Source: Paramoeba atlantica (taxonomy: Eukaryota > Protista > Discosea). From it: a stretch of DNA of 64,000 nucleotides. Shown here piece by piece: positions 1 to 64,000 of this stretch. How positions within the stretch are numbered: position 1 is the first letter of the stretch; each line of letters opens with the position of its first letter. Location of the stretch: assembly GCA_977017575.1 (NCBI GenBank), contig CDRNVI010000150.1:1-64000 (forward strand). The letters are read 5' to 3'. Under the pieces are notes generated by a model. That model was not told where the DNA came from. It did not search any database and saw only the letters and a program-made list of their open reading frames with translations. The position numbers and the translations under genes were made by a program.

Positions 1-3000
1 GCCCCTATTGTTTTCCGCGTGACACCTTTCATCCACTTGAGTCTCAGCGTTGTTTGATTTCTTCTCTTTCTCTTGGTTCTCCTCTTCCCCCTTCTTCTCC
101 TCTGGAGAGTTTTGTTGGAAGGGATTTGAGAGAAGAAGAAGAAAGAGAAAGAGAAGAAGAAAGAGGAAGAGAAGAAGAAAAAGAAGAAAAAGAGAGAGAA
201 ATAGAAAGAGAAAAAGAAGAAGAATTTGTTGATCAATATTTGGAGATTGTAAATTTTTTGATTCATTTGCCCATTTTGAAAGTGGAGAAGTTTTTTTTTG
301 GGGTTGCAGAATTTTGAGATTGATCAAGTTTTTTATTTTTTTTTAATTTTGTTTTTTATTTTCTGTTTTTTGTTTTTTTATTTTTTTGGAGTTTTATTTT
401 ATTTTTTATGATTTTCTCTTTGAAAAAAGCATTTTTTTCCACTTTTTTCTCAACTCCAACCACAAAAAATAGTTCCAATTATTACAAAAAATGAAAGAGA
501 TTATCTCCAAAGAAGAAAAAGAAAAAAGCAAAGAAAAAGAAAAAGAAAGAGAAAAAAAGGAAAATATCGTAAAAATTGTTCTTTGTTGGAGAAAATGTTT
601 AAATGTTTATTTTCGAACTTTTAATCCTCTTTTATTTTGGTAATTTTTTGTTTTATTTTTGATTTCTTTTTTTTTTGATTTTTTAATTTCTTTTTTATTT
701 TTCTTTCTTTGATTTCGGTTTTTTCTTTTTCTTTTTCTTTTTTCTCTTTTTTCTTCTTTTTCTTGATAAAAGAATCTCTTTCTGATTCTATTTTGCAGCG
801 CAATTGAAAATTTTTTAGATTCTCTAACTCCCCCTCTCTCTCCAACATTGGTTTTTTCCTTTCTTTTTTCTCAAAATGAATCAATATTAAAATTAATAAT
901 CAAGCTTGTTATGTGGATCATTTTTCTTTTAAAAAACAAACAAACAAACAAACAAACAAAACAAGAAATAAATTAAATTAAATAAATTAAATTAAATAAA
1001 TTAAATAAATTAAATAAATCAAATAAATTAAATGAAATAAATTAAATAAATTAAATAGATTTGGAAAGGAATGAGTTTATGTTTATGCGGATCAAGCGAA
1101 CATGTCTCAAAATTGTTGTCTTTTTTTATGTTTCAAACTTTTAAAAAGATTCAACCTCAAGAGTTTTTGAGTGGTTTTTGGCAGGTTTTTGTTTTATTTT
1201 ATTTTTTATTTTATTTTATTTTTTATTTTATTTTTTATTTATTTTTATTTTATTTTTTTATTTTATTTTTTATTTTATTTTATTTTTTATTTTTTATTTT
1301 TATTTTTCTTTTTCTTTTTCTTTTCTCTCCTTTTATCCTCCCATTTCCTCTCTCTCCCTCTCCCCTCTCTTTTAAAAATCTCTCTCTCTCTCCCTCTCTC
1401 TCTCCTCTCAACAAAAAAACAGAAAGAAGAGAAATACCTTCTCTCCCCAAACATCTTAGCAATGAGAGAAATGTCCTCTCGAATTTCCTCCATGGTTGTA
1501 GAATCGATTCTCTTTTGTCAGAGAAATTCTCGTTTGAAGAGTTTGAGATTTATGATTAAATTAATCGACCAGCTTTTCAATGTTTTCTTTCTTTCCTTTC
1601 TCTTCTTCTCTCTATTTCCTCTCTTTCCTTTCTCTCTTTTCTCTTTTTTTTTTGATTTTTTTTGATTTTTTCGAATTTCCTCCATGGTTGTTGAATTGAT
1701 TCTCTCCTCTCTTTCTCTCCTCTCTTCCTCTCCTCTCTTCCTCTCCTCTCTTCCCCTCCTCTCTTTCTCTCCTCTCTTTCTCTTTCAGATGAATAATTTT
1801 GAAGGATGTGCTGCAATATTAAAAGGACTAAATCAATTTTCCATTCGTCGTTTGAAATCGTTGTGGAGAAATTTGAGTTCAAGAGTTTTGTTTTTTTTTT
1901 TTTATTTTTTTTTGAATTTTATTTTGTTTTATTTTTATTTTTATTTTATTTTTATTTTTATTTTTATTTTATTTTATTTTTATTTATTTTGAGTTTTTTC
2001 TTTTTCTGATCTTCTTTCTTTCTCTTTCTTTCTTTCAGTCCAAAAAGAAATACCGATTCTGGAGAACAATGTTCTTAAAAGATTTCAAAAATTACAAAAG
2101 ACACTTAAAAAGTGCGACTGTTCAATTTTCAGATTTTGTTCTTCCTTGTCTTGCTCCAAAGGTTTTTTTTATTTTTTTATTTTTATTTTTTTTATTTTTA
2201 TTTTCTTTTATTTTTCTGATCTTTTATTTTTTATTTTGGATTTGGATTTAAATTTTATATTATTTTTATTTTTATTTTATTTTATTTTTTATTTTTTATT
2301 TTTTTTATTTTTTCTCTCTTTCATTTTCTTTCTTTCTCTCTCTCTCTTCTCTTTCCCCAATTTTCTCATTTCTCATTTTTCATTTCTCAAACAAAAAATA
2401 GTTGAAAGAATTACAACTTTTGTACCAGAAAAGTGAAACAGAATTGGAAGATGGATTGATCAATGCTGCGCTTCTCCTGGTTTGAAAAAGAGATGAGAGA
2501 AAAGAAAAGAAATGAGAAAAGAAATGAGAAAAAGGAAAAGAGAAAAGAAAAAGAGATGAGAGAAAAGAAAAGAAACGAGAAAAAGAAAGAGAAGAAAAAG
2601 AAAAAGAGGAAAAGAAAAATTTTCGACTTTATTTCTCTCCTCCATTTCTCTCTCTTTTTCTTTTCTTTTCTTTTTCTTTTCTTTTTCTCTTTCTCTTTCT
2701 CTTTCTCTTTCTCTTTCTCTTTCTCTCTTTCTAAAAAACAAAATAAAAATAGAAAATTGGAGATTCAATAAAGTCTTTTCTTCATCCCCAACAATTCGAA
2801 TATGGTTCAGAAGTCCATCATTTTGATAACACATTGTTCTTGAAATTTTTACAAGCTCGCTCAGTTCCAGAGGTTCTCTCTCTTCTCTTCTCTCTTTCTC
2901 TTCTCTCTTTCTCTTCTCTCTCTCTTCTCTTCTCTCCTCTCTTCTCTCTTCTCTCTCTTCTCTATTTCTCTTTTTCTAATATCTTTTTAGGAACTTTGTA

Positions 3001-3035
3001 ATGAAAAATCTCTTTCTTTATTTCCAAGAAATTGA
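1..3035 (+). CDS. RasGEF (CDC25-type) paralog 1, multi-exon, 5' end outside window
   Basis: Spliced exons read IWKGMSLCLCGSSEHVSKLLSFFMFQTFKKIQPQEFLSGFWQ / YLLSPNILAMREMSSRISSMVVESILF / MNNFEGCAAILKGLNQFSIRRLKSLW / FKNYKRHLKSATVQFSDFVLPCLAPK. This matches the CDC25 pattern (SPNI, NNF, I.RLK.W, NF..YR, PP.LP). The last exon ELCNEKSLSLFPRN ends at TGA 3033-3035. A likely +1 T error sits in the homopolymer at 291-299. Confidence 0.8.
933..1055. repeat. Intronic (AAAC)n and (AAATT/AAAT)n microsatellite
   Basis: Read directly; lies in the intron before the IWKGM exon of RasGEF 1. Confidence 0.85.
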
Positions 3036-3471
3036 AATATGGTTCAGAAGTCCATCATTTTAGAGAACAAGAATCTCTTCTCAAAAAATCTGTAAATAAA
3101 TAAATCCAATTATTTAAACCCTCAAAAAAAAAGTGGTTTTTCTTTTGTGAAAGAGAAAAATTTTGTTCAGAAAGCACGGCCAAAGAGAGAAACAGAGAAA
3201 GAAACAAAAAAGAAAAGGAGAGAAAAATAACAGATCTCAAACAAAAAAAAGGATACCAAAAAAAGAAAAGTAACAAAAAAAGCCTCTCCGTTCACAAGGG
3301 GAAAAGAAAGAGAGAGAAAAACTTCCGCAATTTTTCGAATGAAAAAAAGGAAAATCGAAAGCGAAATTTCATTGAAATTTCAAAGGAATAGTGACGGCCG
3401 GCCAATTCGCTGAAAATTAATTTTGTTTTTTTTTTTTTGTGGAATCAAAGTTTTTTGTTTGGTGAACAAAA

Positions 3472-6400
3472 ATGAAAGGAAGGAAGAAAAGAGGCTCCTC
3501 TCGTTCTTTGGTTTTCTTCTCTCTCTCTCTTTTTCTTTCTTTTTTTCTCTTTTCCTTTCTTTTTCTTTCTGCCTCTCTTTTCTCCTCTCTTCTCAAAACC
3601 AAACTTTCTTTTCACAGTCCCCGCATTCGTTCGAAGATCGGGATGCAGGAACAAAACAATCTCAGCAGAAAAGAAAGAAGAAAAGTCGTTTTTCTTCCTT
3701 TTTTTCTTCTCCTCCTTCAGCAACCTGGGTTTTTTTTCTCTTCTTTCTTCCTCTCTCTCTCTCTCTCTTCTTCCTTTCTCTTTTCTTTTCCTTTTTTTGA
3801 TTTTCAAAAAAAAGAGTTTAGCGGATAATCCACACTCCACGAAACTGAGAGAAGAAAAAGAAAAAGAAAGAGAAAAAGAAGAAAAAGAAAGAGAAGAAGA
3901 AGAAGAAGAAGGGCCTCTCAAAATCCGATCTGATCCAGTCCAAGTAGTCTTAAAGAGAGGAGGAGAAGAAGAAGGAGAAGAAGAAAAGAGAAGAAAGAGG
4001 ATCTCTTCTCTTCCGATCCCAAGAAGAAGAGTTCTTCGAGTAAGCGAACTTTCTTTAGAAGAAAGAGAAGAAGAGAAAGAGGGCTCCCTCTCTTCTCTCC
4101 AATCTCCCTTCTCTTCTTCTTCTCTCCTCTCTCCTCCTCTCACCCCCTCTTCTCCTTTCTCCTCTTCTTCTCCTCTCCATTCCCCGCGCTCTCGCTCTTC
4201 TTCTTCTTCTTCTCTCTCTCCCCGTTTCAAATCAGTAATCGCCCACTATCTCTCAGAATCGCCCTCTCTCTCTTCTCTCTCTCTCTCTAACCAACCCCGA
4301 ATTCTCCATCCAAAGCTCCCTCTCAGCTCCTCTCCTCCCTCTCAAATCGTCTATTTTCTAAAAGAGAGAGAAGAGAGAGAAGAGAGAGGAGAGAGAGGAG
4401 AGAGAGGAGAGAGAGTAGAGAGAAGAGAGAGAGAGAAGTTTCTTTCTTGTGATTGTTATTTTGATATTGTTCATTTTTTGGTTTCTGAGTTGTCTTTGGA
4501 GGGGGTGGAGGCTTTTTTTCTTGGTTTTGAACAATCTTTTGAAGTGGATCATGTTTTTTTTCTCTTCTTCTCTTCTTCTCTTCTTCTCTTTCTCTTCTCT
4601 CTCTCTCTCTTTCTCTTTCTTTTCTCTTTCTTTTCTCTTTCTTTTCTCTCTCTTTTCTTGTCTCTCTTTTTCAAACAAAATTGAAAAAAAGAAATATTTC
4701 AATTCTTCCTTCTTTAAAAAGATTCAAAAAATAGACTAAACTCTTGGAAACAATGAAAGAACTTCTCTCCAAAGAAGGAAACAAAGAAGAAGAAGAAAAG
4801 AAAGAAAAAAATGTGCAAATTGTTCTTTCTTGGAGAAAAATTTTGGGGTTTTATTATCGAGCTTTTAAACCTCTCATAGCACAGTTCTCTTTCTCTCTTT
4901 CTTTCTCTCTTTTCTCTTTCTCTCCTCTTTCTCTCTCTCTCTCTCTCTCTTTTCTCTTGTGTGTTTTCTCGAAAACTAAATTTATTTTTTGTATTTTGTA
5001 TTTTCAAAGGGAAATGGAAGATTTTTTGGATTCTTTGAGTTCTCCTCTCGCTGAGAAGACTTTGGTTTTGTTTCTTTTATTTCTTTTTTTAATTAAATTA
5101 GTTAAAATGAATAAAGTAATTTTAAATGCACTCAATTCAATTCAATTCAATACAATTCAATTCAATTCAATTCAATTCAATTCAATTCATTTCCTTCAAT
5201 TCAGTTCAATTCAACCCAATTCAATTCAATTTCTTCAATTCAATTCAATTCAATTCAATTCAAAATTCATTTCAATTCCATTCATTCAAAGTCCATTCAA
5301 TTCAATCCAATCTAATCTAATTCAATTCAATCCAATTCAATTCAATTCAATTCAATTCAATTCAATTCAATTCAATTCAATTCAAAATTCAATTCAAAAT
5401 TCAATTCAAACCCAATCCAAATATCTCAAAAAATAAAAAACTAAATGATTTATTTTTGAATAAAATAGATTTGTAAAGGAATGAATTTGAGTTTGTGCGG
5501 ATCAAGCACTCAGGTTGCACAAATGTTGACTTCGATTATGTTTCAAATGTATAAAAATATCAAACCTGGCGAGTTTTTTGATGGTTTTTGGGAGGTTTTT
5601 TATTTTTATTTTTATTTTTATTTTTATTTTTATTTTTATTTTTATTTTTATTTTTATTTTTATTTTTATTTTCTTATTCAATTCGATTTTTGAATTCTTT
5701 TTTGAATTCAATGTGAAATTCAATTTGAATACAATTTTTAATTCAATGAAATTCGATTTCCACTTTTTTATTTCTTTCATTTCCCAAAAGAAAAAAGATA
5801 AACATCTTCAATCTCCAAACATCACAGCAATGAGCGAAATATTCAATCGAATTTCTTCAATGGTTGTAGAATCCATTTTATTTGATGACAATTCTTCCCA
5901 AATTCAAAGTTTGATGTTTGCGATCAAACTGGCGAATCATCTTTTGAAAGTTTTCTTCTTCTTTTTCTCTTCTTTCTCTCTCTCTCTCTCCTCTCTCTCT
6001 CTCCTCTCTCTGCTCTCTCTCTCTGCTCTCTCTCTATCTCTTCAATGGTTGTAGAATCCATTTTATTTGATGACAATTCTTCCCAAATCTAAAGTTTGAT
6101 GTTTGTGATCAAACTGGCGAATCATCTTTTGAAGGTTTCTTTCTCTTCTTTTCTTTCTCTCCTCCTCTCTCTCTCCTCTCTCTCTCTCCTCTCTCTCTCT
6201 CCTCTCTCTGCTCTCTCTCTCTTCTCTCTCTATCTCTTCAATGGTTGTAGAATCCATTTTATTTGATGACAATTCTTCCCAAATTCAAAGTTTGATGTTT
6301 GTGATCAAACTGGCGAATCATCTTTTGAAGGTTTCTTCTTCTTTCTCTCTCTCTTTCTCTCTCTCCTCTCTCTCTTCAATGGTGGTGGAATCCATTTTAT

Positions 6401-7513
6401 TTGATGACAAATTGCCCCCAAACTCAAAGTTTGATGTTTTTTACCAAGCCTGCAAAGATGTCTTTCTGTCTTTCTTTCTTTTCTTCTTCTTTCTCTCTCT
6501 CTCTCTCTCCTTTTTGGATTTCGAGTTTTTATTCAATCTCTCTCTCATTCTTTTTCTATTTTTCTTTCTCTTTCTTCTTTTCAGATGCGGAATTTTGAAG
6601 GATGGGCAGCAGTTGTCAGTGGACTGAACCAATCTCCAATCTACAGATTGAAATCTCTTTGGAATTCTCTAAGTTCTAGAGTAAATATTTTTGTTTTATT
6701 TTTTCTATTTCCTTTTCTTTTTTTCTCTTCTTTTCATCTTTTTCTTTTTTGAAAATTGCTTATTTTTCTCTCAACAAATAATTTTTTTGTTCTGATTCAA
6801 AGAAATAGTACAAAAAGAGATATGAATTGTTTGATGAATTTTCATCTCCTGAATTCAATTTCAAAAAATATCGAACTTTATTACAATCTGCAGAACCACC
6901 TCTTCTTCCTTGGTTTGCTCCAAAGGTCAAATTCTTTTTTTTATTTTCTTGTAAAACAAATTTTCTCCAAAAAAAATTCACTTTTATTGTACAATTTCTC
7001 TTTTTAATTTGGCTGTAAAATTCCACACAACTAATTTAAAAATGTTTTTTTTGTCATTTTTATTTTCTGGTTTAATTGTATTGAGACAAAAAATGCAGTT
7101 GAGAGAGTTGCGGTATTTGTATGATGGGAATCATGTGGAAAATACGGAGGGATTGGTCAATTTCTCTCATCTTCTGGTTTGTCTTGGAAAAGAAAAGAAA
7201 TGAAAGGAAAGGAAAAGAAATGAAAGAAAAAGACTTTTTGATTAAAATTTGAAAAAAAAACAGCAAATTGGAAAAACAATTCGAGAATTTTTACAATATC
7301 AATCTTTTGAGTATGATCCGGTCCATTCTGATAAAACATTATTAATCAAATTTCTCGAAACTCGTTCAATCTCTGAGGTCTTTTCTTCTTTTCTCTTCTT
7401 TTCTCTTCTTTCCCCTTTTCTTTCTCTCTTCTCTTGTATGATTAAAATATTTCTTTTGTGATTTTTTTCAGGATCTTTGTTACAAAAAATCGGTGGAGAG
7501 CTCCTTTCTCTAA
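3472..7513 (+). CDS. RasGEF paralog 2: S/E-rich N-terminus, probable REM domain, CDC25 domain
   Basis: ATG 3472 (MKGRKKRGSSRSL|GT). Exons include CDCYFDIVHFLVSELSLEGVEAFFLGFEQSFEVDH, QIVLSWRKILGFYY, HLQSPNITAMSEIFNRISSMVVESILF, MRNFEGWAAVVSGLNQSPIYRLKSLW, EFNFKKYRTLLQSAEPPLLPWFAPK and LRELRYLYDGN. The last exon DLCYKKSVESSFL ends at TAA 7511-7513. Confidence 0.82.
5133..5410. repeat. Intronic (AATTC)n pentanucleotide satellite
   Basis: Degenerate CAATT/AATTC run of about 280 bp in a RasGEF 2 intron. Confidence 0.92.
5596..5671. repeat. (TTTTTA)n intronic microsatellite
   Basis: Follows the FWE|GT donor. The same repeat is in the equivalent intron of RasGEF 4 (49085-49205) and, degenerate, RasGEF 1 (1190-1300). 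Confidence 0.9.
5854..6462 (+). repeat. Four tandem copies of a ~97-bp RasGEF exon 3' half, separated by CT tracts
   Basis: TCTTCAATGGTTGTAGAATCCATTTTATTTGATGACAA... starts at about 5854 (true exon), 6039, 6235 and 6373 (diverged). Copy 2 has CAAATCTAA, an in-frame stop. Confidence 0.88.
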
Positions 7514-7786
7514 GAATGACTTGTGGAAAAAATGGTCCTTTTTTTTTACTGGTGGAAAATCTTCTCCAAAAATTCCCATTTTTTCCAGAAATCAAAAGAA
7601 AAAAACAAATTCTCCAAATTATCATTGTACAGGAAGAGAAAGAAAGAGTAAGAAATTAGTTGTCAAAATTTGAGGAAATTATCACCTCCTTTTTTGGTTT
7701 TCATTTGTTATATTTTTCCCCGAATTAAAATTACAATTATTCACAAAAGAAGATTTCCTTTTTCAATTTTGTTGCACTTAATCCAT

Positions 7787-8116
7787 CAGAGTTGCACGAT
7801 TTTCAACCTGATTTTTCACCCCTCCCAGACCCTCAACCTCACAGAAGCAGAGAGAGCGATTTCTCGAGAGGCTAAGTCGAAAATTTTTGGGGAGAATGAA
7901 AAATTTTGCATCTCTCAGTTCGGTGGCAATTTTGCATGCCTCTGAGACTCAATTCTCAAACATCAGACAGTTATTTGTGTTGTTGATTGAGGTCTTGTCA
8001 ATTGAGGTTCGATTTCGACCCAATCAGACAATCAAGCGAAGTCTTTTTCAAAAAAAAATCTTTACTTTTCCGTGAAAAAAATCTTTACTTTTCCGTGAAA
8101 AAAATCTGCAACTCTA
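7787..8116. mobile_element. 330-bp non-autonomous DNA transposon (MITE) with TIRs and 9-bp TSD
   Basis: Left end CAGAGTTGCACGATTTTT; right end (reverse complement) TAGAGTTGCAGATTTTT. TTAATCCAT is duplicated at 7778-7786 and 8117-8125. Paralogous ankyrin 3' flanks (e.g. about 11510, 22100, 27640) have one uninterrupted TTAATCCAT. Confidence 0.85.
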
Positions 8117-8186
8117 TTAATCCATTCGAGGTTTTTTGAATTCAATTTCATCACCAAAACCACATTCAGCTCTGATCTTTCTCTTT

Positions 8187-11100
8187 TTACTTTCTCTTTC
8201 TTCTCTTTCTTCTTCTCTTTGTTCTTCTACTCCTCCTCTTTGTTCTTCTTTTCCATTTGATTCAATCTTTTCATTCCCTTCTCGTTTTGCAGGTTTAATT
8301 GAACCATCAATGTGACTGTATTCCTATCCAAAAATTGTGTTTCAATTCTTTGTGAATTTCAAAAATAATGAGGAAAAGAAAAAGAAAAACCTCCAAAAAC
8401 TTCTTCACTTGTTCATAGTTGGAGGAGTCTGCTGGTGTTTGGCCCTAAAACAGTTAAAAATATCAAAAAAAAGAGATTCATCAAAAAAAGTCAATCAATA
8501 AAATCAAAGAAAAATGAACCAAGTTATTTTTGATTTCAGGATCAGCACCATGTTCACACAAAAGTTTCACTATCTCCAAATGACCCCTATGTGCAGCCAC
8601 ATGGAGCGCAGTCCTCCCAACCTATCATTTTGGTTGAATGAATTGTTCTCAAAGAGTACCCCAAAAAACAAAGAAATGTGAAAAACCTCATTTGTTTTGT
8701 TGATTTCAATCCCATTTTTCAACATAAATAAAACGCTCTCTTTGATTGACCGAAATTCTTGGGAATGGAGAAGAGCCATGAGAGGAGTGAAACCCTTTAA
8801 AAAAATGATTAAGTCAAAAACACCCATTGAAAAAAAATCAAATTAGAAAATACTTGATAGATTTCATTTACATCTGCTCCATTTTCAACTAAAATCTTAA
8901 CAACTGGTAAATTAACAAAATAGGAATCACAAACTTGATGAAGAATACTCTTTCCCTGTTTTTCCAAAACCAAATTGATGGTAAATTGAAAGAAAGAAAA
9001 GAAAGAAAAAAGAGAGGATTATTTTGAAGAAAGTTATCAAAAAAACCAACAAACTCGAACAATGAAATGTGCTCCATTTTGTAATAATAATTCTGCAATA
9101 TCCAAATTGTTGTGAAAACATGCAAGAGCCAGAGGTGATTGATTTAACTGTGGTGATGAAACTTTGTAAAAGACAAAGAGAAAAGAACTTTCAAAGTTTT
9201 TGAAAAAAAAAAAGAAAAAAAGAAAATACAAATTGATTGTGAACTCCATTGATTGGACAATTTTTAGAAATCAAAAATTGAGCCAAATCAAATTTCCCAT
9301 TTTCACTTGCAAAACATAAAGCTCCAACATTCAATTCCTGGTGTGTGTGTGGAGATAAAAAAGGTAAAAAAAAGGGGTGGGGTGGTGAATTGTGAATATT
9401 GTGTTGAAAACAGAAAAATTGTTCACAAATAATAAAAAATACCTCTTTCATATTCTCCAATAAATAAGAGATTACATCCATGTGACCCCCTTGACATGCC
9501 AAGACAAGACCATCATTGTTCCCAACTTGAAGTTGAGCACCATGTTTGGTGAAGAAAGAAACAATTTTAAGATCTCCCAATTTACATGCAATGGAAAAAG
9601 GGGGTATGGTTCTGTTGAACTGTCACAATTTTTAGAGAGAAATTTTAAAATCTAAGTTTTTCATTTTTCCAAATAAAAATCAAAAGAGAGAAAACAGACT
9701 GGATTTTCAAAATTGATTGAAGCACCTCTTTCCACCAATAAAGTAATAATGTCAAAATGACCTCCCTCAGTTGCCTCACACAAAGCTGTCTTTCCCTTTT
9801 TGTTTCACAAAAGTTGATTTCAAAATCATCAAAGAAACCTCAAACAAGAGAAAAGAAGAAAAGAAAAAACCTGGTTTCCTTGTTGATCAATCTGAAGATC
9901 TTCTATCTTCAGAAAAGTTTTGACAATCTCTAAATTCCCTTTTTGACAAGCAATGTGAAAGGGAGACATTTTATCCTAAAAGGACAAAAGAGATCAAATA
10001 AAAAGAGAGACATTCAAAAAATAAAAACATACTTTTGAAGGAATATTTGGATGAGCACCCTTTTCAAGAAGGAATTGAACCATTTTGATATCATCCCCTA
10101 AAACTGCAACACATAAAAGGCTCCAACTCTACCAAAAAGAGACAAAGATATTAAACATAACGCTTTTTTTCAAAAACTTTGAAAGTTGAGAAAGAGAAAA
10201 AGTAACAATGGGTATGGGAGCAAAAGGATCTTGTTGTAAAGAAATTTTTCCTTCCTGTTCCCCCACCCCAAAAAAGAAGAAGATTGGGAAAGATTAGTTT
10301 TTTTTGTGAAAACATTCAAAAAAACTGAAGAAAAAACTTTACATTTGTTGACCAATCCACTTTTGCTTTGTTGTCAATCAAAAGATTTGCCATTTCAATG
10401 TCTCCCCTTTCACAACAAATCCACAAAGGGCTTTCACCTCCCTGTTCAAACAAAATGGTCATTTTAAAAAATGGAAACATGAACCAGAAAGAGAGAAAGA
10501 AAGAGAGAAACAGTCTTTGTTTGGTCAACTTTGACTCCTTTTTCAATCAAAAATTTGGCAATTTCAAAGTATCCTTTTTCACAAACTGAAGATAATGCAG
10601 TCTTCTTTGGTTTTTGCTACAATCAAATAAAAATAAAAGAAGAAGAATTGAGTTGAACACACACCCGCAACAATCAATATGAAAAAATATGATTAGAAAA
10701 AAAAAGAGAAATGATTTACTGAAATTGGCTCAAGAGAAGAGCCTTTCTCAAAAAGAAACTGAACTATTTCAAGATTCCCAAGTTCACAAGCAATAATCAA
10801 TGGATCTGATCCATCCTTCAAAAACCATAACAACAAAGACAATCAATCATCAAACTTTCAAAAAAAAAGAAAGAAAAAAAAACCTCAGCAACTCTCTCAA
10901 GGGAAGCTCCATTTTCAATCAACAAAGTGATCATCTTTAAGTCTCCTTTTTGACATGCTCTCATCAAAGGAGTAATCCCTTTCTTTTCTCAAAACTTTCA
11001 AATCAATATCACATCCACACACAGAGACAACAGAATCATCACCAGAGGATGATGACGATAAAAAAAGAAGAAAAGAAGATGATCACCTGGCGTCTTGGAG

Positions 11101-11194
11101 CTCGATTGACATCCACTCTCCGACTCAAAAGAAATTGTTTGACCTTTTCACAATCTCCCCCTTCCACAGCTTCAAACAATTGGAGATTTGCCAT
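8187..11194 (-). CDS. Ankyrin-repeat protein, copy A (about 17 exons, about 15 repeats)
   Basis: ATG 11194 (MANLQLFEAVEGGDCEKVKQ). Exons include KGITPLMRAC, DGSDPLIIACEFGNLEIVQFL, GGESPLWICCERGDIEMANLLID, SPFHIACQKGNLEIVK, GKTALCEATEGGHFDII and GRTALHVAAHRGHLEIVKLLCEHGADPEIKN. The E-rich last exon ends at TAA 8187-8189. Confidence 0.85.
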
Positions 11195-11580
11195 TTCCCT
11201 CTCTCTCTCTCTCTTTCTCTCTTTCTCCTCTCACCCCAAAAAAACAAACTTCTCACCAAAGACACACCAAACCCGAAAAGAGAAAACGGCAAGTTGCACC
11301 TTTCTTTTTAGAAAACTAAATTTAGCCATTTTCATAATCTCCTCTCTCTTTTTGATTTCCATTTTCTCTCCTTCTTTTGTTATGAAATTGTCACCGGATG
11401 TTTATTTTTCGATTTTATTATTTTCCCCTCTCCCCCACCCCACCACCCCAAATAAAATAAACAATTTCTTTTTTGAAAAAAGAAGATTTCCTTTTTCAAT
11501 TTTGTGGAGGTTAATCCATTCGAGGTTTTTTGAATTCAATTTCATCACCAAAACCACATTCATCTCTAATCTTTCTCTTT

Positions 11581-14500
11581 TTACTTTCCCTTTCTTCTCC
11601 TTCTTCCCTTTGTTCTTCTCCTTCTTCTCTTTGTTCTTCTTTTCCATTTGATTCAATCTTTTCATTCCCTTCTCGTTTTGCAGGTTTAATTGAACCATCA
11701 ATGAGAATGTATTTCTATCCAAAAAAATTGTGAAAAATTCTTTGGGATTTAAAGAGAAAAAGGAAAAGAAAAACCTTCAAAAACTTCCTCACTTTTTGAG
11801 AGTCGGTGGTGTCTGCTGGTGTTTGTCCCTAAAATATTTAAAACAAATCAAAAATAAGAGATTCATCAAAAAAATAAATCAAGAAAAATGAACATGATTA
11901 TTTTTGATTTCAGGATCAGCACCATGTTCACACAAAAGTTTCACCATCTTCAACATACCCTTTTGTGCAGCCACATGGAGCGCAGTGCCCCCATCCTATC
12001 ATTTTGGATTGAATGAATTGTTCCCAAAGAGTACCCCAAAAACAAAGAAATGAGAAAAACCTCATCTGTTTTGTTGATTTCAGCACCACTTTTCAACATA
12101 AATAAAACAATCTCTTTGGTTGTTGTATTTATTCCATAATAAGACACTTGAGTGAGGAGAGCCATGAGAGGAGTGGATCCCTTTGAAAAATGATTAAAAT
12201 GATACTCAAACACGCCCATTGAAAAAAATCAAATTAGAAAATACTTGATTGATTCCATTTACATCTGCTCCATTTTCAACTAAAATCTTAATAGCTGGTA
12301 AATTAACGAAATAGGAATCACAAACTTCATGAAGAACACTCTGTCCCTGTTTTTCCAAAACCAAATTGATGGTAAATTGAAAGAAAGAAAAGAAAAAAAA
12401 AGAAAGAAAGAAGAGAGAGGATTGTTTTGAGGAAAGTCCAACAAACTTGAACAATGAAACGTGCTCCATTTTGTAATAATAATTCAACAATATCCAAATT
12501 GTTGTGTATACATGCAACAGTCAGAGGTGATTGATTTGCCTGTGGTGATGTGAGACTTTGAAAAAAACAAAGAAAAGAACTTTCAAAGTTTTTGAAAAAA
12601 AAATGAAAAAAAGAAAATACAAATTGATTGTGAATTCCATTGATTGGACAATTTTTAGAAATCAAAAATTGAGCCAAATCAAATTTCCCTTTTTGACTTG
12701 CAAAACATAAAGGTCCAACATTCAATTCCTGGTGTGTGGAGATCAAAAACGAAAAAAGGGGGGTGGTGAACTGTGAAAATAAAAAAACCTTTTTCATATT
12801 CTCCAATAAATAAGAGATTACATCCATGTGGCCCTCTTGACATGCCAACATAAGACCATCACTGTTCCCAACTTGAAGTTGAGCACCATGTTTGGTGAAG
12901 AATGAAACAATTTTAAGATCTCCTAATTTACATGCAATGTGAAAAGGGGATCTGCGGAGCTGTCACAATTTTGAGAGAAATTTTAAAATCAAAGTTTTTT
13001 CATTTTTGCAAATAAAAAATCAAAAAGAGAAAACAAACTGGATTTTCCAAATTGATTGAAGCACCTCTTTCCACCAATAAAGTAACAATGTCAAAATGAC
13101 CTCCCTCAGTTGCCTCACACAAAGCTGTCTTTCCCTTTTTGTTTCACAAAAGTTAATTTCAATAAATCATCAAAGAAATCTCAAACAAGAGAAAAGAAAA
13201 AAAGAAAACCAGATTTCCTTGTTGATCAATCTGAAGATCTTCTATTTTCAGAAAACTTTTGACAATCTCTAAATTCCCTTTTTGACAAGCAATGTGAAAG
13301 GGAGACATTTCATCCTAAAATGACAAAAGAACAAAATAGAATCCATAAATTCTTCTTTCTCCCCCTCCAGCATAAATAAAAAAAGAGAGACATCTAAAAA
13401 ATAAAAACATACTTTTGAAGGAATATTTGGATGAGCACCCTTTTCAAGAAGGAAATGAACCATTTTGATATCATTCTCCAAAACTGCAACACATAAAGGA
13501 CTCCAACTCTACCAAAAAGAGATGAAAATATTTAAACAAGCTCCTTTTTTCAAAAACTTTGAAAGTTAAGAAAGAGAAAAAAATAACAATGGATGTGGTT
13601 GGTTGGGAAGAAAAGTTGACATTTGCACCTTTGTTGATCAAAAATTGTGCCATTTCAAAATCCCCTCTTTTACAAGCACGACACAAAGAAGTTTCTCCTT
13701 CCTGTTCCCCCCAAAATAAGGAAATTGGTAAAGATTAGTTTTTTTTTGTGAAAACATTCAAAAAACATTCAAAAAAAGTTTACATTTGTTGACCAATCCA
13801 CTTTTGCTTTGTTGTCAATCAAAAGATTTGCCATTTCGAAGTCTCTCCTTTCACAACAAATCCACAAAGGGCTTTCCCCTCCCTGTTCAAACAAACAATT
13901 ACTTTAAAAAATGGAAAGGAAATCTAAAAATTAATTTGATATGAGGAGAGAGAAAGAGAAAGAGAGAAACTGTCTTTGTTTGGTCAACTATGGCTCCTTT
14001 TTCAATCAAAAATTTGGAAATTTCAAAATATCCTTTTTCACAAACTGAAGATAATGCAGTCTTCTTTGGTGTTCGCTACAATCAAATAAAAATAAAAAAA
14101 GAATTGAGTTGAACACACACAACAATCAATATGAAAAAATATGATCAGAAAAAAAAGAGAGATGATTTACTGATGACTGAAGAAGAGAAGAGCCTTTCTC
14201 AAAAAGAAATTGAACTATTTCAAGATTCCCAAATTCACAAGCAATAATCAAGGGATTTGATCCATCCTTCAAAAACCACAACAACAGAGACAATCAATCC
14301 TCAAACTTTCACTCAGTACCAAAAAAAAAAAGAGAGAAAAACCTGAGCAGCAGGACTCTCGAGTGAAGCACCATTTTCAATCAACAAAGTAATCATCTTT
14401 AAGTCTCCTTTTTCACATGCTCTCATCAAAGGAGTAATCCCTTTCTTTTCTCAAAACTTTCAAATCAATATCACAACACATACAGAGACAACAGAATCAT

Positions 14501-14657
14501 CACCAGAGAGGATGATGATGATAAAAAAAGAAGAAAAGAAGATGATCACCTGGTGTCTTGGAGCTTGATTGACATTAATTCTCCGACTCAAAAGGAGTTG
14601 TTGAACCTTTTCACAATCTCCCCCTTCCACAGCTTCAAACAATTGGCGGTCTGTCAT
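11581..14657 (-). CDS. Ankyrin-repeat protein, copy B
   Basis: ATG 14657 (MTDRQLFEAVEGG), same exon series as copy A, TAA 11581-11583. Confidence 0.82.
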
Positions 14658-14947
14658 TTCCCCTCTCTCTCTCTCTTTCTTTCTTTCTCTCTCTTTCTCT
14701 CTCTTTCTCTTTCTCTCTTTTTCCCAAATACTTTTCTCTTTTAGAGCACTAAAATTTAGCGTTTCTTATCTCGTCACCCTCTTCTTTGATTCTCTTTTTC
14801 TCTTTGAAATTTGCAAATTATTCTTTATTTTTCGGTTTATTTCCTCTCCCCTTCTCCCCAAATAAAATAAACAATTTCTTTTTGAAAAAAGAAGATTTCC
14901 TTTTTTATTTTGGGGAGGTTAATCCATTTGAGGTTTTTTGAAGTCAA

Positions 14948-17900
14948 TTATTCATCTCCAATCTTTCTCTTTTTATTTTCTCCTTCTTCTCCTTCTTCTC
15001 TTTCTTCTTCTCCTTCTCTTTGTTCTTCTTTTCCATTTGATTCAATCTTTTCATTCCCTTCTCGTTTTGCAGGTTTAATTGAACCATATTCCTATCCAAA
15101 AATTGTGAAAAATTCTTTACAAATTTCAAAAATAATGAGAAAAAGAAAATGAAAACCTCCAAAAACTTCTCCAAAAACTTCTTCACTGGAGAGTAGGTGG
15201 TGTCTGCTGGTGTTTGTCCCTAAAATATTTTTAGAAAAAAAGAGATTCATTAAAAAAAAATAAATCAATAAAATCAAAGAAAAATGAACAGAGTTATTTT
15301 TGATTTCAGGATCAGCACCATGTTCACACAAAAGTTTCACCCTCTCCAACACACCCCTATGTACAGCCACATGGAGCGCAGTATCCCCATCCTACCATTT
15401 TGGATTGAATGAATTGTTCCCAAAGAGTACCCTGAAAACAAAGAAATGTGAAAAACCTCATTTGTTTTGTTGATTTCAACACCATTTTGCAACAAAAATA
15501 AAACAATCTCTTTGATTGTTGTATTTATTCCATAAATAGAAGTTTGGTTGAGGAGAGCCATGAGAGGAGTGCGACCCTTCAAAAAAAAAATGATTAAATC
15601 AAAAACACCCTTTGAAAAAAATCAAATTAGAAAATACTTGATAGATTCCATTTACATCTGCTCCATTTTCAACTAAAATCTTAACAACTGGTAAATTAAC
15701 AAACTTGGAAGCACAAACTTGATGAAGAACACTCTTTCCCTGTTTTTCCAAAACCAAATTGATGGTCAATTGAAAGAAAGAAAAGAAAGAAAGAAGAGAG
15801 AGGATTGTTTTGAGGAAAGCTATCAAAAAAACCAACAAACTTGAACAATGAGATGTGCTCCATTTTGTAATAATAATTCAACAATATCCAAATTGTTGTT
15901 TAAAAATGCAACAGTCAGAGGTGATTGATTTAACTGTGGTGATGTGAGACTTTGTAAAAGACAAAGAGAAAAAAACTTTCAAAGTTTTTGAAAAAAAAAA
16001 AAGAAAAAAAGAGGATACAAATTGAATGTGGACTCCATTGATTGGACAATTTTTAGAAATCAAAAATTGAGCCAAATCAAATTTCCCTTTTTCACTTGCA
16101 AAACATAAAGGTCCAACATTCAATTCCTGGTGTGTGTGGAGATAAAAAAAAAGGGGTGAGTGGTGAATTGTGAATATTGTGTTGAAAACAGAAAAATTGT
16201 TCACAAATAATAAAAAAATACCTCTTTCATATTCTCCAATAAATAAGAGATTACATCCATGTGTCCCTCTTCACATGCCAACACAAGACCATCACTGTAC
16301 CCAAATTGAAGTTGAGCACCATGTTTGATGAAGAATGAAACAATTTTAAGATCTCCTAATTTACATGCAATGGAAAAAGGGGTTCTGTGGAGCTGTCACA
16401 ATTTTTAAAGAGAAATTTTAAAATGAAAGGAAAAAAGTCTTTTTTTTAAATGGAAAATCCGCCAAAAAAAAGACCTTTTTCCACAAGTTAAATAAAATTC
16501 AAAAAGAGAGAAAACAGACTTGATTGAGAAAATTGATTGAAGCACCTCTTTCCACCAATAAAGTAATAATGTCAAAATGACCTCCCTCAGCTGCCTCATG
16601 CAAAGCTGTCTTTCCCTTTTTGTTTCACAAAAGTTGATTTCAATAAATCATCAAAGAAATTTCAAACAAGAGAAAAGAAAAAACCTGGTTTCCTGGGCGA
16701 TCAAGATGAAGAGCTTTTATTTTCAAAAAAGTTTTGACAATCTCTAAATTCCCTTTTTGACAAGCAATATGCCATGGAGATATTTCATCCTAAAATGACA
16801 AAAGGACAAAATAGAATTCATCAATTCCTCTTTCTCCCTTTTTCCCTCCAACATAATAAAAAGAGAGACATTCAAAAAATAAAAACATACTTTTGAAGGA
16901 ATATTTGGATGAGCACCCTTTTCAAGAAGGAAATGAACCATTTTGATATCATTTTCCAAAACTGCAATACATAAAGGACTCCAACTCTACCAAAAAGAGG
17001 TGAATTAAAGGAAATCTCTTTTGTTTCAGAAATCAATTGTGAAAACTTTGAAAGTTGAGAAAGAGAAAAAAGGGGTGTGGAAGAAAAAAATAACATCTTG
17101 TAAAGAAAAGTTGATATTTGCACCTTTGTTGATCAAAAATTGTGCCATTTCAAAATCCCCCCTTTTACAAGCACAACAAAAAGAAGTTTCTCCTTCCTGT
17201 CCCCCCAAAAAATAAGGAGATGGGGAAAGATTAGTTTTGTTTTTGTGAAAACATTCAAAAAAACTTTACATTTGTTGACCAATCCACCTTTGCTTTGTTG
17301 TCAATCAAAAGATTTGCCATTTCAAAGTCTCTCCTTTCACAACAAATCCACAAAGGGCTTTCACCTCCCTGTTCAAACAAAATGATCATTTTAAAAAATG
17401 GAAACATGAACCAATGAGGAGAGAAAAGAGAGAAAAACTGTCGTTGTTTGGTCAACTTTGACTCCTTTTTCAATCAAAAATTTGGCAATTTCAAAGTATC
17501 CTTTTTCACAAACTGAAGATAATGCAGTCTTCTTTGGTGTTTGCTACAATCAAATAAAAATAAAAGAAGAAGAATTGAGTTGAACACACACAACAACAAT
17601 CAATGAAAAAATCTGATTCGAGAAAAAAAAGAGAAATGATTTACTGAAAGTGGATGAAGAGAAGAGCCTTTCTCAAAAAGAAACTGAACTATTTCAAGAT
17701 TCCCAAATTCACAAGCAATAATCAAGGGATCTGATCCATCCTTCAAAAACCATAACAAAAGAGACAATCAACCACCAAAATTTTCTCCTCCCAAAAAAAT
17801 AGAATCTTTTTTGGAGAAAAAGAAAGAGAAAAAAACCTCAGCAGCAAGACTCTTGAGGGAAGCTCCATTTTCAATCAACAAAGTGATCATCTTTAAGTCT

Positions 17901-18218
17901 CCTTTTTCACAAGCTCTCATCAAAGGAGTAAACCCTTTCTTTTCTCAAAACTTTCAAATCAATATCACAACTCAACACAGACACACAGAATCATCACCAG
18001 AGATGATAATCATGATGATTAAGATGATGATCATACACACACAAAGATGATGATGATCAATCACAAAAAAGATCAACACACACAAAAAAAAAAGGAGAAA
18101 CAACCTGGTGTCTTGGAGATTGATTGACATCCACTTTTTGATTCAAAAGGAGTTGTTTGACCTTTTCACAATCCCCCCCTTCCACAGCTTCAAACAATTG
18201 GCAGTCTGTTAATGACAT
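14948..18218 (-). CDS. Ankyrin-repeat protein, copy C
   Basis: ATG 18218 (MSLTDCQLFEAVEGG), same exon series. The last exon reads slightly further, to TAA 14948-14950. Confidence 0.8.
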
Positions 18219-18579
18219 TTCTTCTCTCTCTCTTTCTCCTCTCCTCCCAAAAAAAAAACTTCTCAAAACCAAAGAGAAAAGAGAAAAAAAGAGGAAAACG
18301 GCAAGTTGCTCCTTTCTTTTAGAAAACTAAATTTAGCGATTTTCATGATTTCTCTTCTTTTGATTTCATTTTCTCTCTTTGTTTTGAAATTGTCACCTTT
18401 TTATTTATTTTTCTATTTTATTATTTCCCCCTTCCCCGCCCCCCACACCACCCCAAATAAAATAAACAATTTCTTTTTTGAAAAAAGAAGATTTCCTTTT
18501 TCAATTTTGTGGAGGTTAATGAGGTTTTTTGAATCCAATTTCATCACCAAAACCACATTCATCTCTAATCTTTCTCTTT

Positions 18580-21500
18580 TTACTTTCTCTTTCTTCTCCT
18601 TCTTCTCCTTCTTCTCCTTCTTCTCTTTCCTCTCTTTGTTCTCTTTGTTCTTCTTCTCCTCCTCTTTGTTCTTCTTCTCTTTGTTCTTCTTTTCCATTTG
18701 ATTCAATCTTTTCATTCCCTTCTCGTTTTGCAGGTTTAATTGAACCATCAATGAGAATGTATTTCTATTCAAAAAAATTGTGAAAAATTCTTTGGGATTT
18801 AAAGAGAAAAAGGAAAAGAAAAACCTTCAAAAACTTCCTCACTTTTTGAGAGGAGGTGGTGTCTGCTGGTGTTTGTCCCTACAATATTTAAAACAAATCA
18901 AAAATAAGAGATTCATCAAAAAAATAAACCAAAGAAAAAAGAACCAAGTTATTTTTGATTTCAGGATCAGCACCATGTTCACACAAAAGTTTCACCATCT
19001 CCAACTCACCCCTCCTTGCAGCCACATGGAGCGCAGTATCCCCATCCTACCATTTTGGATTGAATGAATTGTTCCCAAAGAGTACCCCAAAAACAAAGAA
19101 ATGAGAAAAACCTCTGTTTTGTTGATTTCAGCACCACTTTTCAACATAAATAAAACAATCTCTTTGGTTGTTGCATTTATTCCATAATAAGACACTTGAT
19201 TGAGGAGAACCATGAAAGGAGTGGAACCCTTTAAAAAAATGATTAAAATGATACTCAAACACACATTGAAAAAAATCAAATTAGAAAATACTTGATAGAT
19301 TCCATTTACATCTGCTCCATTTTCAACTAAGATCTTAACAACTGGTAAATTAACAGAATGGGAAGCACAAACTTGATAAAGAATACTCTTTCCCTGTTTT
19401 TCCAAAACCAAATTGATGGTAAATTAAAAAGAAAGAAAAAAAAGAAAGAAGAGAGAGGATTATTTTGAGGAAAGTTATTCAAAAAAAACCAACAAACTTG
19501 AACAATGAAATGTGCTCCATTTTGTAATAATAATTCAACAATATCTAAATTGTTGTTTATACATGCAACAGCAAGAGGTGAATAACCCTCCTGTGGTGAT
19601 GAAAATTTTTAATAAGACAAAGAGAAAAGAAATTTCAAAGTTTTTGAAAAAAGAAAAAGAAAAAAAGAAAATACAAATAAGTTGTGAACTCCATTGATTG
19701 GACAATTTTTAGAAATCAAAAATTGAGCCAAATCAAATTTCCCATTTTGACTTGCAAAACATAAAGCTCCAACATTCAATTCCTGGTGTGTGTGTGGAGA
19801 TAAAAAAGGTAAAAAAAAGGGGGAGTGGTTGTGAATTGTGAATATTGTGTTGAAAACAGAAAAATTGTTCACAAATAAAACAAAAAATACCTCTTTCATA
19901 TTCTCCAATAAATAAGAGATTACATCCATGTGACCCTCTTGACATGCCAACACAAGACCATCACTGTACCCAACTTGAAGTTGAGCACCATGTTTGGTGA
20001 AGAAAGAAACAATTTTAAGATCTCCTAATTTACATGCAATATGAAAAGGGGTTCTCTGGAGCTGCCACAATTTTTAGAGAGAAATTTTAAAATCTAAGTT
20101 TTTCATTTTTCCAAATAAAAATCAAAAGAGAGAAAACAGACTGGATTTTCAAAATTGATTGAAGCACCTCTTTCCACCAATAAAGTAATAATGTCAAAAT
20201 GACCTCCCTCAGTTGCCTCACACAAAGCTGTCTTTCCCTTTTTGTTTCACAAAAGTTGATTTTTTAATACATCAAAGAAATCTCAAACAAGAGAAAGAAA
20301 AAAGAGAAAACCTCATTTCCTTGTTGATCAATCTGAAGATCTTCTATTTTCAAAAAAGTTTTGACAATCTCTAAATTCCCTTTTTGACAAGCAATGTGAA
20401 AGGGAGACATTTCATCCTAAAAATGACAAAAGGACAAAATAGAATTCATAAATTCCTCTTTCGCCCCCCTTCAACATTCAAAAAATAAAAACATACTTTT
20501 GAAGGAATATTTGGATTAGCACCCTTTTCAAGAAGGAAAAGAACCATTTTGATATCATTCTCCAAAACTGCAATACATAAAGGGCTCCAACCCTACCAAA
20601 AAGAGATGAAAATATTTAAACATACTTCTTTTTGTTGAGAAAGAGAAAAAATTAACAATGGATGTGGTTGGTTGGGAAAAAAAGTTGACATTTGCGCCTT
20701 TGTTGATCAATAATTGTGCCATTTCAAAATCCCCTCTTTTACAAGCACAACACAAAGAAGTTTCTCCTTCCTGTTCCCCCGCCCCAAAAAAAAGAGAAGA
20801 TTGGGAAAGATTAGTTTTTTTTTGTGAAAACATTCAAAAAAACATTCAAAAAAAGTTTACATTTGTTGACCAATCCACTTTTGCTTTGTTGTCAATCAAA
20901 AGATTTGCCATTTTAATGTCTCCCCTTTCACAACAAATCCACAAGGGCTTTTCCCTCCCTGTTCAAACAAAACGATAAATGGAAACATGAATAAATGAAT
21001 AAATGAGGAGAAAGAGAGAAAGAGAGAGAAACTATCGTTGTTTGGTCTACTGTGTCTCCTTTTTCAATCAAAAATTTGGCAATTTCAAAGTATCCTTTTT
21101 CACAAACTGAAGATAATGCAGTCTTCTTTGGTGTTTGCTACAATCAAATAAAAATATTAGAAGAAGAATTGAGTTGAACACACACACAACAACCAATTGA
21201 GTTGTGGAAAAAGGTGTTTTTTTTCAATGGAAAATCCGCTTTTTCCTTTTTCCTTCTTCCACAACAAGTTAAATGAAAACATGGATCAGAGAAAAAAAAA
21301 GAGAGATGATTTACTGATGACTGAAGAAGAGAAGAGCCTTTCTCAAAAAGAAACTGAACTATTTCAAGATTCCCAAATTCACAAGCAATAATCAATGGAT
21401 CTGATCCATCCTTCAAAAACCATAACAAAAGAGACAATCAATCATCAAACTTTCACTCATTTCCAAAAAAAAGGAGAAAAAGAAAGAGAGAAAAACCTCA

Positions 21501-21807
21501 GCAGCGAGACTCTCGAGCGAAGCTCCATTTTCAATCAACAAAGTAATCATCTTTAAGTCTCCTTTTTGACATGCTCTCATCAAAGGAGTAATCCCTTTCT
21601 TTTTTCAAAACTTTCAAATCAATCTCACAACACACACACAGAGACAACAGAAGCATCACCAGAGAGGATATGATAAAAAAAAGAAAAGAAGATGATCACC
21701 TGGCATCTTGGAGCTTGATTGACAGCCACTCTCTGACTCAAAAGGAGTTGTTTGACCTTTTCACAATCTCCCCCTTCCACAGCTTCAAACAATTGGCAGT
21801 CTGTCAT
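18580..21807 (-). CDS. Ankyrin-repeat protein, copy D
   Basis: ATG 21807 (MTDCQLFEAVEGG), same exon series, TAA 18580-18582. Confidence 0.8.
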
Positions 21808-21823
21808 TTCCCCTCTCTCTCTC

Positions 21824-21857
<34 letters not shown>

Positions 21858-22173
21858 CTTCCCTCTTTCACCCAAAAAGACTTTTCTTTTTTAGAGCACT
21901 AAAATTTATTTGTGGTTTCTTATTTCTTAATCATTTTTCTCTTCTTGGATTCTCTTTTTCTCTTGTCCTTCTCTCTCCTTGTGAACAAATTGGCAACTTA
22001 TTCTTTATTGTTCGGTTTATTCCCTCTTCCCCTCTCCCCAAATAAAATAAACAATTTCTTTTTGAAAAAAAGAAGGTTTCCTTTTTCAATTTTGTGGAGG
22101 TTAATCCATTCGAGGTTTTTTGAATTCAATTTCATCATCACCAAAACCACATTCATCTCCAATCTTTCTCTTT

Positions 22174-25100
22174 TTACTTTCTCTTTCTTCTCCTTCTTCT
22201 CCTTCTTCTCCTTCTTCCCTTTGTTCTTCTACTCCTTCTCTTTGTTCTTCTTTTCCATTTGATTCAATCTTTTCATTCCCTTCTCGTTTTGCAGGTTTAA
22301 TTGAACCATCAATGTGAATGTATTCCTATCCAAAAATTGTGTTTCAATTCTTTTGCGAATTTCAAAAATAATGAGAAAAAGAAAAAGAAAAACCTCCAAA
22401 AACTTCTTCACTGGTTGAGAGTAGGTGGAGTCTGCTGGTGTTTGTCCCTAAAATATTTTCAAAATATCAAAAATAAGAGATTCATCAAAAAAATAAATCA
22501 ATAAAATCAAAGAAAAATGAACAAAGTTATTTTTGATTTCAGGATCAGCACCATATTCACACAAGAATTTCACTATCTCCAACATACCCTTTCGTGCAGC
22601 CACATGAAGTGCAGTACTTCCATCCTATCATTTTGGATTGATGAATTGTTCCCAAAGAGTACCCCAAAAACAAAGAAATGTGAAAAACCTCATTTGTTTT
22701 GTTGATTTCAACACCATTTTTCAACAAAAATAAAACAATCCCGATTTCAGAATTCAAAGGTCTTTGATTGAGGAGAACCATGAGAGGAGTGGAACCCTTC
22801 AAAAAAAAATGATTAAAATGATACTCAAAAACACCAATTGAAAAAAATCAAATTAGAAAAATACTTGATAGATTCCATTTACATCTGCTCCATTTTCAAC
22901 TAAGATCTTAACAACTGGTAAATTAACCAAATAGGAACCACAAACTTGATGAAGAACAGAACTCTGCCCCTATTTTTCCAAAACCAAATTGATGGTAAAT
23001 TGAAAGAAAGGAAAAAAAGAAAGAAAGAAGAGAGAGGATTGTTTTGAGGAAAGTTATTCAAAAAAAACCAACAAACTTGAACAATGAGATGTGCTCCATT
23101 TTGTAATAATAATTCAGCAATAGCCAAATTGTTGTGCAGACATGCAAGAGCCAGAGGTGATTGATTTAACTGTGGTGATGTGAGACTTTGAAAAACACAA
23201 AGAGAAAAGAACTTTCAAAGAGTTTGAAAAAGAAAAAGAAAAAAAGAGAATACAAATTGATTGTGAACTCCATTGATTGGACAATTTTTAGAAATCAAAA
23301 ATTGAGCCAAATCAAATTTTCCTTTTTCACTTGCAAAACATAAAGGTCCAACATTCAATTCCTGGTGTGTGGAGATAAAAAATGAAAAAAAGGGGGCAGT
23401 GAATTGTGAATTGTGGAATATTGTGTTGAAAACAGAAAAATTGTTCACAAATAAAACAAAAAATACCTCTTTCATATTCTCCAATAAATAAGAGATTACA
23501 TCCATGTGACCCCCTTCACATGCCAAGATAAGACCATCACTGAACCCAACTTGTTGAGCACCATGTTTGGTGAAGAAAGAAACAATTTTAAGATCTCCTA
23601 ATTTACATGCAATGTGAAAGGGGTTATGGTTCCTCTGTAACAATTTTAGAGAAAATCAAAAGTTTTTTCACCTCTCCCAATAAAAAAAAAAATAAAAAAA
23701 AGAAAACAGACATGATTTTTAAAATTGATTGAAGCACCTCTTTCCACCAATAAAGTAATAATGTCAAAATGACCTCCCAGAGTTGCCTCAAACAAAGCTG
23801 TCTTTCCCTTTTTGTTTCACAAAAGTTGATTTCAATCCAAATCTCAAACAAGAAAAAAAGAAAAAACCAGATTTCCTTGTTGATCAATCTGAAGATCTTC
23901 TATCTTAAGAAAAATTTTGACAATCTCTAAATTCCCTTTTTGACAAGCAATGTGCCATGGAGACTTTTGATTCTAAAATGACAAAAGGACAAAATAGAAT
24001 TCATCAATTCCTCTTTCTCCCCCCTTCAACATAAAAAGAGAGACATTCAAAAAATAAAAACATACTTTTGAAGGAATATTTGGATGAGCACCCTTTTCAA
24101 GAAGGAAATGAACCATTTTGATATCATTCCCCAAAACTGCAACACATAAAGGACTCCAACCCTACCAAAAAGAGAGAATGAAAGGAAATCTCTTTTGTTT
24201 CAGAAATCATTTGTGAAAACTTTGAAAAATGAGAAAGAGAAAAAAGGGGTGTGGAAGAAAAAAATAACATGTTGTAAAGAAAAGTTGATATTTGCACCTT
24301 TGTTGATCAAAAATTGTGCCATTTCAAAATCCCCTCTTTTACAAGCACAACAAAAAGAAGTTTCTCCTTCCTGTTCCCCCGCCCCCCCAAAAAAAGGAGA
24401 TTGGTAAAGATTAGTTTTTTTTATGAAAACATTCAAAAAAACATTCAAAAAAAGTTTACATTTGTTGACCAATCCACTTTTGCTTTGTTGTCAATCAAAA
24501 GATTTGCCATTTCAAAGTCTCTCCTTTCACAACAAATCCACAAAGGGCTTTCCCCTCCCTGTTCAAACAAAACGATCATTTTAAAAAATGGAAACATGAA
24601 CAGAAAGAGAGAAAGAAAGAGAGAAACTGTCTTTGTTTGGTCAACTTTGACTCCTTTTTCAATCAAAAATTTGGCAATTTCAAAGTATCCTTTTTCACAA
24701 ACTGAAGATAATGCAGTCTTCTTTGGTTTTTGCTACAATCAAATAAAAATAAAAGAAGAAGAATTGAGTTGAACACACAACAACAATCAATGAAAAAATA
24801 TGATCAGAACAAAAAAAAGAGAAATGATTTACTGCTGACCGAAGAGAATATCCTTTCTCAAAAAGGAACTGAACTATTTCAAGATTCCCAAATTCACAAG
24901 CAAGAATCAATGAATTTGATCCATCCTTCAAAAAACCAAACAATAATCAATCCCAAATTTTCTCCTCCCAAAAAAAGAGAATCTTTTTTGGAGAAAAAGA
25001 AAGAGAAAAAAACCTGAGCAGCAAGACTCTTGAGGGAAGCTCCATTTTCAATCAACAAAGTGATCATCTTTAAGTCTCCTTTTTGACATGCTCTCATCAA

Positions 25101-25319
25101 AGGAGTAATCCCTTTCTTTTCTCAAAACTTTCAAATCAATATCACAACTCAACACACAGAATCATCACCAGAGATAATCATGATAAAAAAAGAAGAATAG
25201 AAGATGATCACCTGGTGTTTTGGAGCTTGATTGACATCGACTCTCCGACTCAAAAGAAGTTGTTTGACCTTTTCACAATCTCCCCCTTCCACAGCTTCAA
25301 ACAATTGGTGATTTGCCAT
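22174..25319 (-). CDS. Ankyrin-repeat protein, copy E
   Basis: ATG 25319 (MANHQLFEAVEGG), same exon series, TAA 22174-22176. Confidence 0.8.
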
Positions 25320-25713
25320 TTCCCTCTCTCTCTCTCTTTCTCTCTTTCTCCTCTCCCCCCAAAAAACAAACTTTTCACCAAAGACACACCAAAACCGAAA
25401 AGAGAAAAAGAGGAAAATGGCAAGTTGCTCCTTTCTTTTTAGAAAACTAAATTTAGCCATTTTCATAATCTCCTCTCTCTTTTTGATTTCCATTTTCTCT
25501 CCTTCTTTTGTTATGAAATTGTCACCGGATGTTTATTTTTCGATTTTATTATTTTCCCCTCTCCCCCACCCCACCACCCCAAATAAAATAAACAATTTCT
25601 TTTTTGAAAAAAGAAGATTTCCTTTTTTCAATTTTGTGGAGGGTTAATCCATTCGAGGTTTTTTGAATTCAATTTCATCACCAAAACCACATTCAGCTCC
25701 AATCTTTCTCTTT

Positions 25714-27356
25714 TTACTTTCTCTTTCTTCTCCTTCTTCCCTTTGTTCTTCTCCTTCTTCTCTTTGTTCTTCTTTTCCATTTGATTCAATCTTTTCATTT
25801 ACATCTCGTTTTGCAGGTTTAATGGAACCATCAATGTGAATGTATTCCTATCCAAAAATTGTGTTTCAATTCTTTGGGAAATTCAACAATAATGAGAAAA
25901 AGAAAAAGAAAAACCTTAAAAAACTTCTTCACGCGTGGAGAGTAGGCAGAGTCTGCTGGTGTTTGTCCCTAAAATATTAAAAAATATTTAAAAAAGCTGA
26001 AAAAAAGAGATTCATCAAAAAAAGTGAATCAATAAATCAAAGAAGAACAGAGTTATTTTTGATTTCAGGATCAGCACCATATTCACACAAAAGTTTCACT
26101 ATCTCCAACTTACCCCCATGTGCAGCCAGATGGAGCGCAGTCCTCCCATCCTACCATTTTGGGTTGAATGAATTGTTCCCAAAGAGTACCCCAAAAACAA
26201 AGAAATGTGAAAAACCTCATTTGTTTTGTTGATTTCAACACCATTTTGTAACAAAAATAAAACAATCTCTTTGATTGTTGTATTTATTCCATAAATAGAA
26301 GTTTGGTTGAGGAGAGCCATGAGAGGAGTGCGACCCTTCAAAAAAAAAATGATTAAAAAATGACTCAAAAACACCCATTAAAAAAAAATCAAATTAGAAA
26401 ATACGTGATAGATTTCATTTACATCTGCTCCATTTTCAACTAAGATCTTAACAACTGGTAAATTAACAAACTTGGAAGCACAAACTTGATGAAGAACAGA
26501 ACTCTTTCCCTGTTTTTCCAAATTGATGGTAAATTGAAAGAAGAAAAAAAAGAAAGAAAGAAGAGAGAGGATTGTTTTGAGAAATAATTACTTTAAAAAA
26601 ATGGAAAGATAACTTGAAAAATCGATTTGATATGAGGAGAGAAAGAGAAAAAGAGAAAGAAAGAAAGAAAGAGAAACTGGCTTTGTTTGGTCCACTTTGA
26701 CTCCTTTTTCAATCAAAAATTTGGCAATTTCAAAGTCTCCTTTTTCACAAACTGAAGATAATGCAATCCTCTTTCGTGTTTGCTACATCAAATAAAAATA
26801 AACAAGAAATACTCAACAATCAAAAAATGAAAAAATATGATTAGAGAAAAAAAAGAGAGATGATTTACCGAAATTGGCTCAAGAGAAGAGCCTTTCTCAA
26901 AAAGAAATTGAACTATTTCAAGATTCCCAAATTCACAAGCAATAATCAATGGATTTGATCCATCCTTCAAAAACCATAACAACAGAGACAATCAAAATTT
27001 TTAAAATCTTTTTTTCAAAAAAAGAAAGAGGAAAAAAACCTCAGCAACAGGGCTCGCAAGTGAAGCACCATTTTCAATCAACAAAGTGATCATCTTTAAG
27101 TCTCCTTTTTCACAAGCTCTCATCAAAGGATTAATCCCTTCCTTTTCTCAAAACTTTCAGATCAATATCGCAACTCAACACACACACAGAGACAACAGAA
27201 TCATCACCAGAGAGGATGATGACAAAAAAAAGAAAAGAAGATGATCACCTGGTATCTTGGAGCTTGATTGACATCCACTCTCTGACTCAAAAGAAGTTGT
27301 TTAACTCTTTCATAATCTCCCCCTTCCACAGCTTCAAACAATTGGCGGTCTGTCAT
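25714..27356 (-). CDS. Ankyrin-repeat protein, copy F (exons 5-12 deleted, still in frame)
   Basis: Exons 1-4 join exons 13-17 through a hybrid intron (junction about 26580). I translated the nine remaining exons and found no stop or frameshift; TAA at 25714-25716. Confidence 0.78.
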
Positions 27357-27708
27357 TTCCCCTCTCTCTCTCTCTTTCTTTCTTTCTCTCTCTTTCTCTT
27401 CTCTCTTTTCTCTTTCACCAAAAATACTTGTCTTTTTTAGAGCACTAAAATTTAGCAGCTAAAATATTTTAGCTTTTTTGATTCTCTTTTTCTCTGTCCT
27501 TCTCTCTCTCTCCTTGTGATGAAATTGGCAACTTATTCTTTATTTTTCGGTTTATTCCCTCTTCCCCTCTCCCCAAATAAAATAAACAATTTCTTTTTTG
27601 AAAAAAGAAGATTTCCTTTTTCAATTTTGTGGAGGTTAATCCATTCGAGGTTTTTTGAATTCAATTTCATCACCACTAAAACCACATTCATCTCCAATCT
27701 TTCTCTTT

Positions 27709-30521
27709 TTACTTTCTCTTTCTTCTCCTTCTTCTCTTTGTTCTTCTCCTCCTTCTCTTTGTTCTTCTTTTCCATTTGATTCAATCTTTTCATTCCCTTC
27801 TTGTTTTGCAGGTTTAATTGAACCATCAATGTGAATGTATTCCTATCCAAAAATTGTGAAAAATTCTTTGCAAATTTCAAAAAGAATGAGAAAAAGAAAA
27901 AGAAAAACCTTCAAAAACTTCTTTACTTGTGGACAGTAGGCGGAGTCTGCTGGTGTTTGTCCCTAAAATATTAAATTAAAAAAGCTGAAAAAAAGAGATT
28001 CATCAAAAAAAGTGAAATCAAAGAAAAATGAACATAGTTATTTTTGATTTCAGGATCAGCACCATATTCACACAAAAGTTTCACTATCTCCAACATACCC
28101 TTTTGCGCAGCCAAATGAAGTGCAGTACTTCCATCCTACCATTTTGGATTGATTAATTGTTCCCAAAGAGTACCCCAAAAACAAAGAAATGTGAAAAACC
28201 TCATTTGTTTTGTTGATTTCAACACCCTTTTTCAACATAAATAAAACAATCTCGATTTCAGAATTCCAAGGTCTTTGATTGAGGAGAACCATGAGAGGAG
28301 TGCGACCCTTCAAAAAATGAACGATTAAAATGATACTCAAAAACACCCATTGAAAAAAATCAAAATAGAAAATATTGGTAGATTTCATTTACATCTGCTC
28401 CATTTTCAACTAAGATCTTAACGACTGGTAAAACAAAATAGGAATCGCAAACTTGATGAAGAATACTCTTTCCCTGTTTTCCCCAAAACCAAATTGATGG
28501 TAAATTGAAAGAAAAGAAAGAAAGAAGAGAGAGAATTGTTTTGAAGAAAGTTATCAAAAAAACCAACAAACTTGAACAACGAAATGTGCTCCATTTTGTG
28601 ATAATAATTCAACAATATCCAAATTCTTGTTTAGACATGCAATAGCCAGAGGTGATTGATCATTCTGTGGTAATGAAACTTTGTAAAAGACAAAGAGAAA
28701 AGAAATTTCAAAGTTTTTGAAAAAAGAAAAAGAAAAAGAAAAAGAAAAAAAGAGAATACAAATAGATTGTGAACTCCATTGATTGGACAATGTTTAGAAA
28801 TCAAAAATTGAGCCAAATCAAATTTCCCTTCTTTACTTGCAAAACATAAAGCTCCAACATTCAATTCCTGGTGTGTGGAAATAAAAAAAAAGGAAAAAAA
28901 GGGGGGTGGGAGTGAATTGTGAATCTTGTGTTGAAAACAGAAAAATTGTTCACAAATAATAAAAAATACCTCTTTCATATTCTCCAATAAATAAGAGATT
29001 ACATCCATGTTACCCCCTTCACATGCCAAGATAAGACCATCACTGTACCCAACTTGAAGTTGAGCACCATGTTTGGTGAAGAAAGAAACAATTTTAAGAT
29101 CTCCTATTCCACATGCAATGGAAAAAGGGGTTCTGTTATACTGTCACAATTTTGAGAGAGAAATTTTAAAATCAAATTTTTTTCATTTATCCAAATACAA
29201 TATCAAAAAGAGAAAACAGACATGATTTTCAAAATTGATTGAAGCACCTCTTTCCACCAATAAAGTAATAATATCAAAATGACCTAGCAGAGTTGCCTCA
29301 AACAAAGGTGTCCTCCCCTTTTTTTTTTCACAAAAGTTGATTTCAATAAATCATCAAAGAAATCTCAAACAAGAGAAAAGAAAAAAAGAAAAAACCCCAT
29401 TTCCTTGTTGATCAATCTGAAGATCTTCTATCTTCAAAAAAGTTTTGACAATCTCTAAATTCCCTTTTCGACAAGCGATGTGAAAGGGAGACAGTCCCTC
29501 CTAAAATGACAAAAGGACAAAATAGAATTCATAAATTCCTCTTTCTCCCCTCCCCGCTCCAACATAAATAAAAAAAGAGAGACATTCAAAAATAAAAACA
29601 TACTTTTGAAAGAATATTTGGCTGAGCACCCTTTTCAAGAAGGAAATGAACCATTTTGATATTATTCTCCAAAACTGCAATACATAAAGGACTCCAACTC
29701 TACCAAAAAGAGATGAAAATATTTAAGCAAACTTCTTTTTCAAAAACTTTGAAAGTTGAGAAAGAGAAAAAATAACAATGGGTGTGTAACAAAAAAAAAC
29801 ACTTCTTTGTAAAGAAAAGTTGATATTTGCGCCTTTGTTGATCAAAAATTGTGCCATTTCAAAATCCCCTCTTTTGCAAGCACGACACAAAGAAGTTTCT
29901 CCTTCCTGTCTCCCCCCCAAAAAATAAGAAGATTGGTAAAGATGAGTTTTGTTTTTGTGAAAACATTCAAAAAAACTGAAGAAAAAACTTTACATTTGTT
30001 GACCAATCTACCTTTGCTTTGTTATCAATCAAAAGATTTGCCATTTCAATATCTCCCCTTTCACAACAAATCCACAAAGGGCTTTTCCCCCCCTGTTCAA
30101 ACAAAATGATCATTCAAAAAAATGGAAACATGAATAACAGACAATCAATCCTCAAACTTTCTCTCTCCCAAAAAAAAAGACAAAAAAGAAAGAGAAAAAA
30201 ACTCAGCAGGAAGACTCTCAAGTGAAGCACCATTTTCAATCAACAAAGTAACCATCTTTAAGTCTCCTTTTTCACATGCTCTTATCAAAGAAGTAATCCC
30301 TTTCTTTCTCAAACTTTCAAATCAATATCACAACACACAAAGAGACAACAGAATCATCACCAGATATGAAGGTGATCATTCAAAAAAAAAGAAGAAAAGA
30401 AGAAGATGATCACCTGGCGTCTTGGAGCTTGATTGACATCAACTTTTTGATTCAAAAGAAGTTGTTTGGCCTTTTCATAATCCCCGTCTTCCACAGCATC
30501 AAATAATTGGTGATCTGCCAT
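27709..30521 (-). CDS. Ankyrin-repeat protein, copy G (exons 3-4 deleted; possible frameshift at exon-2 donor)
   Basis: ATG 30521 (MADHQLFDAVEDG), hybrid intron junction about 30135. The exon-2 donor reads GA|GT where paralogs read GAG|GT (about 30201), so G is either a pseudogene or carries a 1-bp error. Confidence 0.65.
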
Positions 30522-30893
30522 TCTCTCTCTCTCTCTTTCTCTCTCACCTCCTCCAAAAAAACACCAACAACAACCAAAAAAGAGAGAGAAAAAGATCGAA
30601 AATGGCAAGTTGCTCCTTTCTTTTGAGAAAACTAAATTTAGTCATTTTCATAATTTCCTCTTCTTTTTGATTTTCATTTTCTCTCTCTCTTTTGTCACAT
30701 TTATTTTTTATTTTTCTATTTTATTATTTTCCCCCTCTCCCCCCACCCCACCACCCCAAATAAAATAAACAATTTCTTTTTTGAAAAAGAAGATTTCCTT
30801 TTTCAATTTTGTGGAGGTAAATCCATTCAAGGTTTTTTGAATTCAATTTCATCACCACCAAAACCACCACATTCATCTCCAATCTTTCTCTTT

Positions 30894-31006
30894 TTACTTT
30901 CTCTTTCTACTTTCTCTTTCTTCTCTTTCTTCTCTTTCTTTTCTTTCTTCTCCTTCTTCTCTTTGTTCTTCTTTTCCATTTGATTCAATCTTTTCATTCC
31001 CATCTC
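30894..31006 (-). pseudogene. Last-exon remnant of an eighth ankyrin copy
   Basis: GGGAATGAAAAGATTGAATCAAATGGAAAAGAAGAACAAAGAG...AAGTAA plus the conserved 3' flank; homology stops abruptly at about 31008. Confidence 0.75.
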
Positions 31007-31009
31007 TTT

Positions 31010-32136
31010 TCAAATGACTCACTCACATTTGTTCAATACTCACCACCCCCCATGTTATTTCATTTATCTGCAACATCTTCGGATTCCTTTTGAAGAGACA
31101 CCCAAAATAAAAACTCCTTGTGATCCCCTTTCGTTTCGTTTCAGAATACTTGGCACCACCCAATCTGAGGAACCTTTTTTATCATCCCAGAGCTAAGCAA
31201 GTTTATCCGGCGCGCCTACTTCACTGTTGTGAACTGGAGCAAGACCAAATGGCCATTGGCCAGTGGGCATTGCTCCAGGTATTATTTGAATCATCAGGCA
31301 CAGGGTTTAATTTGGGTATTGGACAGGTACTTCTTTCCCTTCTCAGAAAATATCGATTGCATCTGGTCAATGACCATACACATCAATGTTTTCAACACTT
31401 AATTAATCTTTTCTTTTGAAGAAAGGGGACCCTTTTTTTTGAATTTCAGGAGGCAACAAAAAAACCACTGTTCACATATTTGAAGCTTCCTTTACCTCAA
31501 GAACAAATTTGTCTCTGGAACCAATTGTTGCCTCTTCAATATTGATAATAGATCGCAGTTCTTGAGAAAAGGGAATCCTCAAAAGGAATGAGTTGATCAA
31601 GAATGGGGTGAAGGACGGACCTCAAAGTTGTACCTCCCATCCTCCACCCATGTTTCATCACAATCTGTCTCTTCCAAAAATCTGTATCAAAGATATTTTC
31701 AAAGGAGAAGAAAAGATTGAAGTCCAAAAAAAGAAAAGATAAAACAGAAAGAAAGGAAACCTGATGTGACAGTACAGTCATTTTTCCTTCCTGAAGAAAA
31801 CGAAAAAAGAGACACGAGCAATAGTTTCTTCCAATCCAAGAAAATCTTATTTCTGTTGGAAGGCTTTCTTTCTCGCAATCTGGAATCCTCGAGGTCTTTT
31901 CCTTTCTCTAGTCCCTAAATTCAAGTTTCTGTGTTCCCTTTCCTCTTTTGAGGCTGGTCCTGATTGAAGAAGATTCGATTGTCCATCAAAAATTAATTCA
32001 AACCCTTTCTTTTTTGATTTTTCTCTGAAAATTTCAGCGGAAGAAGATAATCTCTGTCTTTACCTGATGAAGAAGAGGTCTCTCCCAACCCAATAGAAAT
32101 CCCCAGAACGAGAAACCGCTGAAGGAGAAGGACCAT
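31010..32136 (-). other. Unresolved unique sequence, possibly a degenerate or mis-assembled spliced gene
   Basis: Higher complexity than surrounding spacers. There is a candidate start MVLLLQRFLVLGISIGLGETSSSS|GTAAG at 32136 and several GT/AG signals, but I could not build a stop-free model. Confidence 0.3.
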
Positions 32137-32443
32137 CGAACAAAAAACTGAACAAACCCAAAAGGAAAAAGCGGAAAAAGCGGAAAAAATTAGCGCTCTA
32201 AAAAACGCATTTTCAAACGCATTTTTTCAAAAATCGAATTTTTTTAGGTTCCTCAAAAAATCTCTTTCCACTTCAAAAAATCTGACTCGGATTTTTTTAG
32301 GATTTACTAAGATCACCTCCTTCCCCCTCATTTGGTATCATTTAAAAGGTTCCCATTTTCTCGATTTTTTTTTTTGTTTTCTGGTTGTTGAGATTTGCGA
32401 ACACCGCCCCAATTTCTGTGGTTGTTGTTTGCTTGCTCGTTGA

Positions 32444-35400
32444 ATGAATTGTGTTTTTCTTTGTCAGGGGAGGAGTTCTTCTTCTCCTCCTTCTGGCTTT
32501 GCTTTTGATGGTGGCGGAGGTCAAAAACGGGGAAGAATATTCTCGTTTTTGGCTTTTGTCGTGGTGGTTGTTCTTCTGATTTCGCAAGGAGAGGGAGGTA
32601 TTTTGACCATCCAAGATAACAATCAAGATCAAGCCGCGCCAACCGCGGTCTTCTATTATCGAATTGAATCGAACGAGTCAATTCCCCAAGCGATCCTCAA
32701 TCTTCCAACTGGAAGTTGGTCTTTTCCAACGGAAGATGAACCTCTTTGTGTCTCCGATGATCCTGCTTCGTGTCCCATCACAGAGATCTCGATCACCAAT
32801 TGGTTTGTTTTTTAGATTTTTTTGTTTTTTGTTTTTCGTTTTTTTGTTTTTTTGTTTTTTTGTTTTATTCCTTTGAACAAAGCTGTTCTGTCCACCAAAA
32901 GATTTCGTGTTCATGAAAAACGTAATTATTCTCTTATCTTTTTTTTCAAAAAGGGATGACATTGAACAAGAATATTATCACCAATCGATTGAGTTTATCA
33001 CTCCATACGAAATGATTAATTTTTTGGGTTATGGTAAGTTTTTCTTTTGTGAAAAATACAATTTTTGTTCGGTTCTCAAAACAATTAATCTTCCTTTTTC
33101 CACAGTCCAATTTACTGGTGATCTCAGGAGTGTTAAAAATGACATTGGTGAGGATTTTTGATTATGAATACCTATTTTAAATATCTTGATCATTTTTTTG
33201 ATGTTTTTTTTTTAGAATCTCTTCGTTTAATGTATCGTAGTGGAACTGAAACAATCGGAGGGAATGAGTATGAAGGAAATGAAATTTCAGCAGGACCCGT
33301 CTATGTTACCGAAGATGGAATCCTTCGAAACAGTTGGGCTGTTACAACCGATCAAAGTTACGATTTCGATGAACCAGTTGAAGATTGTTCGACTTCTGCT
33401 CTTTGTCCCCTGAATACTCCAATCCCTTGTCTCCTGAATAAGGATTGTTCTGCGAACGAGTGTCCGTTGTTACCTCAATGGTGGGAAGAAGCCACTTTTT
33501 TCGATGAGTATGGGTGTTATGCTCGACAAGGAGCTGATTACAAAACTGACCCAGCCAGAGACGAAGCAGTGGTTGAAGCAATCACAGGAAGAAAACAATG
33601 TTGTTTGCCAGAGCTTCCCAATCAATTCCCAACTGAAGAGTATTATCCTTACAATAGTTATGGAGATACAAAGAAAGAAATCCCTTGTTCTTTGTTACCT
33701 TATTGTTCTGATGATGTATGGTCTGAAGATCCTTTTCATACAACGATGCCTGATGGAATGGATTATACATACTTTTATTTGGATAATGATGGTCGTATTT
33801 CGAATCTTGATCCATCAGATATTGTTGTTGAAGATGGAAGTGATTTTGTTCCTGACTTAAGAAGGAAGAAGTCTGCAATGTGTGATCCTGATATCTGGCC
33901 TCCTCGCCCTCGAAACGGACCTCGTTTGGATTTCTTCATTTCTGGGTATCGATCACTTACTGAAGAAGATTTACCTTTTCCAATCCAATGGGGAGGTACT
34001 GGTTCAAATACCATCGATGGTCTGAAACAAACAATGCAAATTGGAACAATTGGATTCAAAGACTATGTTTCTGATGATGATTGGAGTGTGAAAGCTCTTG
34101 GTTTGAATCATGGTGGAACTGGAGGAACAACAGCTGAAGAAGCACGCCAAAACCTCGTGTTGGGTCGATTAGCTCGTTTTGATACAATCGATGATTCCAA
34201 TTGGAATGGTCGTGCTCTTGGTTTGTTGAATGGTGGGACTGGAAGTCGAGAACAAGAAACTGCTCGTCGAAATTTAGGTCTTGGTCTCTCTTCTGTTGAA
34301 GGAATCGATTATGAAATTGAATTCAATCAACAAATTAGTGGTATTCAAGTGACTGTTGATGCTCTTGGTGCTCTTGCTTTTGAAGATACCATTCGGCCTG
34401 CACTTTGGAGTGGAGAGACCCTTCCTCTTGTTGATGGTGGTGTTGATGCCAGTAATGCGATGGATGCTCGTTACAATCTCCTTCTTGGTCAAATGGCTCT
34501 GTATGATTATATTGGAGATAATAATTGGATGGGACCTCCTCTTTCTGTTGCGAATGGAGGAACTGGTTCAACTTCTGTTGAAGAGATTGGTGATACTCTT
34601 GAACTTGGAGATTTAGCTTATCTCGATTATGCAACAGATTTTGTGTGGGGTGGGGATCCTTTAAGTATTGAAAATGGTGGAGTTGAAGCTACCAATGTTA
34701 TTGATTCTCGTTTCAATCTTCTTCTTGGAGCTCTTGCGACTTTTGATTATGTTGGAAATGAACAATGGTTAGGACCTCCTCTTTCCATTGAAAATGGAGG
34801 AACTGGTGCGAACACTCTCGAACAAGCTGTTGATAATTTCGAACTTGGTCAAATGGCTTTTGTGGATGGAGTTGCTGATTATCTTTGGTCTGGTGATTCT
34901 CTCACAATGGTCAATGGGGGTCTTGAAGCAAACAATGCGATTGATTCTCGTTTCAATCTTCTTCTTGGTCATTTGTCAACTCTCGATTATGTTGGGAATG
35001 AACAATGGCTTGGATCTCCTCTTTCGATTGAAAATGGAGGAACTGGAGCAAATACTTTCGAACAAGTTGTTGATAACTTTGAATTGGGAGAACTTGCCTT
35101 TTTGGATGTCGTTGGAGATTCATTATGGAGTGGTGATTCTCTTAGTATTGAAAATGGTGGGTTCGATGCATCCAATGTGATTGATGCTCGTTACAATCTT
35201 CTTCTTGGTTATTTATCAACTCTCGATGCTGTTGGAAATGACCAATGGCTTGGAGCTCCTCTTTCAATCGAAAATGGAGGAACTGGAGCCAACACTTTTG
35301 AAGAAGCTGTTGATAATTTCGAGTTGGGAGAACTTGCCTTTTTGGATGTTGTTAGAGATTCATTATGGAGTGGTGATTCTCTTAGTATCGAAAATGGAGG

Positions 35401-38400
35401 ACTTGAAGCATCCAATGTGATTGATTCTCGTTACAATCTTCTTCTTGGTGCTTTATCAACTCTCGATTATGTTGGAAACGAACAATGGCTTGGATCTCCT
35501 CTTTCAATCGAAAATGGAGGAACTGGAGCAAACACTTTCGAACAAGTTGTTGACAATTTCGAGTTGGGAGAACTTGCCTTTTTGGATGTTGTTAGAGATT
35601 CATTATGGAGTGGTGATTCTCTTAGTATTGAACATGGAGGACTTGAAGCATCCAATGTGATTGATTCTCGTTACAATCTTCTTCTTGGTCATTTATCAAC
35701 TCTCGATTATGTTGGAAACGAACAATGGCTTGGATCTCCTCTTTCAATCGAAAACGGAGGAACTGGAGCCAATACTTTCGAACAAGTTGTTGATAACTTT
35801 GAGTTGGGAGAACTTGCCTTTTTGGATGTTGTTAGAGATTCATTATGGAGTGGTGATTCTCTTGGTATTGAGAATGGTGGGTTTGAAGCATCCAATGTGA
35901 TTGATGCTCGTTACAATCTTCTTCTTGGTGCTTTGTCAACCCTCGATTATGTTGGGAATGAACAATGGCTTGGATCTCCTCTTTCGATTGAAAATGGAGG
36001 AACTGGAGCAAATACTTTCGAACAAGTTGTTGATAATTTTGAGTTGGGAGAACTTGCCTTTTTAGATGTTGTTGGGGACTCTTTATGGAGTGGTGATTCT
36101 CTTGGTCTTGAAAATGGAGGACTTGAAGCATCCAATGTGATTGATTCTCGTTACAATCTTCTTCTTGGTGCTTTATCAACTCTCGATTATGTTGGAAACG
36201 AACAATGGCTTGGATCTCCTCTTTCGATTGAAAATGGAGGAACTGGAGCAAATACTTTCGAACAAGTTGTTGATAATTTTGAGTTGGGAGAACTTGCCTT
36301 TTTGGATGTTGTTGGAGATTCACTGTGGAGTGGTGATTCTCTTAGTATTGAAAATGGTGGGTTTGAAGCGAGTAATGTGATTGATGCTCGTTACAATCTT
36401 CTTCTTGGTGCTTTATCAACTCTCGATTATGTTGGAAACGAACAATGGCTTGGATCTCCTCTTTCAATCGAAAACGGAGGAACTGGAGCAAATACTTTCG
36501 AACAAGTTGTTGATAATTTTGAGTTGGGAGAACTTGCCTTTTTGGATGTTGTTGGAGATTCATTATGGAGTGGTGATTCTCTTGGTATTGAAAATGGTGG
36601 TTTTGAAGCATCCAATGTGATTGATGCTCGATATAATCTTCTTCTTGGTGCTTTATCAACTCTCGATTATGTTGGAAATGAACAATGGCTTGGATCTCCT
36701 CTTTCGATTGAAAACGGAGGAACTGGAGCCAATACTTTCGAACAAGTTGTTGATAATTTTGAGTTGGGAGAACTTGCCTTTTTGGATGTTATTGGAGATT
36801 CTTTATGGAGTGGTGACCCTTTAACTTTCGAAAATGGAGGACTTGAAGCAAACAATGTGATTGATTCTCGTTACAATCTTCTTCTTGGTGCTTTATCAAC
36901 TCTCGATTATGTTGGAAACGAACAATGGCTTGGATCTCCTCTTTCCATTGAAAATGGAGGAACTGGAGCAAATACTTTCGAACAAGTTGTTGATAACTTT
37001 GAGTTGGGAGAACTTGCCTTTTTGGATGTTGTTGGAGATTCATTATGGAGTGGTGATTCTCTTAGTATTGAAAATGGTGGGTTTGAAGCATCCAATGTGA
37101 TTGATGCTCGTTACAATCTTCTTCTTGGTTATTTATCAACTCTTGATTTTGTCGGAAATGACCAATGGCTTGGAGCTCCTCTCTCCATTGAAAACGGAGG
37201 AACTGGAGCCAATACTTTCGAAGAAGCTGTTGATAATTTTGAGTTGGGAGAACTTGCCTTTTTGGATGTTGTTAGAGATTCATTGTGGAGTGGTGATTCT
37301 CTTAGTATCGAAAATGGTGGGTTTGAAGCATCTAATGTGATTGATGCTCGTTACAATTTGAATCTTGGATATCTTTCAACCTACGATTATCTCGGAGATA
37401 ACCTTTGGATTGGTCCTCCTCTTTCAGTGGACAATGGAGGAACTGGAGTGACCACTTATTATGATCTCACAGATCGACTTGAACTTGGAGATTTGGCTTA
37501 CTTAGATTATGTTATGGATTTCTATTATGGTGGTGATCCACTCTCAATCGAAAATGGTGGTTTTGAAGCTTCCAACATTCTTGATGCTCGTTACAATCTT
37601 AATCTTGGATATCTTGCAACATATGATTATCTTGGGGATAACCTTTGGATTGGTCCTCCTTTGGGAGTCAACAATGGAGGAACTGGAGTGACCTCTTATT
37701 ATGATTTGACTGATGCTCTTGAACTTGGAGAGTTGGCTTATTTGGATTATGTGATGGATTATTATTATGGTGGTGATCCACTCTCAATCGAAAATGGTGG
37801 TTTTGAAGCTTCCAATGTTCTTGATGCTCGTTACAATTTGAATCTTGGATATCTCTCAACTTACGATTATCTTGGAGATAACCTTTGGATTGGTCCTCCT
37901 TTGGGTGTTAACAATGGAGGAACTGGAGTGACCTCTTATTATGATTTAACTGATGCTCTTGAACTTGGAGAGTTGGCTTACATGGATTATGTGATGGATT
38001 ATTATTATGGTGGTGATTCTCTTAGTATCGAAAACGGTGGTTTTGAAGCTTCCAATGTTCTTGATGCTCGTTACAATTTGAATCTTGGATATCTCTCAAC
38101 TTACGATTACCTTGGGGATAACCTTTGGATTGGCCCTCCTTTGGGTGTTAATAACGGAGGAACTGGAGTGACAACCTATTATGATTTAACTGATGAACTT
38201 GAACTTGGAGAGTTGGCTTACATGGATTATGTGATGGATTTCTATTATGGTGGTGAACCACTCTCAATCGAAAATGGTGGTTTTGAAGCTTCTAATATTC
38301 TTGATGCTCGTTACAATCTTAATCTTGGGTATCTCTCGACCTACGATTACCTTGGAGATAACCTTTGGATTGGTCCTCCTTTGGGTGTTAACAATGGAGG

Positions 38401-41400
38401 AACTGGAGTGACAACCTATTATGAGTTAACTGATGTTCTTGAACTTGGAGATTTAGCTTATTTAGATTATGTAATGGATTTCTATTACAGTGGTGATCCT
38501 CTTTCGATCAAAAATGGGGGTTTTGAAGCTTCCAACATTCTTGATGCTCGTTACAATTTGAATCTTGGATACCTCTCAACTTACGATTACATTGGGGATA
38601 ACCTTTGGATTGGTCCTCCTTTGGGTGTTGATAATGGAGGAACTGGTGTTTCTTCTTATTATGATTTAACTGATGTTCTTGAACTTGGAGATTTGGCTTA
38701 TTTGGATTATGTGATGGATTTCTATTATGGTGGTGAACCACTTTCAATCGAAAATGGTGGGTTTGAAGCTTCGAATGTTCTTGATGCTCGTTACAATTTG
38801 AATCTTGGGTATCTCTCGACCTTTGATTACATTGGAGATAACCTTTGGATTGGTCCTCCATTAGGAGTTAACAATGGAGGAACTGGAGTGACAACCTATT
38901 ATGAGTTAACTGATGCTCTTGAACTTGGAGAATTGGCTTATTTGGATTATGTGATGGATTACTATTATGGCGGTGAACCCCTCTCAGTCGAGAATGGTGG
39001 TCTTGAAGCTCCCAATGTTATCGATGCTCGTTACAATCTTAATCTTGGATATCTCTCAACATTTGATTACATTGGAGATAATCTTTGGATTGGTCCTCCT
39101 TTGGATGTCGATAATGGAGGAACTGGAGTGACCACTTATTATGAGTTGACTGATGTTCTTGAACTCGGAGATTTAGCTTATTTGGATTATGTAATGGATT
39201 TCTATTATGGTGGTGATGAACTTTCTATTGTGAATGGTGGAACTCAAGCAACTGATGTTCTTGATGTTCGTTACAATCTTAATCTTGGATATCTCTCAAC
39301 TTACGATTACATTGGAAATAACCTTTGGATTGGTCCTCCTTTGAGCACCAACAATGGAGGAACTGGAGTTTCTTCTTATTATGATTTAACTGACGAACTT
39401 GAACTTGGAGAGTTAGCTTATTTGGATTATGTGATGGATTTCTATTACAGTGGTGAAGATTTATCTCGATACAATGGAGGAACTGAAGCTTCTAATGTTA
39501 TTGATGCTCGTTACAATCTTAATCTTGGATATCTCTCGACTTACGACTACATTGGAAATAATCTTTGGATTGGTCCTCCTTTAGGTGTTGATAATGGAGG
39601 AACTGGAGTTTCTTCTTATTATGAGTTAACTGACGAACTGGAACTTGGAGAGTTAGCTTACTTAGATTATGTAATGGATTATTATTATGGTGGAGACGAA
39701 CTTTCTATTGTGAATGGTGGAACCCAAGCAACCAATGTTCTTGATGTTCGTTACAATCTTAATCTTGGGTATCTCTCAACTTACGATTACATTGGAAATA
39801 ATCTTTGGATTGGTCCTCCTTTGGGTGTTGATAATGGAGGAACTGGTGTTTCTTCTTATTATGAGTTGACTGACGAACTTGAACTTGGAGAGTTAGCTTA
39901 CTTAGATTATGTGATGGATTATTATTATGGTGGAGACGAACTCTCAATTGTAAATGGTGGAACCCAAGCAACCAATGTTCTTGATGTTCGTTACAATCTT
40001 AATCTTGGATATCTCTCAACCTATGACTACATTGGAAATAACCTTTGGATTGGTCCTCCTCTTTCAGTGGACAATGGAGGGACTGGAGTTTCTTCTTATT
40101 ATGATTTAACTGATGTTCTTGAACTTGGAGAGTTGGCTTACTTAGATTATGTGATGGATTATTATTATGGTGGAGACGAACTTTCCATTGTGAATGGTGG
40201 AACTCAAGCAACCAATGTTCTTGATGTTCGTTACAATTTGAATCTTGGATATCTCTCAACTTACGATTATCTTGGGGATAACCTTTGGATTGGTCCTCCT
40301 TTGGGTATCAACAATGGAGGAACTGGAGTGACCAATTATTATGATTTAACTGATGCTCTTGAACTTGGGGAGTTAGCTTATTTGGATTATGTGATGGATT
40401 TCTATTACAGTGGTGAAGATTTGTCTCGATACAATGGAGGAACTGAAGCTTCTAATGTTCTTGATGCTCGTTACAATCTTAATCTTGGATATCTTTCGAC
40501 TTACGACTACATTGGAAATAACCTTTGGATTGGTCCTCCTTTAGGTGTTGATAATGGAGGAACTGGAGTTTCTTCTTATTATGAGTTAACTGACGAACTG
40601 GAACTTGGAGAGTTAGCTTACTTAGATTATGTGATGGATTATTATTATGGTGGAGATGAACTTTCTATTGTGAATGGTGGGACCCAAGCAACCAATGTTC
40701 TTGATGTTCGTTACAATTTGAATCTTGGATATCTCTCGACCTATGATTATATTGGAGATAATCTTTGGATTGGTCCTCCTCTTTCAGTGGACAATGGAGG
40801 AACTGGTGTTTCTTCTTATTATGAGTTAACCGACGAACTGGAACTTGGAGAGTTAGCTTACTTAGATTATGTGATGGATTATTATTATGGTGGAGACGAA
40901 CTTTCTATTGTAAATGGTGGAACCCAAGCAACCAATGTTCTTGATGTTCGTTACAATTTGAATCTTGGATATCTCTCAACATATGATTACATTGGAGATA
41001 ATCTCTGGATTGGTCCTCCTTTGGGTATCAACAATGGAGGAACTGGAGTGACCAATTATTATGATTTAACTGACGAACTTGAACTTGGAGAGTTGGCTTA
41101 TTTGGATTATGTGATGGATTTCTATTACAGTGGTGAAGATTTATCTCGATACAATGGAGGAACTGAAGCTTCTAATGTTCTTGATGCTCGTTACAATCTT
41201 AATCTTGGGTATCTCTCAACGTTTGATTACATTGGAAATAATCTTTGGATTGGTCCTCCTTTAGGTGTTGATAATGGAGGAACTGGAGTTTCTTCTTATT
41301 ATGAGTTGACTGACGAACTTGAACTTGGAGAGTTAGCTTATTTGGATTATGTAATGGATTATTATTATGGTGGAGACGAACTCTCAATTGTGAATGGAGG

Positions 41401-43090
41401 AACTCAAGCAACCAATGTTCTTGATGTTCGTTACAATCTTAATCTTGGATATCTCGCAACCTTTGATTACCTTGGGGATAATCTTTGGATTGGCCCTCCT
41501 TTGGATGTCGATAACGGAGGAACTGGAGTGACCTCTTATTATGAGTTAACTGATGTTCTTGAACTTGGAGAATTAGCTTACTTAGATTATGTGATGGATT
41601 ATTATTATGGTGGAGACGAACTCTCAATTGTAAATGGTGGAACCCAAGCAACCAATGTTCTTGATGTTCGTTACAATCTCAATCTTGGATATCTCTCGAC
41701 TTATGATTACATTGGAGATGATCTTTGGATTGGTCCTCCTTTGGGCATCAACAATGGAGGAACTGGAGTGACCAATTATTATGATTTAACTGACGCTCTT
41801 GAACTTGGGGAGTTAGCTTATTTGGATTATGTGATGGATTTCTATTACAGTGGTGAAGATTTATCTCGATACAATGGAGGAACTGAAGCTTCTAATGTTC
41901 TTGATGCTCGTTACAATCTTAATCTTGGGTATCTCTCAACCTTTGATTACATTGGAGATAACCTTTGGATTGGTCCTCCTTTGGATGTTAGCAATGGAGG
42001 AACTGGAGTTTCTTCTTATTATGAGTTAACTGATGCTCTTGAACTTGGAGAGTTAGCTTACTTAGATTATGTGATGGATTATTATTATGGTGGAGACGAA
42101 CTTTCCATTGTGAATGGTGGAACTCAAGCAACCAATGTTCTTGATGTTCGATACAATCTTAATCTTGGATATCTCTCGACTTACGATTACATTGGAGATA
42201 ATCTTTGGATTGGTCCTCCTTTGGGCATCAACAATGGAGGAACTGGAGTGACCAATTATTATGATTTAACTGATGCTCTTGAACTTGGAGAGTTAGCTTA
42301 TTTAGATTATGTGATGGATTATTATTATGGTGGTGATGAACTTTCTCTTGTGAATGGTGGAACCCAAGCAACCAATGTTCTTGATGTTCGGTACAATCTT
42401 AATCTTGGATATCTCTCGACCTCTGATTATATTGGAGATGATCTTTGGATTGGTCCTCCTTTGGGCATCAACAATGGGGGAACTGGAGTGAGTACTTATT
42501 ATGAGTTAACTGATGTTCTTGAACTTGGAGAGTTGGCTTATTTGGATTATGTGATGGATTATTATTATGGTGGTGATGAACTCTCAATGTTCAATGGTGG
42601 AACTGATGCTACGAAAGCAGTGGATCGAAGATATACCGCGCTTTTGGGACATCTCGCCACAGAAGATTATCTTTCGAATGATCTTTGGATTGGAACACCT
42701 CTCTCTGTGATGAATGGTGGAACTGGTGCTTCAACTCCATCAGAAGCTCAAGAGAATCTTTACATTGGATCAGTTGGGTTGTTGTGGTCTCTTGATAATG
42801 CTCATTGGAATTCTGGGCCACTTTCAATCGAAAATGGTGGGTCTGCTGGTTCTGATCTGACCGAAGCAAGAGAAAATTTGGGAGTCAGTTTATTAGGTTT
42901 CAATAATGAAGTGAGTGATTTGATTTGGGATTATTATGGTCCTCCTCTTGGAGTTGAGAATGGAGGAACAGGTGCGGAGGATTTGCAATTGGGATGGAAG
43001 AATCTGGGTCTCTTTACAGAAGGTTTTATGGATCTATTTTGTGATATGTGGTTTGAGTATTATGAAGTTGATCTTTGTGATAATTCGTAG
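32444..43090 (+). CDS. Giant (~3,450 aa) acidic repeat protein with N-terminal hydrophobic signal/anchor, Cys-rich region and tail-fibre-like 40-aa repeats
   Basis: Proposed exons 32444-32802, 32954-33033, 33106-33147 and 33216-43090 total 10,356 nt and splice in frame at GT-AG sites (TNW|DDIEQ, GY|VQF, NDI|ESLRLM). The hydrophobic stretch IFSFLAFVVVVVLLISQGEG lies near the N-terminus; TAG at 43088-43090. Confidence 0.85.
33985..43010 (+). repeat. Coding tandem array: 120-bp subunits paired into 240-bp units
   Basis: GG-AACTGG (GGTG) recurs every 240 nt with no indel from 34561 to 42721. Consensus L[AS]xxDxxxxxx[WY]xGxxLxxxNGGxxAxxxxx[A/V]RxNLxLG. Confidence 0.97.
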
Positions 43091-43453
43091 ATTTAAAAAC
43101 ACAAAAAAAATAAAATCTGGTTCAACGAAAAAAATTCACTCAAAGGACAAGAGAAAGCCAGAAAAAATGAAAAAATAAACCTTTGTTTCTGAAACTGATA
43201 CTCCCTTTAAGAAGGGTGTGTGGAGTGGGAGAAGAGAGAAGAGTGAACCGAGTGTTGAGATTGGAGCGCGGGCGAACATTTTTAAGGTGGAGGCTTTTTT
43301 TTCAAAAAAAGGATTTCCGAAAATCCGTGAAAGGAAAATTTATTTATAAAGGTGACACGTCATCAATTTAGACCTTTTTTTGGACCTTTTCTTTTTTTGT
43401 TTTTGTTTTTGTTTTTGTTTTCTTCACCGCCTTGTTTGTTTTTGCACAAAAAA

Positions 43454-46400
43454 ATGAAGAGAGTTCGAAGAAAGACTCTTCCTTCGAGCCCAATTTCTGT
43501 TCCATTGGTGAGCTGTTTTCCCTTTGATTCCTTTTTCGTTTTTTCCCCTTGAGATGTTCGATCATTGACAGCCTTTTTCTTTTTAGGAGGGTTGTTCTGA
43601 GAATTCTGATTTATCCATTGATGATGAAGTTGGAGAACTGAAGGATTTGAAATCCACAAAAAAGAAAGGGAGAAAATCTCTCATCAGTAGTAAAACTCCC
43701 CCTTCGAGAAAAAGTGAATATTCTGTCCCTGTCGAAGCGACACGTTCTTGGGTAACTTTTTCTCTTCTCTCTTTTTCACTCTTTTTTTCATTCTTTTTTC
43801 ACTTTTTTGCTCTTTTTTCTCATTTAACTTTCACAAAGGAAAAAGAATATACGAATCCACTTACTTCTCCAAAACCTCTCCAACCAAGAGAGAAATTCGA
43901 TCTCGATCAAAAGAGCGGAGAAAAGAAAAGAACAAGCTCCCTGTCGCATCATTTTCCCAAAAAGTTTCCTTCACGCCACGAAGAACAAGAAGAAACTCAA
44001 ATCTGCTCTTCTCGTTCTCGCTCTTCTCGTTCTCGCTCTCCTCCTTGTACATCTCCTTCTCGTACATCTCGAGAATCAAAGTCAGCTCGTCCTTCAAGTT
44101 CACGCCACTCTTTGATGTTTACTTCTCCTCTTATCCGATCTGATCCTCGTTCTTCTTCGACCCCCCGTTGCACATCTCCTCTTTCTTCTCAACCAGAATC
44201 TGTTCAATCTCCTCGTTCTTCACGTTCACGCCACTCTGTTATGAGCCCTACTCCTTTCACCCAATCTGATCAAAGTTCTTTTCCTCGTTCTCCTTCTTGC
44301 ACACCTCCTCATTCCAAAACAAAGTCTGTGAATCAATCTCCTCATTTTTCTTCACGTTCACGCCACTCTTTTATGATCCCTTCTCCTTTTACTACTTCTG
44401 ATTGTCCTTCTTCTTCTTCTTCAAGTCCACTTGTAGCTCTTTCTCCTCGTTTGAAATCTTTTTTTTCACCTCAAGGAGATTCTCCTCCTCCCTTTTCTCC
44501 TTCTCTCTCTTTTTCTGAATCAGACGAGTGTCAATTTCGTTGTGATTCTTATTTGGAGATTGTTAATTATTTGGTTAGTTTGACTTCAGAGAAAATCGAG
44601 TTTTTTTTTATTGGTTTTGAACAATCTTTTGATATTGATCAGGTTTTTTTCTTCTCTTTTCTCTTTTCCTTTCTCTCTTTCATTCCCTCCCTCTCTTTCT
44701 CTTTTCTCTTTTTATTGAACGATTCCAATTGATCAAAATCAAAAAATAGTTTAAACTTTTGGAAACAATGAAAGAGATGATGACCACAAAAGAAGGAGAG
44801 GAACAACAAACTGAGAAGAAAGAACAAATTATTCAAATTGTTCTTTCTTGGAGAAAATCATTAACACCGTTTTATCAAACTTTTAATCCCCTTTTATCCA
44901 AGTTCTATTCTTTTCTTCTTTCTTTCTTTCATTCTTTTCTCTTTGGATTGACTTGTTGTAAAAATAGAGCAATTGAAGAATTTCTCGATTCTTTGGAATC
45001 AACCCCTTTCGGATCAACTTTGGTCCTTTTTTTTCTTCTTTTTTTTCTCTTCTTTTTTTTATGCCTTTATTTCAAATATTTAAAACACACTATTTTTCTG
45101 TTGGATTGGATAAACTTTTGGATACGAACCTCCCTATCTCCTGAGATCCTGAGCTCCTGAGATCCTGAGATTCTGAGATTCTGAGATTATTCATCAGATC
45201 CTTTTTTGCTAATGTTGAAAAAAATAGATTTGGAAAGGGAGAATGAGTTTGAGTTCTTGTGGAACGAGTCATCATGTTGCACAAATGTTAACTTCCATGA
45301 TGTTTCAAAGATACAAATATTTACGATCTGATGAGTTTTTTGATGGTTTTTGGGAGGTTTTCCTTTTTTTTTCTTTTCCTTTGACGTTTTCTTTCTTTGA
45401 CTCTTTTAAATGAACTCTTTTTACAAATAGAAAAAAGAGAAATATATTCGATCACCAAATATTATGGCAATGAGCGAAATATTCAATCGAATTTCATCAA
45501 TGGTTGTTGAATCAATCCTATTTTGTGAGTCTGAAACTCGTTCTCAGAATTTAATGTTTATGATTAAACTTGCAACCAAACTTTTCAAGGTTTTTCTTCT
45601 CTCTCTTTTTCTTTGTTTCTTCTTTCGTTTATTTCTCTCCTTTCTCTTCTTTCAATTTACTGAGTTTTCCTCTTTTTTTACAAGCTCCGAAATTTTGAGG
45701 GATGGGGGGCTGTAATAAGTGGAATGAATCAATCTTCAATTCAACGTTTAAAACCATTGTGGAAACATCTCAATTCGAAGGTTTTGTTTTTTCTTTTTCT
45801 ATTTTTTTGTTTGTGAATTTAAATTGTTGAAATATTGATGAAAACAAAAATAGTACAAAAAGAGATTTAAGTTGTTTGATGAAATGTTATCTCCTGAAGC
45901 GAATTTTAAAAACTATCAAAATTTGTTACATTCTTCAGAACCACCTCTTCTTCCTTGGTTTGCTCCAAAGGTTCTCTTTCTTTTTTTTTTGAATATTCTT
46001 TTTCTTTTTATTTTCAAAACCAACTGATGATTTGAACAGTTGAGGGAGTTAAGATATTTGTACGATGGGAATCAAGCAAAAACAGAAGAAGGATATGTTA
46101 ATTTACCTTATCTCATGGTTTCTTTTTCATTTTTTTGTTTTTTTTGTAATTTCGTCTTGAAAAAGGACTGAACAAAAGTAACAAAAACAGAAAATTGGAT
46201 CATCAATCAAATCGTTTTTACAATATCAACAATTTCAGTACGATTTTCCCCATTCTCCTGACACTGCGTTGTTGTTGAAATTTTTTCAAAAACGTTCAGT
46301 TTCTGAGGTTTTTTTCTCTTTCAAAATATTCTCTTTTCTTCTCTTTCTCTCTTCTCTTGACTCACATTTTTTGTTTTTTATGTTTAGGAAATTTGTTACA

Positions 46401-46489
46401 CACAATCTCTCTTTGTGTCTCCGAGAAGAGAACCTGGAACCAAAGCATCACAAGAACAGATGACTGAGCAAGAAGAAAAGATTGTATGA
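43454..46489 (+). CDS. RasGEF paralog 3 (S/P/R-rich N-terminus, probable REM, CDC25)
   Basis: ATG 43454 (MKRVRRKTLPSSPISVPL|GT). Exons include CDSYLEIVNYL, IQIVLSWRK, SPNIMAMSEIFNRISSMVVESILF, NQSSIQRLKPLW, NFKNYQNLLHSSEPPLLPWFAPK and LRELRYLYDGN; TGA 46487-46489. Confidence 0.83.
45140..45188. repeat. Intronic 8-mer tandem repeat ([CT]CTGAGAT) x6
   Basis: cctgagatcctgagctcctgagatcctgagattctgagattctgagatt read directly. Confidence 0.85.
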
Positions 46490-46855
46490 ACCATTCCCAA
46501 AAATAGAGAATTGATTTGATTCTGCCCTTTCATTTTTGGTGTTTTGATAATTTCGATTGCTGTGTTTTTGATGATTTTGGTCTTTTCATTTTCTTTGAGA
46601 ATGTATTTATCTAACTTAAAAAAATCATATTTTCTGAACAACCCCCCCAAAATAAACGAAATTGATTGATTTTCAAAAGTATGTTTTCAAACGGTTGATT
46701 TTTCTGTCCGGATTTTAGGGAATTTTCGTGGCTAAATTTTTGAGAGAAATTTCGATGAATATTCAATGATTTTAAAACGTTTTTTTGGTGTCACTCTTTT
46801 CTGTTTTTCCAAAGAAAGTTTTTGGCGAAATTGTTTTTTGGATTTTTTTTGGATT

Positions 46856-49088
46856 ATGTTTCGAAACATCAGACGACTTCCTTCGAGTCCTCTTTCTTTG
46901 GTTTAATTTTCTTTTTTCTTTTGAAATTTTTTTTGTGAATTAATTTTTTTTTTGAAGGAAACTTCACAAGAAGATCTTTCTGAGAAGATAAAAAAGAAAG
47001 AAGAGAAAGAGAGAGAGAAAGAGAAAGAGAAAGAGAGAACCGATCGTCTTTTCCTAACCGCCCCTTTGATGGAAGAAAAGCAGAACTCCTTTCGGCGTTC
47101 TTGGGTTGGGAATTTTTTCTTCTCTCTTCTCCTCTTTCCCTCTTCTTCTCTCTTTCTCTCTTCCTTTTTTACTTGTGGCTGATCTTTTTTCTCTCTTTCT
47201 CTTTCTCTTTTTTTCCTTTCTCTTTTTCTCTTTTCAAATTTCAAGGAAACTGATAATCCCCATCTCGGACATTTCTCTTCTTCACAAATCCTCGAACAAC
47301 AACAAGAACAACTCCCAGAAAATAGAAAAGAAACAAAACGAACTCTCCGAGTCATCATAGATCCTAAACCAAAAGGAGATGAGAAGAGTAAAAGAGAAAG
47401 AGAAGACAATTCAAAACACAATTCAAATCACAATTCAAATCCAAATTTAAATCAAAATTCAAATCACAATTCAAATCCAAATTTAAATCCAAATTTAAAT
47501 CCAAATTTAAATCCAAATTTAAATCCAAATTTAAATCACAATTTTAATCACAAATTTAAAACAAAACTTTTACTTCGAAAAATCCCCTCTTTCGAACAAA
47601 GAGAAAATTGCATGGTCCAATCTGCACGTCCTTCTTCTTCTTCTTCTTCTTCTTCTTCTTCTTCTTCTCTTTCTCCTTCTCCATCTCCTTCTCCTCCTTC
47701 TTCTCTTCCCTTTTCTCCTTCCTCTCCCTCTCCCTCTCTCCCCTCTCTCCAAAAACCCCGAATTCGTTCCAACTCAGCCCATTCCTCTCTCTCTCCTCTC
47801 CGCTCTCCTCCTCAACTCTCTCTCTCTCCTCTCTCTCCCCCCCAATCTCCTCTCTCTCCTCTCTCTCCTCTCACCTCTCTCTCTCTCTCTCCTCTCCAAT
47901 CTCCAAGTCCAACAAAACCTCGCTCTCCCATTTTCTTTCCAGCTTCTCTCTCTTCTCCTTTCCATCCTTTCTCTCACTCTTCCTCTCTCCCCTCTCTCTC
48001 TCCCCTCTCTCCCCGGATCAAGTCCTTTTTCTCTTCTTCTTCTAGTACTTCTTCTTTTTCTCAGTCAGGTTTTTTTCTTTTTTGAAAGGAGAGAAAAAAA
48101 AAGAAATGAGTAGAAGAGAAGGGAAGAGCCATTTTTCTCTCTTTTTCTTTCTTTTCTCTTTCTTTTCTCTCTCTCTTCTCTTTCTTACTCTTCCTCTTCT
48201 CTCTCTCTTTCTTAGAATTTGAAAATGAAAGGGAATATCAATTTCGAAGTGATAATTATTTGGAGATTGTGAATTATTTAATTGATTTGAATTTGGAGAA
48301 AGTGGAATTATTTTTTCTTGGTTTTGAACAATCTGATATTGATCAGGTTCTTTTCTCTCTCTTCTCTCTCTCCCTCTCTTCTCTCTCCCTCTCTCCTCTC
48401 TTTTTCTCTCTTCTTCTCTTCTCTCTCTCTTCTCTCTTCAAACAATTTTCAAAATTCAACTAAAAAATTGCACCAAAAATTGATTAATAATAAAACCAAA
48501 AAAAAATAGTTTAAACTTTTCGAAGCAATGAAAAAGAAATTTTTGGAGAAAAGAGAGAAAGAAAAGAGAGAAAAAGTGATTCAAATGATTTTAATTTGGA
48601 GGAAAATTTTTTCTTCTTATTATCGAACTGTTCGTCCTTGTTTATTCATGTTTTTTTTTTTTTTTTTTTTTTCATTTTTCATTTTTTTTTTCATTTCATT
48701 TCATTTCTTTTTTTTTCATTTCATTTTTCTTCTTTTCATTTTTTTTCTTCCTTTATTTTTTAGGGCAATTGAGAACTTTTTGGATTCATTAGATCATCAA
48801 TTTATGGCCTCTTTTCCGGTTTTTTCTTTTTCTCTTTCCTTATTTTTGTTTTTATTATTTTAATTCTTTTCATTAATTCAAAAAATCTTTATTTTAAATT
48901 ATTTTTTTTAAACCATTAATTATCATGAATCCAACGAAAAAAAACAAACAGATTTGGGAAAGAAAGAGTTTGAGATGTTGTGGAAAAAGTCATCGAGTTG
49001 CCCAAATGTTAACTCTGATTATGTTTCAGAGATTTGGGAAGATCCGTTATGATGAATTTTTTGATGGTTTTTGGGAGGTTTTTTTATT

Positions 49089-49125
<37 letters not shown>

Positions 49126-50622
49126 ATTTTTTATTTTTATTTTTATTTTTATTTTTATTTTTATTTTTATTTTTATTTTTATTTTTATTTTTATTTTTAT
49201 TTTTATTTATTATTTATTATTTCAGGGAAAACTTTAATTTTAGTTTAATTTAATTTAATTCTTTTTGATTTTATTTTATGATTTTATTTTTTTCTTTTGA
49301 TTCTATTTTCTTTGATATTTTAGGATTACAAAATTCTTTCTTTTCCATTTTATTAAATCAAACTTAAAATACTGAAAATAAAAAACACAGAAAAAAGAGA
49401 AATACATAAAATCCCCAAACATCATGGCAATGAGCGAAATATTCAATCGAATTTCATCAATGGTTGTAGAATCAATTCTATTTTGTGATTCTGAAAATCG
49501 TTCTCAGAATTTGTTGTTTATGATTAAACTTGCAACAAGACTTTTTAAGGTTTTTCTTTCTCTCTTTTCTTTTTTCTCTCTTCTCTCTTTCTTTCTCTTC
49601 TCTCTCTCCCCCTCTCTCTTCCCTCTCTCTTCTCTCTCCTCAAAAAAATACAAAAATCAATTTATTCTTTTCTCATTTTCAGCATCATAATTTTGAGGGA
49701 GGAGCAGCTGTAATAAGTGGACTAAATCAATCTTCGATTTTACGTTTAAAACCACTCTGGAAAACTTTGAATTCGAGGGTTTTATTTTTTTTTTTCTTTA
49801 TTTCTTTATTTCTTTATTTCTTTATTTATTTTCTCTAATTTTTCTTTTTTCTTTTTTTCTATTTTTCTATTTTCTTTTTTTCTATTTTTCTATTTTCTTT
49901 TTTTCTTTCTTCTTTTTTCTTTCTTCTTTCTTTTCCTTTCTTTCTTTCTTAAGTGGTGATGTTAAAAGATTTCTATAAAAATAGTACAAAAAGAGATTTG
50001 AATTGTTTGATAAAATGTTATCTCCTGATTCAAATTTTAAAAACTATCAAAATGTGATCCATTCTGCAGAACCACCTCTTCTTCCTTGGTTTGCTCCAAA
50101 GGTTCTCTTTCTTTTTTAATTTTCTTTTTCTTTTCTCTTTTTTTAATTTTTTTTTGAATCTTTCTTTTCTTAAAAGAAATAAACAATTTTTAATATTCAT
50201 TTCAGTTAAGGGAGTTAAGATATTTATATGATGGGAATCAAGTCAAAACAGAAGAAGGTTTTGTTAATCTGCCTTATCTCATGGTTTCTATTTCATTTTT
50301 TAAAAGTATTCAATTCAATTACAAATGTTGATTTCAATTTCAAATTTATTTCATTATTTAATCAAAAAATTAAAACAGAAAATTGGAGAATCAATCAAAT
50401 CATTTCTCCAATATCAACATTTTCAATATGATTTTCCCCATTCTGACAAATCTTTGCTGTTCCAATTTCTTCAAAAACGATCTATTCCTGAGGTTTTTCT
50501 TTCTTTTCTTTCCTTTTTTCTTTTTAACTTATCCTTTTCTACAGGAAATATGTTATGAAAAATCTCTCTCTCTTTATTCTCCAACAAAGATTGTCCAAAA
50601 TGAACTTGAGAAAAAGAATTAA
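46856..50622 (+). CDS. RasGEF paralog 4 (Asn-repeat and S/P-rich N-terminus, probable REM, CDC25)
   Basis: ATG 46856 (MFRNIRRLPSSPLSL|GT), same downstream exon series as paralog 3. The last exon EICYEKSLSLYSPTKIVQNELEKKN ends at TAA 50622. Confidence 0.8.
47407..47550 (+). repeat. Coding 6/12-bp repeat encoding alternating Asn (NSNH/NLNP)n
   Basis: (AATTTAAATCCA)n is in frame with the downstream MVQSARPSSS segment of RasGEF 4. Confidence 0.75.
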
Positions 50623-50680
50623 AAGAAATAAGAACTTTCAAAAAACATTTGTGGTTTTTTTAAATCACTCCCAACCAAAG

Positions 50681-52836
50681 TTATTTCCAAAATTCAATTG
50701 ATTGTTTCCCATAATCTGAAACAACAATTGTTCCAAATGAATCAATAACAACTCCACGAGGATCTTGTATGTGAGCGCTACCAAAGGAAAAAAGAAATGT
50801 TCCATCTTTCTCAAACACACTCACTCTTCCTTCATCACAAACAACAATTCTACCTTCCCCATCCACATGAACACTTCTTGGACAACTTAATGGAGAATCA
50901 CCTGAACCTCTTGTTCCAAAACATCGAATAAAATTCCCTTCAATATCCATCACTTGAATCCGATGATTCAAACGATCAGAAATAACAATATTCCCATCTC
51001 TATCCACCGCAGCGCCAAAAGGATGGTTAAACTGACCTTCAGAAGAACCTTGCGAACCAAAAGAATGAAGAAAAGATCCATCATTATCAAACACTTGAAT
51101 TCGGTGATTGTAAGTATCACAAACAATAATTCTACCTTCTTCATCCACATCCACACCAAATGGTTGATCAAATTGACCATCTTCAGAACCAACCGATCCA
51201 AAAGATTTGATCAATTCTCCTTCTTTGTTTAAGATTACAACTCTCCGAGAATTTTGAGAACAATCAAGAACAACAATTTGATCATTCAATCCAATTGAAA
51301 CATCAACAGGTTCCAACTGAAGTGAATCAATTGTTTTCTGAATTGTTGATTCAATCATCTCATTTCCTTCTTTATCTCTCACTCTCAGTCCATGCTCATC
51401 ACAAATAAAAATATTCCCATCACTGTCCACACTCACTCCAAAAGGTACATTCTCTAAAGGAAAAGAAGAAACAAAACGAAAAGAATCACCACCACCATCA
51501 CAACAAATCACTCCTTTCTTTGGTTTGAGTAATCCAACAACACCTCCTTCAAAAACAATATCATTTGCAGTTTGAAGAAGAGTTGAAAAAAGTTGATCAT
51601 CAAAAAAAAGAGAAACATCGCCAGTTGTTGATGTGTTGGATAAACGAATAATTGAATCTTTTCTTATTCTCAAATCTTCTTTCTCCAATTCTATTTCTTT
51701 CTTTTCAATTCTTTTCTTTTCTAATTTCTCTTCTAATTCTTTCATTTCTTTTTCAATCCTTTTTCTTTTCTTTTCAATCCAAATCAATCTTCTCTCCAAT
51801 CTATCTCCAATCCTCACAACTTCATCCCTCTTCTCCAAAATACTTTCTTCAATCGGTTTCACTTCCTCATTGTGTTGAACATGTGTTTCAAGAATACAAC
51901 GAATACAAACAAAAGAAGAACATTGAAAACAATATCCACTGATTTTTTCAGGAGGGTGTTTTGAACATTCTCTCCTCATCAATTTCTCCAATCCGACCTC
52001 CCATCCTCTTTCACCATCAACACCATCCCTTTCAGATCGTTTGTGATTTCGAGTGAAAATAGAAGAAGAGTGAGATGGATCACAAGAATCACAAATAAAC
52101 ATGTCGCATTTGGAACAATACATTCGAGTTTGTTCTCCACACGTTTCGAAATTTACACATTCTGATTCATCTCCTGTTTTTTTTGTCATTCAAAATATGT
52201 TTTTCGACAACTTGAAATAACTCTCTCTCAAGAGGAAAAAGGAAAAGAAAGAGAGGAACCTGAAGTTGATTGGTTGGAGAAAGAGATCAAATTTGAAGAA
52301 AGAAGAACATCAATCGTTTCTGGAATCAAATAATTCATCGAAAGTGTTTCAACGCTTTCACATTCGTTCACTTCTCGACAAACAGGACATTTCACTCCTT
52401 TCAAAGAGGAAGAAGAGGAAGAAGAAGGAGAGGATGAAGAAGAAGAAGAAGAAGGATTTTGAAGAAGAAAGAGATTGTTGAGACAAAGAGTACAAAAAGA
52501 AAGACCACAACAAGGTAACAACCTTGGTTCTTTTTCCCAATTCATTAATTCTAAACATATTCCACATTCAAATCTTTTCCTTTTCTCTTCTTCTTCCTTT
52601 CTCCTTCTTTTCATCACCCCTTCTTCTCTTTCTCTTTCTCCTTCTCCTTCTCCTTCTCCTTGTTGTTCTCCCGCCGTCTCTTCTTGTTCTCTCTTTCCAA
52701 GAATATCCTCACTTCTTCTTTCTCTTTCTCCTATTTCATCTTCATCATTACGAGTAATTTGCTCTTTCTTTCTCTTTGATTTTTTCCCCTCCTCACTCAC
52801 CACTTCTCTCTTTCTCTTTCCTCTTAGATCACTCAT
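50681..52836 (-). CDS. TRIM-NHL-like E3 ligase copy 1: RING, two B-boxes, coiled coil, NHL propeller (2 exons)
   Basis: RING CGIC..PCCGLSFCTLC..CPVC in exon 1. The phase-1 intron 52259-52174 splices in frame. B-box1 C..C..YCSKCDMFICDSC..H..H, B-box2 CSKH..YCFQCSSFVCIRC..H..H, K/E coiled coil, and NHL repeats GSxGSxxGQFxxPxGVxVD..GRIIVxD..NHRIQVF. Confidence 0.9.
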
Positions 52837-53085
52837 TTCTTTTTGGCCTTATCGAACCAATCCTGAAGTTCACTGAAGAGAAAGCGCAAAGGTCTCAAAC
52901 AAAAGAGGAGGAGCTTCTGAAGAAGGAAATGTGAGGAAAACAAAAAACCACCCAAAAGAAAAACCAACAAACCAATGAGAATCCAAAAAAAAGAGAAAGA
53001 GACAAAAGAGAAACACAAAACAAAGAAAACGGCAAGTTCCCATAGAATTCCTATAAATCTAAAAAAAAGAAAACTTTTCAACCGA

Positions 53086-53157
53086 TCCCTTGTGGTGTAG
53101 TCGGTAACACGGTCGGCTTTCACCCGGCCACCCCGGGTTCGATTCCCGGCAAGGGAG
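53086..53157 (+). tRNA. tRNA-Glu (TTC)
   Basis: Acceptor stem TCCCTTG/CAAGGGA, D stem GTGT/ACAC, anticodon arm GTCGG-CTTTCAC-CCGGC, T arm CCGGG-TTCGATT-CCCGG, poly-T terminator downstream. Confidence 0.96.
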
Positions 53158-53583
53158 CTTACTTTTTTTTTTTTTTTTTCTTTTTCCTTTCAATTTTTTT
53201 TTTTTTTTTTTTTTTTCTTTTTTTTTTCTCAATTTTTTCTTTTTTGGTTTCAATGAATTCTCATTCAAAAACTTTTTCTTGCAATTTGAAATTGGTTTTT
53301 TTTCAAATTGAAAAGTTTTTTGTTTTTTGTGAACAACCAAAATTATTTCTCAGTTTTCCCAGTTTTCTTTTTTGTTTGGTTTTTTTTTGTTCTTTTTTGA
53401 AAAAGTGTCCAGCCTTTCAAAACTTTTGGAATGGAGCTTGAAAAATTATTTTTTTTGGAAGCAAAAAAAATTGTTCTTTCAGTCAAAATCAAAAAATCAC
53501 ATCGCCAAACCATTCTTCAAGTTTGAAAAATGAAACTCAACACAAATTCTTGTCATTCTAAAAAAAAAAAACTTTTCAACCGA

Positions 53584-53655
53584 TCCCTTGTGGTGTAGTC
53601 GGTAACACGGTCGGCTTTCACCCGGCCACCCCGGGTTCGATTCCCGGCAAGGGAG
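53584..53655 (+). tRNA. tRNA-Glu (TTC)
   Basis: Identical to the 53086 copy. Confidence 0.96.
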
Positions 53656-53956
53656 CTTATTTTTATTATTTTTTTTCTTTTTCCTTTCAATTTTTTTTCT
53701 CAATTTTTTTCTTTTTCCCTCTTTTTCCCGCTTATTTTTTTGTTTCCTTTGAAAAAGTCAAAATTGATGTCATTCCCTCATTATTCTGCTTCGTTTCCGG
53801 TTTGATTCCTGGAATATTCCCAGGACAAATTGATGTCATTTCCTCAATTCGGAAAAGTGAATTCTGGATTCATTTCCTTCGCCGAAAACCCAAATCAAAA
53901 CCGAATCATAAGCAGAGCTCAAGTGAATTTATTCGGTTTTTTTTTTCTTTCAAAAC

Positions 53957-54114
53957 CTTTCAAAACCTCTCTTTTTCTCTCAAAAATTCTATTGACAAAA
54001 GACTTTTTAAAATGGGACACCGAATAACAAGTCGATTTTTCGAATATTCAGTGTCCCATGTCAAAAAGTCTTTTGTCAATAGAATTTTTGAGAGAAAAAC
54101 AAAGGTTTTGAAAG
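53957..54114. repeat. 158-bp imperfect inverted repeat (hairpin)
   Basis: Left arm CTTTCAAAACC..CTCTCAAAAATTCTATTGACAAAAGACTTTTT..ATGGGACAC.GAATA pairs with right arm TATTC.GTGTCCCAT..AAAAAGTCTTTTGTCAATAGAATTTTTGAGAG..GGTTTTGAAAG around a short loop. Confidence 0.92.
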
Positions 54115-54332
54115 CTCTGATCATAAATCATTCTCAGTTTTCCCATTTTTGTTCTTGAGGAATCCTTTCCTTCTTTCGAAAAAAACTTTTGGGAAAGCAG
54201 AAACTTGAAAAAATTGGATTTTGAAAAAGTCAAAATCAAAAAATCACATCGCCAAACCATTCTTCAAGTATGAAAAAATGAAACTCAACACAAATTCTTG
54301 TCATTCTAAAAAATCAGTCACTTTTCAACCGA

Positions 54333-54404
54333 TCCCTTGTGGTGTAGTCGGTAACACGGTCGGCTCTCACCCGGCCACCCCGGGTTCGATTCCCGGCAAG
54401 GGAG
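54333..54404 (+). tRNA. tRNA-Glu (CTC)
   Basis: Identical to the two TTC copies except the anticodon loop, CTCTCAC. Confidence 0.95.
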
Positions 54405-54636
54405 CTTCCTTTTTTCTTTTTTTTCCCGCTTTTTTTTTGCTTTTTGTTTCTCTGTGATTTTTAACTTTTGTTCAGTCTTAGTTTGGTTCTTTTTCCCTTT
54501 CATTTTATCCTCTCTCCCTCTCTCACTCTTTTGTCTTGTTTTCTCCTTTCTTCTTCTTTTTGAGGAATTTGGTTTTTGGTTTTTCTCCCTTTCCTTTTTT
54601 TTTTGTTGTTGCTGCTCTCTTTTCCCACAGATAAAA

Positions 54637-55601
54637 ATGAGCGAAAAAAGAGGAAAGAGAAAGAGAGGAGAAACAAAATTGGAAACTGAGAAAAAGAGAA
54701 AAACCAAAAGAGGAAAGAAAGAGAAAGAAGATCAAACAACAGATAGTGGTTATGAAGAAGGAGAAGGAGAAGGAGCCGGAGAAAGAGAAGGAGTGGTGAT
54801 TCGATTCATTTTGTTTCTTCTTTTCCTTTGAAGAAAGGAGCTTTGGGAGTGAGTGTGAACAGTGATGGGAATATTTTTATTTGTGAAGATGACCGATTGA
54901 GAGTGAGAGATAAAGAAGGAAATGAGATGACAATCCAGAAAACAATTGATTCACTTCAGTTGGAACCGGTTGATGTTTCAATTGGATTGAATGATCAAAT
55001 TGTTGTTCTTGATTGTTCTCAAGATTGTTATCAAGTTGTAATCTTGAATGAAGAAGGAGAATTGATCAAATCTTTTGGATCAGTTGGTTCTGAAGATGGT
55101 CAGTTTAATGAACCAAATGGTGTGGATGTGGATGAAGAAGGTCGAATTATTGTTGCTGACTTTGGAAATAATCGAATTCAAGTGTTTGATAATGATGGAT
55201 CTTTTCTTTGTTCTTTTGGTTCGAAAGGTTCTTCTGAAGGTCAATTTGATACACCTTCGCATGTTGTAGTTGATAGAGATGGGAATATTGTTATTTCTGA
55301 TACTTGGAATCATCGGATTCAAGTGATGGATATTGAAGGGAATTTTATTCGATGTTTTGGAACAGAAGGTTCAGGTGATTCTCAATTACGTTATCCAAGA
55401 GGTGTTGGTGTGGATGGGGAAGGTAGAATTATTGTTTGTGAAGAAGGAAATGAAAGGGTGAGTGTATTTGAGAAAGATGGAACATTTCTTTTTTCGTTTG
55501 GTCAAGATCGCATGAAAGATCCTCAAGGGATCGCTATTGATGCATTTGGAACAATTATTGTTTCAAATTTTAGGAACAAGTCGATTGACTTGTGGAAATA
55601 A
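54637..55601 (+). pseudogene. TRIM-NHL-like copy with RING, B-boxes and coiled coil deleted; NHL domain out of frame with ATG
   Basis: MSEKRGKRKRG.. from ATG 54637 joins the pre-NHL linker at GTGGTGAT (54793-54800) and stops at TGA about 54831. An uninterrupted NHL ORF follows in another frame to TAA 55601. Confidence 0.75.
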
Positions 55602-56714
55602 CTTTGAAGAATCAGGTTTTCTTTTTGATTCACAATATTTTTGTTCTTTTTAAAATTGTTCTCATTTTGTGTATTTTGGTTTGATTTTTTTCATTCATCC
55701 GGTATTGAGTGATTCATACCTTCTTTTCCCTCTCTCCCTCCTCTCTCCCTCCTCTCTTTCTCTTTCCTTCCCTCCCTTTTCTTTCCTTTTAGTCTCTGGT
55801 GCATGATGTTGGTGTTCTTCTTCCCAATTTTTCCCTTTGATTTTATCCTCCTTCTTTCAAAACCTTTTTCGATTTTCATCAAGACCAAGAATGACTCTTC
55901 TTTCTTTCTCCCTCACTTCACTCCCTTTGTGTGTGTTTCTCATCTCTTTCTTTCTTCTTCTTCTTTCTTTCCTTCTTTCTTTCTTCATCTCTCAAAATTA
56001 TTGATTTTGGGATTGGGGGGGGAGTTTTCTCAGTTGTGGAATAATATTATTCTCAATGATTTTTTTATTAAAATTTCTTTTTTCCCAAAAATTGTGTTTT
56101 CTCTCCTTCACTCAACCAAAATATTATTCCTTCTTTCCCAACAACAAAAAAAAGAAAAAAAAAGTTGTTTTTGAGAATGTTGATTTTGTATTGAAATTCA
56201 TTCCACAAAAAGAACAGAAAAAATCAAAAAAAAAATCAAAAAAATCTCAACACTTGAAGAAAACAAAAAAAAAAGAAAATATTAAAAAAAAACAAAAGAA
56301 AAAAAAGAGAATTTCACTAACTCAACACACAACAAAAAAACACAAAAGAGAGAGGAGAAGCAAAAATTGAGAAGATTTTTTGAAGGATAAAAATCAAATC
56401 GAAATTGAAGAGGAATGATGATTTGGAAAGAAGAAGACCATGCAGTTCTCCAGACTAAAAGGAGGAAGGGAGGAAGAGGAAGGGGAAAGAGAAATTAATT
56501 TCTTCCAAAAACAAGAAAAAAAAGGAAAACAAAAAGAACAAAAATAATAAATTGACACAAAAAATAAAACAAATCAAAAACAAAAAAAGAAAAAAAGAAA
56601 AAAAAAAAAACAAAGAAACACCTCCCCACTTCTCATTTTCAAGGAAAACAAAATAAAGAGAAAAGAAAATGAAAAAAAAAACGAACCCTCTTCCCTCCTC
56701 CTCTCTTCAAAAAA

Positions 56715-58986
56715 TTATTTCCACAGTTCGATTGTATTTTTCTTCCAATCAGAAACAATAATTGTTCCAAATGAATCAACAACAATCCCAGTAGGATACT
56801 TCATGTGGTGTTGACCAAACGAAAAAAGAAATGTTCCATCTTTCTCAAACACACTCACTCTTTTATTTCCTGTATCACAAACAACAATTCTACCTTCCCC
56901 ATCAACAGCAACACTTCTTGGACAATCGAATTGAGAATCATCTGAACCTTCTGTTCCAAAACATCGAATAAAATTCCCTTCAATATCCATCACTTGAATC
57001 CGATGATTCAAACAATCACAAATAACAAGATTCCCATCTCCATCAACTACACCACAATAAGGTTCATTAAATTGACCTTTAGAAGAACCAAATGAACCAA
57101 AAGAATGAAGAAAAGATCCATCATTATCAAACACTTGGATTCGATGATTGGAAGTATCAGCAACAATAATTCGACCTTCTTCATCCACATCCACACCATA
57201 TGGTTCATTAAACTGACCATCTTCATCACCTTTTGATCCAAAAGAGTTGATCAATTCTCCTTCTTTGTTTAAGATTACAACTCGATGAGAATCTTGAGAC
57301 CAATTAAGAACAACAATTTGATCATCCAATCCAATTGAAACATCAACAGGTTCCAACTGAAGTGAATCAATTGTTTTCTGAATTGTTGATTCAATCATCT
57401 CATTTCCTTCTTTATCTCTCACTCTCAATCGGTCATCTTCACAAATAAAAATATTCCCATCACTGTTCACACTCACTCCAAAAGGTACATTCTCTAAAGG
57501 AAAAGAAGAAACAAAACGAATCGAATCACCACCACCATCACAACAAATCACTCCTTTCTTTGGTCCAACAACACCTCCTTCAGAAACAATATCATTTGCA
57601 GTTTGAAGAAGAGTTGAAAAAAGTTGATCATCAAAAAAGAGAGAAACATCACACTCAGTTGTTGTTGTTGTTGTTGTTGGTGTGTTGGATAAACGAATAA
57701 TTGAATCTTTTCTTATTCTCAAATCTTCTTTCTCTAATTCTATTTCTTTCTTTTCAATTCTTTTCTTTTCTAATTTCTCTTCTAATTCTTTCATTTCTCT
57801 TTCAATTCTTTTTCTTTTCTTTTCAATAAAAATCAATCTTCTATCCAATCTATCTCCAATCTTTACAACTTCATTCCTTTTCTCCAAAATACTTTCTTCA
57901 ATTGATTTTACTTTCTTTCTGTGATCATCATGTGTACCAAGAATACAACAAATACAAACAAAAGAAGAACATTGAAAACAATATCCCCAAATTGTTTCAG
58001 ATGGGTGTTTTGAACATTCTCTCTTCTTCAAATTCTCCAATCCCACTCCCATCACCACCCCCTCCTCCTCCAATCTTCTTCTTCTTCCACCTCCCTCAAC
58101 ACCATCTCTTTCAGATCGGTTGTGATTTCGAGAGAAAATAGTTGAGGTGTGAGATGGATCACAAGAATCACAAATAAACATGTTACAATCAGAACAATAC
58201 ATTCGAGTTTGTTCTCCACACGTTTCGAAATTCACACATTCTCCATTTCCTGTTCAAAAAATATGTTATTCAACAATTTGAAATAGCTTTTTTTCAAAAA
58301 AAAGAGGAAAGAAAGAAAGGAAATAGAGGAAAGAAAGAGAGGGAGTTCAAAAAATGGAAATAAAAACCTGATTGATTGGAGAAAGAGATCAAATTTGAAG
58401 AAAGAAGAACATCAATCGTTTCTGGAATCAAATAATTCATCGAAAATGTTTCAACGCTTTCACATTCATTCATTTCTCGACAAACTGGACATTTCACTCC
58501 TTTCAAAGAGGAAGGAGAGGGAGAAGAAGAGGAGGAAGAAGAGGAAGAAGAAGAAGAAGAGGAAGAAGGATTTTGAAGAAGAAAGAGATTGTTGAGACAA
58601 GGAAAACAAAAAGAAAGACCACAACAAGGTAACAACCTTGGTTCTTTTTCCCAATTCATCAACTCCAAACATATCCCACATTCAAATCTTTTCTTTTTCT
58701 CTTCTTCTTCCTTTCTTCTTCTTTTCATCCCCTCTTCTTCTCCTTCTCTTTCCCTTCCTTGTTCTCTCTTTCCAAGAACATCCTCACTTCTTTTTCTTTC
58801 TTTTTGTTCTATTTCATCATCATCTTTAATCACAACAACATCAACATCTTCTTCTTCAATCACAACAACAACAACATCATCATCAAGAGGAATTTGTTCT
58901 TTCTTTCCTCTTTTTAATTTTTCCCCCTCCTCCTCACTCGCACTTCTCACCACTTCTATCTTTCTCTTTCCTCTTTGATCACTCAT
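56715..58986 (-). CDS. TRIM-NHL-like E3 ligase copy 2
   Basis: ATG 58986 (MSDQRGK). Intron 58367-58250 splices in frame; same domain order as copy 1. Confidence 0.9.
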
Positions 58987-60316
58987 TTTATCTTCTTTTT
59001 TTAATCTCTCTCTCTCCAAATCAAAACAACACCTTTTTCAACGAAAATATATTTAAATGATGAGAGTTGTTGCTGAGAAGTTCAAGTGGGTGTGTGTGTG
59101 TATCAAGAGAGTTCTCTTTTTAAATAAGAGAATTGGTCGCTCTGTGTTAATATCATTTTTAGTGTCCAAATCAAAGAAATGAAATTGTCAAAAGGGGTGA
59201 GAAAAAGAAGAAAATAAAAAAGGGGGATGAAAGGAGAATGGAAAAGGAAATGAAGGGAAAAAGAAACAAACAAAAACCAAACACAAAAAGAAGAAGAAAA
59301 AAAAAGCAAACATTCTCTTGAAAGAAGAAAGAGGGGAACAAAGGCTCGTTCAACGATCGTTGTATATCTCAAAACAAAAAGAGAAGAGAGAGAAAGAGAA
59401 AGAGAAGCAAAGGATTTGGTTTCCAAGAAAGAGATCTCTCTAAAACTCAACAAAAGAAAAGTTTTTTTTTGAAGACAACTCAAACAGAGAGAGAGAGAGA
59501 GAGAATGAGAGAAGAGGGAGACAAAGAAGAGAGAGAGACCCTCCAAACGAAAAAGGAGAGAGAGAGAGAGAGAGAAAGGTCCAAAATGAAGACACAGGCA
59601 ACTGAAGAGGGACAAACGAAAACGAGAGAGAGGGAAGAAAAGGAAACAGAAAAAAACACAAAAGAAAAAAGAAAGGGTCCGAAAAGACGATTCAAAACTT
59701 TTTAAACATCTGAAAAAAACCTTCTTTTTTTTTGTTTTTCCTCTCTTCTGTGTCTTCTCTCTCCCTCTTTCTCTCTCTGTCTCTCTCCTTCCCCTCTCTT
59801 GTGTTGTGTCTTTTTTTTGTTTTTCTTTCTGATGGAGGGGGAGGGGGAGGAATAAAACTTTTTGGTTGATCAAATGAGGGTAATTTTTTTCAATCTTTGG
59901 GAAAAAGGAAATTTTAATAATTATTAAAAATGAGAATATTACTCCCCCAAAGGATGAAGAACTTCAACCCACCCCAAAATCAAAACAAAGAAAGAGAAGA
60001 AAATAGAAGAAAAACAACAACATTGAAGAATGAAAGAAGAAAGAAGAGAGATGGGAAACACAAAAAAAGGTGTCAAAGGGAGGAGAGAGAGAAGAGTCAT
60101 CAATTGGTGTGGAGAAATCGAAAGCGGAAAAGAAGGAGAACCAAAAAAGCGAAGATTGGGAGCGAAAAGACCGCGCAGTCTCTGGAAACTAAACACCCTC
60201 AAAAGAAGAAGAAGGGAGAGAATTATAAAATCCTACAAAAAAATGAGAAAAAAAAGAAATTCAAAAAAAAGGAGAAAAGGAAATGAAAAAAGAAAAAATA
60301 AACCTTCCTCCTCTCT

Positions 60317-62594
60317 TCAAAATGATTTCCAAAATTCAATTGAATTTTTCTCAAAATCTGAAATAATAATTGTTCCAAATGAATCAACAACAACCCCAGA
60401 AGGCTCTTTTATGTGATGTTGACCAAACGAAAAAAGAAATGTTCCATCTTCTCAAACACACTCACCCTTTTGTTTCTGTTTCCTGCATCACAAACAATAA
60501 TTCTACCTTCCCCATCCACAGCAACACCTACACAACCGAATTGAGAATCACCTGAACCAAATGTTCCAAAACATCGAATAAAATTCCCTTCAATATCCAT
60601 CACTTGAATCCGATGATTCCCAAAATCAGAAATAACAATATTCCCATCTCTATCAACTCCAACACTGTAAGGTCGATCAAATTGACCTTCAGAAGAACCA
60701 TAAGAACCAAAAGAACGAAGAAAAGATCCATCATTATCAAATACTTCAATTCGATCATTTCCAGAGTCAGCAACAATAATTCGACCTTCTTCATCCACAT
60801 CCACACCATATGGTTCCTCAAACTGACCATCTTCAGAACCAACTGATCCAAAAGATTTGATCAATTCTCCTTCTTTGTTTAAGATTACAACTCGATAACA
60901 ATCTTGAGAACAATCAAGAACAACAATTTGATCATCCAATCCAATTGAAACATCAACCGGTTCCAACTGAAGTGAATCAATTGTTTTCTGAATTGGTGAT
61001 TCAATCATCTCATTTCCTTCTTTATCTCTCACTCTCAATCCACCCTCACCTCCACAAATAAAAATATTCCCATCACTGTTCACACTCATTCCATAAGGAG
61101 AATTCTTCAAAGGAAAAGAAGAAACAAAACGAAAAGAATCACCACCACCATCACAACAAATCACTCCTTTCTTTGGTTTGAGTAATCCAACAACACCTCC
61201 TTCAGAAACAATATCATTTGCAGTTTGAAGAAGAGTTGAAAAAAGTTGATCATCAAAAAAGAGAGAAACATCACAATCAGTTGTTGTTGTTGTTGTTGTT
61301 GTTGTTGGTGTGTTGGATAAACGAATAATTGAATCTTTTCTTATTCTCAAATCTTCTTTCTCTAATTCTATTTCTTTCTTTTCAATTCTTTTCTTTTCTA
61401 ATTTCTCTTCTAATTCTTTCATTTCTTCTTCAATCCTTTTTCTTTTCTTTTCAATAAAAATCAATCTTCTATCCAATCTCTCTCCAATCTTTACAACTTC
61501 ATTCCTTTTCTCCAAAATACTTTCTTCAATCGATTTCACTTTCTCAATGTGATCATCATGTGTTTGAAGAATACAACGAGGACAAACAAAAGAAAAACAT
61601 TGAAAACAATATCCCCAAATTGTTTCAGATGGGTGTTTTGAACATTCTCTCTTCTTCAAATTCTCCAATCCCATCACTCCCACCACCCCCTCCTTCTCCA
61701 ATCTTCTTCTTCTTCCACCTCCCTCAACACCATCTCTTTCAGATCGTTTGTGATTTCGAGAGAAAATGTTTGAAGTGTGAGATGGATCACAAGAATCACA
61801 AATAAAGACTTTACAATCAGAACAATACATTTGAGTTCGTTCTCTGCATGTTTCGAAATTCACACATCTTCTTTGAATGGCGACTTCTCCTGCTTTGTTT
61901 TTTTCTTGATAAAAACGAAAAACTAAGTCAGTGAAGGCGAAATAACTTTCTCTCAAAAAAAAAAATCCAAAAAAAAAAATCGTTGGAGGAAAAAGTAAAA
62001 AACCTGAAGTTCAAAAAAATGGAAATAAAAACCTGATTGTTGGGAGAAAGAAATCAAATTTGAAGAAAGAAGAATATCAATTGTTTCTGGAATCAAATAA
62101 TTCATCGAAAGTGTTTCAACGCTTTCACATTCGTTCATTTCTCTACAAACTGGACATTTCACTCCTTTTAGAGAGGGTGAAGATGAAGAGGGAGATGGGG
62201 AAGAAGAAGAGGAAGAGGAAGAGGAGGAAGGAGGATTTTGAAGAAGAAAGAGTTTGTTGAGACAAAGAGAGCAAAAAGAAAGACCACAACAAGGTAACAA
62301 CCTTGGTTCTTTTTCCCAACTCATTAACTCCAAACATATTCCACATTCAAATCTTTTCTTTTTCTCTTCTTCTTCTCTTCTTCTCATCATCACCACTTCT
62401 TCTCTTTCTCCTTCTTCTTCTTTTCCAAGAACATCCTCACTTCTTCTTTCTATTTGTTCTTTTTCATCATTCTCCCCAACCACAACAACATCAAGATTAC
62501 TTTGTTCTTTCTTTCCTCTCTTTGATTTTCTTTTCCCCTCCTCACCCCCACTTCTCACCACTTTTCTCTTTCTCTTTCCTCTTTGATCACTCAT
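60317..62594 (-). CDS. TRIM-NHL-like E3 ligase copy 3 (1-bp frameshift in last NHL blade)
   Basis: ATG 62594, intron 62032-61890. At about 60450 the sequence has CATCTTCTC where paralogs have CATCTTTCTC. Restoring one base recovers a paralog-like end ..GTIIISDFEKNSIEFWKSF with stop at 60317-60319. Confidence 0.78.
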
Positions 62595-63671
62595 TTTATC
62601 TTCTTTTTTAATCTCTCTCTCTCCAAATCAAAACAACACCTTTTCGAATCAAAATAGTCAATGAGAGTTGTTGAGAGATAAGAGGATGATTTCTCTGTGT
62701 TTCTCTCATTTTAGAAGTCACAAGAAAGGAAAGGAAAATGAAGGAAGAAAAGAAATAATAAACCTAACCACACCTTTACAATTCGAGGAAGAGAGAAGAG
62801 TTTGTTGTGTGAATGTGTTTTGTTGAAAGAGAAGAGGGTGCTTCTGTTCAATTTGAAAGAGAGATGAAAGAAGATCAAAAGATGAGATGACATTTCAAAA
62901 TATAAAAAAGGAAGGGAAAGAAAATGGAAAGTTTTAAAAGAAAAAAACAAAACATTTGAAGAATCCAAAAAGAGAAATCAAAAAACAAAAACAAACAGAA
63001 AAAGAAAAGATGAAAAAACAAACATTCCCTTTGATAACAAGAGGGGGGAAATGGGGAACACACAAAAGTCAACGTCGTCGAAAAATAACACAGGAGAAGG
63101 ATGAGAGAGAGAGAAGAGAGAGAAGAGAGAAAGGAGAGAAGAAAGAGAGAGAAGACACAGAAGAGAGGAAAAACAAAAAAAGAGAAGAGAAAGAGGAAGA
63201 GAGAGGGAAGAGAGAGGGAAGAGGAAAAACAAAAAACAAAAAAAAAAAGAAAGTTTTTTCAGATGTTTAAAAAGTTTTGAATCGTCTTTTCGGACCCTTT
63301 CTTTTTTCTTTTTCTCACTTTCTGTTTCCTTTTCTTCCCTCTCTCTCTCAATTTTCGTTTGGGGGTCTTTTTTTTGGACCTTCTCCTCCTCTCTTCCCTC
63401 TCTCTCTCCTTTTTTACAAAGAAGAGTCTCTTCCTCTTCTCCGTCTCTCTCCTCTCTCTCTCCTCTCTCTCTTTGATTGGGAATTGGTTTCTTCTCCATT
63501 GTTCCTCATTTCATTTTTTGTGTTTTGTTTTGGCAGCAACAGTCTCTCTCTGTGTGGTTGGGATAGTTTTGGTTTGATTTTTCTTTTTGGGGTGTTTTGT
63601 TTGTTCTTTTCGTTGCTTTTTCTTCTTTTTTTGTTGTTGATTTATCTCTTTTCCCACACAGAGAGACAAAA

Positions 63672-64000
63672 ATGAGCGAAAATAGAGGAAAGAGAAAGAG
63701 AGGAGAAACAGAATTAGAAACTGAGAAAAAGAGAGAAACCAAAAAAGGAAAGAAAGAGGAAGAAGAACAAACAACAGATCGTTGTGGTGGTGATGATGTT
63801 GTTGTGATTGAAGAGAACGATGGTGATGTTGAAAAAGAACAAAGAGAAGAAAGAGAAGAAGGAGAAAGAGAAGGAGTGGTGATGAAAAGAAGAAAAAAGG
63901 AAGAAGAAGAGAAAAAGAAAAGATTTGAATGTGGAATATGTTTGGAGTTAATGAGTTGGGAAAAAGAACCAAGGTTGTTACCTTGTTGTGGTCTTTCTTT
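63672..64000 (+). CDS. TRIM-NHL-like copy 4, 5' part (runs off window)
   Basis: ATG 63672 MSENRGKRKRG..KRFECGICLELMSWEKEPRLLPCCGLS, open to the window end. Confidence 0.85.
   Translation, partial: MSENRGKRKRGETELETEKKRETKKGKKEEEEQTTDRCGGDDVVVIEENDGDVEKEQREEREEGEREGVVMKRRKKEEEEKKKRFECGICLELMSWEKEPRLLPCCGLS

What the first reader, a model, noticed from the sequence alone, without database searches (positions are those of the whole stretch)
32444..43090. Eukaryotic giant exported protein built from about 70-75 phage-tail-fibre-like repeats
Seen: the spliced gene has an N-terminal signal/anchor and a Cys-rich head, then about 3,000 aa of 40-aa repeats. The terminal repeats read LGLNHGGTGGTTAEEARQNLVLG, LGLLNGGTGSREQETARRNLGLG and LSVMNGGTGASTPSEAQENL. 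From recall, not a search: L.V.NGGTGA....ARxNLGLG recurs in bacteriophage and viral tail-fibre proteins, which are trimeric fibres. Inference: a viral or prokaryotic fibre module was captured, given a host secretion signal and 5' introns, and amplified into a long surface filament (coat, adhesin, prey-capture fibre or decoy). I do not recognise this as a described eukaryotic family, and it is the best candidate for a new system here.
Basis: partly seen in the sequence, partly recalled or inferred. Interest (0 to 1): 0.9.

Follow-up and report, generated by a model that had tools for sequence, protein, structure and literature searches.

The report
Giant eukaryotic protein of phage-fibre repeats
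A eukaryotic genome encodes a 3,451-residue, probably secreted protein built from 75 copies of a 40-residue repeat otherwise found in phage tail fibres and bacterial surface proteins, so it looks like a borrowed viral or bacterial fibre module expanded into a very long filament.

Summary
Window 33158-43090 (+) is one open frame of 3,310 codons. It holds 74 units of exactly 40 residues plus one degenerate unit, in alternating A and B types. A model with three GT-AG introns joins it in frame to an upstream exon carrying a hydrophobic signal or anchor.

Homology to phage fibres is solid:
- PHROG tail-fibre families match, with E down to 4e-26.
- 617 cluster representatives match. They carry the same 40-residue period in only 2-9 copies, and one sits in an SU10-like phage tail module.
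- A profile hits the SU10 long tail fibre at 1e-11.
- All significant Foldseek hits in BFVD are caudoviral fibre proteins.

The gene looks host-adapted:
- GC3 is 0.23-0.26, against 0.19-0.21 in neighbouring host genes.
- dN/dS between repeat copies is 0.15-0.22.
- A separate assembly confirms the join to the upstream flank.

No Pfam or NCBIfam family covers the repeat, and no named eukaryotic relative was found. The N-terminal head has no detectable relatives.

Still open:
- Trimeric state, surface location and function are inferred.
- The donor could be a phage or a bacterium.

Best reading: a horizontally acquired fibre-shaft repeat, amplified in the host into an acidic extracellular filament. 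The scan did not report this on other DNA.

The parts
32444..32802 (+). Predicted exon 1: start codon, 30-residue N-region ending KRGR, hydrophobic segment (nt 32534-32581), start of the Cys-containing head
   Evidence: ORF 32444-32815. Hydropathy peak 2.19 at residues 31-49. Donor TTG|GTTTGT. No PHROG match.
32803..32953 (+). Predicted intron 1 (151 nt, GT..AG, T-rich).
32954..33033 (+). Predicted exon 2 (80 nt)
   Evidence: In frame in the joined model. Donor ATG|GTAAGT.
33034..33105 (+). Predicted intron 2 (72 nt)
   Evidence: GTAAGT...CCACAG.
33106..33147 (+). Predicted exon 3 (42 nt)
   Evidence: In frame. Donor TTG|GTGAGG.
33148..33215 (+). Predicted intron 3 (68 nt)
   Evidence: GTGAGG...TTTTTTTTTTAG.
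33216..33970 (+). Exon 4, head part: Cys-rich, acidic, no detectable relatives
   Evidence: No hit other than itself among 1.84 billion representatives. No Pfam, PHROG or NCBIfam family. Atlas best score 0.69. AF2 pLDDT 33.
33971..34654 (+). Degenerate unit 0 and diverged units 1-4. Units 1 and 2 keep the canonical GGTG...AR.NLGLG motif, and unit 2 carries a 28-residue insert
   Evidence: Unit 1 scores E 1e-17 against an HMM built only from prokaryotic and phage units.
34655..37294 (+). Zone 1: units 5-26, i.e. 11 A/B superunits of 240 nt, 78-96% identical in DNA
   Evidence: dN/dS 0.22, dS 0.30.
37295..39214 (+). Zone 2: units 27-42, with Tyr-rich B units
   Evidence: dN/dS 0.15, dS 0.45.
39215..42574 (+). 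Zone 3: units 43-70, with a higher-order period of three superunits (720 nt). Copies at that spacing are 92-98% identical
   Evidence: dN/dS 0.17.
42575..43090 (+). Diverged terminal units 71-74, a short tail with two Cys, and the TAG stop (43088-43090). No C-terminal tip or chaperone domain
   Evidence: tblastn with the C-terminal domains of P0002 and P0003 found nothing in the window.

Best explanation
This is a host-encoded eukaryotic gene whose product is about 377 kDa. It has an N-terminal signal peptide or signal anchor, then a roughly 400-residue Cys-containing head with no detectable relatives, then 75 tandem 40-residue units. The unit is homologous to the shaft repeat of phage long tail fibres and of bacterial surface proteins (consensus ..LSvaNGGTGAs.a..AR.NLGLG.lat......nW.G). 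The module was acquired horizontally from a phage or bacterium. An A/B pair of units was then amplified in the host by unequal crossing-over from the usual 2-9 copies to 75. The gene took on host codon usage and, if the model is right, host introns and a secretion signal. By analogy with phage fibres, which are trimers, the protein probably forms a rigid, very acidic rod of the order of 0.1 micrometre. The rod would be held at or released from the cell surface by its N-terminal end, serving as a structural or adhesive filament. Shown: the architecture, the homology, the host context, and purifying selection. Inferred: splicing, export, trimer formation, length and function.
For: Architecture.

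Homology:
- PHROG tail-fibre families match, 5481 at E 3.9e-26 and 12321 at 1.8e-16.
- 617 representatives have E<1e-3 and 149 have E<1e-10. The exact 40-residue period is their commonest spacing.
- Each of the 74 units scores E 2e-7 to 1e-18 against an HMM built from 180 non-window units.
- Profile A1 hits SU10 long-tail-fibre protein 7z47_D at 1e-11 and the R1 pyocin fibre at 0.039.
- Relative P0007 lies just downstream of the SU10_portal and SU10_adaptor genes.
- 59 IMG/VR loci encode relatives.
- There are 12 BFVD Foldseek hits with E<=1e-3, all from tailed phages and most of the named ones fibre-type proteins.
- Relatives co-carry Peptidase_S74, Mtd_N and other fibre domains.

Host ownership:
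- GC3 is 0.23-0.26 against 0.19-0.21 in neighbouring NHL genes, with the same avoided codons.
- ENA contig L003 matches window 30165-34763 at 99.9%.
- Flanking genes have short introns of the same style.

Selection: dN/dS is 0.15-0.22 with dS 0.30-0.45 between copies, and there are no indels.

The AF2 model of 5 units has pLDDT 85 and is extended.

The SU10 fibre is a trimer, and its 786-residue gp12 forms a segment of 300-400 A (PMC9509320).
Against: - Run X1, guessed to be RNA, has only 17 million letters and holds 0.29 of the words. Low-coverage DNA would give that as well.
- The hydrophobic segment has only about 15 residues and follows a long N-region, so cleaved signal versus anchor is open.
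- The protein lacks both the virion-attachment N-terminus and the C-terminal tip or intramolecular-chaperone domain of phage fibres. How it would trimerise or bind anything is therefore unknown.
- No solved structure resembles the model: Foldseek PDB E about 3, VIA-align no Z>=2.
- TM-scores to the phage models are low.
- RSCU correlation with host genes is only 0.59-0.75.
- No orthologue or paralogue was found, so conservation across species is unknown.
Confidence: 0.6

Rival explanations
1. The big ORF is a separate gene without exons 1-3. Its mRNA would begin at the AG at 33215, for instance by spliced-leader addition, and translation would start at the Met of MYRSG near 33229. The product would have no signal peptide and would be an intracellular fibre, for example a thread of an ejectile organelle or a cytoskeletal rod. 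The upstream 123-codon ORF would then be an unrelated small membrane protein.
For: The T-rich tract plus AG before 33216 is also what a trans-splice acceptor looks like, and an in-frame ATG follows within 15 nt. Other first-stage notes on this genome report a spliced leader. These notes are unchecked. There is no RNA evidence for the three introns.
Against: Three consecutive GT-AG introns with good donors (GTAAGT, GTGAGG) keep the frame through two short exons. The exon 1 ORF ends only four codons past the proposed donor. Exon 1 continues in the Cys-containing, acidic style of the head. Neighbouring genes do use short cis-introns. There is only one N-x-S/T sequon in 3,451 residues, which fits a protein that passes through the secretory pathway, though repeats inflate this signal.
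Confidence: 0.2
2. The gene arrived through a giant virus or other eukaryotic virus insertion, not directly from a phage or bacterium, and may still be part of an endogenous viral element.
For: The donor is unresolved, and no relative is closer than 34-52% identity per stretch. The closest relatives, P0002 and P0003, are of unknown origin.
Against: The flanks are host repeats and TRIM-NHL genes, not viral genes. The one large viral contig checked (286 kb, L012) carries phage-type tail-fibre and head proteins. All significant BFVD hits are from tailed phages.
Confidence: 0.07
3. Contamination or a chimeric assembly: a phage or bacterial gene wrongly joined to eukaryotic DNA.
For: The repeat is otherwise prokaryotic or phage. 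The second assembly stops inside the array at 34763.
Against: G+C is 38% and GC3 0.23, with host-like codon choice. 75 copies compare with at most about 9 in tandem in prokaryotic or phage hits. The head is found nowhere else. An independent contig spans the upstream flank, the 5' exons and the first repeats.
Confidence: 0.02
4. A decaying or non-functional expanded coding repeat that is no longer used as a protein.
For: There is no expression evidence. Arrays of this kind expand by unequal crossing-over whatever their function.
Against: 9.9 kb has no stop codon and no indel across 74 units. dN/dS is 0.15-0.22 while dS reaches 0.45.
Confidence: 0.03

Closest known systems
Phage long tail fibre proteins with the 40-residue GGTG...NLGLG repeat (PHROG 5481, 21510, 12321, 1591; e.g. 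Escherichia phage SU10 gp12, PDB 7Z47 chain D)
   Same: Same repeat motif and the same exact 40-residue period. Profile E 1e-11 to SU10 gp12. 3Di similarity to many caudoviral fibre models.
   Different: Phage proteins have 2-9 units. They carry a virion-attachment N-terminus and a receptor-binding or chaperone C-terminus, and they are encoded in tail modules. The window protein has 75 units in alternating A and B forms, a head with no detectable relatives and a eukaryotic-style signal, and no tip domain. It sits among eukaryotic genes.
Bacterial chromosomal giant surface proteins carrying the repeat (e.g. P0011, 2,923 aa, next to gyrB and FG-GAP giants; P0017, named an FN3 domain protein of a Planctomycetes MAG)
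   Same: N-terminal signal, very large size, and the same repeat used outside a virion.
   Different: The repeats come in short blocks of 1-2 units interspersed with other sequence, not as one uninterrupted array. Context and composition are bacterial.
Metagenomic proteins P0002 (2,120 aa) and P0003 (795 aa)
   Same: These are the best-scoring relatives (E 8e-112 and 6e-68). Both have an N-terminal hydrophobic signal followed by arrays of about 40-residue units. P0003 units keep the W.G...NGGTG form at 46% identity.
   Different: They share a C-terminal phage-like domain with each other (E 2e-33; phrog_34132; weak Peptidase_G2) plus a coiled coil. The window gene lacks this domain. Their heads are unrelated to the window head. 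Their organisms are unknown: one lies on a contig of about 60% G+C with a Myb-domain neighbour, the other on a 2.5-kb single-ORF contig.
R-type pyocin fibres (PDB 6CL5, 6CL6, 6CT8)
   Same: One copy of the GG.GA....AR.N.G.G motif. They are the only PDB chains that Foldseek lists.
   Different: The matches are not significant (E 0.039 by profile, about 3 by fold). There is no 40-residue array.
MYRF-type reuse of a phage tailspike chaperone domain in animals (from my own knowledge, not tested here)
   Same: A precedent for a phage fibre or spike part working inside a eukaryotic membrane-bound protein.
   Different: That case involves the Peptidase_S74 self-cleaving domain, which the window protein lacks. 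It does not involve a shaft repeat or an amplified array.

Membership tests
Prokaryotic/phage 40-residue fibre repeat (PHROG 5481-type; SU10 gp12-type) | Motif L.v.NGGTGA..a..AR.NLGLG followed by ....W.G, repeated every 40 residues | tested here: met
   74 units at exactly 40 residues. Each unit scores E 2e-7 to 1e-18 against an HMM of 180 non-window units. A units have lost TG and B units have lost AR.NLGLG, but both still match.
Prokaryotic/phage 40-residue fibre repeat (PHROG 5481-type; SU10 gp12-type) | Significant profile similarity to annotated tail-fibre families or solved fibre proteins | tested here: met
   phrog_5481 at E 3.9e-26. 7z47_D at E 1e-11. 12 BFVD hits with E<=1e-3.
Phage tail fibre protein (as a functional class) | Encoded in a phage tail or baseplate gene module | tested here: not met
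   The flanks are host repeats, an intron-containing gene and TRIM-NHL genes. Compare relative P0007, which lies in an SU10-like module.
Phage tail fibre protein (as a functional class) | N-terminal virion-attachment domain and C-terminal receptor-binding tip or intramolecular chaperone | tested here: not met
   The head and tail have no Pfam, PHROG or NCBIfam match. No Peptidase_S74 or G2-like domain is present in the window.
Phage tail fibre protein (as a functional class) | Homotrimeric fibre | not testable with these tools
   Only a monomer model could be made (pLDDT 85, pTM 0.35). The repeat part of SU10 gp12 is unresolved.
P0002/P0003 subfamily of secreted repeat proteins | Shared C-terminal phrog_34132-like domain plus coiled coil | tested here: not met
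   tblastn of both C-termini against the window gave only repeat matches. The gene ends 25 residues after the last unit.
Eukaryotic secretory-pathway protein | N-terminal signal peptide or signal anchor on the mature mRNA | tested here: inconclusive
   A hydrophobic segment follows KRGR in exon 1. Joining exon 1 to the array rests on an unverified splice model, and no signal-peptide predictor or reads were available.
Horizontally acquired gene resident in a eukaryotic genome | Prokaryotic or viral relatives only, plus host-like composition, host flanks and introns | tested here: met
   No named eukaryotic relative. GC3 and codon choice are host-like. The flank join is confirmed by a second assembly. 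The introns are predicted only.

The most novel reading that the evidence does not exclude
A eukaryote has domesticated the shaft repeat of phage or bacterial fibres to build a new kind of extracellular filament: a trimeric, highly acidic, Tyr-rich rod more than 100 nm long, used as a surface hair, coat or prey-capture fibre. P0002 and P0003 would then show that a wider, undescribed family of such secreted fibre proteins exists in other microbial eukaryotes.
Probability: 0.35. Interest if true: 0.8.

Novelty: new variant of a known kind. Interest (0 to 1): 0.62.

Why it matters
Structural genes moving from phages or bacteria into eukaryotes are rare compared with metabolic ones. Here a fibre-shaft module seems to have been taken over, given host gene features, and expanded roughly ten-fold beyond anything seen in its prokaryotic relatives, while staying under purifying selection. 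If the protein is made and exported, three things follow:
- It would be a new building block for eukaryotic surface filaments.
- It would be a natural experiment on how long such a fibre repeat can be extended.
- It would be a handle for finding the structure it forms in this poorly sampled organism.

The repeat itself is abundant, with more than 600 sequence clusters, yet it has no Pfam or NCBIfam model and no solved structure. It deserves a family definition.

Tried and rejected
Transcription and splicing could not be tested. After that, no letters of 32807-32873 went to any database, pattern, paper or findings search. Local scripts did read the whole window file for self-comparison and for aligning contig L003.
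- Pfam and NCBIfam gave no credible family for the head, repeats or tail.
- phmmer of single pieces against PDB was blank or marginal. Only the profile worked.
- Foldseek against PDB and AFDB clusters gave weak, low-TM matches. VIA-align wide gave nothing with Z>=2.
- The head, folded without an alignment, gave pLDDT 33 and was unusable. The Atlas features search of the head was uninformative.
- The word-indexed protein search with a 700-residue piece found only the protein itself and P0003.
- Host identity: the TRIM-NHL search showed more than 100 paralogues, but the nearest named proteins are only about 35% identical. The lineage stays unknown. Other readers' 'kinetoplastid' label was not verified and sits badly with the frequent short cis-introns seen here.
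- P0177 and P0189 turned out to be read-through gene calls from paralogous loci, useless for intron positions.
- I did not attempt a donor phylogeny of 40-residue units, because they are too short to resolve one.
- Paper searches found no description of such a eukaryotic protein.
Full report
**What is there**

Window 33158-43090 (+) is a single open frame of 3,310 codons. From residue 312 of that frame onward, a [N/D/H]GG motif recurs 74 times. Seventy-one of the spacings are exactly 40 residues, one is 68 (an insert in unit 2) and the last is 42. One more degenerate unit precedes them. The units alternate between two forms:
- The A form keeps the helix-like ...DARYNL.LG half but reads NGG[F/L/V]EA.
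- The B form keeps NGGTG but has replaced AR.NLGLG by ...LELG.

The true period is therefore 80 residues, or 240 nt, which is what Tandem Repeats Finder reports.

**Gene model**

Joining 32444-32802, 32954-33033, 33106-33147 and 33216-43090 gives an uninterrupted coding sequence of 10,356 nt and a protein of 3,451 residues. The introns are GT-AG, 151, 72 and 68 nt long, with donors GTTTGT, GTAAGT and GTGAGG.

Exon 1 encodes a 30-residue N-region ending in KRGR, then a hydrophobic stretch of about 15 residues followed by SQGEGG. This could be a cleaved signal or a signal anchor. The following roughly 400-residue head has 13 cysteines.

The whole protein is about 377 kDa and extremely acidic: 542 D+E against 87 K+R. 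It has 8.3% Tyr and carries only one N-x-S/T sequon.

The stop at 43088-43090 is followed by an A-rich stretch. The next gene starts near 43455 and has a short intron of its own.

Local scripts read the window file as a whole for self-comparison only.

The one run guessed to be RNA (X1) has 17 million letters and holds 0.29 of the sampled words. A low-coverage DNA library would give that equally well. Transcription is therefore open.

**Is the repeat really the phage one?**

Yes, on sequence evidence.
- Pieces of the array match PHROG tail-fibre families: phrog_5481 at E 3.9e-26, phrog_12321 at 1.8e-16, and phrog_6578, 1591 and 10316 at about 1e-11 to 1e-13.
- An exhaustive HMMER search of 1.84 billion cluster representatives found 617 proteins at E<=1e-3 and 149 at E<=1e-10.
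- In those proteins the commonest spacing of the GG[T]G motif is again exactly 40 residues, usually in runs of 2-5 and at most about 9.
- An HMM built from 180 units of those proteins alone has the consensus TDLSVANGGTGASDAAGARTNLGLGSLATLSTVNNSNWSG. It recognises every one of the 74 window units, with E between 2e-7 and 1e-18.
- A profile of 78 segments hits the 786-residue long-tail-fibre protein of phage SU10 (7z47_D) at 1e-11, and the R1 pyocin fibre weakly at 0.039.
- Relative P0007 lies directly downstream of SU10_portal and SU10_adaptor genes in a 59-kb record.
- 59 IMG/VR loci encode relatives. The one on a 286-kb viral contig is a phage-type fibre.
- Relatives found with P0003 co-carry Peptidase_S74, Mtd_N and other fibre domains. 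Where named, they are called tail fibre proteins of Caudoviricetes or hypothetical proteins of bacteria.

Structure adds only modest support.
- AlphaFold2 on five units with that alignment gives pLDDT 85 and pTM 0.35. The model is an extended chain in which each unit has one seven-residue helix and one or two short helical turns.
- Foldseek against BFVD gives 12 hits at E<=1e-3, all from tailed phages and most of the named ones fibre-type (phage Tls S74 protein, Salmonella and Pantoea phage tail fibres, Mtd-N proteins). TM-scores are low, as expected for flexible rods.
- Against solved structures the only listed chains are pyocin fibres, at E about 3. VIA-align finds nothing with Z>=2.
- In the SU10 entry only the first 90 residues of gp12 were built (PMC9509320). 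The repeat therefore has no experimental structure.
- Pfam and NCBIfam have no model for the repeat.

**Not only phages**

P0011 (2,923 aa) is a chromosomal bacterial protein, lying beside gyrB and FG-GAP giants. Many hits begin with bacterial signal peptides. The donor may therefore have been a bacterium as easily as a phage.

**Is it the host's gene?**

- G+C at third codon positions is 0.23-0.26, against 0.19-0.21 in the neighbouring TRIM-NHL genes. The same codons (CTA, GGC, AGC, GAC) are avoided. RSCU correlation is 0.59-0.75.
- An independent ENA contig (8,634 nt) matches window 30165-34763 at 99.9%. It thus joins the upstream flank, the 5' exons and the first repeats. It ends inside the array.
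- The flanks are eukaryotic. Upstream lies a 23-kb block of dispersed repeats. Downstream lie an intron-containing gene and a cluster of RING/B-box/NHL genes.
- In one of these genes that I checked, the RING exon and the B-box exon lie in different frames, separated by about 100 nt of CT-rich spacer. This indicates a short cis-intron in a neighbouring host gene.
- That family has more than 100 paralogues in an ENA assembly, but the nearest named proteins are only about 35% identical. The host lineage is poorly sampled and I could not name it.
- Other first-stage notes call the genome kinetoplastid-like with a spliced leader. I did not verify that, and frequent short cis-introns fit it poorly.

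**Evolution of the array**

The 240-nt superunits fall into three zones, 34655-37294, 37295-39214 and 39215-42574, flanked by diverged end units.
- Within zones, DNA identity is 78-98%. Between zone 1 and the other two it is about 60-72%.
- Zone 3 has a three-superunit (720-nt) higher order.
- Within zones, dS is 0.30-0.45 and dN/dS is 0.15-0.22.

The copies are therefore not very recent, yet the protein sequence and the exact unit length have been conserved. The end units keep the canonical motif best. This fits internal amplification of one A/B pair.

**Relatives with a similar build**

The two best hits are P0002 (2,120 aa) and P0003 (795 aa).
- P0002 has a signal peptide and about 45 loose units. 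It lies on a contig of about 60% G+C next to a Myb-domain gene.
- P0003 has a hydrophobic N-terminus and nine units at 46% identity. It lies on a 2.5-kb single-ORF contig.

Both end in a shared domain (E 2e-33) that matches phrog_34132 and weakly matches Peptidase_G2, followed by a coiled coil. The window gene has no such domain, and its head has no relative anywhere. They may be eukaryotic, but that is not shown.

**How it most likely works**

By homology the units should pack as a three-chain rod. If packing resembled SU10 gp12 (786 residues forming a segment of 300-400 A), 2,999 residues would give roughly 115-150 nm. This is a rough inference.

The N-terminus would sit at or near the membrane, or the protein would be released, with the Cys-rich head available for disulphide cross-linking or binding. 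This mirrors the phage arrangement, in which the N-terminus is the attached end. Lacking a tip domain, the rod itself, very negative and Tyr-rich, would be the functional surface: a hair, coat or sticky fibre.

My estimates:
- about 0.85 that this is a host-resident, selected gene of prokaryotic or phage repeat origin;
- about 0.6-0.65 that exons 1-3 belong to it and it is exported;
- about 0.5 that it forms a trimeric filament outside the cell.

The main rival is an intracellular product that starts at the Met near 33229.

**Novelty**

The repeat and horizontal transfer into eukaryotes are each known kinds of thing. An uninterrupted 75-unit array with a eukaryotic front end is a new variant. 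I found no paper or named protein describing it. The scan had not reported it on other DNA.

Noticed in passing
window 8100-31010: Directly upstream of the gene lies a 23-kb block of multi-kb repeats 84-90% identical to each other (e.g. 21271-24600 against 26825-30134 at 87%). It is A-rich on the + strand and has only short ORFs without Pfam matches.
   Followed up: partly
window 50681-64000: Cluster of RING/B-box/NHL genes. In the gene I checked, the RING exon (frame -2) and the B-box/NHL exon (frame -3) are separated by about 100 nt of CT-rich spacer, which indicates a short cis-intron. The family has more than 100 paralogues at 50-87% identity in an ENA assembly, but the nearest named proteins (TRIM71-like) are only about 35% identical.
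   Followed up: partly
L001:4636-10998 (P0002) and L002:3-2390 (P0003): Two metagenomic proteins with N-terminal signals, arrays of the same 40-residue repeat, and a shared phage-like C-terminal domain (phrog_34132, weak Peptidase_G2) plus a coiled coil. They may be a eukaryotic family of secreted fibre proteins, but their origin was not established.
   Followed up: partly
L064:8001-16772 (P0011): A 2,923-residue bacterial chromosomal protein carries the repeat in short blocks. It sits beside gyrB and two FG-GAP giant proteins. The 'phage' repeat is therefore also used in cellular surface proteins.
   Followed up: no
repeat family as a whole: This 40-residue repeat has more than 600 cluster representatives, but no Pfam or NCBIfam model and no solved structure. 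In PDB 7Z47 the repeat part of SU10 gp12 is unresolved.
   Followed up: partly
window 32444-43090 (protein): There is only one N-x-S/T sequon in 3,451 residues despite 7.9% Asn and 12% Ser+Thr. Net charge is about -455 and Tyr is 8.3%, clustered as YYYGG in the B units of zones 2 and 3.
   Followed up: no
window 43455-43600: The next gene downstream starts at an ATG near 43455 and has a short GTGAGC...TTTTTAG intron of the same style as the introns predicted for the fibre gene.
   Followed up: no
run X1: The only run labelled 'RNA?' has 17 million letters and holds 0.29 of the words of 32300-34300. That is what about 0.3x genomic coverage would give, so it should not be read as evidence of expression.
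   Followed up: no
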